Assembly: GCA_964229025.1 (NCBI GenBank)
Contig: CAXRAE010000008.1
Location: forward strand, 146,094 to 178,093
Direction of reading: 5' to 3'
DNA length: 32,000 nt
Source of the DNA: Limnobacter sp.
Lineage (GTDB): Bacteria; Pseudomonadota; Gammaproteobacteria; Burkholderiales; Burkholderiaceae_B
In this document: positions 1 to 32,000 of the stretch, piece by piece
Layout of the letters: each line of letters opens with the position of its first letter
How positions within the stretch are numbered: the first letter of the stretch is position 1
Translations under genes and position numbers: made by a program
Notes under the pieces: model-generated
The model's database searches: none
The model's input: the letters and a program-made list of their open reading frames with translations, nothing else
Told to the model about the DNA's origin: nothing

Positions 1-1801
1 CAACGGTCACGTGTTTTTGGTGTTCAGCCAGTTTGGTTGAGCTGAAAGTGGACATGCCTTTTAACCAATCTGGCAGTTTGTGTTTGATGATGGTTTCTGG
101 CCGAATGCGATACAGCTTTTTGGTTTCTACGCGGTCGGTGATGGCCACGTTTTCAAACGCCAAGCCATCGCACCCAGCATAGTTGTTGCGTGTTCGCTCC
201 AGCATGTCGGGCAGGGGTTCAACCAACACACCTTGCCATCCAAATTGCTTCACAAAGGGGTGGATCGGGTCGTAGCTCACGCCATCCATGGCGCCCACCT
301 GCAAAAATTTGACAGGCTGTTTTTGTTGGCTGATGGCCAAAAATGCATCATTTGGTCCGCTGTAAGGCTGCTGGCCATGCCGCTGCTGCAGTTCACGTTT
401 GTAGTCTGCATACACGCCGGCTGCCTGCTTTTGGTTGGTGACCACCCAAGTCAGTGCAGCTTCGCCATGGTTGACATCCATCAATGCGGTGGGTGCGGTG
501 CTGGCGAATCGGGTGCCCCACTTGTGCTTGATGGACTCATGATGACAGGCGCTCAGGGCGATTTGATCCAAAAACCAAAGGGCCTTGCCCTTGTTCAGGT
601 TGTCTTCGATCATGGCCACAGCCTGAGCAATGTAGCGTTTGGCAGCTGGGGTGTTGTTGAGGTAAACAAAACCGGCGGCCACATGCTCCCAAAAAGGCGC
701 AGCAGGAGGTTGGCAAACCATCACATCATTCTCTTGAGCCATGCTGCCCACTGTGTCTTGCCACGGTTTTCGCCAGAGCGCATCGGCATCCATCAACACC
801 ACGGGCGCATTTAAATGCTGAAGCATGGCTTGGGCCACGGCAAATCGTCGGCAGGCAAAGGCCACAATCTTGGTGGGCGCTTTTAAATCAATATGTTCTT
901 GGGTGGCACTGATTTGAAGGGCAGGAAATTGCTTGGCCAGTGTTTGAACATGGGCAAGCACGCTGGCGTTGGGTGTGTACAAGTGAAGATGCAAATACAC
1001 TGCATGGGCGTTGGTTTCGGCCAGTGAATACACATGGGCCAAGGCGTGTTCGAAAAAATACTTGTTGTCGCAGGCCACCACCACAGTGGGTTTGGGCTCA
1101 CGCGCAAGGTCTGCTTCGATTACCCAGGTGTAGGGAACAACGACCGTGGTTTGTGCTGGCTCGCTGGCCAGGCTAGCAAAATTCACGGGCTCGTCGGGCA
1201 AGGCCCCCAATTTGTACATGCAGGCCATGCTCATCAGTTTGATAAGCGAGTTGTTTTGGTGGGCGCCAGAGTCTACAAGTTTCAGCAGGTAGGGCAGGGC
1301 CTCTTCATAACGGTCTTCCATGGTGTACACCATGGCTGCAATTTGCTGCAGGTGGGGTGAGGTGTCTACCACTTTGGGGTTTGTGCGCACCAGCGCCATG
1401 GCCTCGTCTACTTCGCCAACTCGGTAAAGAATTTGAATGGCATTCATCAGGTATTTGGGGTTGGGCACGGCTTTTAATACCCTCATCAGGCCATCGCGAA
1501 TGCCTTTGCTAAACGCCGGGGGCAGGGTGGTTTGTACGCCCAGGCGGTGTTTGTCCATGCACAAATGTGATTGTGCAATCAACAGCACCATTTGCCGAAG
1601 GGCGAGGTCTTTTGCCGGGGGTAAGCCAGTTTTTAAGCCGTGCAGTGTTTCTGCCGCCAATATGGGGTCGCACGCTTTGGCATCGATGAGCGAAATGAGG
1701 GCTTCTTTGGGGGTTTGACCAATTTCGTCGAAAAAATAGGTTTGCACCAGGCTGTCGCGATAGTACTGGTGCATGGCTTTGCTTCGCCTGAACTCCGTCA
1801 T
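1..1801 (-). CDS. Multidomain protein, truncated by the window edge: helical/TPR-like N-terminus, GT8-like glycosyltransferase-like middle, FkbM-type methyltransferase C-terminal part
   Basis: Absent from the ORF track because it runs off the window edge. Reverse-strand translation from ATG 1801-1799 (AGGAG 8 nt upstream) is stop-free to position 1 (MTEFRRSKAMHQYYRDSLVQTYFFDEIGQTPKEAL...). I checked the frame at three places (positions 1-10, about 780-810, about 1067-1084). The middle has PTVVVACDNKYFFEHAL and VVLMDADALW (GT8-like, DxD). The end has FLQVGAMDGVSYDPIHPFVKQFGWQGVLVEPLPDMLERTRNNY..FENVAI, typical of FkbM-family methyltransferases. Confidence 0.6.
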   Translation of the reverse strand, partial: MTEFRRSKAMHQYYRDSLVQTYFFDEIGQTPKEALISLIDAKACDPILAAETLHGLKTGLPPAKDLALRQMVLLIAQSHLCMDKHRLGVQTTLPPAFSKGIRDGLMRVLKAVPNPKYLMNAIQILYRVGEVDEAMALVRTNPKVVDTSPHLQQIAAMVYTMEDRYEEALPYLLKLVDSGAHQNNSLIKLMSMACMYKLGALPDEPVNFASLASEPAQTTVVVPYTWVIEADLAREPKPTVVVACDNKYFFEHALAHVYSLAETNAHAVYLHLHLYTPNASVLAHVQTLAKQFPALQISATQEHIDLKAPTKIVAFACRRFAVAQAMLQHLNAPVVLMDADALWRKPWQDTVGSMAQENDVMVCQPPAAPFWEHVAAGFVYLNNTPAAKRYIAQAVAMIEDNLNKGKALWFLDQIALSACHHESIKHKWGTRFASTAPTALMDVNHGEAALTWVVTNQKQAAGVYADYKRELQQRHGQQPYSGPNDAFLAISQQKQPVKFLQVGAMDGVSYDPIHPFVKQFGWQGVLVEPLPDMLERTRNNYAGCDGLAFENVAITDRVETKKLYRIRPETIIKHKLPDWLKGMSTFSSTKLAEHQKHVTV

Positions 1802-2014
1802 GGGTGGGCTCCTGTCTCCCCTGGGTATTCGGAGAGATTAAGGGCAGGGCTTGCCTTTGAATCATTCGATTAAAGGGTAAATGTACGCCCAAAACGAGCC
1901 ATGGGCGAATGGAGTCCCTGCGCATCCTGAAACCGGATTTTGTTAATCAGCCCGCCCTGAAGCACATTCTGCTACAGTTCAGACCAATCTGAAGCAATGG
2001 TGGGTGGGCTGTAC

Positions 2015-3463
2015 ATGCAGGTGTTGTGGTTCAAACGTGATCTTCGCTTGACTGATCACATGCCTTTGTTCGAGGCCTTGCGCAATCGAAAGGTTGGTGG
2101 CCTGACCATGCCGCTGTACATCCATGAGCCCTCGCTGATTGCCGATCCGTTTTGCGCGCGCCAGCACCAGTGTTTTGTTCATGAATGTTTGAACGAGTTG
2201 GGCCGTCAACTGGAGCAGCTTGGCGGGTTTTTGTATCAGCAAATTGGTGAAGCTGTGCAGGTGTTCGATGCATTGCATCGGCAACATGGGCTGACCGCCA
2301 TTTGGGCGCACCGGGAAACCACCCAGAAAAGCCACCACGCCCGCGACAAAGCTGTTCGCCTGTGGGCCAGGCAAAACGGGGTCGAGTTCCACGAACTGCC
2401 CCAGAACAACGTGATTCGCGGCAGCGAACCACAGCATGCCAAACTCAGCTCTCAGGCCTACTTTGATGCGGCGGTTCAACAGCCGATCAAGAACCCCACT
2501 GGTAAGGATTTATCAGCCTACTTCTTCAAACAAAACCACGCTGTATTTAGCGCCGATCACGTTCCCAAGGCGCAGGGCGAGGACAAGCTGTTGCGGCCCA
2601 AGGGTGGTCGTTCGCAGGCGCGTGAACTGGCGGCGCGGTTTTTCACACAGCCTCGAATCAAGGCATATCCATATTCCATTTCCAGCCCAAACAAGGCGTG
2701 GGAAGGGTGTAGCAGGCTGTCGGCTTATTTGGCGTATGGCGTGGTGTCTGATCGCGAAGTGATGCAGCGTTTGAATGATTTGGTCAACCGCACCCACCAA
2801 CATGCTTCGCCTTCGGAAATTGAACAAGTGGAGTCGGCTTCGCGCTTCTTTCTTGATCGCTTGCAGTGGCGGCAAGGTTTTTTGCAGCAGTTCGAATATT
2901 GCCCTGATTTGGAAGACACGGAATTGATTCCCGCGTTCAAAGGGGTGCGTCAAGCCACGTTCAACGTCGAACATTTTGAGGCGTGGCGGCAGGGGCGAAC
3001 CGGTGTGCCCATTGTCGATGCCATTCAGCGTTGTTTGAATGATTGCGGCTGGGTGAACATGCGCTCGCGAGCCATGCTTGTTTCCTATGCGTGCATGCAT
3101 TTGTGGTTGCCGTGGGAGCAGGTCATGCTGCACTTGGCCCACCAGTTTGTTGATTTCGACATGGCCATACACGCAGGCCAACACCGCATTGCAAGTGGCA
3201 CTTCGCATTTCCAGCAGCTGATGATTTACAACCCTTTGAAGAACGCGTTGAAGCTAGACCCGAAAGGCGAGTTTGTTGCCCGTTGGGTGCCTGAGTTGGC
3301 GGGTTTACCCCCTGAGCACATTCACACACCGTGGTTGTTGGGTGCCCAGGAGCAGCGGCGGTTTGATTGTGTGCCGGGGCAAACCTACCCGTTGCCCTTG
3401 GTTGACAATGACAAAGCCCTGGCCCAGGCCAAGGCCCGTGTGCATGCGCTACGCAGCGCTTGA
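2015..3463 (+). CDS. Cryptochrome/photolyase-family FAD-binding protein (divergent clade)
   Basis: The track ORF is 1997-3463. A start at ATG 2015 gives MQVLWFKRDLRLTDHMPL, the usual photolyase N-terminus. The C-terminal FAD-binding region reads TGVPIVDAIQRCLNDCGWVNMRSRAMLVSY ... GEFVARWVPEL. The segment aligned to the canonical DxDxAxNxGxWQW reads DFDMAIHAGQHRI. Confidence 0.8.
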   Translation: MQVLWFKRDLRLTDHMPLFEALRNRKVGGLTMPLYIHEPSLIADPFCARQHQCFVHECLNELGRQLEQLGGFLYQQIGEAVQVFDALHRQHGLTAIWAHRETTQKSHHARDKAVRLWARQNGVEFHELPQNNVIRGSEPQHAKLSSQAYFDAAVQQPIKNPTGKDLSAYFFKQNHAVFSADHVPKAQGEDKLLRPKGGRSQARELAARFFTQPRIKAYPYSISSPNKAWEGCSRLSAYLAYGVVSDREVMQRLNDLVNRTHQHASPSEIEQVESASRFFLDRLQWRQGFLQQFEYCPDLEDTELIPAFKGVRQATFNVEHFEAWRQGRTGVPIVDAIQRCLNDCGWVNMRSRAMLVSYACMHLWLPWEQVMLHLAHQFVDFDMAIHAGQHRIASGTSHFQQLMIYNPLKNALKLDPKGEFVARWVPELAGLPPEHIHTPWLLGAQEQRRFDCVPGQTYPLPLVDNDKALAQAKARVHALRSA

Positions 3464-3477
3464 TCGGCACCGGTTCA

Positions 3478-5106
3478 CTACAAGCTTTGCTCGAAATGGT
3501 GCACCAGTTTTCGAAGTTCCTGTGAGGTGCCCGCCAGGGTTTTGGACGAGTCGTCCAGGTTGGTGATCCCCAGCAAATTGCTCTCAGTCAGGGCGCTCAT
3601 GCGTTCCATGCTGTTGGCAACTTCCAGCGACGCTTGCGATTGCTGTTCCAGCATGGCGGAAATATCGCTGGCCGATTGCGCAACTCCTTTGCTTGATTCG
3701 CGAATTTCGCTCAGTTTTGCATTGGCTTGCTGAATCAGGCTGGTACCGGTTTGGACCTTGCTACTGGCCAGTTCCATGATTTCAAGAGCGCCACGCGTGC
3801 CTTCTTGCACTTGGCCCACGGTGTCGCAAATCTCTCTGGTGGAGATTCTTGTCATTTCGGCAAGTTTGCGAACCTCGTCAGCCACAACGGCAAAGCCACG
3901 CCCATATTCCCCGGCCCGCGCGGCTTCAATCGCCGCATTCAAGGCCAACAGGTTGGTTTTTTCGGCAATGCTGGTGATGGTGCTGGTGACGGAATCGATT
4001 TTCGACACCGCCTGGCTAAGTTGGGTCATGCTGGCGCGGGCCACTTCGACCACTTCCGATACTTCTTGAGTGGCGGCGGTCGATCGAATCATGGCTTGGG
4101 CGCCTTCGTCAACCACTTGCATGGCGCGGTTGGCGTGCCCGGTGCTTTTGTTGGTGGCTTCTGTGATTTCAGACACCGACACTGACAATTCTTCGAGCGC
4201 TGCCGCCACACTGTTGATGCCGTCGGTTTGTTGCACAGAACGGTTCATCAGGTCACCCGCCAGTTCTGTCAGGCTGTGCGCATCGTCTTTCACGCGGGTT
4301 GAGCTTGAAATGACATCGGCAATGATGGCGCGAAGGTTCACCTGCATGTTTCTGAAGCCGATCAATATACTGCCAAATTCCCGATTACTCGAGTGTGGCA
4401 CTTGGTGTTTGAAGTTGCCCTCGGCCAGTGAAACCATCACCTGGCTGATGGTGCGCACCTCTTTGTGTATCAGCTTGTTGATCCACACGAACCCGCCCAC
4501 AGCAAGTGCAACAGTGGCGGCACTCAAGGCGTAGGCGGTTGGGCCTTGGGTGAAGTGTGTGCCCAAAGCCAAAGTGGTGGGTAACAGGCTGGCCACAGCA
4601 AAATCAACCGCCAGTGGCCTGCCGCGCGCAATCGTGGTGCAGGGGAAACTGGCGGTGCCCTTGTTCACCGCCGTGTACAGGGCTTGCGCCTCGCTTTTCT
4701 GCTTGTCAGTGGGCATCGACCTTACAGACATGTAACCCACTTTTTTGCCGTTTTCGGTCAGTGGGGTGACGTAAGCGTCCACCCAGTAAAAGCCGCCATC
4801 TTTGCAGCGATTTTTCACCAGGCCGCGCCATGGCTGACCTTGCTTCACAATATCCCAAAGGTCTTTGAAGGCCTCTGGTGGCATGTCGGGGTGGCGAACC
4901 ACGTTGTGGGGCTGGCCTATCAGTTCAGATTCGCTGTAGCCGGAAATTTCGCAAAAGGCGCGGTTTGCATAGGTGATTTTCCCTTTCAGATCAGTCTTGG
5001 TGACGATGGGGAATTTTGGGTCGAGTATCCGCTCGTGGTCGGTTGTGTGAACGGCCATCCTGGCTTTCTTGCCCCGTGGGGTGTCGTTCTGTTCAATGTG
5101 ACTCAT
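3478..5106 (-). CDS. aer: PAS-domain methyl-accepting chemotaxis protein (Aer-like energy/aerotaxis receptor)
   Basis: Aer-type PAS block: [78 protein letters not shown]. This is followed by a two-helix hydrophobic hairpin, a HAMP-like segment and the conserved MCP signalling domain ([36 protein letters not shown]). The track start at 5241 is unlikely because the hupB terminator hairpin lies at 5222-5257. ATG 5106 (MSHIEQ) or 5058 (MAVHTT) is more plausible. Confidence 0.85.
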
Positions 5107-5221
5107 TGTTGCCCCGCTCGCTGGTGGTGTTGCTGTGATGAAAGCAGTGTAGGCAGGCCGGGCATGGGAGGCGTTGATATAGATCAACTCATTGCAAGTT
5201 TTCCTCGGGGCAGAAATGAAA

Positions 5222-5257
5222 CAGACCCGCTGTGTCGTCATCGACTCAGCGGGTCTG
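5222..5257 (-). terminator. Rho-independent terminator candidate downstream of hupB
   Basis: Perfect 11-bp inverted repeat cagacccgctg (5222-5232) / cagcgggtctg (5247-5257) with a 14-nt loop. On the minus strand it is followed by TTTCATTTCTG. It sits 26 nt below the HU stop codon. Confidence 0.6.
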
Positions 5258-5282
5258 CGAAAAGGCGCTGTTTGTTCAGTGC

Positions 5283-5579
5283 TTACTTTTTCTTCTTGGC
5301 TTTCTTCTCGTTCAGGGCGTCTTTCAGTGCCTTGCCAGCAGTGAATTTGCCTGTGCGTGCGGCGGCGATCTTGATTTCTTCGCCAGTGCGTGGGTTACGG
5401 CCTGTGCGTGCAGCGCGCTCGCCTGAGCTGAATGTACCGAAACCAACCAAAGTAACGGAGTCGCCGTCTACCATGGCCTTGGTTACAGATTCCGTGAATG
5501 CTTCCAGCATGCGGCCAGCGGCTGCCTTGGAAACATCTGACTTTTCAGCGATCGCGTCAATCAATTCAGATTTGTTCAT
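5283..5579 (-). CDS. hupB: HU-family nucleoid-associated DNA-binding protein with a short Lys-rich C-terminal tail
   Basis: [90 protein letters not shown] is a full-length HU/IHF fold with the RNPxTGE arm. An extra tail, EKKAKKKK, follows. Confidence 0.95.
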
Positions 5580-5899
5580 GTCATTCCTTTTGTTATCAAA
5601 TATGTTGGTAAGTTACCAGGAAACAAATTGCTTAAGAGGCCCTGCACATGCCGAGTTCGTGACCAATCACGCCCGCTTTGGATCAGGGCAACTCGAACCA
5701 TAGCATCGAACAGGGGCTTGCTGCACAACAAAATACGCTCGAATGTGCTTCTTTGATACAGAAAATCATGGCTTGGGGGGTAAATCATCGAGTTCAAGCG
5801 TTTTGTTGCCTTTCGACCACGCCGATTGGAGTGGCTGCAGCCATGGCATAAAATGTGGAATTGATCCGAAAAACAGATCCACACAAGGCACGCCCCACC

Positions 5900-7528
5900 A
5901 TGATTCGCCTCTCCGAGCTGAAGCTTCCACTCGACCATTCTGACCAGGCATTGCCAGATTTGATCGTATCCACCTTGGGCATTGCGGCCCATGAGTTGAA
6001 ACACCACACCCTTTACAAGCGCAGTTACGATGCCCGCAAAAAGAAACTGCTGCTGGTGTACATCGTGGACGTGGCCTTGACCAGTGGCCACCTGGAGGCG
6101 AAGTTGCTGGCAAAGTTTCACACCAATCCGCACATAAGGCCCACTCCTGATCAAAATTATTATCCGGTTGTGAAGCTCAATGAAGCCCCGGCCGTGCGCC
6201 CTGTGGTGGTGGGTTTTGGCCCCTGCGGTATTTTTGCAGCGCTTGTTTTGGCGCAGATGGGATTCAAACCCATTGTTCTGGAGCGCGGCAAACCGGTGCG
6301 TGAACGCACCAAGGACACCTGGGGCCTGTGGCGCAAGAAAGTGTTGCACACCGAATCGAATGTGCAGTTTGGCGAAGGTGGGGCCGGCACGTTTTCCGAT
6401 GGCAAGCTATACAGCCAAATCAAAGACCCGCGTTTTCTGGGTCGAAAAGTGATGACCGAGTTTGTGAAGGCGGGTGCCCCTGAAGAAATCCTGGTGGTCA
6501 ACAAGCCACACATTGGCACATTCCGCTTGGTGAAAGTCGTTGAAAACATGCGTGAACAAATCATCGCCATGGGCGGGGAAATTCGTTTTCAGCAACGTGT
6601 CACCGACGTGCACATTGAAAACGGGCGCCTGCGTGGCTTGACCGTGCTGAACCAGCAAGACAACACATCCTATGAATTGCGTGCTGACCATGTGGTCATG
6701 GCTTTGGGGCACAGCTCCCGAGACACTTTTGCCATGTTGCACCAGCGGGGTGTTTACATGGAGGCCAAACCGTTCTCGGTGGGTTTCCGCATTGAGCACC
6801 CGCAAGGCGTGATCGACCGTGCGCGCTTGGGGCAGCATGCGGGCCACCCTTTGCTGGGCGCTGCCGATTACAAACTGGTTCATCACGCCAGCAACGGGCG
6901 CTCGGTGTACAGCTTTTGCATGTGCCCCGGTGGCACAGTGGTTGCGGCCACCTCCGAGGAAAACAGGGTGGTCACCAACGGCATGAGCCAGTATTCACGC
7001 AACGAACGCAATGCCAACGCGGGCATTGTTGTGGGTATCACCCCTGCCGATTATCCGGGCGGTCCCTTGGCTGGTATTGATTTTCAGCGAAAGCTGGAAT
7101 CCAACGCCTTTTTGATGGGCGGTGGTACCTATGAAGCACCGGGGCAATTGGTGGGCGATTTCATTGCAGGCCGGGCGTCCAGCGAATTGGGTGGTGTGGA
7201 ACCTTCGTACAAACCCGGGGTCCATCTCACTGACCTTGCGGGTGCCTTGCCGGAATTTGCGATCACTGCGATGCGTGAAGCCCTGCCCGCATTTGGCAAG
7301 AAAATCAAAGGCTTCGACATGCACGATGCCGTGTTGACCGGGGTTGAAACGCGCACGTCGTCGCCTTTAAAAATCAGCCGTGGCGCAAACTACCAAAGTT
7401 TGAATGTGCAAGGTTTGTACCCGGCAGGCGAAGGCGCGAGCTACGCCGGTGGTATTTTGTCTGCTGGCGTGGATGGCATTGAAGTGGCCGAAGCCGTGGC
7501 CTTGGCCATGGGTAAGCAGGCCGCTTGA
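5900..7528 (+). CDS. NAD(P)/FAD-dependent oxidoreductase (COG2509-type uncharacterised FAD dehydrogenase)
   Basis: Dinucleotide-binding motif VVVGFGPCGIFAALVLAQMGFKPIVLERG, then FGEGGAGTFSDGKLY and C-terminal GLYPAGEGASYAGGILSAGVDG. I prefer ATG 5900 (MIRLSELKLPLDH) to the GTG at 5855 given by the track. Confidence 0.8.
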   Translation: MIRLSELKLPLDHSDQALPDLIVSTLGIAAHELKHHTLYKRSYDARKKKLLLVYIVDVALTSGHLEAKLLAKFHTNPHIRPTPDQNYYPVVKLNEAPAVRPVVVGFGPCGIFAALVLAQMGFKPIVLERGKPVRERTKDTWGLWRKKVLHTESNVQFGEGGAGTFSDGKLYSQIKDPRFLGRKVMTEFVKAGAPEEILVVNKPHIGTFRLVKVVENMREQIIAMGGEIRFQQRVTDVHIENGRLRGLTVLNQQDNTSYELRADHVVMALGHSSRDTFAMLHQRGVYMEAKPFSVGFRIEHPQGVIDRARLGQHAGHPLLGAADYKLVHHASNGRSVYSFCMCPGGTVVAATSEENRVVTNGMSQYSRNERNANAGIVVGITPADYPGGPLAGIDFQRKLESNAFLMGGGTYEAPGQLVGDFIAGRASSELGGVEPSYKPGVHLTDLAGALPEFAITAMREALPAFGKKIKGFDMHDAVLTGVETRTSSPLKISRGANYQSLNVQGLYPAGEGASYAGGILSAGVDGIEVAEAVALAMGKQAA

Positions 7529-7651
7529 TAATCGGCAGCGCCTATAAGCAAAGTTGAAAAATCCGATTGGATGAATTCATCTTCAGGGCATACACTGATT
7601 TTTGAGTTGTTGTCTTGAACAATCGTAAACAGATAAAAAAAGGAGTGATGA

Positions 7652-9853
<2,202 letters not shown>

Positions 9854-9882
9854 ATCAGCGTAACCTGAGTTGATGTAAAAAA

Positions 9883-9909
9883 AGCGCTGTTCCCATTTGG
9901 GACAGCGCT
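9883..9909. terminator. Bidirectional rho-independent terminator between convergent katG and the TPR-like gene
   Basis: Hairpin agcgctgt(t)ccca / tgggacagcgct. It is flanked by an A7 run (9877-9883) and a T-run overlapping the last stem base (9909-9914), so it can terminate both strands. Confidence 0.8.
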
Positions 9910-9915
9910 TTTTTA

Positions 9916-10380
9916 TTAGGCCAGAGCGGCCTGTTTAACCGAACTGGGCGACTTCAAGGTCAGCTTCAAACCTTCACTCAGAAAGTGCTTGGCCAAGGCT
10001 TCATCGCCGAAGCAATAAGGCTTCACGGGTGCGCTTTCATACAGAAAGCCCAAATAAAGGTAGGCCGCACCGTCTTGCGGGTTTAAAGCAATTGCCTGTT
10101 CAAGCGCTGCCTTGGCCTCGTTCAGCAATTCAAGGCCGCACACGCCGCCAAGTTCGCGCCCATAGCCTGCGCTCACCACGCCGGCCCACATCTGGACGCG
10201 GGAATCAAATGGATAAACCGCACGCAATTCACCGGTGTTTTCAAACAGGCTGTGCAACAGCAGGTCTCGCTCACGCCCGGCGGGGGCACGCAGGGCCTGC
10301 GACCACTGGGATTGAATCAAATTAATCAGATGATTAGGTGCCTGTTTCAAGGCGGTTGTCGATGGTTTGACGCGTCTCAT
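9916..10380 (-). CDS. Hypothetical protein with a TPR-like helical repeat
   Basis: 154-aa ORF sharing the terminator with katG. The segment EAKAALEQAIALNPQDGAAYLYLGFLYE resembles a TPR unit. No other motif recognised. Confidence 0.55.
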   Translation of the reverse strand: MRRVKPSTTALKQAPNHLINLIQSQWSQALRAPAGRERDLLLHSLFENTGELRAVYPFDSRVQMWAGVVSAGYGRELGGVCGLELLNEAKAALEQAIALNPQDGAAYLYLGFLYESAPVKPYCFGDEALAKHFLSEGLKLTLKSPSSVKQAALA

Positions 10381-10500
10381 GGATGCACTCCTTTACTGCG
10401 CGGGTTGACTCGATTGTTAAGCTTTAACGCGAGAACCTCACTTTGGAATACAAAGGCCCGCTAATTTCTGCCTGTTGTCGATGGGCGCTTACCCGGGGCC

Positions 10501-11514
10501 TTACTGCAAACGCACCGCCAGGCCGCGCGGTGTGCTGGTTTGCTCAATTTCACGGACAAGTTCGCCGGTGGCGTAATTCAGCATCAGCAGTTTGTTTGCC
10601 AGCCCACAGGCCACAATCAAATGGGTGTCTTCAGGCGAGAACACGAAGCGCATGCATTGCTCCCCCACTGGCAATTCACGTTTCAGCATCGAGGTGTTGG
10701 AATCAAACACCTGTATTGCCTTGCCACGCACCAGTGCCACGACCAGTTCAGAGCCATCCTGGTTGTATGCAACTGCATAGGGCACCTCGCCCGTTAATAC
10801 CTCGCTCACCACTTTGTATTCATCATTCAGTATCAAGACCTTGTTGCTGTACTCCATGGCAAGGGCCAGGTGTTTGCCATCGGGCGATTGCACAACGCCG
10901 CGCGGGCGCACGCCGTGCTCACTCACATCGGTCTGCTGAGCAAGCTCGCCAGTGTTGAGGTCGTAGACAAACAGTTCATCGAAATCTTCATTGGTGGCAA
11001 CCAGGTGTTGACCATTGGCAGCAATGGCCATGTGGTGGGGTTCAATCGCCACATTGAAGGTGCGTTTTGTTTCACCTGCTGGCAAATCGATTACGCTGAT
11101 TTGCTTGGGTGCGTGGGCCACCACAGCGGTCATGCCGTGCACGTGAACCAGTTTGGGTTCGCTGCCCAACTGCACTTGGTGCACTGTTTGCTGTGTGCTT
11201 GTGTTCACGATGGCCAGTGCTCGGCCTTGTGCCATGGCCACAGCCAATAATGTGCCGTCTTCACTCAAAGCCAGGCTTTGTCCACCCTGGCTTGCTGGCA
11301 TGTCGCCCACGGCAATCTCACCCAGCTTGTTGAACTCAGCCAGTGCATACAGGCTCACCGGCCCGGTGTCATGGCCCACATACAAAAGCCCTGTGGGTGT
11401 GCTTTTTGCGCTGGGCGCCACGGTGTTTGATACTGAGCTGTCATCTTTGTTTGAGCAGGCCGAGAGCAACAGCGCGCTTGCTATAACCAGGATGCGCAGG
11501 ATGGACAAATTCAT
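10501..11514 (-). CDS. Lipoprotein, YVTN/YncE-like beta-propeller repeat protein
   Basis: Signal peptide plus lipobox: MNLSILRILVIASALLLSAC. It has repeated units of about 40 aa of the type P.G(V/L)A.SPDG..L.V.. (for example RPRGVVQSPDGKHLALAM, PYAVAYNQDGSELVVAL, FVFSPEDTHLIVAC). Confidence 0.8.
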   Translation of the reverse strand: MNLSILRILVIASALLLSACSNKDDSSVSNTVAPSAKSTPTGLLYVGHDTGPVSLYALAEFNKLGEIAVGDMPASQGGQSLALSEDGTLLAVAMAQGRALAIVNTSTQQTVHQVQLGSEPKLVHVHGMTAVVAHAPKQISVIDLPAGETKRTFNVAIEPHHMAIAANGQHLVATNEDFDELFVYDLNTGELAQQTDVSEHGVRPRGVVQSPDGKHLALAMEYSNKVLILNDEYKVVSEVLTGEVPYAVAYNQDGSELVVALVRGKAIQVFDSNTSMLKRELPVGEQCMRFVFSPEDTHLIVACGLANKLLMLNYATGELVREIEQTSTPRGLAVRLQ

Positions 11515-11721
11515 AGTTCAGGTTTTTTCTTTGTTTTTTATGCAGGTACTTATACCGACATTGTGCTGTGAAATGCACGCCGTGTGTGACAGGTCATCTT
11601 GGCAAGGCCTTCTAAAGCGCAATATAAAACCGATTTGGGGGGGTGATTGAACCTTTGTGACGTTTTGATTTCAATACACTGACTTGTGTGACCTGTAACC
11701 CCTTTGTCAAAAAGCCGTGCC

Positions 11722-12570
11722 ATGAATGCTGTTGTATCCAAAGAACCCCGACGAATGCCCAAGGTGGCTTTGTCAGCCTCGATGGGCTTTGCCGCCTACT
11801 GGACTTACCTTTTTTTCAGCCAAACCCGCCACATTTATAGCCCTGCGCTGAAATTGAATGCGGAACATCTCGGTGCAAGCAGCCACGCTCATGAATTCAC
11901 GGCGCTGCGATTGCCAGTGGCTCCCGGGGTTGAACTGGAAGGGTGGGTGCGAATGCCCAGTGGTTTGAACCTTGCGAACGGAAAACTGCCTTGTGCCATT
12001 TATTTTGGTGGTCGCAGTGAAGATGTGCGTTGGTTGTTGAATGAGGCACAGGGTTTCACCAACCTGCCCATGGTGTTTTTCAATTACCGGGGTTATGGCC
12101 GCTCCACGGGCAAGCCCACTGAGAAGAATTTGGTGGCTGATGCGCATGCGATCTACAAGTGGCTGGCTGAACAGCCTTGGTGCGACCAGCATCAAATTTC
12201 AGCCATCGGGCGCAGCCTTGGGACGGGCGTGGCCATGCAGCTGGCCGCCAGCACGCCATTGCACAAACTGGTGTTGTTCACGCCTTACGACAGCTTGATC
12301 AACATCGCGAAAGCCAAAGTGCCTTTGGCCCCGGTGTCGCTGTTGTTGCGTAGCAAATTCAAATCGAACGATTGCGCAGCCCGCGTACACAATCCAACTT
12401 TTGTGGTGTTGGCTGAACACGATGAGGTGGTGCCGCATGCGTCGTCCATCAGTTTGATGAAGCATTTTGCGGTGAAGCCCTTGGTGGCGACTGTGAGAGG
12501 AACCGACCACGTCAGCCTGCCGCACGATTCGGATGCGCAGGCGTTGATTGGGCATTTTCTCACCAGCTGA
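11722..12570 (+). CDS. Alpha/beta-fold hydrolase
   Basis: Nucleophile elbow GRSLGTG, upstream FFNYRGYGRSTG and a late GTDH His block. The N-terminal hydrophobic segment suggests a membrane anchor. I prefer ATG 11722 to the TTG at 11704. Confidence 0.8.
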   Translation: MNAVVSKEPRRMPKVALSASMGFAAYWTYLFFSQTRHIYSPALKLNAEHLGASSHAHEFTALRLPVAPGVELEGWVRMPSGLNLANGKLPCAIYFGGRSEDVRWLLNEAQGFTNLPMVFFNYRGYGRSTGKPTEKNLVADAHAIYKWLAEQPWCDQHQISAIGRSLGTGVAMQLAASTPLHKLVLFTPYDSLINIAKAKVPLAPVSLLLRSKFKSNDCAARVHNPTFVVLAEHDEVVPHASSISLMKHFAVKPLVATVRGTDHVSLPHDSDAQALIGHFLTS

Positions 12571-12648
12571 TTGAGTGACGCAGTGTAGCGTTTGTCACCT
12601 TCCGAGATTCTGTCGTAGTCTTTCACGTTTTAAAAAAAGTGTTTCGTC

Positions 12649-13158
12649 ATGAATCTTGTTTGCGACAGTAAGCTGAAACTGGAATCACTACAAACCTCCG
12701 ATCTGGTTCAATATCAAGGCCTTGATATCAAAGACATTTGCTCCACTGGATTCAATTCATCGGGTCTAAATCATTGCGCTCATTTCGTTTCTCATGCAAT
12801 TGATCTGCAGTTTGGAATGTTGTGCGGAAATATGAGTTGGGCCACTCGGGGTCAAGGCGTCTGCATTCGAGTTGATGAAATTTTTAATCGTTGCGTTCAC
12901 GTGGGGGGTTGGTTCAACAAACCGAAATGTTTAACACCCTGTCTGGCATTTGTAACCCCCAGTTCGAATGTCAGTGGTAAAACCATGGGTAGCAGTCCCA
13001 AAAAGCACATCGGTATCTTTGTCGATGATTTGGTTTGGCATTACTCAAACGGATCTGATCGAGTGATCACAGATTCTCCAGAGCGATTTTTGATCAAATT
13101 CAAAGGTTTGTATGGTGCTAGCACTCAGCTCTATTTTGGCGCGCTTGGCTATGAGTAA
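12649..13158 (+). CDS. Hypothetical 169-aa cytoplasmic Cys/His protein; candidate papain-like (Tae4/NlpC-P60-like) peptidoglycan amidase toxin
   Basis: Visibly AT-richer than the flanks and has no signal peptide. The motif GLNHCAHFVSHAIDL matches the N-x-C-A-x3-S-x-A-(L/I) nucleophile pattern I recall for Tae4. Later elements are IRVDEIFNRC and KKHIGIFVDDLVWHYSNGSDR. This gives C43 ... H120 ... D126/D127/D137 in a protein of about 170 aa. The functional call is inference only. Confidence 0.55.
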   Translation: MNLVCDSKLKLESLQTSDLVQYQGLDIKDICSTGFNSSGLNHCAHFVSHAIDLQFGMLCGNMSWATRGQGVCIRVDEIFNRCVHVGGWFNKPKCLTPCLAFVTPSSNVSGKTMGSSPKKHIGIFVDDLVWHYSNGSDRVITDSPERFLIKFKGLYGASTQLYFGALGYE

Positions 13159-13549
13159 ATTGATTGTTGTTGCAGGTTTGCTCTGTTACACGTCGCTTGC
13201 ATTTTCCGGCTCAAATGGTTCTGCCAATGCGTTACAACTGCTGATCAGCAATGGTGGTGAATTGCTGGCAAGTCATCCAGATTGTTCTCTGTTTACTGGC
13301 AACAAACCAAAAGGCGTCAACAGCGATCAGCCAGGTCATTCCTTACTCGATGACATCGATAATTTTTTTGCAGATACCACCGTAAGGCCAGTCAAAATCA
13401 CTGAGGAGTGTTCCGTCGATCAGAACCAACCTCGTTGGTGTCAGGTTGTTTTTAGCAACGACGACGAAGAGCTTTCTTGGTCAAGGGTTTACCAGTTTGA
13501 AATTCACAACGGTTCGTTGAAAAACTTGCGATGTTTTAACATTCCCTAA
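13112..13549 (+). CDS. Small secreted protein with four Cys in the predicted mature part; candidate periplasmic immunity partner of 12649-13158
   Basis: Signal-peptide-like N-terminus (MSKLIVVAGLLCYTSLAFSG from the alternative ATG at 13151). ATG 13151 overlaps the upstream stop as ATGAGTAA. The track start ATG 13112 has AAAGG 5 nt upstream. The mature part carries four Cys. Composition is AT-rich like its partner. Confidence 0.6.
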   Translation: MVLALSSILARLAMSKLIVVAGLLCYTSLAFSGSNGSANALQLLISNGGELLASHPDCSLFTGNKPKGVNSDQPGHSLLDDIDNFFADTTVRPVKITEECSVDQNQPRWCQVVFSNDDEELSWSRVYQFEIHNGSLKNLRCFNIP

Positions 13550-14607
13550 GGCGATTTTTTCACCCACTCCCGGTGGTCGCTGGGCGTGCGCCCGGTCAGT
13601 TTTTTGAATGCACGGGTGAAGTTGGCTCGGTCCTGGTAGCCCACGCGTTCAGCCACCTCATCGATGTTGAGCTGGGTGGTTTCAAGCAGCAGGCACGCGT
13701 CACGCTCAATCACTTCGCCCAGCAGGTCGGTGAAGTGTCGCCCCTCTTGCTGAAGCTTTCGCTTCAGGGTCCGAACCGACATGTGCAAGGTTTCGGCCAT
13801 GTCTTCAAGTTTTGGGTAGTGGCCGTCGCGGCAAATCAACAGGTTTTTCACTCGCCCGCTCAAATTGTCGCCCAGGCCCAATGCAATCAGTTCCTGCTCG
13901 CATTGTTGAATCACCATTTGGGCGGTGCTGGCGTTGGCGGTGGGCAGGGGCAGGTCCAGCCACTTGGCGGGCATGCGGATCTGGTTGCCGCTGGCATTGA
14001 ATCGGCATTTGGGCAGGCTGCTGGCAAAGCTTGCGTAGTAATCGGGTTCGGGCCAGTCGAACCACAGTTCTGCGCCGGAATTCGTGCGGCTTTGGCCCGT
14101 GGGGTCGAACAGGCTTTCAAAGAGCCGCCACGCCTCAACCATGAAGTTTTCAATGGCAAACTTGCGCACAGGGTAAAGCGGCATCGCCTCGCGAATGTGG
14201 CAAATCACGGTGCGGCCATCCTCGATTGCATCGATGGTGTAAAAAGGCACTTTGGTTGGCAAAAACCGAATGCCCAGCTCAAGGGCTTCGCGAAGGCTGG
14301 CGCAGCTCATCAGGCCAAAGCCAATCATGCCAGCCTTGGTCAGGCTGCTTTGAAGCCCAATGTCGATGGCAATGTGCTCGCTTTGAAACAGTGACAGCAG
14401 GTTCATGACGATGGCGCCGTGCTGGGCCGCGCTGATGCGGCCATTGGGCACTTGCAACTGCGCCAGCTCAAGCCCCGTGCCGTGCAATACCTGGTTCGCT
14501 TTAAACCCGCGCTGCATGGCGTAGTTCACGAAAAACAGCGGGTAGGCCTGCGCCACCGTGGTGGTTTCAAGCCGTTTGAAATGTGCCAGTTCTTTGAGTT
14601 CAGCCAT
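13546..14607 (-). CDS. AraC-family transcriptional regulator (N-terminal AraC-type ligand-binding-like domain)
   Basis: C-terminal double HTH: MAETLHMSVRTLKRKLQQEGRHFTDLLGEVIERDACLLLETTQLNIDEVAERVGYQDRANFTRAFKKLTGRTPSDHR. Confidence 0.9.
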   Translation of the reverse strand: MAELKELAHFKRLETTTVAQAYPLFFVNYAMQRGFKANQVLHGTGLELAQLQVPNGRISAAQHGAIVMNLLSLFQSEHIAIDIGLQSSLTKAGMIGFGLMSCASLREALELGIRFLPTKVPFYTIDAIEDGRTVICHIREAMPLYPVRKFAIENFMVEAWRLFESLFDPTGQSRTNSGAELWFDWPEPDYYASFASSLPKCRFNASGNQIRMPAKWLDLPLPTANASTAQMVIQQCEQELIALGLGDNLSGRVKNLLICRDGHYPKLEDMAETLHMSVRTLKRKLQQEGRHFTDLLGEVIERDACLLLETTQLNIDEVAERVGYQDRANFTRAFKKLTGRTPSDHREWVKKSP

Positions 14608-14616
14608 GCGCAGCGT

Positions 14617-15051
14617 TTAAACCACCGGGTAAGCCCAGCAAGCCAGTAACCAGCCAGCCACCAGCAGCTGTACGAAGTTGATGATTACGCTTAGCCGGTG
14701 TTTGGTGTTGAAAGCCTTGCCCGCGGCTGTGTCGCCGGCCAGTTCACGATCACGAAGCGTGTTGATCTGGATCATCAGCACCTGGCGCGTGTACACGCTG
14801 GCCAAACCGACCAATGCAGCAGGCAGCAAAGTGCCAATACCCGCCCCGGCCAGCCCAGCGGAAATGGCGCTGAGAAAGCCAAACACAATCACATACAGGT
14901 AATACCAGGGGAACACCGCGCGAATGAATTTACCGGCCACTTCCATGGGCAGTTGAGTGAACACGAGCGGTGCAAACAGCACCGAAAACGAAACAATGCC
15001 GCCAAACAGTGCACCCAAGCTAAGGGTGGTCAGTGCGTGAAACCATTCCAT
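14617..15051 (-). CDS. DUF4149-type small integral membrane protein
   Basis: 144 aa with four hydrophobic helices. MEWFHALTTLSLGALFGGIVSFSVLFAPLVFTQLPMEVAGKFIRAVFPWYYL matches my recollection of DUF4149/TMEM205-like proteins. It lies 9 nt upstream of the AraC gene on the same strand. Confidence 0.7.
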   Translation of the reverse strand: MEWFHALTTLSLGALFGGIVSFSVLFAPLVFTQLPMEVAGKFIRAVFPWYYLYVIVFGFLSAISAGLAGAGIGTLLPAALVGLASVYTRQVLMIQINTLRDRELAGDTAAGKAFNTKHRLSVIINFVQLLVAGWLLACWAYPVV

Positions 15052-15275
15052 ACATCACCTGCAATAAAAAAAGTACAACAACATGGCGAAAGAGGCCTGG
15101 CGTTAAAACCAGTGGCCTGCCTGCAGTCTAGCGAGTCACCATTATGGCATTTCTTGTGGGTGTTTGTGGCCCAAATTGACTCCTATGTCGTCACTTTGAC
15201 ACCTCACGGTGTGGCTTGCTTGCGCCCTACACTGGGCCGCATCAATACAAAATAACCACAATGCGAGGCAACATC

Positions 15276-16835
15276 ATGGCGGTTACAGCAGCCAAAACAT
15301 CAAATTCCCCCATTCTTGAAGTGGCCATCGTGGGCGCCGGTGTGTCTGGCCTGGGCATGGGCATTCAATTGCTGAAAGCTGGCGAGACCAATTTCCGCAT
15401 TTTCGACAAGGGTCACGACGTGGGTGGCACCTGGCGCGACAACACCTATCCAGGCTGTGGTTGCGATGTAAAAAGCAGCCTGTACTCTTATTCGTTCGAG
15501 CCATGGGCCGAGTGGTCCAACAGCTACGCCAAGCAAGGTGAAATTTACAAGTACCTTCGCCACTGCGCCACCAAGTATGGCGTGTACCCGCACATTCAAT
15601 TCAAGACCGGCATCAACGCAGCCAACTACGATGAGAAAACCGGCGTGTGGACCTTGACCACTGATCAGGGCGAGCAAGTTCGTGCCAAGAACGTGGTTAC
15701 CGCTGTTGGGCCATTCAGCGCACCCAAGGTGGCTGCATTTAAAGGGGCCGAGCAATTCAAAGGCAAAACCGTACACACAGCCGCCTGGGATCACAGCGTT
15801 GATTTGAAAGGCAAGCGTGTGGGTTTGATTGGCACTGGCGCAACCGCTGTGCAGGTGGGCCCTGCCATTGCTGACCAGGTCAAGAGCCTCACCGTGTTTC
15901 AGCGCACGGCCAACTGGATCATGCCACGCCCAGACCGCACCATCGAAGAAGCTGAAAAGGCAGTGAACCGCAAAGCCCCCTTGAACATGAAGATGAATCG
16001 CTTGGGTGTGTACTGGTTCAACGAATTGACTGCACCATTTCTGATTTTGAAATATGATTTTTTCAAGGCTCAGCCCCAGAAAATGGCCAGTAGTTATTTG
16101 GCCCGCAAAGTGAAAGATCCAGAGCTGCGCAAAAAGCTGACGCCCACTTTCAAGTTCGGGTGCAAGCGTGTGTTGGTCAGTTCTGACTGGTACCCCACCA
16201 TGCAAAAAGAGCACGTGCACCTGGAAACCAATGGCATTAATTGCATCACCGAGAATGGCATTCGGACAGCCGACGGCACTGAGCATGAATTGGACGTGAT
16301 CATTTACGCCACAGGCTACGAAGTTCGCCACACAGGCGCACCCATTGAGGCGAAAGGCGTGGGTGGCGTTAGCCTGAACGACAAGTGGAAAGAGGGCTCA
16401 GAGGCTTATCAGGGCATTGCCACTGCGGGCTTTCCCAATATGTACTTTTTGGTGGGCCCCTTCACAGGCCCCGGCCACACCTCCGTGATTGCCTATGCCG
16501 AGGCGCAAATGGGTTATGTCATTCAAGCCATCAAGCTGCGTAATCAGCGCAAGCTGAAAGCCATCAGCGTGAAGCCTGAAGTGGAAAACCGTTTTGTGAA
16601 CAACATGGATGGTCGCAGTGAGCACACCGTCTGGAAATCGGGTTGTGCAAGCTGGTACCTCAGCCCCAATGGCCGCAACAACACCCTGTACCCCGGTTTG
16701 AATGCCGAGTACCGCTTGCGCCTGGCACGCTTCAATCCGTCTAACTATGTGTTGGAGTCAGCCAGTGGTAAAACCGTGAAGCCTAAGCTTCGCGACCATG
16801 TCAGCACCGGTTTGATGGCCTTGAAAGTGGGGTGA
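15276..16835 (+). CDS. Flavin-dependent Baeyer-Villiger-type monooxygenase
   Basis: FAD motif VAIVGAGVSGLG, BVMO/FMO fingerprint DVGGTWRDNTYPGCGCD, second Rossmann motif VGLIGTGATAVQ. I prefer ATG 15276 (GAGG 8 nt upstream) to the track start at 15216. Confidence 0.85.
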   Translation: MAVTAAKTSNSPILEVAIVGAGVSGLGMGIQLLKAGETNFRIFDKGHDVGGTWRDNTYPGCGCDVKSSLYSYSFEPWAEWSNSYAKQGEIYKYLRHCATKYGVYPHIQFKTGINAANYDEKTGVWTLTTDQGEQVRAKNVVTAVGPFSAPKVAAFKGAEQFKGKTVHTAAWDHSVDLKGKRVGLIGTGATAVQVGPAIADQVKSLTVFQRTANWIMPRPDRTIEEAEKAVNRKAPLNMKMNRLGVYWFNELTAPFLILKYDFFKAQPQKMASSYLARKVKDPELRKKLTPTFKFGCKRVLVSSDWYPTMQKEHVHLETNGINCITENGIRTADGTEHELDVIIYATGYEVRHTGAPIEAKGVGGVSLNDKWKEGSEAYQGIATAGFPNMYFLVGPFTGPGHTSVIAYAEAQMGYVIQAIKLRNQRKLKAISVKPEVENRFVNNMDGRSEHTVWKSGCASWYLSPNGRNNTLYPGLNAEYRLRLARFNPSNYVLESASGKTVKPKLRDHVSTGLMALKVG

Positions 16836-16844
16836 TCAAATCAG

Positions 16845-16865
16845 GGTCTTGAAATTTTCAAGACC
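16845..16865. repeat. Perfect 21-nt palindrome (10-bp arms) 9 nt after the BVMO stop
   Basis: ggtcttgaaa-t-tttcaagacc. No T-run follows, so it may be a weak attenuator/terminator hairpin or a protein-binding site. Confidence 0.5.
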
Positions 16866-16987
16866 AACCCTAGGTCTTCCTGTGCGCCTGAAGCGCTGGC
16901 AAATACACGTGATTGCCGGCCCGTCAGGCGCAGTTATTTCTTCGACTTGAAAAGTTTGCGAGATTTCATAACGGAGGACCCCTGTTT

Positions 16988-17917
16988 ATGCAAGCACAAA
17001 CCATCGCCGACCACTATCCTTCCCGCCTGGGGCAAGCCGAGAAAATCCTGCCCCGTCTTGATCCCGTCGTGTATTACAACCGCGCAACCGGTCTGCCGTG
17101 TGAAGGGCCCTTGAACATGGAGCAAATTGCGCGTTACGAGCGTGACGGCTTTTTGGTGATGAACGATTTGATGCCTGACTGGGTGGAGCCTTTGCGACAG
17201 GAAATTGAACCGCTTTCCCAAAAGCTTCAGGGCAGCGAGAAACTGGTTCTGGAGCCAGACAGCCGCGCCCTGCGAACTGTGTTCGACCCTTTCGGGCACA
17301 GCGAGCTTGTCCAAGGCTTTTTCCAGCATCCGGATATTTTGGGTGTGGCCGAACAGCTTTTGGGCTCAAAAACCCACATGATGCAAAGCCGAATCAATGT
17401 CAAGCCTGCGTTCACGGGCCGATCCTTTGCCTGGCATTCTGATTTTGAAACCTGGCATGTCGAAGATGGAATGCCACGCATGCGCGCACTCACAGCGTGG
17501 ATCATGCTAAGTGATTGCACCGAGCACAATGGGCCGTTGTATGTAATCCCCGGGTCTCACAAAGAGTTCATTTCCTGTTCGGGTATTACGGGGCAAGACA
17601 ACTTCAAAACCTCACTTCGCAAACAAACGCTTGGCGTGCCCTCTGCCCAGACGATGCGCAAAGTGCTCGGCAAGCGCCGAATTGAAAGCATCACGGGCTC
17701 TGCGGGCACCGTGGTTTTTCATGAATGCAATTTGTTGCACGGGTCGCCCGACAATATTTCCGCTGATCCCCGTACCGTGCTGATGGGTGTGTTCAACAGC
17801 CTTGATAATCAGGTTGTGAAACCCTTTGGTGCCAGGGAACCCAGGCCCGATTATCTGTGTCAACGGGAAGCCCAAGCGCTGCACAGAATGGACATGGGGC
17901 TTGAAATCATGGCCTAA
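16988..17917 (+). CDS. ectD: Ectoine hydroxylase (non-heme Fe(II)/2-oxoglutarate dioxygenase, PhyH superfamily)
   Basis: It contains FAWHSDFETWHVEDGMP, a complete match to the EctD signature F-x-WHSDFETWH-x-EDG-(M/L)-P as I remember it. Also EctD-like are the N-terminal HYPSR, QSRINVKPAF, NGPLYVIPGSH and LLHGSPDN. GGAGG lies 10 nt upstream of ATG 16988. Confidence 0.8.
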   Translation: MQAQTIADHYPSRLGQAEKILPRLDPVVYYNRATGLPCEGPLNMEQIARYERDGFLVMNDLMPDWVEPLRQEIEPLSQKLQGSEKLVLEPDSRALRTVFDPFGHSELVQGFFQHPDILGVAEQLLGSKTHMMQSRINVKPAFTGRSFAWHSDFETWHVEDGMPRMRALTAWIMLSDCTEHNGPLYVIPGSHKEFISCSGITGQDNFKTSLRKQTLGVPSAQTMRKVLGKRRIESITGSAGTVVFHECNLLHGSPDNISADPRTVLMGVFNSLDNQVVKPFGAREPRPDYLCQREAQALHRMDMGLEIMA

Positions 17918-17956
17918 GAAGCAGACACTGAGCGTTCAACAATCAGGAGAACGCCC

Positions 17957-19612
17957 ATGTCCAACGAAGGCAAGAAAGCCTCCGACTTGTTTGTAGAGGC
18001 ACTGGAAGCCGAAGGTGTGAAGCACATCTTCGCAGTGCCCGGCGAAGAAAACCTCGACATGGTTGAGTCGCTTCGCAAATCGAGCATTCAATTGGTTTTA
18101 ACCCGCCACGAGCAAGGCGCCGCATTCATGGCAGCCACTTATGGTCGGCTCACAGGGCGTGCTGGCGTTTGTCTGGCCACCTTGGGGCCAGGGGCAACCA
18201 ACTTTGCCACGCCTGCTGCCTACGCTCACTTGGGCGCATTTCCGCTCATCATGCTGACCGGGCAGAAACCCATCAAGAATTCCAAACAGGGTCAGTTTCA
18301 AATCATCGACATCGTGAACCTGTTCGACCCCATCTGCAAAATGAGCAAGCAGATTGTGCACGGAAACACCATTCCCTCGCTGGTGCGCGAGGCCTTTCGC
18401 GTGGCCGAAGAAGAACGCCCTGGCGCGGTGTTGCTGGAGTTGCCTGAGGACATCGCCAAAGAATCCACCACCGCGCCAATTGTGCCACGCAGTGAACGCC
18501 ACTACGCCGTGGCCGACGAAGCGGTGTTGAACGAGGCGGTGTCGATGATTCGCTCGGCCCGCATGCCTTTGGTGCTGTTGGGTGCGGGTGCCAATCGCAA
18601 GCAGGCGCGTTTGGCCTTGCAGGAATTCATTGAAACCATAGGCATTCCGTTCTTCTCGACTCAAATGGGCAAGGGCGTGGTCGATGAGGGCTCTCCCCAG
18701 TTTTTGGGAACCGCTGCGCTGTCTGATGGCGACTACCTGCATTGCGCCATTGAACGGGCAGACTTGATCATCAACGTGGGTCACGACGTGGTTGAGAAGC
18801 CACCGTTTTTCATGCATCACGGCGGCAAAAAAGTGATTCATGTGAATTACAAATCGGCCAAGGTTGATCAGGTGTATTTCCCGCAATGCGAAGTGGTGGG
18901 CGATGTGGCCCGTTCCGTCCAAAAGCTGACCCAGAAAATTGGCAAAAAGCTGGAATACGATTGCAGCTATTTCGACCGCATTCGCGACGAAATTGATTCG
19001 CACATCCGCGAAGGCGCTGAAGACGACCGCTTCCCGATCATTCCCCAGCGCTTGGTGGCCGACACCCGCAAAATCATGGGCGCCAAAGACATCATCACGC
19101 TCGACAACGGCATTTACAAGCTGTGGTACGCCCGCAATTACAAAGCCTATGAGCCCAACACCGTGTTGCTCGACAACGCATTGGCCACCATGGGCGCAGG
19201 GCTGCCTTCCGGCATGATGGCAGCCATGATGTACCCGGACCGCAAAGTCATGGCCATTTGCGGTGATGGCGGTTTCATGATGAACTCCCAAGAGCTGGAA
19301 ACCGCGGTGCGTTTGAAGTTGAACCTGGTGGTGACCGTGCTCAACGACAACGCCTACGGCATGATCCGCTGGAAGCAAGAACATGTCGGTTTTGCCGACT
19401 GGGGGCTGGAATTTGGCAACCCTGATTTTGTGAAGTACGCCCAAGCCTACGGTGCAAGCGGCCACCGGGTGGGCAGTGCCAGTGAACTGGTGCCGACCTT
19501 TGAAAAAGCGTTCAAAGCCGGCGGTGTTCACTTGGTGGAAGTGCCTGTGGATTACTCCGAGAACAAAAAGGTGCTGATCGATGAACTGGCCGCGAAGGTG
19601 TGTTTGATATGA
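17957..19612 (+). CDS. Thiamine-diphosphate enzyme, catabolic acetolactate synthase (AlsS)-like
   Basis: ThDP N-domain LVLTRHEQGAAFMAATYGRLTGRAGVCLATLGPGATN and ThDP-binding motif GDGGFMMNSQELETAVRLKLNLVVTVLNDNAYG. AGGAGA is present upstream. Confidence 0.85.
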   Translation: MSNEGKKASDLFVEALEAEGVKHIFAVPGEENLDMVESLRKSSIQLVLTRHEQGAAFMAATYGRLTGRAGVCLATLGPGATNFATPAAYAHLGAFPLIMLTGQKPIKNSKQGQFQIIDIVNLFDPICKMSKQIVHGNTIPSLVREAFRVAEEERPGAVLLELPEDIAKESTTAPIVPRSERHYAVADEAVLNEAVSMIRSARMPLVLLGAGANRKQARLALQEFIETIGIPFFSTQMGKGVVDEGSPQFLGTAALSDGDYLHCAIERADLIINVGHDVVEKPPFFMHHGGKKVIHVNYKSAKVDQVYFPQCEVVGDVARSVQKLTQKIGKKLEYDCSYFDRIRDEIDSHIREGAEDDRFPIIPQRLVADTRKIMGAKDIITLDNGIYKLWYARNYKAYEPNTVLLDNALATMGAGLPSGMMAAMMYPDRKVMAICGDGGFMMNSQELETAVRLKLNLVVTVLNDNAYGMIRWKQEHVGFADWGLEFGNPDFVKYAQAYGASGHRVGSASELVPTFEKAFKAGGVHLVEVPVDYSENKKVLIDELAAKVCLI

Positions 19613-20997
19613 GCGAAAACATTCTGCAAGTCGTCAACCCCTTTACCCTGAAAACAATCGGCGAAGTGCCCACAGTGGGTTGGCCGACCATTGACGGCTG
19701 GCTGGCCACGGCCGACCGTCTTCACCGTGACCGCGCAGGCTGGTTGCCAGCGCACAAACGAATCGCCATTTTGAAAAAAACCGCGCAACTGATGCAGGGC
19801 CGTTTTGACGAACTGGCCCATCAAATTGCCAATGAAGGTGGCAAACCCCTGATGGATGCCCGGGTTGAAGTCACCCGCGCCATTGATGGTGTTGAGCTGT
19901 GCATCAAGGAATTGGGGCACCTCACAGGCGAAGAAATCCCTATGGATTTAACCGCTGCGGGCGCTGGGCGAATGGCCTTCACCACACGCGAGCCGATTGG
20001 GCCCGTGGTCGCAGTTTCAGCCTTCAATCACCCTTTGAATTTGATTGTGCACCAAGTTGGGCCAGCGGTGGCCACGGGTTGCCCGGTGTTGGTCAAGCCA
20101 GCCAGCGCAACACCACTCAGTTGCAAAGCCTTTGTGAACATGCTGTACGAGGCTGGCCTGCCGGAAGAGTGGTGCCGCTTTGCGCCTTGCAAAAGCGATG
20201 TGGCCGAGCAAATGGTCACCGACCCCAGGGTGGCTTTTTTCAGTTTCATTGGTTCCAGCAAGGTGGGCTGGTCGCTGAAAAGCAAACTGGCCCCCGGCAC
20301 GCGTTGTGCCCTGGAACATGGCGGCGTGGCCCCTGTCATTGTCGATGACTGCGCAGATCTTCAAGCCATGGTGCCTGCACTGGTGAAAGGTGGTTTTTAC
20401 CACGCCGGGCAGGTGTGCGTTAGCGTACAGCGGGTGTATGTGCCTGAAGACATGGCTTGTGCCGTGGCGCAGGCCATTGCCGACCAGGCTGCCCAGTTGA
20501 AAGTGGGCGATGCTGTAGAAGAAGACACCCAATGCGGGCCACTCGTCAACCCGAAAGAAGTCACCCGCGTTCATGAATGGGTGAACGAGGCCGTATCCGG
20601 CGGCGCGCAGGTGTTGTGTGGTGGCAAACCTTTGGGTGAAACCACTTACGCCCCCACCGTGCTGTTGAATCCCCACGCTCAAGCCAAGGTCAGCCAGGAA
20701 GAAGTGTTTGGCCCTGTGGTGTGTGTGTATGGCACCGACTCGCTCAGCGACGCGATCGCTCGCGCCAACAGTTTGCCTGTTGCATTTCAGGCGGCTGTGT
20801 TCACGCAGAAGTTGAAAGTGGCCATGCGCTGTGTGCGGGAAATCGACGCCACAGCCGTCATGGTCAACGACCACACAGCATTTCGTGTGGATTGGATGCC
20901 ATTTGCCGGTCGCCGGCACTCGGGTTATGGCGTGGGTGGAATTGGCCACACCATGCGAGACATGACCCAGGAAAAAATGGCTGTGATTAAGCTTTAA
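19609..20997 (+). CDS. NAD(P)-dependent aldehyde dehydrogenase family protein
   Basis: ALDH blocks FNHPLNL, ALEHGGVAP (Glu active-site region), GQVCVSVQRVYV (Cys nucleophile) and EEVFGPV. ATG 19609 overlaps the upstream TGA (ATATGA), and GAAGG lies 9 nt upstream, so the two genes look translationally coupled. Confidence 0.85.
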   Translation: MSENILQVVNPFTLKTIGEVPTVGWPTIDGWLATADRLHRDRAGWLPAHKRIAILKKTAQLMQGRFDELAHQIANEGGKPLMDARVEVTRAIDGVELCIKELGHLTGEEIPMDLTAAGAGRMAFTTREPIGPVVAVSAFNHPLNLIVHQVGPAVATGCPVLVKPASATPLSCKAFVNMLYEAGLPEEWCRFAPCKSDVAEQMVTDPRVAFFSFIGSSKVGWSLKSKLAPGTRCALEHGGVAPVIVDDCADLQAMVPALVKGGFYHAGQVCVSVQRVYVPEDMACAVAQAIADQAAQLKVGDAVEEDTQCGPLVNPKEVTRVHEWVNEAVSGGAQVLCGGKPLGETTYAPTVLLNPHAQAKVSQEEVFGPVVCVYGTDSLSDAIARANSLPVAFQAAVFTQKLKVAMRCVREIDATAVMVNDHTAFRVDWMPFAGRRHSGYGVGGIGHTMRDMTQEKMAVIKL

Positions 20998-21030
20998 CTT
21001 GTTTGAAAGACACGCCATGGCACTAAAAAA

Positions 21031-21297
21031 GTGGGTTTAAATGATGTCACCTCCCTGATTCGCTCCCGTCGGCGCGAAATGGGGTTGACCCAAAAGCAAT
21101 TGGGCGATTTGTTGGGCATTGACCAACGCACGGTGTCTTCCCTGGAGAAAAACCCGGGTTCCATCAGCGTGCATCGCCTGTTCGCCGTGCTGGGTGCTTT
21201 GCAGGTGGGTTTGTACGCCTCAAACGACCCGCGCGACGAAAGCAATTTGTCCCGGGTCACGGTAGACCAGTTGTTTAGAAATGCGAAAATTGTTTAA
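21031..21297 (+). CDS. XRE-family HTH protein, HipB-like, with no adjacent kinase
   Basis: LIRSRRREMGLTQKQLGDLLGIDQRTVSSLEKNPGSISVHRLFAVLGALQVGL runs parallel to E. coli HipB (LVRQQNGWTQSELAKKIGIKQATISNFENNPDNTTLTTFFKILQSLELSMTL, recalled from memory). GTG start. Confidence 0.75.
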   Translation: MGLNDVTSLIRSRRREMGLTQKQLGDLLGIDQRTVSSLEKNPGSISVHRLFAVLGALQVGLYASNDPRDESNLSRVTVDQLFRNAKIV

Positions 21298-21311
21298 GGT
21301 TTAAGCCCTTC

Positions 21312-21339
21312 GGCGGCTTCACGGCTGCCGCCTCTTTTC
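21312..21339 (+). terminator. Weak terminator-like hairpin after the HTH gene
   Basis: ggcggc-ttcacggct-gccgcc followed by tcttttc. The stem is only 6 bp. Confidence 0.35.
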
Positions 21340-21435
21340 ACCCCTTCACCCGGGGTGCATCACCCTTTTTGATTCGATTTTTATAAACGTCGCGCGCCGA
21401 GTAACTTTTGCCGGTTATCGGCTTGTCGTGCGTTC

Positions 21436-24400
21436 ATGGATTTCGTTCAAATTCCCGTTTTTGGTCAGTCGGTCAGGCCTGGTCTCGGTTTTCGCTTTCG
21501 TGGCAATTACTGGGCATTTTTCGAACGGCGCACGAAATTGTCGCCCTGGCTGGCCTTGCACCGCGAATCCATCAACGACACCCTGTTGGACGAGTTGCTG
21601 TTCCACGGTTTCCCAAAAAGCAGAACGGGCCAAACTGTGGATTGCAAGGTGCTCACGCATTTTGGTTTGATCTACGGCCCTTTGTACCGCGATGGTTGGC
21701 TGGTTGACCGCACCGAGCGCCAACGCACAGCGGTGTTCACTGGCGACTTGCAAGTGGTCAAGTTGCCGATATCCGACAGGCCTGAAACCAACCTGCTCGA
21801 CCCCAACAGCATTTACTGGGTTAGCGAAGAAAAACTGTTGAACCATCCCGCAGGCAGTGCGGAGCACGAGCGCGGCCAGGCGCTGGTGGAAATGGCCAGC
21901 ATCTTGCTGGCGCGCTGGCGCGAGCATGATCGCTTGAACCTGGAATTCAAGGCGCAAAGCCGTGTGCGTGAACTGCTTGAAGAGGGCAAGGCGATTGGCC
22001 ATGGCGTGGGCTCTGCAGCCGTGGATTTTGTGCAGGGGCTTTGGGATTTGATCAAGGTCACTGTGGAGTTCACCGCCACCGCAGTGAAAGCAAGCTGCCG
22101 TGGTTTGAAAAAAATCGTGCAGTCCAACTTTGCAGAAATTCGGCAAATGTTGTTGGCCGCGGGCATGCAAGCCTATCAAAGCGCCCAGGAAATGATCGCC
22201 GCCGTGCAAGAAGGGTTGCGCCTGTTCAATCTGGTTTGCCAGGATCGCTTGTTGCGAGCCGGTATTTTCGAATTTCTTGACGGGTATTCGGAAAGCGTTC
22301 CCCACCTTCGCCGCCTTCACAACATGGCCGGTGCGGTGTTTGTCATCGGTATTGAGGTGCTGCTGGCGCTGGCCACCATGGGCGGCAGTGTGGTGGCTGC
22401 GGCTGGGCGCATGGGTGTGAGGGTAGGGCCGTTCACCATGAAATCCATTCGACACCTGGCCCAGTTTGCCAAAGCCAAAGGCAGCGAATTGGCTCAGAAA
22501 ATGCGAGCCGACACCGGTGGCGCGCCCGCTGCCCCGCCTAAAAAAGCAGCAAACACAGCAGCCAACCCAACAGCCAACTCAACAGCCAACAACTCAACCA
22601 ACCCCTCATCCAAAACCGAGGCAGATTCATCCACCAAGCCAGCCGGGCCGCTTGAATCAACAGGCGCAAGTGGCCCGCGTGCGGAGAAAACACCCACGCA
22701 GGGCGAACCCATCAGCATGATCAATGGCGAAGAGCTGTTGCAACTGGTGGATTGCAGTTTGCCCGGTTTGGTGGGCATGAACTGGCAGCGTACCTATCGC
22801 AGCAGCATCGCCGAGCAGGGCTTTAATGCAGGGCTGGGTGCCGGTTGGGCGCACCCATTGGCGCAACACATTGAACTGAATTCGAACGGTTGCAATTACA
22901 TCGACGATGAAGGCCGCACGGTTTACTTCAAACCCTTGAACGTGGGGCAGCAGTGCACCAACACCAGTGAATTTCTAACGCTACGGCGCACCGGGCAGCA
23001 CACCTATCGCCTTCAAGCCAGCCATGGCTTGGGCTGGGCCTGGTATTTCGAGGCATTTGACCAAGGGCACGCCTCGCTTGCGCGAATTGAAGATGCCTTT
23101 GGCAACACCCTGCGCATTGAATACAACGGCGATGGTCGGCCCGCCTGGGTGCACAGCAGCCAAGCCAGCTGGGCGCTGCATTACAACGCACAAGGCTTGT
23201 TGGCCCATATCGCACAAGTGGCACAACCCCTTGATGTGGCTGGCTTGAATCAATGGGTTCTGGTTCAGTACCAGTACAACGAACTGGGGCAGCTGGTGGC
23301 CGCCACCGACGCTGCCGGGCACACCGAACGGTACGCTTACAATGCCAAGCACGTGCTGGTGCAACGCACCCTGAAAAGTGGCTACAACATTCACTTCGAG
23401 TGGGAAAGCTACCGCGCCGACGGCACGCCACTGCCCAATTCACGCTGCGCGCGCCAATGGGGCGACCCGGTGCAGGGCCAGCCCACCTACCACTACCGCT
23501 TTGAGTGGGATTTGACAGGCACAGGAATAGGCACTCGTGGCGCCGACGGCATGGTGAATGCAGCCATTGATAGCCGTGGCGCGCGCACCGAATACGAATT
23601 CAATCACCAAGGCTTGTGCACCCGGCAACGCAGCCCCGAAGGCGGCAGCACCCGCACCCGCTACAACGATCAAGGCCAGGCCATTGAGCAGGTGGATGAA
23701 CTGGGCCACGCCCAGCGCTGGGTGTACAACAGGCAGGGTTATTTGGTCGCGTATGTGGACAAACTGGGCCACACGCACCAACTGGAATTAAATGCGCAGG
23801 GCCAGGTGCTGCGCCACACCGACCCGGCAGGCCAAAGCCGCAGCTACACCTACACCCCAGAAGGCCTGTTGGCCAGCCAAACCGATGCCACCGAAGCCAC
23901 CACCCGCTACCGATACAACGAGCTTGGCTTGCCGTGCGAAATCATCAACCCATTGGGCCAAAGCACACGCCTGTTGTACAGCGCACAGGGGCAAATACAG
24001 GCCCAAACCAATGCGCTGGGGCACAGCACCACCTATCAATTTGATACGTGGGGCCGCTTGGTTGGTGTCAGCAACCCCATGGGGCGCACCGCCTCGTATG
24101 CCTACGATTTAATGGGCCGGTGCACCCGCGCCAGCAATCATGAAGGCTTGTCCACACAATACAGTTACACCGAACTGGGGCAGATCGCGAAAATCGTCGA
24201 CCCCACCGGGCGTAGCACCATTTACGAATACGCAGACCGTTTAAGCCAGCCCACCGCGCGTATTGATTCGCAAGGCTTCAGGCTGCATTACCGCTACGAC
24301 AGCGAACGCAACCTCGTCGAGCTCCACAATGAAAACGGCCAAAGCTGCCATTTTGAGTACGATTTGGCCGAGCGCCTGGTTAAAGAACGCGGATTCGACG

Positions 24401-26406
24401 GCCGCGTGCAAACCTATCAATACAACGCAGCAGGCCACCTGCAGGAAAAGCAGGATTGGGGCGTGTTGGGTGGCAGCGCCCCGGGCGAAACCGTCTTTCT
24501 GAACGACATTCCAGCCCAGCCCGTGGCCTTCACACGGTATGAACGCAATGCCCACGGCCTGCTGCTTAAAGCCATTCACAGCGACGGCGAAGAATCCACG
24601 TTCACATACAACGCCTTGGGCCAACTGGTGCAAGCCAACAACGCCCACCGTCCACTGGCTTGGGAAGTGGATCCAGAAGGCCGGGTGCTGGCTGAAATTC
24701 AAGACCAACACCGCATCGAACACAGCTACAACCCAGCGGGTTGGCTCAAACAAACCCAATGGCAAGGCATGGGCGGTGAAGCAAAAGGGGCGCTACCCTC
24801 GAGTGCCTTGGGTTTGAATTACAACGCGCTGGGGCAGCTCAGTGAAATCAATCTGAATGGCGAGCTACTCGCCCAGTTTGAACGCGACACCTTGGGCCGC
24901 GAAGTGAAGCGCAAACTGGCCAACCAGGTGCAAAGCCAAAGCCTGTACGACCCCCAAGGCCGCCTGGTGGGGCAGATCAACCGAAGGGGCCGCAACACTG
25001 GGCAAGTGGATGGCAGCGGGCCGACTTTGTCTCGCAGGCGCTATGTGTACAACCAGCGCAACCAGTTGGTTCGCATCGATGATCAAAACCACGGCAGCCA
25101 CTTCTACCAATACGACCCGCTCGACAGGTTGCGCACCGTTGAAGGCCCCAATCCAGAAGCCTTCCTGTTCGACCCCGCCAGCAACCTGTTAGAAGCGCTG
25201 GATGGGCAAGACGCCACCGATGCGATGGCAGCGAAATCGCTGCCTGAACCCGACAGCCCCAATGCCCGCAGGCCGCAACAAGCCCCGGGCAACCGGCTGA
25301 AACGCCAAGGCAACCGCCGCTTTACATACGACGAGCGCGGCAACCGCATTGAAGAAATCATCGAGCGCGGCCCAAGGCAAGGGCAGGTAACCCGCTACCG
25401 CTACAACGCTCAAAACCAGTTGATCGAAGTGAATGTGGGAGGTGTGGCCACCCGCTACGCTTACGACGCACTGGGCAGGCGAATTTCCAAAAGCAGTGAA
25501 CACAGCACCACCACCTTTTACTGGAATGGCGATGTGTTGCTGGGTGAAGTCAATGAACAGGTGATTGGCAACGCCGACCACAAATCGCCACGGCCCAGCC
25601 GCACCTATTTATTCGAACCCTTCAGCTTCACGCCACTGGCGCTGATTCAAAACGGTGAGGTGTTTCACTACCACACCGACCACATTGGCACACCGCGAGA
25701 AATCAGCAACGCCAATGCTGAAATAGTGTGGTCAAGCACCTTCAAAACCTACGGCGCACTGGCCGTGGCCCACGTGAACGAAGTAGCCAACCCGCTGCGC
25801 TTCCAAGGCCAATATTTCGACGAAGAAACAGGACTACACTACAACCGGCACCGTTACTACGACCCCAGCTGCGGCCAGTTCACCACCCAAGACCCGATCG
25901 GGTTGTTGGGTGGAATGAACGCCTACCAGTACGCACCGAACCCGCTGACATGGGTGGATCCGTGGGGGTTGAGTTGTAAGGAGTACGTCCACAGAAAAAC
26001 TAGAATTGATAGCAAAGTTACAGAAATAGAACAACAGCCACTACCGCAGAGCGTAAAAGATAGCTTTGAGGATGGCGAATATCGCACTGTAGTCGCAAAC
26101 GAGGATATTATTTTGTATCGCGCATATGGCGGTAATGCAAAAGCCTCTGGCGGTTTTGCTACTACGCTTCCAGTACAAAATAGAATTCAAGCGAAGCAGG
26201 ATTTAGCGCTGCTACCTGAGTGGAAAAACTCTCGGACCAATGAAGCAGTAATTCGTATTCCAAAGGAAACAGTCCTGAATGTCGGTAAAGTTGCACCCCA
26301 GCGCACCGCTTCGGGCACCGTTCTTCAGGGGGGTGCAGATCAGGTTCTTTTGCCGCAAAATTGGCCCTCGGAGTGGATTATTGATTATTATCCAATAAGA
26401 CCATAA
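21436..26406 (+). CDS. Rhs/YD-repeat polymorphic toxin (1656 aa): unknown N-terminal domain, low-complexity linker, Rhs shell, C-terminal toxin tip
   Basis: One continuous frame. A plug-like segment GEPISMINGEELLQLVDCSLPGLVGMNWQRTYRSS is followed by many YD repeats (YxYDxxGxL type: RYAYNAKH, RTRYNDQGQAIE, YTYTPEGLL, RYRYNELGL, YAYDLMGR, YAYDALGRRI). The conserved core end is LRFQGQYFDEETGLHYNRHRYYDPSCGQFTTQDPIGLLGGMNAYQYAPNPLTWVDPWGL (DPWGL at 25957-25971). The start codon is uncertain because there is no clear SD before 21436. Confidence 0.95.
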   Translation: MDFVQIPVFGQSVRPGLGFRFRGNYWAFFERRTKLSPWLALHRESINDTLLDELLFHGFPKSRTGQTVDCKVLTHFGLIYGPLYRDGWLVDRTERQRTAVFTGDLQVVKLPISDRPETNLLDPNSIYWVSEEKLLNHPAGSAEHERGQALVEMASILLARWREHDRLNLEFKAQSRVRELLEEGKAIGHGVGSAAVDFVQGLWDLIKVTVEFTATAVKASCRGLKKIVQSNFAEIRQMLLAAGMQAYQSAQEMIAAVQEGLRLFNLVCQDRLLRAGIFEFLDGYSESVPHLRRLHNMAGAVFVIGIEVLLALATMGGSVVAAAGRMGVRVGPFTMKSIRHLAQFAKAKGSELAQKMRADTGGAPAAPPKKAANTAANPTANSTANNSTNPSSKTEADSSTKPAGPLESTGASGPRAEKTPTQGEPISMINGEELLQLVDCSLPGLVGMNWQRTYRSSIAEQGFNAGLGAGWAHPLAQHIELNSNGCNYIDDEGRTVYFKPLNVGQQCTNTSEFLTLRRTGQHTYRLQASHGLGWAWYFEAFDQGHASLARIEDAFGNTLRIEYNGDGRPAWVHSSQASWALHYNAQGLLAHIAQVAQPLDVAGLNQWVLVQYQYNELGQLVAATDAAGHTERYAYNAKHVLVQRTLKSGYNIHFEWESYRADGTPLPNSRCARQWGDPVQGQPTYHYRFEWDLTGTGIGTRGADGMVNAAIDSRGARTEYEFNHQGLCTRQRSPEGGSTRTRYNDQGQAIEQVDELGHAQRWVYNRQGYLVAYVDKLGHTHQLELNAQGQVLRHTDPAGQSRSYTYTPEGLLASQTDATEATTRYRYNELGLPCEIINPLGQSTRLLYSAQGQIQAQTNALGHSTTYQFDTWGRLVGVSNPMGRTASYAYDLMGRCTRASNHEGLSTQYSYTELGQIAKIVDPTGRSTIYEYADRLSQPTARIDSQGFRLHYRYDSERNLVELHNENGQSCHFEYDLAERLVKERGFDGRVQTYQYNAAGHLQEKQDWGVLGGSAPGETVFLNDIPAQPVAFTRYERNAHGLLLKAIHSDGEESTFTYNALGQLVQANNAHRPLAWEVDPEGRVLAEIQDQHRIEHSYNPAGWLKQTQWQGMGGEAKGALPSSALGLNYNALGQLSEINLNGELLAQFERDTLGREVKRKLANQVQSQSLYDPQGRLVGQINRRGRNTGQVDGSGPTLSRRRYVYNQRNQLVRIDDQNHGSHFYQYDPLDRLRTVEGPNPEAFLFDPASNLLEALDGQDATDAMAAKSLPEPDSPNARRPQQAPGNRLKRQGNRRFTYDERGNRIEEIIERGPRQGQVTRYRYNAQNQLIEVNVGGVATRYAYDALGRRISKSSEHSTTTFYWNGDVLLGEVNEQVIGNADHKSPRPSRTYLFEPFSFTPLALIQNGEVFHYHTDHIGTPREISNANAEIVWSSTFKTYGALAVAHVNEVANPLRFQGQYFDEETGLHYNRHRYYDPSCGQFTTQDPIGLLGGMNAYQYAPNPLTWVDPWGLSCKEYVHRKTRIDSKVTEIEQQPLPQSVKDSFEDGEYRTVVANEDIILYRAYGGNAKASGGFATTLPVQNRIQAKQDLALLPEWKNSRTNEAVIRIPKETVLNVGKVAPQRTASGTVLQGGADQVLLPQNWPSEWIIDYYPIRP
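22507..22710 (+). repeat. Low-complexity Ala/Pro/Asn/Thr/Ser linker inside the Rhs ORF with imperfect short tandem DNA repeats
   Basis: The protein reads ADTGGAPAAPPKKAANTAANPTANSTANNSTNPSSKTEADSSTKPAGPLESTGASGPRAEKTPTQGEP. DNA at 22546-22606 reiterates cagccaac-type units. Confidence 0.8.
25972..26403 (+). other. Rhs C-terminal toxin domain (residues 1513-1656), family unassigned
   Basis: It begins immediately after DPWGL. Composition switches to visibly AT-rich from about 25980. The sequence is SCKEYVHRKTRIDSKVTEIEQQPLPQSVKDSFEDGEYRTVVANEDIILYRAYGGNAKASGGFATTLPVQNRIQAKQDLALLPEWKNSRTNEAVIRIPKETVLNVGKVAPQRTASGTVLQGGADQVLLPQNWPSEWIIDYYPIRP. Confidence 0.85.
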
Positions 26407-26411
26407 ATGTC

Positions 26412-26672
26412 ATGAATATTTCAATTGTCATAAATCAAATTGAGCAAGCCTTAGTTTTACTAAGGAAGCATCATGAATCATCTAGTTCATGGTTTGCTAA
26501 AACGATTGCCTTGTATGAAAAGGCTTTGCAAAGTCCGACAGATAAAAACTTTAAAGAATTACTAGGTTTGTCAAGGGCTTATTTAGAAACAGCAAGTGAT
26601 TGGAGTCAAGATTTCTTTATTGAAACCGATAGAACAGAGCAATTGGTGAAAACTTACCTAAACGCTCGATGA
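26412..26672 (+). CDS. Putative cognate Rhs immunity protein (86 aa)
   Basis: It starts 5 nt after the rhs stop on the same strand. It is AT-rich like the toxin tip and small. The call rests on the canonical rhs-CT/rhsI arrangement. No family recognised. Confidence 0.7.
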   Translation: MNISIVINQIEQALVLLRKHHESSSSWFAKTIALYEKALQSPTDKNFKELLGLSRAYLETASDWSQDFFIETDRTEQLVKTYLNAR

Positions 26673-26689
26673 AACCATAAACCCTAGCG

Positions 26690-27761
26690 CCTTCAGGCCA
26701 CAGCCGGACCCGGGTAACAGGCTGTAGCGGCAAGGAAGACCGCGCTTTACATGCGACGCACTTGGCGGGCAGGTATGCAAGGAAAGTGAAAGCGCCGATG
26801 GCACCAAAGCCACCACCACCTTTTACTGGAATGGCGATGTGCTGTTGGGTGAATTCAATGAACAGGTGATTGGCAACGCCGACCACAAACCGCCACGGCC
26901 CAGTCGCACTTACTTGTTTGAGCCATTCAGCTTCACGCCACTGGCGCTGATTCAAAACGGTGAGGTGATTCACTACCACACCGACCACATTGGCACACCG
27001 CGAGAAATCAGCAACGCCAATGCTGAAATAGTGTGGTCAAGCACCTTCAAAACCTATGGCGCACTGGCGCTGGCCCACGTGAACGAAGTGGATAATCCAC
27101 TGCGCTTTCAAGGGCAATATTTCGACGAAGAAACAGGGCTACACTACAACCGGCACCGGTATTACGACCCCAACTGCGGCCAGTTCACCACGCAAGACCC
27201 GATTGGGCTGTTGGGTGGAATGAATGCCTACCAGTACGCACCGAACCCGGTGACGTGGGTGGATCCGTGGGGGTTGAGTTGTAAAGAGTGGAAAGATCTC
27301 AACCCGGGGCTATCCACTTCGAGGCTTAATGAAATACTGGCTACCCCAAAAGGACAAAGGCCAGATCCTTCTACGTACCTATCAAAAACTATACTCGACG
27401 TCACAAGGCGTTTTTTGATTCGGGCGCGGCAAGGATTCAACCTTCTGCGCCAACTGGCACAATTGGCCGGACTGAGACATGGGTTTTTCCGAAATCTGTA
27501 GTGTCCGATGCAGTTTCGTCTGCTAATGGAGACCCAAGAAAACTTGAGTCTTTATTTGGGCTTGATGCAAGCTATTTAGGTACAGCGCCAGTATTGGTTG
27601 ATATCCCAAATCCACAGAATGTGCGCATCCCGTCGGGCAATGAGTTTGGGGCGAACGGTTTCTGGCGACCTGGCGGTCTCACTTATCCAGGACGAATTCC
27701 AGAAGCCGTTATTGACCCAGTGCTGGAAGGCGAATATCTGGTATCTCCTGTATTCAAATAA
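26690..27761 (+). pseudogene. Orphan Rhs C-terminal cassette (core 3' end plus an alternative toxin tip), promoterless, with an internal YD-repeat deletion and a frameshift
   Basis: Positions 26811-27285 align without indels to the main gene at 25506-25980 (offset 1305). By hand I count roughly 30 mismatches, with an identical 88-nt run at 25664-25751 versus 26969-27056. Weaker homology starts at about 26690, and an in-frame TAG lies at about 26724. DPWGL lies at 27262-27276. The new tip is split between the 26839 frame (stop 27499-27501) and the 27501 frame (open from 27333 to 27761). Confidence 0.85.
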
Positions 27762-27772
27762 ATGGTGAAAGT

Positions 27773-28024
27773 ATGACAGTGGTTTTTGAAGGTAATGGGG
27801 TGAAGTTGATAGAAAAGTCCGGAGGTTTTTACCTCAGGTATGATGCAGGCTCTCATCAGGTTGAAATTCGAGAGGATATGGTATCCAGGGATGAGGCTGA
27901 AAAAATAAAGTCTGGAGAAACGAAGTTAATCACTCAGGTTTTGATGAGAATTCAGACAGAGCTAATTAATTCAAGGATCGATCCGCATAAAAGTAATCTG
28001 AGTTCGGGAAGGCACCAGCTTTAA
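27773..28024 (+). CDS. Putative immunity protein for the orphan toxin tip (83 aa)
   Basis: It starts 11 nt after the orphan tip stop, on the same strand, and is AT-rich. The call is positional. No family recognised. Confidence 0.65.
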   Translation: MTVVFEGNGVKLIEKSGGFYLRYDAGSHQVEIREDMVSRDEAEKIKSGETKLITQVLMRIQTELINSRIDPHKSNLSSGRHQL

Positions 28025-28025
28025 A

Positions 28026-28295
28026 TTGTCAACAAATGGGCTGAATGATCAAGTTAGGATATTTCAGCAACTCAGGGCGGCTGATTTCGTATTTTCCGCT
28101 GACTACGAATGGTCGCCATCAGAATTATTTGAATTGTTTCGTGACCAAGGTTCGCTTTAGGGCAACTATATAAGGATTGTATGGATTGATAGCTCACGTA
28201 ATACCTTGGGTATGCGCCCGCAATTGATGGGCGGGGGAAATCAAATTTATGTTCCAAAAGTTGACGCGGGGTTAATTAAGCCAAGTGTTCCATAA
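28026..28295 (+). pseudogene. Decayed small ORF interrupted by an in-frame TAG
   Basis: The frame from TTG 28026 reads STNGLNDQVRIFQQLRAADFVFSADYEWSPSELFELFRDQGSL, then TAG (28158-28160), then GNYIRIVWIDSSRNTLGMRPQLMGGGNQIYVPKVDAGLIKPSVP and TAA (28293-28295). Both halves look protein-like. Confidence 0.4.
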
Positions 28296-28590
28296 AGATT
28301 TTTTACTGTTGAAGCAGTGGTTGGCAGATGTTGGGTGCGTGGTTTTTTATTTGGAGAATCCGGTGCTTGGGCGGCCCGGCGATAATCAATATGAGTATTT
28401 GAATGCCGCATTGAAAGATGGTATCGGAATATTTGAATTCTCCGATGATTTAAGAATTGAAATATCTGGGCCGATCAAGCTTGATATTTCAGGGTCTTAC
28501 ATTGAGCTTCATTCAATTGAAATTCTTGGACTAAGTTGGCGTGGAAGCTTCGTTGAGTTGCGTCACACATCACTTCGCATAGATAAATAA
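28285..28590 (+). CDS. Hypothetical 101-aa protein (possible orphan immunity gene or the 3' part of the decayed upstream ORF)
   Basis: GTG-initiated ORF overlapping the end of the previous frame. It is AT-rich and carries no recognisable motif. Confidence 0.4.
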   Translation: MFHKDFLLLKQWLADVGCVVFYLENPVLGRPGDNQYEYLNAALKDGIGIFEFSDDLRIEISGPIKLDISGSYIELHSIEILGLSWRGSFVELRHTSLRIDK

Positions 28591-28666
28591 CCACGTGTAC
28601 CGTCATAGTGTTTGTTACAGTTGCGAGTATTAAAGCGAACGCCGTAAGGAAAAGGTTTCCTCGCCG

Positions 28667-28775
28667 AAGCAGTTATCGAGCGTGGCCCACGCCAAGGGCA
28701 GGTAACCCGCTACCGCTACAACGCTCAAAACCAGTTGATCGAAGTGAATGTGGGAGGTGTGGCCATCCGCTACGC
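28667..28775 (+). repeat. Relic fragment of an Rhs core (third copy)
   Basis: Positions 28675-28775 align to the main gene at 25360-25460 (101 nt, 4 mismatches by hand count). This region encodes IERGPRQGQVTRYRYNAQNQLIEVNVGGVA(T/I)RYA. Homology fades on both sides. Confidence 0.85.
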
Positions 28776-28866
28776 CCCCAGCAGCATTTATTTGCAAAGG
28801 GCGTTACCGTATTAACTACGAGCAAACCTCACCACAAAAAAGCGGACAAAACAAAAATGTTAGCGC

Positions 28867-28908
28867 ATGGTTTAATTATAGGATATAGTTTTCTATAAAT
28901 TAAACCAT
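28867..28908. promoter_or_regulatory. Palindromic operator/promoter candidate upstream of the HTH-HipA module
   Basis: Perfect 11-bp inverted repeat atggtttaatt (28867-28877) / aattaaaccat (28898-28908). It extends to atag/ctat with a 1-nt bulge. It encloses a -10-like TATAAA (28894-28899) and ends 9 nt before the GTG at 28918. Confidence 0.6.
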
Positions 28909-28917
28909 AGGCTAAAA

Positions 28918-29154
28918 GTGGAAAGTGTCGAACTCCTAACAGAATTGATTGCCGAGGGCAAAAAACAAGGGCTGACACAGTCCAAGTTGGCCACGGCCGC
29001 TGGTATTCACCCGGTCACCTTGTCCAAAGCGCTTAGCACCGGTCGCTACGAAATAGCCACGCTTCAGAGTTTATGCCGCGTTCTGAACATGAAAGTGATT
29101 CTTACTCGGAATAATGATATTTCAGAGGGATTGCGCAAGGGGGATCTGTTTTGA
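28918..29154 (+). CDS. XRE-family HTH antitoxin-like protein (HipB position)
   Basis: KKQGLTQSKLATAAGIHPVTLSKALSTGRYEIATLQSLCRVLNMKVIL is an HTH_3-type motif. Its TGA (29152-29154) overlaps the TTG start (29151) of the kinase gene. Confidence 0.8.
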   Translation: MESVELLTELIAEGKKQGLTQSKLATAAGIHPVTLSKALSTGRYEIATLQSLCRVLNMKVILTRNNDISEGLRKGDLF

Positions 29155-30620
29155 GCTGGAAAGATCGCTTTGCCGTCGTATGGACTCGCGCCTCGGGTGC
29201 GCCCGAAAAACTCGCAGACATGGTTCTCACAGAGACTGAACTGCGAGTGACCTTTAGCGACTCCGCAAGAAAAAACGGGACTCCAGGATTGAGCATGCTT
29301 CACGATATGGGCGGGGACTCCATTCTGGTCTACTCTAGAAATGGTTCGCGCGTATTGCCACCACAACTGCGAGCACTGTTGCCTCCAGATGTAGCCCTGA
29401 ACCCCCAGCGCAGGATCCTGTTGGATCTCATGTTGACCAGCGGCCGATCAATCACCGGATTGCCAACAGAGCTGCAGCAGTGGGAGATGCTCGTATTTGC
29501 CGGCCGAAACGCAGTTGGTCACATCGATGTGTTTGAAAGCGACCGCGATGCCCAGCACTACTACGCGCAGAATGATGGATCCGTGCAACCAGCAGGTCGC
29601 TCGGCGCTCAGGGATCTTAAGCTGTGGGGCGCGTTTAGAAAGTATGTCGCCCAGAGCCTACCCAGCGTCGAGGAAGACCAACTCAAAGCGACCTTGGGAC
29701 CCACGCCCGGTGTCGCAGGCTTCGTCCCCAAGATGTTGTGTACCATTGAGCTGGAATCGGACGGATCATGGGCAGGTAAAACCATCGGCAAGCCGGGGAC
29801 CGGGGAGGGCGGTCGAGCTTCCGTTAGCGCCTTGGTCAAAATTGAGCAGAACAGTTACCCCGGGCTGCTACAGCTAGAGTCGCTGGCTTACGAGTACCAT
29901 AGGAAAGCCGAGTTATTTGATGTCCCACGCACCTGGTTGCTGGAAACGACCGTCAATGAAGAGCCTCTGATTGCCTTGGCGTCCGAGCGCTTTGATCGGG
30001 ATCACGATGTACCGCTTCCGCTGGAGAGTATGTACAGCATTTTGCACACCGGTAGCCCTACGAAGTACCTGTGCAACACAGACGGTTCAATCGAAAAAAT
30101 CGGAGAAGTGCTCAACAAGCTGAGGTTCCCCTATGCTGAGGTAGAAAGGTTTTATGCCCAATTTGTGATGTCGCTTCTGACCGGCAACGGGGACCTGCAT
30201 ACCGACAACCTTGCAATTCTCACAGCTCCGGGCAAAAACGCAATGAAGCGTTATCGCCTCTCCCCCCTGTTTGACCCTGCACCTATGCGCGCATACCGAG
30301 GCCGTCACAGCCACAACGTGTTAAGTGCTTTGCCTTTTGGCGGTGGAGACCCCTCTGAAACGACCGGGTCAGCGACTCCTGTAGATCTGTTTGACAGGAT
30401 TATGTCTGTAGCCAAGGCCATGGGTATCAAACACACCAAAGCGAAGTCATTGGTGATGCACCTTTACCAGGTAACCGAACCTTACCTTAACGACGCCATC
30501 AAGCTGCTTCGATCAATCCCGGCAGACAGAAGACCCAACAGCCTGGCACCCGATATCCAGGGGTTCGAGACCACGGTACAAGAGGTGCGCAGCGCCATTG
30601 CAAAAGGCTGGGCTGGGTGA
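29151..30620 (+). CDS. HipA-family Ser/Thr kinase toxin-like protein (489 aa)
   Basis: It has a HipA N-terminal coupling-like start, a P-loop-like PGVAGFVPKM (compare the AGxQxK motif), catalytic GNGDLHTDNLAIL (compare GNxDxHxxN) and LSPLFDPAP (Mg-binding Asp region). Confidence 0.8.
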   Translation: MSWKDRFAVVWTRASGAPEKLADMVLTETELRVTFSDSARKNGTPGLSMLHDMGGDSILVYSRNGSRVLPPQLRALLPPDVALNPQRRILLDLMLTSGRSITGLPTELQQWEMLVFAGRNAVGHIDVFESDRDAQHYYAQNDGSVQPAGRSALRDLKLWGAFRKYVAQSLPSVEEDQLKATLGPTPGVAGFVPKMLCTIELESDGSWAGKTIGKPGTGEGGRASVSALVKIEQNSYPGLLQLESLAYEYHRKAELFDVPRTWLLETTVNEEPLIALASERFDRDHDVPLPLESMYSILHTGSPTKYLCNTDGSIEKIGEVLNKLRFPYAEVERFYAQFVMSLLTGNGDLHTDNLAILTAPGKNAMKRYRLSPLFDPAPMRAYRGRHSHNVLSALPFGGGDPSETTGSATPVDLFDRIMSVAKAMGIKHTKAKSLVMHLYQVTEPYLNDAIKLLRSIPADRRPNSLAPDIQGFETTVQEVRSAIAKGWAG

Positions 30621-31008
30621 ATATCCCTTTTTTGAGCCTGATCAAAGTGGAATCGAAACCGTTTGAATACAGAAGGAAGTGAAGTGCGAAGATGGATTTT
30701 CGCCAGTGGCTGATGCGCCCTGGAAAGAGGAATATCGAGATGGTCCCTGCAAGGTGAAGCGAGAGGCCAAGTACGATGAGTTCAAGGAAGAAATCAAGTG
30801 CAAGTAGCCTGTGGTGCGACAGTGCGTTGTTGAAATACCAGGCTCTGCTGGAACTTTGATTCGAATTTCACCACCCACAAGAATCTTCGCTTGGTAAAGT
30901 TGCCCCCCGAATTTAGGGGCCTTCCGGCCTTCTGCAGAAAGCATTAACTTTAAAACCAACCATAAAAACTATTTCAAGCAATAAACTCGACACATAACAA
31001 TAAAAACA

Positions 31009-32000
31009 ATGTCAGCTCCCCTCCATTCGCTGGTTCTGTATGGCCTTTGTCATGCGTATGCTTTTGTGCAGAAGATACTGCACAAGCAGATTCTAATTTT
31101 CTCGCCAACTTTATGCCGTGCGGCGGTCGTTGCCTGTGCTTCGCTATTGACCATCAATGCGCAAGCTGCAACTCCTGCGCAGTTGGTTCAACAAGTCGCC
31201 CGACCGGGTGCGCTTCAAACAAGTTGGCATGAATTGTTGTTCTCCAGGCGTGGAGAAACACTGTTGTCCCCGCAGTTTCTGGAAGACAACCCGTTTTATC
31301 GCGCGAAGCTTGATCAGCCGGGTTGGGAGCTGGAGGAGCTTCGAACTGTGATCAACGAAGGTATTCACTCCCAAGGGGTCTGTGATTTCCCGGCGCGTCA
31401 CAACTGGGTGCATCAACAATTGCATGGGAAAGCCATGCCGTTCCCGTCGCACTGCACAGCCTTGTCGAAGTGGATACACGATGGGCATGTGGCTTCAGTC
31501 GATTTGCTGTTTGTGTCTGGGTATTTGTCCAACCCCGCCAGTACCTTTGGTCACACACTGTTGAACTTTCGCACCGGCTTGGGCGAGCATCACCGGTCAT
31601 TGGAAGATTCTTTGAACTATGGCGCGCTTGTGCCGCCGGGCGAGGGCGTAATGACCTACATTGCCCGTGGGTTGTTTGGTGGTTACGCGGCAGGCTTTAG
31701 TGACGGGGCGTATTCAGCCCACATGAACACGTATCAAGAAAAGGAGTTGCGCGCCATTTGGCGTTATCAACTCAACTTGACCGAGCAGCAAAAGCTGGAA
31801 GTGGTGTACCGCTCTGCAGAGCTGGTCACCCACAAGTTTGACTATTATTTTCTGAGCGAAAATTGCGCTTACGCCATGGGGTTGATGATCAACGCGGTGG
31901 CCGGGCACCCTTACCACATGCCAGATGACCCCACCTGGTTCGCACCCATCGAGCTCATTCACAAATTGGCCAATGCAAACAACTTGGTCACGGGGCTGCC
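31009..32000 (+). CDS. DUF4105-type (Lnb N-terminal periplasmic domain-like) exported protein, truncated by the window edge
   Basis: Absent from the ORF track because it runs off the 3' edge. The frame from ATG 31009 (or GTG 31066) is stop-free to 32000. Signal-peptide-like CRAAVVACASLLTINAQA is followed by LLFVSGYLSNPASTFGHTLLNF and FDYYFLSENCAYAMGLMI, which match my recollection of DUF4105. Confidence 0.65.
   Translation, partial: MSAPLHSLVLYGLCHAYAFVQKILHKQILIFSPTLCRAAVVACASLLTINAQAATPAQLVQQVARPGALQTSWHELLFSRRGETLLSPQFLEDNPFYRAKLDQPGWELEELRTVINEGIHSQGVCDFPARHNWVHQQLHGKAMPFPSHCTALSKWIHDGHVASVDLLFVSGYLSNPASTFGHTLLNFRTGLGEHHRSLEDSLNYGALVPPGEGVMTYIARGLFGGYAAGFSDGAYSAHMNTYQEKELRAIWRYQLNLTEQQKLEVVYRSAELVTHKFDYYFLSENCAYAMGLMINAVAGHPYHMPDDPTWFAPIELIHKLANANNLVTGL

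Follow-up and report, generated by a model that had tools for sequence, protein, structure and literature searches.

Peptidoglycan amidase effectors of type VI secretion systems fall into few families, defined mostly in Proteobacteria. These are Tae1–4 and the unrelated Tlde1; 'Tae5' is Tlde1, which has an L,D-transpeptidase fold. Tae4 and its immunity protein Tai4 correspond to PF14113 and PF18602 and include Salmonella Typhimurium STM0277, the Enterobacter cloacae proteins and Serratia Ssp1/Rap1a. Immunity proteins of the Tai4/Rap1a type are helical. Tae1 (Tse1), Tae2 and Tae3 have been reviewed together with their Tai proteins (PMC6099711). Classical NlpC/P60 enzymes have their own signal peptides and no dedicated inhibitor gene, unlike the gene described here.

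We analysed a 32,000-nucleotide stretch of DNA from Limnobacter sp. (the window), which carries two coupled genes, ORF1 and ORF2. With a probability of roughly two in three, we read these as an effector–immunity pair of an unnamed family of type VI peptidoglycan hydrolases, Tae-like in action and distinct from Tae4. Beyond what could be read from the sequence alone, the analysis contributes gene neighbourhoods that speak for type VI delivery and domain fusions that speak for a peptidoglycan substrate. The proposed mechanism is familiar and introduces no new principle. The family, though, fits no Tae model or curated profile library, yet it is linked to type VI genes in Acidobacteriota, Planctomycetota and Proteobacteria.

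Layout and composition of the islet

ORF1 (12649..13158, + strand) encodes 169 amino acids and is the predicted effector, a papain-like (NlpC/P60-like) cysteine hydrolase. Its translation contains NHCAHFVSHAIDL, IRVDEIFNRC and KKHIGIFVDD...SNGSD. It has no signal peptide, in agreement with the sequence-only reading. ORF2 (13151..13549, + strand) encodes 132 amino acids and is the exported partner, predicted to be a periplasmic immunity protein. The two genes overlap at 13151..13158 on the + strand (ATGAGTAA). There the start codon of ORF2 lies within the 3' end of ORF1, an arrangement that implies coupled translation. An ATG further upstream, at 13112, would give a product of 145 amino acids. 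It was rejected as the start of ORF2, and 13151 is the likelier start because distant homologues begin at the overlap.

The GC content of the pair is 43.8%, against 54.0% for the window. Sliding windows gave 0.41–0.46 over the pair and 0.54–0.59 over the flanks. The genes on either side serve as context and lie outside the module. Upstream is an alpha/beta hydrolase gene (11704..12570, + strand; Pfam Hydrolase_4 and Abhydrolase_1). Downstream and convergent is a gene for an AraC-family regulator (13546..14607, − strand; Pfam Arabinose_bd and HTH_18), whose 3' end overlaps the end of ORF2 by 4 nt. The synteny on the AraC side is kept in relatives. An Rhs gene is found at 21436-26406, about 8 kb from the pair, and no PAAR domain was found at the N-terminus of the Rhs protein. 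The sequence-only reading had described an AT-rich islet of two overlapping ORFs, running 4 nt into the AraC gene, beside a GC-rich hydrolase gene and about 8 kb from an Rhs locus. The coordinates, overlaps, composition and neighbours all bear this description out.

A promoter scan detected no sigma-70-like promoter upstream of the pair, and terminator-like matches did not exceed chance expectation. ORF1 and ORF2 are not chance ORFs, because ORF1 has 97 homologues (E <= 1e-15) and ORF2 is syntenic in dozens of genomes.

ORF1 has a predicted papain-like fold and belongs to no named family

The ORF1 family comprises 393 cluster representatives. It occurs in 186 of 185,579 species genomes and spans at least seven phyla, including Acidobacteriota, Planctomycetota, Verrucomicrobiota and Bacteroidota. 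Scans against Pfam, NCBIfam, PADLOC and PHROGs returned no model matching ORF1 or ORF2. ORF1 had no Pfam match at E <= 1, and its 97 homologues are likewise without one. When 39 family members were scanned down to E <= 10, none matched NLPC_P60, CHAP or related clan models. Searches of all PDB sequences by phmmer and with the family profile gave chance-level matches only, and no sequence profile connects the family with any characterised enzyme. No published description of the ORF1/ORF2 family was found in the literature.

The AF2 model of ORF1 has a pLDDT of 94 and a pTM of 0.90. The fold is predicted with high confidence to be papain-like alpha+beta, as the sequence-only reading had anticipated. 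The best PDB neighbours of the model (Foldseek) are NlpC/P60 D,L-endopeptidases, with Thermus thermophilus 4xcm ranked first (E 1e-3, TM 0.43–0.45). Next come 6bim (Trichomonas NlpC1), 8er5, 3i86 and 6b8c (SagA). The best viral neighbours in BFVD are likewise NlpC/P60 proteins and peptidoglycan hydrolases (TM <= 0.49). As in NlpC/P60 enzymes, the predicted nucleophilic cysteine lies at the N-terminus of a helix and the histidine on a later beta strand. Measured against these enzymes, however, ORF1 differs in sequence (identity 13–19%) and is apart in structure (TM 0.43–0.49). The structural likeness between ORF1 and NlpC/P60 is thus moderate, with TM < 0.5.

The predicted active site is well conserved. 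The residues N41-H42-C43 (codons at 12769..12777, + strand) are invariant in 39 sequences, and the predicted nucleophile, C43, opens helix 43-51. H120 (13006..13008, + strand), also invariant, is the predicted catalytic histidine and opens strand 120-125. This strand forms a hairpin, 120-125/128-133, in the model. The strand that pairs with that of H120 ends at S133 and N134 (13045..13050, + strand), the candidates for the third member of the triad. Among the 39 aligned homologues N134 is invariant, S133 is at least 90% conserved and D137 is variable. Judged by this conservation, the third catalytic residue is probably an asparagine (N134) and not an aspartate. Of the Cys-His-Asp arrangement proposed earlier, the cysteine and histidine therefore stand, and the aspartate probably gives way to N134. 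The NHCAHFVSH motif contains three invariant histidines, C31 and C59 are likewise invariant, and this set of features is unique to the ORF1 family. A structural metal site or a disulfide could arise from the invariant residues C31, H45, H49 and C59.

The sequence-only reading had labelled ORF1 Tae4-like, and there are real resemblances. Both effectors are small (around 160–170 amino acids), lack a signal peptide and belong to the papain-like superfamily. The cysteine is near residue 43–44 and the histidine near 120–126. The nucleophile motif has N at −2, S at +5 and L at +8. Both have an adjoining periplasmic immunity gene and hcp-linked loci, and for both the expected site of action is the peptidoglycan in the periplasm of the target. 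Membership of Tae4 was nonetheless rejected. The Pfam Tae4 model (PF14113) matched neither ORF1 nor 38 relatives, even at E <= 10. Aligning the family profile with the solved Tae4 structures (4j30 and 4hfk) by hhalign gave a probability of 0.12% and an E-value of 0.48, with the catalytic cysteine unaligned. In the Foldseek search Tae4 ranked 27th (TM 0.34), behind generic NlpC/P60 enzymes. Moreover, the third conserved residue is Asp in Tae4 and Asn (or Ser) in the ORF1 family, and the latter, unlike Tae4, reaches Acidobacteriota, Planctomycetota, Verrucomicrobiota and Bacteroidota.

ORF1 can be placed, by analogy, in the same functional class as Tae1–3, that of small papain-like peptidoglycan amidases delivered by type VI systems and paired with a periplasmic immunity protein. 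Tae1, Tae2 and Tae3 are absent from the top 50 PDB matches of ORF1 in Foldseek; a Tse1-like viral entry was 16th in BFVD (E 0.08). The fallback offered by the sequence-only reading, an unclassified papain-like pair, comes nearest to the truth.

ORF2 is a coupled, exported partner

ORF2 begins with a predicted Sec signal peptide (13151..13207, + strand; MSKLIVVAGLLCYTSLAFS). As read from the sequence, cleavage would occur after A-F-S, before GS. The mature part contains four cysteines (C45, C87, C97 and C128), which are invariant across the partner family. The N-terminus is typical of an exported protein; both it and the four mature cysteines had been recognised from the sequence. ORF2 of the window was rejected as a lipoprotein, since a leucine precedes its N-terminal cysteine and there is no lipobox.

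When ORF2 was the sole query of a word-based search for homologues, it retrieved just itself. We recovered its family by collecting syntenic partners by hand and then running a profile search. Of 79 distinct loci, 54 have the partner gene immediately 3' of the effector gene; in 42 of these 54 pairs the start of the partner overlaps the effector stop. An N-terminal hydrophobic signal is present in 52 of the 54 distinct partners, and 18 have a lipobox. A reverse search from the partner side again found the effector gene upstream. For the short effector forms at loci L025, L024 and L012 no partner was detectable. The combination proposed earlier, a toxin-like enzyme without an export signal and an exported partner, is thus inherited together across the family. 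Where an immunity protein resides is accepted as a guide to the compartment in which its effector acts (PMC10433429). In 52 of 54 pairs the partner is either a periplasmic protein or a lipoprotein, and this places the target in the periplasm.

The AF2 model of ORF2 is of moderate confidence (pLDDT 75). In it a four-stranded sheet follows three helices, of which two are short and one (65-75) is longer. The predicted fold looks NTF2/cystatin-like, with weak matches (E 5e-3 at best). Neither Rap1a nor any other Pfam model matched ORF2 or seven other partners. The alpha+beta, four-cysteine ORF2 family is thus unlike Tai4/Rap1a, and the predicted fold of ORF2 also differs from those of the immunity proteins of Tae1–3.

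We lean slightly towards a wider view of these proteins, as an undescribed superfamily of type VI effector and immunity proteins found in several phyla. It would combine an NlpC/P60-like Cys-His-Asn hydrolase, marked by the NHCAHFVSH signature, with an NTF2/cystatin-like, disulfide-bonded periplasmic inhibitor whose evolution is about threefold faster than that of the enzyme. The hydrolase domain would also have been recruited into long proteins encoded on plasmids and into caspase fusions. Characterising the ORF1 family would carry effector catalogues into little-studied soil and freshwater phyla, and characterising the pair would give a new structural pair of enzyme and inhibitor. Naming the family would improve the annotation of two-gene islets now listed as 'hypothetical'.

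Type VI genes beside homologous pairs

Type VI genes adjoin homologous pairs in 10 of the 79 distinct loci, in Proteobacteria, Acidobacteriota and Planctomycetota. Nine of these were identified by phmmer and one (L070) by clustering and Pfam. In Massilia (L017) the pair lies inside the core cluster, in the order TssK-TssL-TssM-TagF, pair, PppA. The order in Neptunomonas (L038) is hcp, effector, partner, vgrG. At L040, L070 and L078 hcp is immediately 5' of the pair, and VgrG, TssF, TssK, TssL or TssM is encoded near the pair at L039, L060, L063, L069/L074 and L073. Other signs of conflict are a Rap1a (Tai4-type) immunity gene beside the pair at L009, and Rhs, PAAR and WHH-SUKH genes close by at L012/L013.

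About 87% of the loci lack type VI genes within 10 kb. The 32-kb window itself holds no type VI core gene, only the Rhs gene, as had been noted from the sequence. No type VI gene was found within 10 kb of any of the nine members of the window's subclade, many of which are on short contigs. The type VI link of the window is therefore transferred from relatives of 37–43% identity. The papers found on Limnobacter and type VI secretion are silent on any Limnobacter type VI system. Type VI effectors are often encoded far from the core cluster, as orphan effector–immunity loci.

Peptidoglycan as the probable substrate

Seven proteins of the family are fused to PG_binding_1, and one member is fused to an Rv2525c glycoside-hydrolase-like domain. 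Fusion to peptidoglycan-binding modules is a further likeness to NlpC/P60 enzymes. These fusions and the periplasmic partner point, indirectly, to peptidoglycan as the substrate.

It seems improbable to us that ORF1 is instead a papain-like protease or deamidase with protein substrates, delivered by a type VI system or another route and held in check by ORF2 as an inhibitor of the cystatin kind. Deubiquitinases, Josephin and GtgE do appear among the weak Foldseek matches of ORF1, some family members have a caspase-domain fusion, and the model of ORF2 would suit such an inhibitor. The best structural neighbours are, however, consistently peptidoglycan hydrolases, and the seven independent PG_binding_1 fusions, the single glycoside-hydrolase-like fusion and the periplasmic placement of the target also argue against a protein target. 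The caspase-fused members have no partner. Neither do members on MOBH plasmids, which carry about 320 amino acids of extra, unfamiliar sequence. The domain is therefore also used outside effector–immunity pairs.

Some relatives have an endolysin-like architecture, with PG_binding_1 followed by the catalytic domain. Together with the lipobox in a third of the partners, this would fit a phage-type lysis cassette made of a signal-less endolysin and a spanin-like lipoprotein. We consider such a cassette extremely improbable. No tblastn match was found among 50,697 phage genome records, neither protein matches PHROGs, none of the inspected neighbourhoods contains phage genes, and the partners lack a transmembrane segment at the C-terminus.

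Proposed mechanism

In the type VI effector reading, ORF1, which bears no signal for export, would be made in the cytoplasm. With a mass of about 18.5 kDa, it would fit into the Hcp tube, in which it may be carried as cargo to the periplasm of neighbouring Gram-negative cells. The host of the window would then have a working type VI system. In the target periplasm C43 would act as the nucleophile, H120 as the base and N134 probably as the orienting residue, and together they may cut a peptide or amide bond of peptidoglycan. Cleavage would lead to lysis of the target cell. The translationally coupled ORF2 would be exported by the Sec pathway and probably stabilised by two disulfides. By binding and blocking ORF1 in the periplasm, it may spare the producer and its kin.

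Evolution of the pair in Limnobacter and beyond

ORF1 is intact in the window and in four other Limnobacter-like lineages. Among these lineages the identity of ORF1 is 75–79%, close to that of the flanking genes (77–82%); ORF2 is only 34–38% identical. As the identity of ORF1 is like that of its housekeeping neighbours, the enzyme appears to be under purifying selection. In Limnobacter thiooxidans, ORF1 has a frameshifting internal deletion of 206 bp, in which H120 and N134 are lost. ORF2 is intact in this species despite the deletion. The alpha/beta hydrolase gene is missing at the same site. Taken together, the intact pair, the quickly diverging partner and the sister species that has lost the effector but kept the partner could show how immunity genes outlive toxins.

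The Limnobacter thiooxidans locus also raises the prospect that the pair, though of a type VI effector–immunity family, is stranded or defensive in this host. It would have no use in attack, for lack of a type VI system or because the effector is not loaded, and would be kept mainly since ORF2 guards against the same effector fired by neighbours. The lack of type VI genes in the window and near members of its subclade, and the promoter scan, point the same way. We regard this as unlikely, though worth bearing in mind. The effector appears to be preserved by selection in five lineages, the window included, and distance from a core cluster is common for type VI effectors.

A further alternative is an endogenous peptidase of the NlpC/P60 type, for example a cytoplasmic, YkfC-like enzyme of wall remodelling or recycling, to which ORF2 would be a regulator or unrelated. 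We give it a low probability. The NlpC/P60-like fold agrees with it, and the missing signal peptide suits cytoplasmic recycling. Many loci also lie among housekeeping genes, such as leuD-leuB (L010) and phoX-secE (L014). Against it stand the patchy and rare occurrence of the family, the type VI context in 10 loci, the fast evolution of the partner and its retention where the enzyme was lost. A cytoplasmic enzyme would, in addition, need no coupled, exported partner. The settings among housekeeping genes also differ from genome to genome, with the pair inserted as a low-GC islet at differing sites. In several genomes the GC content of the pair is below that of its host.

Anatomy of the gene pair

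ORF1 (+ strand, 12649–13158, 169 aa) and ORF2 (+ strand, 13151–13549) lie exactly where the sequence-only reading had placed them. The ATG of ORF2 falls within the ATGAGTAA overlap. Position 13151 is favored as its start because distant homologues begin at the stop–start overlap, and the upstream ATG at 13112, which would add 13 residues, was rejected on this ground. The GC content of the pair is 43.8%, compared with 54.0% for the whole window. The N-terminus of ORF1 is not hydrophobic. That of ORF2 reads MSKLIVVAGLLCYTSLAFS and then GS, a predicted Sec signal of textbook form, and the mature protein has four cysteine residues; both of these features, noted earlier, are seen in the sequence.

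ORF2 and a convergent AraC-family gene (13546–14607) overlap by 4 nt at their 3′ ends. A hairpin and T-run resembling a terminator (13579–13596) are observed 30 nt past the ORF2 stop, inside the AraC 3′ end; the count of terminator-like sites in the region is not above chance expectation. Upstream of the pair is an alpha/beta hydrolase gene (11704–12570), which is found in some relatives (locus L005) and is missing from the corresponding position in Limnobacter thiooxidans. Variation at this junction is therefore not confined to the pair.

Family and fold of ORF1

No match to ORF1 was found in Pfam, NCBIfam, PADLOC or PHROGs, and searches of the PDB sequences with ORF1 and with its family profile gave no matches. 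All 97 clear homologues are annotated as 'hypothetical' and none (0/97) has a Pfam domain. An exhaustive search of 1.84 billion cluster representatives with the family profile gave 393 proteins at E ≤ 1e-3, and when a single genome was scanned for each species, the family was present in 186 of 185,579 species. The hosts include Beta-, Gamma- and Alphaproteobacteria, Acidobacteriota, Planctomycetota, Verrucomicrobiota, Bacteroidota, Fibrobacter and Gemmatimonadota. This is a real family without a name in curated resources. The possibility of a phage lysis cassette was rejected, with 0 tblastn matches in 50,697 phage records, no PHROG match and no phage neighbors.

In a 39-member alignment, the invariant residues are L19, C31, N41, H42, C43, A44, H45, F46, V47, H49, C59, R74, H120, G122 and N134. 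A Cys–His–Asp arrangement had been proposed. C43 and H120 are invariant and define the family, but D137 varies; the invariant polar residue past the His strand is N134. The invariant C31, H45, H49 and C59 (12739–12825) could form a candidate Cys2His2 metal site, or C31 and C59 a disulfide. H45 and H49 are separated by one helical turn.

The AlphaFold2 model calculated from this alignment has a pLDDT of 94.1 and a pTM of 0.90. C43 is at the N-terminus of a helix (43–51) and H120 starts a strand (120–125), which pairs with strand 128–133, at whose end S133 and N134 are located. As modeled, this layout is the papain/NlpC-P60 arrangement, and the fold is almost certainly papain-like. The best Foldseek match in the PDB is the NlpC/P60 peptidoglycan endopeptidase 4xcm (E 1e-3, TM 0.43–0.45), followed by the NlpC/P60 endopeptidases 6bim, 8er5, 3i86 and 6b8c. 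Among predicted viral structures, the top matches are NlpC/P60 proteins and peptidoglycan hydrolases (TM up to 0.49).

The partner family

A search with the ORF2 sequence alone matched only itself. Its relatives are nonetheless the small ORFs that follow ORF1 homologues, and a profile built from them recovered 27 more proteins, all unnamed. Searches from the partner side lead back to an ORF1-type gene directly upstream. Four cysteines (C45, C87, C97 and C128 of ORF2) are invariant in this family. Profile searches across 101 loci, corresponding to 79 distinct loci, found a co-oriented partner gene immediately after the effector gene in 54 of the 79. A hydrophobic N-terminal signal is present in 52 of these 54 partners and a lipobox in 18, and in 42 of the 54 pairs the partner start codon overlaps the effector stop. 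The AlphaFold model of ORF2 is of moderate confidence (pLDDT 75). It has two short helices and a longer helix (65–75), then a four-stranded sheet; its best structural matches, all weak, are to curved-sheet proteins of the NTF2-like, SnoaL-like and cystatin-like kinds (E 5e-3 to 0.1, TM 0.3–0.44). ORF2 is likely an immunity protein.

Substrate

The ORF1 domain is fused to the peptidoglycan-binding domain PG_binding_1 in seven longer relatives and to an Rv2525c glycoside-hydrolase-like domain in one. Where an immunity protein resides is accepted as a sign of the compartment in which its effector acts (PMC10433429). Peptidoglycan is the likeliest substrate because of these domain fusions, the peptidoglycan-hydrolase structural neighbors and the periplasmic partner, and we consider it probable. 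Deubiquitinases among the weak Foldseek matches and caspase-domain fusions in some relatives would fit a protease or deamidase directed at proteins, an improbable alternative against which both the fusions to PG_binding_1 and the periplasmic location of the partner argue.

Comparison with Tae4

The sequence-only reading had likened ORF1 to the Tae4 amidases. The nucleophile motifs do resemble each other (NACPIRMSYVL in Tae4, NHCAHFVSHAI/L in the ORF1 family), with N at −2, S at +5 and L at +8 from the Cys in common, but the likeness is limited to this motif and does not extend to family membership. With the Pfam model of Tae4, no ORF1-family member gives a match at a threshold as loose as E ≤ 10. 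The ORF1-family profile was compared by hhalign with an alignment of the Salmonella and Enterobacter Tae4 proteins of known structure, whose sequences were taken from the PDB; the probability was 0.12% (E 0.48) and the catalytic Cys was not aligned. In the Foldseek search of the PDB, Tae4 (4hfk_A) ranks 27th (E 0.31, TM 0.34). ORF2 has no Rap1a/Tai4 signature. The pair is not a member of Tae4/Tai4.

At L009, another locus with an ORF1/ORF2-type pair, a Rap1a (Tai4-type type VI immunity) gene (5471–5872, Pfam E 1e-13) is located approximately 200 nt upstream of the pair, and no Tae4 gene was seen near it. It is possibly an orphaned immunity gene, part of a small conflict islet.

Evolution of the pair

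The pair occupies the same site, upstream of the AraC and DUF4149 genes, in several Limnobacter-like genomes. Identity between the window and these relatives is 75–79% for ORF1, 81–82% for AraC and 77–78% for DUF4149, compared with 34–38% for ORF2 (loci L001, L002, L005 and L101). Judged by these identities, ORF2 is evolving around three times faster than ORF1. In L. thiooxidans (GCA_004291335.1, L101:6001–6695), ORF1 has a frame-shifting internal deletion of 206 bp with 13 bp of microhomology at its edges, which removes residues ~68–139, including H120 and N134. The truncated 99-aa product is encoded on 14 contigs (this one and 13 further). ORF2 is intact there (132 aa), with 4/4 Cys kept. 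The locus looks like a case of an immunity gene that has survived its toxin.

A partner that is kept when the enzyme is lost, and that diverges faster than it, is the pattern expected of toxin–immunity pairs. That ORF1 is a housekeeping or recycling peptidase is hard to fit, because the enzyme is lost while the partner is kept and the partner diverges much faster; this evolutionary pattern, the patchy distribution and the type VI contexts of homologues make that reading unlikely.

The GC content of the pair is lower than that of the host in several unrelated genomes, and the insertion sites vary (leuD/leuB in Azonexus, phoX/secE in Sphingomonas). The low GC and the differing housekeeping sites are consistent with horizontal spread. 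Two same-strand effector-type copies ~0.3–0.8 kb apart are observed at L024 (8604–9140 and 9959–10483, one a fragment) and L080 (8695–9390 and 9677–10492), and the family profile detected no partner at either locus. In Roseomonas alba (L025), a lone effector gene lies between hisB and hslVU.

Linkage to type VI secretion

All neighboring ORFs were clustered across loci and recurrent clusters were annotated. Type VI secretion genes are present within 10 kb at 10 of the 79 distinct loci (nine by phmmer; L070 by clustering and Pfam). In Massilia sp. ZL223 (L017), the pair lies between Fha-TssK-TssL-TssM-TagF and PppA. In Neptunomonas (L038), the order is hcp (9462–9938), effector (9998–10465), partner (10434–10853) and vgrG (10869–13154). 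At L040, L070 and L078 (Gamma- and Betaproteobacteria), hcp is directly 5′ of the effector; in a Planctomycetaceae member (L039), hcp and vgrG are ~6–8 kb upstream of it. In Acidobacteriota, vgrG is nearby at L060 and L063; Bryobacteraceae (L069/L074) have tssF, tssK, hcp and vgrG, and Acidobacteriaceae (L073) tssL, tssM and hcp. The linked members are spread over three subclades, and the family is very likely linked to type VI secretion. At L012/L013, the neighborhood includes other conflict genes (Rhs, PAAR and WHH-SUKH).

The order hcp–effector–immunity and a small effector without PAAR, VgrG or MIX domains are seen for Hcp-carried effectors such as Salmonella Tae4 (PMC6099711). ORF1-family effectors are likewise small and without these domains, and the same layout occurs among them; by analogy, we infer that they may depend on Hcp.

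As noted earlier from the sequence, no type VI core gene is found within the 32-kb window, which has housekeeping genes, an Rhs gene (21436–26406) and a HipA gene instead. None of the nine members of the window's own subclade is type VI-linked, many of them being on 1–3 kb contigs, and the window's ORF1 has 37–43% identity to linked members. No type VI system of Limnobacter is described in the papers found that name the genus together with type VI secretion. Active delivery of this copy by its host is slightly favored. The most serious alternative, a variant more than a true rival, is that the pair may be stranded in this host and kept mainly for defense.

The pair is very probably a periplasm-acting toxin–immunity pair of the type VI kind, based on a papain-like/NlpC-P60-like hydrolase, and we put the overall mechanism at this locus at roughly two in three. 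The earlier observation holds, and its interpretation holds in part, as a pair of the type VI kind without the Tae4 label. The family is unnamed in curated resources, but the kind of system is well known and no new mechanism is involved. The result can serve annotation and help to fill effector catalogues for under-studied phyla; its interest to specialists is moderate.

Other architectures of the domain

A separate subclade comprises proteins of ~470–520 aa with the ORF1-type domain at the N-terminus, followed by ~320 aa without a Pfam match, and no partner gene. Its plasmid members are L103:8010–9482 (pT75-VIM) and L104:7980–9452 (pAcX50d, Azotobacter chroococcum). Both are MOBH mobilizable plasmids, on which the domain genes adjoin IS elements, a Qat defense system or tmexCD-toprJ. 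Further loci are L044, L061, L072, L081, L083, L085, L087, L088, L090, L096 and L100. In Verrucomicrobiae, proteins of ~790–870 aa combine the domain with a caspase (Peptidase_C14; L054:9740–12355, L056 and L065). Protein P0165 has the same fusion, and in protein P0102 the domain is fused to DUF5675. The long and caspase-fused forms show that the catalytic module is used beyond effector–immunity pairs.

Rhs and HipA regions of the window

The Rhs protein (1656 aa) has DUF6531, RHS repeats, an RHS core and a hydrophobic N-terminal segment, with no recognizable PAAR domain. It is followed, in the region to 28024, by an 86-aa ORF (26412–26672), a displaced Rhs C-terminal fragment (26839–27501) in which the core–tip junction is repeated, and more small ORFs. 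As a whole, 21436–28024 has the organization typical of Rhs toxin/immunity arrays, including an orphan tip. A small helix-turn-helix-like ORF (28918–29154) precedes a HipA-like kinase gene (29151–30620; Pfam HipA_C, E 3e-24), and together (28918–30620) they are probably a HipBA-type toxin–antitoxin module.

Follow-up and report, generated by a model that had tools for sequence, protein, structure and literature searches.

Organization of the rhs locus

The window, the 32,000-nucleotide stretch of Limnobacter DNA analyzed here, contains an intact rhs gene, followed by displaced 3′ cassettes in which the remains of a toxin tip precede a small immunity gene (Table 1). The rhs frame is open throughout, as the first-pass annotation had claimed, and its start codon and N terminus (MDF...) are kept in homologs. 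Pfam identifies a DUF6531 domain at residues 423-498, 11 RHS repeats, and an RHS match at residues 1409-1443. The YD/RHS repeat shell is matched by PF05593 (E 1e-70, 11 stretches) and TIGR01643 (E 4e-65), and the NCBIfam model Rhs_assc_core (TIGR03696) covers residues 1437-1512. The core closes with PLTWVDPWGL at residues 1503-1512, which fits the PxxxxDPxGL signature of the core end and is followed by a variable tip. A low-complexity linker separates the N-terminal domain from the core. This linker is 18-25% identical to its orthologs, with a dN/dS of 0.3-0.85, and comparison with five orthologs gives 0.13-0.17 for the N-terminal domain and 0.14-0.20 for the core. Judged by these ratios, the rhs gene is under purifying selection.

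Table 1. Features of the rhs locus, in window coordinates
Feature	Coordinates	Strand	Basis
HipB-like HTH gene (88 aa)	21031..21297	+	Pfam HTH_3
Intact rhs gene (1656 aa)	21436..26406	+	ORF, Pfam and NCBIfam domains, conserved start
N-terminal domain (aa 1-365), unnamed family	21436..22530	+	Profile family, AF2 model, hydrophobicity
Ala/Pro/Asn/Thr-rich low-complexity linker (aa 366-422)	22531..22701	+	pLDDT <50
DUF6531 plug, then YD-repeat shell and Rhs core up to the autoproteolysis motif PLTWVDPWGL	22702..25971	+	Pfam, NCBIfam, motif
Toxin tip 1 (144 aa), Tne2/Rhs1-CT/Tse6-type fold, predicted NAD(P)+ glycohydrolase	25972..26406	+	AF2 and Foldseek
Immunity gene 1 (86 aa), candidate cognate of tip 1	26412..26672	+	Homologs behind tip-1 homologs
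Orphan cassette 2, Rhs core 3′ fragment, DPWGL end at 27276	26694..27276	+	Core self-match
Toxin tip 2, pseudogene (~160-aa domain)	27277..27761	+	Frame reconstruction and homologs
Immunity gene 2 (83 aa), intact, candidate cognate of tip-2 family	27773..28024	+	Homologs behind tip-2 homologs
Decayed small ORF, TAG at 28158-28160	28026..28201	+	47% identity to L021:16791-16985
Third toxin tip, last ~30 codons, L. olei type	28202..28290	+	L018 match
Immunity gene 3 (101 aa), intact orphan	28285..28590	+	85% identity to L018:14889-15194
Rhs core relic (110 nt)	28666..28775	+	93.6% identity to 25351-25460
HTH (78 aa) and HipA_C kinase (489 aa) pair	28918..30620	+	Pfam

Downstream of the intact gene, the 3′ end of the core recurs. 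A second cassette with a different tip had been described earlier, and we find its core copy at 26811-27289, which aligns without gaps to 25506-25984 (93.1% identity over 479 nt). At 26694-26758, a further stretch matches 25269-25333 less well (79%); the block equivalent to 25334-25505 is missing, and an in-frame TAG stands at 26725-26727. The third core fragment is likewise a relic, although its length by self-match is 110 nt rather than the 101 nt given previously. Core repeats this long and this similar cannot plausibly be due to chance. The GC content falls at both DPWGL boundaries (25971 and 27276), from 0.585 in the Rhs core to 0.451 in tip 1 and 0.341 in immunity gene 1, and from 0.547 in the orphan core to 0.480 in tip 2 and 0.409 in immunity gene 2. 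Together with the ORF that begins at 26412, 5 nt past the rhs stop, these drops agree with the first description of the locus.

Comparable arrays are found in E. coli, Salmonella, and Dickeya, where a full-length rhs gene is followed by promoterless core 3′ fragments, each with a tip and an immunity gene. The tips and immunity genes of such arrays are AT rich, and tips can be exchanged through recombination in the core. The features in Table 1 support the reading of the Limnobacter locus as an Rhs/YD-repeat polymorphic toxin with displaced orphan 3′ cassettes, an architecture that is textbook and adds little alone.

The flanks are also as first reported, with genes for an aldehyde dehydrogenase, a TPP enzyme, PhyH, and FMO on the left and the HTH-HipA_C pair on the right (Pfam). 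This pair shares a variable island with rhs and is no part of the Rhs system; the right edge of the island is an anchor at 30639-30801 that is conserved across Limnobacter loci. Scans for tRNAs and Rfam families found no integration site. The HipB-like HTH gene lies directly 5′ of rhs in every Limnobacter-type locus (81-83% amino acid identity, 12 loci), and terminator-like hairpins at 21311-21366 stand between the two genes. It is conserved more strongly than rhs and is possibly a mere core-genome neighbor rather than a dedicated Rhs regulator.

Toxin tips, immunity genes, and tip exchange

Tip 1 has 34 homologs in Proteobacteria and Firmicutes. It has no Pfam or NCBIfam match even at E 5, including to TNT (PF14021), and no PDB match by sequence profile. 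The AF2 model of the tip (pLDDT 91.5) has its best Foldseek hit in Tne2 (6b12; E 3.7e-4, TM 0.73), followed by Serratia Rhs1-CT (6xtd; 2.7e-3), Tse6 (4zv4 and 4zv0), and the fungal NADases 8r15 and 8pmr, with nothing further below E 0.5. These best matches are all proven NADase toxins, at 15-24% identity and modest E values. Little or no variation is seen across the family at R50, E91, D123, and Q124. The model thus predicts a Tne-type NAD(P)+ glycohydrolase fold, from which we infer NADase activity, and places in a class of T6SS NADases a tip that the first-pass annotation, like tip 2, had been unable to assign.

The immunity candidates have no Pfam or NCBIfam match down to E 5 in the searched releases; a newer Pfam release assigns PF27174 (YeeD) to homologs of immunity 1. 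Immunity 1 is 27-37% identical to ORFs directly 3′ of tip-1 homologs on three unrelated contigs (L034, L035, and L037), with which it shares the motif SRxYLExxSDW. The agreement of the three contigs points to the 86-residue protein as the cognate immunity partner of tip 1.

Tip 2 is a pseudogene. A 1-nt deletion in the A-run 27384-27388 splits it between the end of ORF 26839-27501 and ORF 27501-27761. The latter had been taken for an immunity-sized partner, but 11 homologs join both halves, which identifies it as the C-terminal half of the frameshifted tip; homologs are unbroken over 93% of the reconstructed domain. Tip 2 has no Pfam or NCBIfam match down to E 5, and its profile weakly matches the S. 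pyogenes NADase SPN (E 0.17). Judging by homology, the immunity role for tip 2 falls instead to the ORF at 27773-28024, whose product is 37-43% identical to those of ORFs directly 3′ of tip-2 homologs on three unrelated contigs (L038, L039, and L040).

The third cassette retains the end of a tip and an intact immunity gene. Window positions 28202-28688 are 86.5% identical to L018:14806-15294 from Limnobacter olei, where the homolog of immunity gene 3 is the ORF right after the Rhs gene; the same toxin-immunity pair is also placed behind the orthologous Rhs of this species. The L. olei tip and tip 1 are 34% identical (E 9e-18) and belong to one superfamily. Between the second and third cassettes, the TAG-broken ORF resembles one in the orphan array of another genome (L021) and is probably what is left of another immunity-type gene. 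The earlier label of decayed small ORFs holds for this one and fails for immunity genes 2 and 3, which are intact. Two of the three toxins are dead, tip 2 through its frameshift and tip 3 through truncation, whereas all three immunity genes are intact. In contrast to classical rhs arrays, the orphan toxins of Limnobacter are already inactive, and only the immunity genes could still serve.

Eight related Limnobacter-type genomes carry rhs at one shared chromosomal site, intact in all and with a different tip in each. Nucleotide homology between these loci ends at window positions 25972-25987, and the tips beyond the break comprise TNT, tip-1-like, and unknown types. The comparison bears out the earlier proposal that tips are displaced by recombination.

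The N-terminal domain and its association with T6SS genes

Residues 1-365 match nothing in Pfam or NCBIfam down to E 5 and nothing in the PDB, by fold or by sequence profile. The AF2 model is of medium confidence (mean pLDDT 72), and a hydrophobic stretch at residues 294-326 is conserved. An exhaustive profile search of 1.84 billion proteins returned 58 representatives of this family, with the domain always starting from residue ~1. An Rhs cage follows in 12 of the 47 members scanned. Others fuse the domain directly to Endonuclea_NS_2, Ntox15, Ntox17, Ntox46, Ntox50, YwqJ-deaminase, or Colicin-DNase, with further direct fusions to WHH, EndoU, TNT, and RES, which brings the count of distinct known toxin domains to at least 11; one member (P0085) joins it to a tip-2-family toxin.

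Outside Limnobacter, 12 distinct loci, all gammaproteobacterial, are informative about gene neighborhood, and in eight of them, mostly from Cellvibrionaceae, not fully independent, and 20-30% identical to the Limnobacter domain, the family member has T6SS core genes or a vgrG as neighbors. In one (L010), the Rhs gene follows tssJ-K-L-M, tagF, and vgrG after 46 nt. The effector gene follows tssM-tagF-pppA in L005/L022, L027, and L031, and is divergent from vgrG-PAAR in L008/L032, L023, L024, and L029. The VgrG proteins of L008 and L010 have ~575-590 residues. No DUF1795 gene was seen next to family members in these other loci.

Two established effector types were considered and rejected for the Limnobacter protein. 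The central hRxGhhYhh motif of MIX effectors is absent from residues 1-430 (regular expression, a motif-only test). A prePAAR/Eag reading fails on the absence of AARxxDxxxH (regular expression), of a PAAR domain, and of a nearby DUF1795 gene (Pfam).

Pfam and NCBIfam find no PAAR, DUF4150, or VgrG match in the Rhs protein. No T6SS or Tc gene was detected by Pfam among all large ORFs of the window, and tblastn with TssJ, TssK, TssL, TssM, TagF, Fha, PppA, VgrG, and PAAR queries gave no match in it, consistent with the first-pass annotation, which had called this context unusual. It is less strange given that the N-terminal domain is T6SS linked in relatives and that T6SS effectors encoded far from the T6SS cluster are common. 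The lack of a secretion partner is probably explained by this unnamed domain, and we consider it likely that the locus of this Limnobacter-like betaproteobacterium encodes an Rhs-class cargo effector of a T6SS located elsewhere. Limnobacter sp. MED105, which carries an orthologous Rhs locus (L019), is reported to have one T6SS, one T3SS, and three T5SS (Persson 2009, PMC2702493 Table 1); for T6SS in Limnobacter, the literature yielded only this 2009 survey of one strain.

A different reading is that the domain acts without a T6SS in the Limnobacter lineage, through membrane insertion of its hairpin for export or display or through another machine, and that rhs truly stands alone. No T6SS gene lies within 10 kb of rhs in ~11 Limnobacter-type loci, the sequence distance to the T6SS-linked clade is large, and the T3SS and T5SS of MED105 offer other routes. 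However, both BLAST and profile comparison unite the two clades in one family, with the domain in the same position and with the same kinds of cargo. Moreover, Pfam and NCBIfam assign the Rhs protein neither a signal peptide nor a TPS domain, nor any further known export domain, and unlinked T6SS effectors are, as noted, common. We regard this explanation as unlikely, and retain the T6SS cargo effector as the preferred reading.

Under that reading, the N-terminal domain is a candidate module for T6SS loading and membrane translocation. In its most specific form, to which we give slightly less than even credence, it would represent a previously undescribed domain for T6SS delivery (a "marker" domain), free of both PAAR and chaperone, in which a globular VgrG-docking part (residues 1-170) is combined with its own membrane-insertion hairpin and whose cargo can be an Rhs cage or a toxin without one.

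A model for the locus and its relation to known effectors

We propose a model in which the N-terminal domain would replace PAAR and mount the Rhs protein on a VgrG spike encoded elsewhere, while the hydrophobic hairpin would probably aid toxin passage through the target inner membrane. The DUF6531 plug and YD-repeat shell would encase the tip until self-cleavage after PLTWVDPWGL releases it, and the released tip, as an NAD(P)+ glycohydrolase, would deplete recipient NAD. In the producer, the protein encoded 5 nt downstream would block tip 1. The downstream cassettes would represent earlier tips, displaced through recombination in the conserved 3′ end of the core, and immunity genes 2 and 3, if expressed, would probably guard against relatives still firing those toxins.

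The same anatomy could be read as that of a locus that no longer attacks, kept mainly as an island of three immunity genes with rhs heading to decay. The dead tips beside intact immunity genes fit such an island, as does the lack of a promoter-like site on the + strand of 20900-31000. Yet that scan used only a crude sigma-70 consensus, the 4971-nt main ORF is unbroken with a dN/dS of ~0.15 in both N-terminal domain and core, and rhs is intact in the eight related genomes, which makes decay improbable. Less probable still is a role as the BC component of a Tc-type insecticidal ABC toxin, or as another anti-eukaryotic Rhs, suggested by a weak TEN_YD-shell match, YD shells being common to TcB/TcC, and by the ability of TNT-class NADases to act on eukaryotic cells too: TcA, TcB, SpvB (including the TcB/SpvB N-terminal region), and beta-propeller domains are absent from protein and window (Pfam), the cognate immunity genes directly downstream point to a toxin active in bacteria, and relatives are embedded in T6SS clusters.

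The T6SS cargo effector reading has precedents among PAAR-less Rhs proteins, namely the FIX-Rhs-ART protein RhsF of Chromobacterium violaceum (PMC13324451) and the VIRN-Rhs-VIRC protein TseI of Aeromonas dhakensis (PMC7170923). Both are T6SS effectors in which another N-terminal domain gives the link to VgrG, and both, like the Limnobacter protein, lack PAAR and an Eag chaperone gene and have an immunity gene directly downstream. Their genes adjoin their own vgrG, whereas the Limnobacter rhs does not, and their toxins are an ART and a nuclease, respectively, rather than the NADase predicted here. The FIX domain is short (~80 residues; V12_14465 residues 43-121) and widespread, with 2881 proteins in the FIX study, compared with the 58 relatives returned by our profile search. 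As described, the Limnobacter domain, with its ~365 residues and hydrophobic hairpin, differs from FIX in length and family size.

The closest parallel to the cargo is the Rhs1 NADase locus of Serratia marcescens, which has orphan immunity genes (Hagan et al. 2023, PMC10539506; PDB 6XTD). Shared features are an Rhs protein with a Tne-fold NADase tip (modeled here), tips exchangeable between strains at one locus, and intact downstream orphan immunity genes that match the toxins of relatives. The structural alignment of tip 1 with Rhs1-CT shows only 24% identity, and the immunity families are unrelated. In contrast to Limnobacter rhs, which has none of these nearby, the Serratia protein contains PAAR and uses EagR, and its gene sits at the end of the T6SS cluster. 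The Limnobacter N terminus also differs from those of classical rhs loci in being neither PAAR linked nor vgrG linked. As in the prePAAR/TMD effectors Tse6 and P. protegens RhsA, a hydrophobic N-terminal segment precedes a toxin that would act in the cytoplasm, which suggests a similar membrane-crossing role, although the Limnobacter protein has no prePAAR motif, PAAR domain, or nearby DUF1795 gene.

Considered together, two toxin and three immunity families absent from the searched Pfam and NCBIfam releases can now be paired, and tip 1 can be assigned, from its model, to the NADase fold class. Dead orphan toxins next to orphan immunity genes that are still intact and match a live L. olei toxin provide a clean natural example, and the locus supports the idea that orphan arrays serve defense rather than toxin switching. 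If the proposed role of the N-terminal domain is correct, the domain could be used like MIX, FIX, RIX, and PIX to find effectors in marine and freshwater Proteobacteria, and the family, if confirmed, would offer a new explanation for the mounting of Rhs proteins that lack PAAR.

The Rhs gene and its exchangeable tip

The locus is headed by an uninterrupted Rhs gene in which Pfam places DUF6531 (aa 423–498), eleven RHS repeats and an RHS core (aa 1409–1443), and NCBIfam a Rhs-associated core (aa 1437–1512). The latter ends with the cleavage motif PLTWVDPWGL, whose last residue, aa 1512, corresponds to nt 25971. ORF, Pfam and NCBIfam evidence thus agree with the first-pass annotation of an intact gene closely followed by an immunity-sized ORF. 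The drop in GC content noted there at the DPWGL boundaries is likewise borne out, from 0.585 in the Rhs core to 0.451 in tip 1 (the variable C-terminal toxin domain) and 0.341 in immunity 1, and in the second cassette from 0.547 in the orphan core to 0.480 in tip 2 and 0.409 in immunity 2.

Features of the Rhs array
Feature	Position	Strand	Remarks
Intact rhs gene	21436..26406	+	Uninterrupted ORF, 1656 aa
Immunity 1, 86 aa	26412..26672	+	Begins 5 nt past rhs stop codon
Weaker core repeat	26694–26758		79% identical to 25269–25333
Core repeat	26811–27289		93.1% identical to 25506–25984 over 479 nt, gapless
Immunity 2, 83 aa	27773..28024	+	Homologues directly 3′ of tip-2 homologues
Immunity 3, 101 aa	28285..28590		85% identical to L. 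olei P1 immunity gene
Core relic	28666–28775		93.6% identical to 25351–25460, 110 nt

The flanking genes are 76–80% identical at the nucleotide level to those of other Limnobacter genomes (MED105, L. alexandrii, L. olei, sp. 130 and several MAGs), with the common gene order AraC, DUF4149, FMO, TPP enzyme, aldehyde dehydrogenase, HTH, Rhs. This comparison of related strains, proposed earlier as a check on tip swapping, makes tip exchange at a fixed site directly visible: nucleotide homology to the window Rhs ends at 25972–25987 in all these loci, beyond which the tips differ, being TNT (PF14021) in two lineages, tip-1-like in three and unplaced domains elsewhere. The nearest relative found, 81% identical, bears yet another tip.

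The variable island ends on the right at 30639–30801, an anchor conserved in Limnobacter loci. Its edge is marked by what remains of the 3′ end of a gene for a small Cys-rich protein (30639–30807), apparently truncated in the window and intact in L. olei (L018:15303–15737, 144 aa). Between the array and this anchor, still within the island, sits an HTH (78 aa) and HipA_C kinase (489 aa) pair with stop/start overlap (28918–30620), a place taken by PIN or AbiEii modules in other Limnobacter. The HipB/Y4mF-like HTH gene at 21031–21297 (88 aa) has no adjacent kinase gene and lies directly upstream of Rhs in 12 of 12 Limnobacter-type loci, at 81–83% amino-acid identity, above that of the Rhs gene. 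Two segments are without counterpart in otherwise syntenic Limnobacter loci: a 1-kb piece (12560–13560) with two ORFs (12649–13158 and 13112–13549), neither with a Pfam match, and 16837–17888, which holds a PhyH dioxygenase gene (16913–17917). Limnobacter genomes also carry a second, paralogous Rhs locus (L009, 10001–16989; L021, 9941–17000), which shares the N-terminal domain (43–45% identical) and has orphan cassettes of its own; the L009 copy, too, adjoins an FMO-like gene, away from any T6SS gene.

The orphan cassettes

The orphan core piece of cassette 2 carries an in-frame TAG (26725–26727). Its ORF 26839..27501 stops, and the following frame continues toxin-like domain sequence; restoring one A in the run at 27384–27388 yields a 161-aa tip 2 domain. 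Homologues cover 93% of this restored domain in one piece, at up to 85% identity, and two are annotated filamentous haemagglutinin, that is, CdiA tips. Because these homologues are unbroken, tip 2 is a pseudogene broken by a frameshift, and its C-terminal half is ORF 27501..27761, previously taken for an immunity gene. The true tip 2 immunity gene is, judging from homology, immunity 2, which is 37–43% identical to ORFs right behind tip-2 homologues on three unrelated metagenome contigs and has the motif RYDAGxHQ...RED in common with them.

The earlier description of decayed small ORFs beyond this point holds for 28026–28200, which is interrupted by TAG and has a homologue in another Limnobacter genome's orphan array, but not for the intact immunity 3. 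Here, 28202–28688 is 86.5% identical to the region directly behind the orthologous Rhs gene of L. olei P1 (L018:14806–15294), and 28202–28290 encodes the final ∼30 residues of the L. olei toxin tip. The third core relic is present as reported, although longer than the 101 nt assigned to it. Re-read in this way, the array begins with a live toxin and its immunity gene; then come a frameshifted toxin whose immunity gene is intact, a decayed small ORF, the stump of a further toxin, again followed by an intact immunity gene, and finally the core relic. The locus is of a known kind, rightly recognized in the first-pass annotation and mis-parsed beyond the first cassette.

The relic's counterpart in the main gene falls exactly within 25334–25505, the block missing from cassette 2 (gap at 26759–26810), and both relic and cassette 2 core are 93–94% identical to the main gene. 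They may be what is left of one older core fragment, broken in two by a single rearrangement.

Predicted toxin activities

Tip 1 has 34 homologues, typically 51–65% identical. Those of Proteobacteria follow Rhs cores; others come from Firmicutes, where one follows a PT-TG domain. Neither tip 1 nor these homologues fall into a Pfam family. Its AlphaFold model is confident (pLDDT 91.5), and the best PDB fold match is Tne2 (6b12; E 3.7e-4, TM 0.73), followed by Serratia Rhs1-CT (6xtd), Tse6 and fungal TNT-like NADases. Every good match is a proven NAD(P)+ glycohydrolase toxin (PMC10539506, PMC13285283). Of the tips once considered unnameable, tip 1 can therefore be placed by fold with NADases; the best profile match of tip 2, Streptococcus pyogenes NADase SPN, is weak (E 0.17–0.2), a lead rather than a result. 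Remote homology to tip 1 is also seen in tip 3 and in the MED105-type tips.

Immunity 1 is 27–37% identical to ORFs directly behind tip-1 homologues elsewhere. Two of its homologues (L034:810–1064, L037:2883–3164) are PF27174 (YeeD) in newer precomputed Pfam annotation, and the initial absence of a family reflects a scanned Pfam version without that model.

Most tips of loci L001/L013, L016, L018, L019 and L021 and of protein P0121 look NAD-degrading: they belong either to TNT or to the tip-1 superfamily, which has the motif G-V-A-P-Q...G-G-x-x-Q. From this pattern, the Rhs lineage seems to have chosen NADase cargo repeatedly.

The N-terminal domain and T6SS linkage

Rhs residues 1–422 match no Pfam or NCBIfam model. 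A word-based search with this region returned four relatives, all Limnobacter; a profile search run exhaustively over 1.84 billion representatives returned 58 proteins, all aligned from about residue 1. An Rhs cage follows the domain in 12 of the 47 members scanned. Others, of ∼550–680 aa, have as their C-terminal domain Endonuclea_NS_2, Ntox15/17/46/50, YwqJ-deaminase, Colicin-DNase, WHH, EndoU, TNT or RES. One protein, P0085, joins the domain directly to a tip-2-family toxin without a cage, so that delivery domain and toxin family combine in two architectures. To judge from these sequences, such a spread is the signature of a polymorphic-toxin N-terminal trafficking domain. The model comprises a confident alpha/beta part (aa 1–170, pLDDT ∼90) and a helical part, with a conserved hydrophobic stretch at aa 294–326; many members have a second one. 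We found no prePAAR or MIX motif in the domain and no PDB match by fold or sequence.

Pfam scans of all large ORFs found no T6SS or Tc gene in the 32-kb window, and ten kinds of T6SS protein used as tblastn queries gave no match there, upholding the reported absence of a secretion partner nearby. The puzzle of a stand-alone locus is largely resolved by relatives of the N-terminal domain, whose gene neighborhoods point to a T6SS. Among 12 distinct informative loci other than Limnobacter, eight are T6SS-linked and four stand-alone. In a gammaproteobacterial MAG (L010), tssJ-K-L-M, tagF and vgrG precede the domain-bearing Rhs gene, which follows vgrG after 46 nt; tssM-tagF-pppA stands ahead of the effector in Aurantivibrio and in three genomes of Cellvibrionaceae, and in four others the effector is divergent from vgrG-PAAR. 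Rhs effectors that lack PAAR and carry a different N-terminal domain have been described, namely RhsF with FIX (PMC13324451) and TseI with VIRN (PMC7170923). The only real novelty of the locus is this unnamed, rare, T6SS-linked domain, compared with FIX and VIRN by description.

We consider a T6SS cargo effector the probable identity of the window Rhs. T6SS-independent export in the Limnobacter clade, where all loci of the family stand alone, is unlikely beside the linkage seen elsewhere; a survey published in 2009 credits Limnobacter sp. MED105, which bears the orthologous Rhs locus (L019), with one T6SS (PMC2702493). A decaying locus retained solely for immunity, a reading that the broken orphan toxins might invite, is less likely still: against five orthologues dN/dS is 0.13–0.17 for the N-terminal domain (aa 1–365), 0.14–0.20 for the core and 0.3–0.85 for the linker, rough values as dS is saturated, and selection maintains the gene. 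A Tc-type or anti-eukaryotic toxin is very improbable, and the window holds no Tc gene.

As a T6SS effector, the Rhs protein would dock through its N-terminal domain on a distantly encoded VgrG, and the domain may aid membrane crossing. The shell would carry the self-cleaved, predicted NADase tip, with the 86-aa protein as candidate antidote, and the orphan immunity genes would guard against toxins of relatives.

Follow-up and report, generated by a model that had tools for sequence, protein, structure and literature searches.

A Limnobacter Rhs toxin tip predicted to be a Tne2-like NAD(P)+ glycohydrolase, with an adjacent helical immunity protein

An intact Rhs toxin gene followed by an orphan module

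The window analysed here, a 32,000-nt stretch of Limnobacter sp. DNA, carries an intact Rhs polymorphic toxin gene of 1656 aa on the plus strand (21436-26406), identified from the ORF list and Pfam. Its reading frame is unbroken through 1656 codons and both cleavage motifs are present. Pfam matches to RHS_repeat (1.1e-70), DUF6531 (2.7e-19) and RHS (1.5e-11) define a layout in which DUF6531 (residues 423-498) is followed by RHS/YD repeats and by the RHS core (residues 1409-1443). Residues 1-420 have no Pfam match, no recognised domain and no PAAR, and a Pfam scan of this N-terminal region and the neighbouring ORFs found no PAAR, VgrG or other T6SS gene in the window. Residues 425-432 read PISMINGE (22708-22731, plus strand), which resembles the N-terminal Rhs autoproteolysis motif of the PVSMVTGE/PVYVASGE type and may be a cleavage site. 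The C-terminal autoproteolysis signature, DPIGL-x17-DPWGL, occupies residues 1486-1512 (25891-25971, plus strand), with DPWGL at residues 1508-1512 (25957-25971). An N-terminal autoproteolysis motif and the canonical DPxGL-x17-DPxGL of Rhs have been described (PMC13285283). Shell, core, DPxGL-x17-DPxGL, tip and an adjacent downstream immunity gene are all present, and the locus is thus an Rhs polymorphic toxin-immunity module.

The toxin tip spans S1513 to P1656 plus the stop codon (25972-26406, plus strand), S1513 starting at 25972, P1656 ending at 26403 and the stop codon lying at 26404-26406. The original prediction had proposed a 144-aa tip after DPWGL followed by an 86-aa immunity candidate, and the ORF translation agrees with it in length and coordinates. 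Every tip motif that it quoted is found in the translation, namely LYRAYGGNAKASGGFATT at residues 1560-1577 (26113-26166), DLALLPEW at residues 1589-1596 (26200-26223), VLNVGKVAPQ at residues 1613-1622 and LQGGADQVLLP at residues 1630-1640. The immunity candidate, which begins MNISIVINQIEQ, is an ORF at 26412-26672 on the plus strand, 5 nt past the Rhs stop. Along the locus, GC content drops from 58% in the Rhs core to 45% in the tip and 34% in the immunity ORF.

Further downstream, self-blastn detected a second copy of the 3'-terminal part of the Rhs core (26811-27289, plus strand; 93% identical to 25506-25984); an orphan Rhs C-terminal module (ORF 26839-27501, with a Pfam RHS match) has this copy as its 5' part. 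A metagenome contig follows the window at 95% identity as far as 27277, beyond which its tip is a different one. This repeat is a recombination substrate for tip exchange. Three-frame translation of 27290-28024 (plus strand) revealed an orphan tip and a small ORF; the tip is apparently frameshifted, running from 27290 to 27501 and continuing in another frame to 27761, and the small ORF (27773-28024) is a candidate orphan immunity gene. Neither matched Pfam, NCBIfam or PDB.

A large toxin-domain family with a conserved downstream partner

The Limnobacter tip has no match among Pfam, NCBIfam or PDB sequences. Homologues were nevertheless numerous: a word index returned 39, and a profile search with a cut-off of E<=1e-3 returned 1579, counted as 50%-identity cluster representatives. 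By these searches the tip is a member of a large polymorphic-toxin C-terminal domain family, which spans Firmicutes, Actinobacteria and Proteobacteria. The domain forms the C-terminal end of nearly all carrier proteins, including Rhs, LXG, DUF637/CdiA-like, eCIS_core, PT-HINT and PT-TG proteins.

The motif residues of the tip coincide with the conserved columns of the family, i.e., R49, G59, F61, A78, P81, W83, G104, Q109, G119, D122 and Q123, in a numbering that counts from C1514 (tip F61 is F1574 and tip Q123 is Q1636). Given this coincidence and the 1579 profile matches, the motifs noticed in the tip are not a chance observation. In protein numbering, the key conserved residues are R1562 (26119-21), F1574 (26155-57), W1596, E1603 (26242-44), Q1622 (26299-301), G1632, and D1635 and Q1636 (together 26338-43). 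R1562 (R49) is invariant (149/149 family members), G1632 (G119) and Q1636 (Q123) are each kept in 148 of 149, and 147 members have F or Y at position 61 (F1574). E1603 is kept in 139/149 members and its neighbours at -2 and +2 vary, the tip reading T-N-E-A-V at this site. Every residue conserved in the toxin family is present in the Limnobacter tip.

Directly downstream of the toxin domain, a family of small proteins (about 86-96 aa) was found in 75-77 of 86 loci, from Firmicutes to Gammaproteobacteria. The 86-aa protein scored 72.8 bits against the HMM of this family and shares its motif G-x-x-R-A-Y-L-E...S-D-W, which includes R55 of the 86-aa protein. The partner position in 77/86 loci across phyla argues that the 86-aa ORF is the cognate immunity gene of the tip, and thereby backs the role predicted for it. 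Furthermore, the divergence of the toxins correlates with that of their immunity proteins (Spearman 0.49; 0 of 500 permutations). The ORF is unbroken, its sequence recurs at 100% identity in two independent metagenome contigs, and it matched neither Pfam nor NCBIfam. Its AF2 model (pLDDT 81.5) is an all-alpha helical bundle of 5 helices, and a fold search with this model did not return the Tni2, Tsi6 or RhsI1 chains.

Fold and distant homology of the tip

The AlphaFold (AF2) model of the tip was of high quality (pLDDT 90.9, pTM 0.83). Foldseek matches in PDB with a probability of at least 0.8 were TNT-type NADases only, and nothing else exceeded 0.1. The matches comprised Tne2 (6b12_A), Serratia Rhs1CT (6xtd_A), Tse6 (4zv4/4zv0) and the fungal NADases FoNADase and AfNADase (8r15/8pmr), which all belong to the TNT-like palm-domain family and for which NAD(P)+ glycohydrolase activity has been demonstrated by experiment (PMC10539506). 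Toxins of this class turn NAD+ and NADP+ into nicotinamide and ADP-ribose(-phosphate) and so drain the pool of the cell. On this model, the tip has the small beta-rich palm-domain fold of TNT, Tse6/Tne1, Tne2, Tne3 and AfNADase.

The best structural match was Tne2, the C-terminal domain of Pseudomonas protegens PFL_6209 (PDB 6B12; Foldseek E 8.3e-4, TM 0.62/0.73). Its family was reportedly defined by Tang et al. in 2018. When the tip family was compared by hhalign with Tne2 homologues plus a bridging orphan tip, the two were linked with Prob 94.9% and E 4.4e-8, whereas Tne2 homologues alone gave a weak match (Prob 22.6%, E 9e-4). The bridging tip itself finds Tne2 in PDB (E 0.0016) and scores 25.8 bits against the tip HMM, and the tip HMM scores an insignificant 3-9 bits against the Tne2 fragment. 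The hhalign comparison aligns GGF and GGxxQ, placing tip F61 and Q123 on Tne2 F75 and Q132, which probably correspond to F330 and Q387 because of their 57-residue spacing. Tne2 is a T6SS NAD(P)+ glycohydrolase (PMC10539506), its Q387 is equivalent to TNT Q822, Tse6 Q413 and Rhs1CT Q1452 (PMC6398120, PMC10539506), and its F330 is the counterpart of TNT F727 and Tse6 W344, the essential aromatics that stack on the nicotinamide-ribose (PMC6398120). Judged by the alignment, F1574 would be the essential aromatic of the TNT type and Q1636 the cleft glutamine. The tip also has a glycine cradle, G114 followed by G119-G120-A-D-Q123, with the same G-x-x-x-Q spacing as TNT G818-Q822 and Tne2 G128-Q132; in TNT the cradle is G813/G815/G818 before Q822 (PMC6398120). 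Tne2 and the tip each sit as cargo at the C-terminus of an interbacterial toxin and have an immunity gene next to them. However, their identity is only about 17-27%, the alignments offer no Tne2 equivalent for R1562 or E1603, and the tip is carried by an Rhs protein while Tne2 has been described as a PAAR effector of the kind that is not Rhs (PMC10539506). The immunity proteins differ as well: Tni2 has an Arg153 and is therefore much longer than the 86-aa helical bundle, whose fold matches do not include it.

TNT proper (M. tuberculosis CpnT and the fungal TNT-domain NADases; PF14021, formerly DUF4237) has in common with the tip the motif order that the original prediction had pointed out, with an Arg-containing strand, G-x-aromatic, and a glycine cradle before Gln (G818...Q822 in TNT, G1632...Q1636 in the tip). 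Pfam TNT PF14021 gave no match to the tip at E<=1 and matched 0 of 40 family members at E<=0.1. In TNT, the DRXG Arg binds the NAD+ phosphates and the QRXL Arg forms a salt bridge with the DRXG Asp. DRXG reads YRAYG in the tip, keeping the R-x-x-G spacing with Tyr in place of Asp; no alignment establishes the equivalence of R1562 to TNT R757, and R780 of QRXL has no evident Arg equivalent in K-Q-D-L-A-L-L-P-E-W as read from the sequence. The second-best fold match, Rhs1CT of Serratia marcescens Db10 (proposed Tne3, PDB 6XTD; E 3.7e-3, TM 0.58/0.63), is an Rhs-delivered TNT-type NADase tip of 141 aa versus 144 aa here, with undetectable sequence similarity to the Limnobacter tip. Its Q1452 near the C-terminus corresponds to tip Q1636, and its immunity gene RhsI1 lies directly downstream, the arrangement seen in both loci. 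Published descriptions give RhsI1 strands and a His131-bearing inhibition loop (PMC10539506), in contrast to the all-alpha protein here. Tse6/Tne1 of Pseudomonas aeruginosa (PDB 4ZV0/4ZV4), a PAAR effector needing EF-Tu according to the PDB entry title, has the palm-domain fold in common with the tip at weaker scores (E 0.02-0.05, TM about 0.52). In Tse6 the essential aromatic is W344 and the conserved Gln is Q413 (PMC6398120); its immunity protein Tsi6 was not among the fold matches of the 86-aa protein.

Taken against the original prediction, which had wavered between a distant TNT relative and a new fold, these results favour the former: the fold is that of known TNT-type NADases and not a new one. 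The idea of a TNT-like NADase is supported at the level of fold and distant homology because of the fold search and the profile link to Tne2; the assignment to Pfam TNT/DUF4237 does not hold, and the nearest solved relative is Tne2 rather than CpnT-TNT. Among the structures suggested for comparison, Tne2 and Tse6 were matched, and CpnT-TNT itself is absent from the listed Foldseek matches, which include fungal TNT-domain NADases. At sequence level the earlier impression was correct that the tip fits none of the known nuclease, deaminase or ART families, and the PWFGQPGGG core of TNT is indeed replaced. Of the two residues put forward as catalytic candidates, the Gln of GGADQ (Q1636) gained from its conservation and its alignment to Tne2 Q387; the Arg of LYRAYGG (R1562) is invariant in the family and has no counterpart in the Tne2 alignments.

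Proposed mechanism and competing interpretations

We consider it likely that the tip is the toxic cargo of the Rhs protein, a Tne2-like NAD(P)+ glycohydrolase of the TNT type that depletes NAD(P)+ in target cells, with the 86-aa protein as its antidote. The analyses above establish the gene structure, the fold, the membership in the family, the conservation of residues and the linkage of toxin and immunity genes; for enzymatic activity, residue roles, inhibition mode and delivery route we infer the following. The tip would be made within the Rhs YD-repeat shell, freed when the protein cleaves itself after DPWGL, and passed into an adjacent bacterium. There, NAD(P)+ would be bound in the cleft of the small beta-rich palm domain and its nicotinamide-ribose bond hydrolysed, so that the cofactor pool would be depleted and growth would stop. 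F1574 of the GGF motif would stack on the nicotinamide-ribose part, Q1636 behind the glycine cradle (G1632-G-A-D-Q1636) would position the ribose, and the invariant R1562 probably binds the diphosphate. In the producer, the 86-aa helical protein would bind the tip and most likely block its cleft, giving protection. In known cases, the immunity protein of an NADase puts a basic residue into the active site (PMC10539506), and Arg55 of the 86-aa protein may be inserted into the cleft in a like manner.

Several features sit less easily with a glycohydrolase: the direct link to Tne2 is weak without the bridging sequence, the DRXG/QRXL pair of TNT is not clearly kept, and fold similarity alone cannot separate an NADase from a transferase. 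E1603 has no Tne2 counterpart, and it is at this place that 16 of 40 family members weakly match the ExE hairpin of ART exoenzymes. The tip could be read not as a pure NADase but as an ADP-ribosyltransferase that uses NAD+ to modify one specific target, for instance a protein, an rRNA or a tRNA, in the manner of the Rhs toxins Tre23, TreTu and TreThr, though we regard this as unlikely. Rhs-borne ARTs are well documented on the same delivery chassis, and an R / S-T / E-like set can be traced through the invariant R1562 after an aromatic, T1576-T1577 after GGF, and E1603. In the matches of the 16 members to PF03496 (ADPrib_exo_Tox), the best of which has E 0.002, the tip segment E-A-x-I-x-I-P-K-G-T is aligned with the ExE beta-hairpin at about positions 149-187 of the profile, and many Firmicute members have E-A-E at the ExE position. 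All of these scores nevertheless fall below the gathering threshold (<=16.2 versus 23.4 bits), and the Limnobacter tip itself has no match to PF03496. The likeness to C3/iota-type exoenzymes thus consists of weak ExE-hairpin similarity and an R...T-T...E pattern, but ExE is not conserved, the second would-be position being variable and V in the Limnobacter tip. Moreover, no ART structure (C3, iota or Tre-type) is among the Foldseek matches, where five NADase structures are, and the strictly conserved GGxxQ with its glycine cradle is a signature common to TNT, Tne2, Tse6 and Tne3. In a variant that we hold to be rather improbable, the family would stand midway in evolution between the R-S-E ADP-ribosyltransferases and the TNT-type NADases: it would combine the ART-like R1562 and E1603 (ExE-like hairpin) with the TNT-type GGxxQ, pass ADP-ribose on to a target in the cell or act as both transferase and hydrolase, and have as its antidote an 86-aa helical immunity family not described before.

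There is little likelihood that the fold serves a different reaction, be it one that consumes NAD in another way, such as the formation of ADP-ribosyl cyclase-type products, or an unrelated one, such as the turnover of a non-NAD substrate. Folds that use NAD have diversified more than once, as in the Tne1-5 families and ARC-tox, and the family-specific invariant residues W1596, Q1622 and E1603 have no assigned role; against this, characterised TNT-type domains are all reported as strict NAD(P)+ hydrolases and the NAD-contacting residues are conserved in the tip family. Least of all do we expect the tip and its partner ORF to be the inactive remains of a module gained by horizontal transfer. 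Their GC content is foreign, and decayed orphan modules lie downstream at the same locus, but the uninterrupted Rhs ORF retains both cleavage motifs and all family-conserved residues, and the immunity ORF is unchanged between independent contigs.

Implications

The likely mechanism is already well known from described toxins and would not surprise a specialist. If activity is confirmed, the NAD(P)+ glycohydrolase family proposed here would be a further sequence family, in effect another Tne group, among the interbacterial toxins that deplete NAD(P)+, and a new small helical immunity family would be added alongside it. The carriers of the toxin family are T6SS-type Rhs, T7SS LXG, CdiA-like and eCIS proteins. 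Pfam and NCBIfam have no model for either family, so that a curated one would give an annotation to many toxin-immunity pairs now listed as hypothetical. Furthermore, the conservation of an ART-like Glu and a TNT-like Gln in one small domain may offer a handle on the divergence of hydrolases and transferases.

The Rhs gene and its C-terminal cassette

The forward-strand gene at 21436–26406 is a single unbroken ORF of 1656 codons lying within the window. Pfam searches placed DUF6531 at residues 423–498 of the encoded Rhs protein, the RHS core domain at residues 1409–1443, and a total of 14 RHS repeats in the protein. PISMINGE (residues 425–432) resembles the N-terminal Rhs self-cleavage motif, and DPIGL-x17-DPWGL (residues 1486–1512) is the canonical C-terminal Rhs motif (motif definitions from PMC13285283). 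The toxin domain, or tip, follows as S1513–P1656 (25972–26403, forward strand), and an 86-codon ORF on the same strand (26412–26672) starts 5 nt past the Rhs stop codon. The tip boundaries, its three motif blocks and the downstream ORF all lie where the original prediction had placed them. The Rhs core has a GC content of 58%, the tip 45% and the small ORF 34%; such a drop typically marks a tip/immunity cassette that has been exchanged.

A search of the window for PAAR, VgrG and other T6SS genes found none. Residues 1–420 of the Rhs protein (21436–22695) contain no recognised Pfam domain and no PAAR, and may represent an as yet uncharacterised domain for delivery or adaptor binding. By eye, this region shows, ahead of PISMINGE, a stretch of hydrophobic residues and a linker rich in Ala, Asn, Thr and Pro.

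Orphan modules and island surroundings

A 479-bp stretch at 26811–27289 repeats the 3′ end of the Rhs core and is 93% identical to 25506–25984. Within an orphan Rhs C-terminal module ORF (26839–27501), this repeat runs into a different tip (27290–27761), which has an apparent frameshift near 27400–27500 and continues in another frame at 27501–27761. When joined across the apparent frameshift, this orphan tip had no Pfam or PDB sequence match. It is followed by an 83-aa ORF (27773–28024), a candidate orphan immunity gene.

A second, shorter Rhs core remnant of 110 bp (28666–28775) is 93.6% identical to 25351–25460. Together with a low-GC 101-aa ORF ahead of it (28285–28590, no Pfam match), it resembles another orphan tip/immunity module in decay. 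The Rhs island is flanked upstream by an XRE/HTH_3 gene (21031–21297) and downstream by an HTH gene (28918–29154) and a HipA_C kinase gene (29151–30620), the latter two constituting a hipBA-like toxin–antitoxin pair. The island may have been inserted beside or into a hipBA-type locus. On the same 220-kb contig, KatG groups with proteins labelled Limnobacter and with proteins of Gammaproteobacteria MAGs.

The tip represents a large toxin family

The original prediction could assign the tip to no nuclease, deaminase or ART family from sequence, and the database searches bore this out. Against Pfam and NCBIfam, the tip gave nothing or chance-level matches only (e.g., TraF at E 0.04–0.07), as did the 86-aa ORF, and against PDB sequences (phmmer and profile hmmsearch) the tip returned nothing except a spurious ribosomal uS13 at E 0.25. 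A word-indexed search retrieved 39 homologues of the tip. When 1.8 billion cluster representatives were searched, its profile matched 1579 proteins at E ≤ 1e-3, of which 762 reached E ≤ 1e-10. In nearly all carriers, the domain forms the very C-terminal end, and these carriers include Rhs, LXG (type VII), DUF637/CdiA-like, eCIS_core, and PT-HINT and PT-TG pre-toxin modules; this placement and the variety of toxin carriers indicate that the domain behaves as a polymorphic-toxin warhead. According to a scan of species-representative genomes, it occurs mostly in Firmicutes (Streptococcus, Bacillaceae, Paenibacillus, and Clostridia), and also in Microbacterium and in Gammaproteobacteria (Pseudomonas, Vibrio ruber, Xenorhabdus, Photobacterium, and Marinomonas). 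The tip is a member of a large, real toxin family without a curated model. Our literature search found no biochemical study of this family; two published LXG toxins, OG1RF_12414 of E. faecalis and Omicron of Listeria, which are Tne2-like by structure prediction only, may belong to it.

Conservation was counted over 149 domain sequences, with tip numbering from C1514. R49 (R1562) and P96 are present in all of them, and Q123 (Q1636), G52, G104, and G119 in 148 each. They are followed by G59, F/Y61 (F1574 in the window), and W83 (147 each), Q109 (145), D122 (142), and E90 (E1603; 139). In Xenorhabdus bharatensis (locus L067), an orphan fragment at 7106–7930 lies downstream of a full Rhs protein with the same toxin domain. 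Its N-terminal half matches the tip family up to the E90 hairpin (38.5 bits), and a DUF6966 domain stands in place of its C-terminal part, pointing to a chimeric or recombined tip.

Fold and probable remote homology to Tne2

The AlphaFold2 model of the tip, built from a 40-sequence alignment, is a small, mostly beta domain (mean pLDDT 90.9, pTM 0.83). The Foldseek search of the PDB returned Tne2 (6b12_A; E 8.3e-4, TM 0.62/0.73), Serratia Rhs1CT (6xtd_A; E 3.7e-3, TM 0.58/0.63), Tse6 (4zv4_D/4zv0_A; E 0.02–0.05, TM about 0.52), and fungal NADases (8r15/8pmr; E 0.06–0.09), the remaining matches being noise (probability <0.1). The 6xtd entry is the Rhs1CT–RhsI1 complex of Serratia marcescens Db10, not the Photorhabdus rRNA ADP-ribosyltransferase Tre23. 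Its authors showed Rhs1CT to be a NAD(P)+ glycohydrolase, grouped it with TNT, Tse6, and Tne2 in a TNT-like palm-domain family, and proposed the name Tne3 (PMC10539506). As 6xtd is a NADase like its co-matches, every meaningful structural neighbour of the tip is a NAD(P)+ glycohydrolase toxin.

A sequence bridge to Tne2 was provided by a metagenome contig (L005; ERZ27298225 k141_799908) that is 95% identical to window positions 25650–27277, a stretch covering the tip and its immunity gene and reaching into the downstream orphan module. Past 27277, the orphan tip of the contig (1079–2035) is intact and differs from the one in the window, which indicates that the Rhs locus swaps related NADase-like tips between strains. 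This orphan tip matches both the tip-family HMM (25.8 bits) and, in the PDB, Tne2 (6b12_A, E 0.0016), and so links the two families. With the bridging tip added to the Tne2 homologues, hhalign aligned the tip family over tip residues 58–124 with 94.9% probability (E 4.4e-8); with three Tne2 homologues alone, the register was unchanged at 22.6% probability (E 9e-4). The direct HMM-to-sequence score of the tip family against Tne2 was insignificant. On these profile comparisons, the homology between the tip and Tne2 is probably real but remote.

The alignment sets tip G59-G60-F61 on G73-G74-F75, and tip G119-G120-A-D122-Q123 on G128-G129-V-Q131-Q132, of the Tne2 sequence used (P0191 numbering). 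Tne2 has an essential aromatic residue, F330, whose equivalents are TNT F727 and Tse6 W344, and its Q387 corresponds to TNT Q822 and Tse6 Q413 (PMC6398120). Since F75 and Q132 have the same spacing as F330 and Q387 (57), and this is the sole offset with F and Q at both positions, we equate the two pairs, and tip F1574 and Q1636 would be the counterparts of Tne2 F330 and Q387. Furthermore, the tip G-x-x-x-Q spacing matches the TNT glycine cradle G818...Q822 (PMC6398120), and the Gln equivalent is the sole strictly conserved residue among TNT-type NADases (PMC10539506, the Serratia study).

Proposed activity and alternatives

The tentative TNT-type NADase reading of the original prediction, with a downstream immunity gene, is supported by the modelled fold, the remote homology and the residue conservation. 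We consider it probable that the tip is a delivered NAD(P)+ glycohydrolase with the 86-aa protein as its immunity. Our data show the architecture and gene linkage, the family, the modelled fold and the conserved residues, and from these we infer catalysis by the tip, what single residues do, how the immunity inhibits and how the toxin is delivered. The tip would be enclosed in the Rhs shell and released by self-cleavage following DPWGL. In a competitor, the delivered tip would split NAD+ and NADP+ into nicotinamide and ADP-ribose(-phosphate) so that the cofactor pool collapses, and the 86-aa protein would protect the producer through stoichiometric binding.

Several features of the tip family would fit an ADP-ribosyltransferase, a reading we regard as unlikely. 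The invariant Arg stands behind an aromatic residue (Y-R1562), Thr-Thr stands behind GGF, and E1603, kept in 93% of the family at the start of a beta-hairpin, is without counterpart in Tne2. Further, 16 of 40 members gave PF03496 matches falling exactly on the ExE-hairpin part of ADP-ribosyltransferase exoenzymes, and true ADP-ribosyltransferases are known among Rhs tips. However, all these PF03496 scores are under threshold (E no better than 0.002, and no more than 16.2 bits where the cut-off is 23.4), the ExE-like pattern is variable in the family and reads T-N-E-A-V in the window, and no ADP-ribosyltransferase structure is among the Foldseek PDB matches of the tip model. Another chemistry carried out on the tip's fold appears improbable, and we give very little credence to the tip being a dead relic.

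A predicted helical immunity family accompanies the toxin

Close homologues of the 86-aa ORF numbered only seven in a word-indexed search. When the ORF that comes first after the toxin domain was taken from each of 86 loci, 75 formed one BLAST cluster with the ORF of the window and 77 matched the HMM of the immunity family, against which the window ORF scored 72.8 bits. The proposed immunity candidate thus belongs to a conserved partner family, and the 86-aa ORF is the predicted cognate immunity gene of the tip. No model of this family was found in Pfam or NCBIfam. Its members are 84–108 aa long and share the motif G-x-x-R-A-Y-[LM]-[DE]...S-D-[YW]-x-x-P-L-L, which reads LSRAYLETASDW in the window and includes Arg55 of the 86-aa protein. 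Identity is about 55% among the toxins and about 23% among the immunities. Toxin and immunity divergence are correlated (Spearman 0.49, a value reached in none of 500 label permutations), which is supporting evidence only, as shared ancestry contributes.

The AF2 model of the immunity protein is a five-helix bundle (pLDDT 81.5), and its fold search returned no specific structural neighbour; all matches were helical bundles of a generic or designed kind (best E 0.12). A Tsi6-like immunity was not supported, as Tsi6, Tni2, and RhsI1 were absent from this search. All three solved NADase immunity proteins place a basic residue in the active site (Tsi6 K62, Tni2 R153, and RhsI1 H131), and the conserved Arg55 is a candidate for active-site insertion as in these immunities.

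In five Microbacterium loci (L054, L061, L065, L066, and L073), an ORF of about 300 aa follows the toxin domain with a 4-nt overlap. It constitutes its own family and replaces the helical immunity of about 90 aa at that place, which suggests an alternative immunity for the same toxin family.

Relation to known NADase toxins

On its modelled fold and profile alignments, the tip domain is predicted to work like the Tne2/Tne3/Tse6/TNT group and is probably distantly homologous to it. It falls outside Pfam TNT/DUF4237, having no HMM match; it reads YRAYG at the place that may correspond to TNT DRXG, and the arginine of TNT QRXL is not evident. The domain is at most a possible member of the Tne2 family as strictly defined, and the 86-aa protein is unrelated to Tni2, the Tne2 immunity. 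Pluralibacter Tne5 was also considered and rejected; compared by description, its fold is alpha/beta, ART-like and rich in helix (five helices), with K1392/E1482, whereas the tip is beta-rich. What is new here is an uncurated family of a well-known toxin kind, together with a new immunity family.
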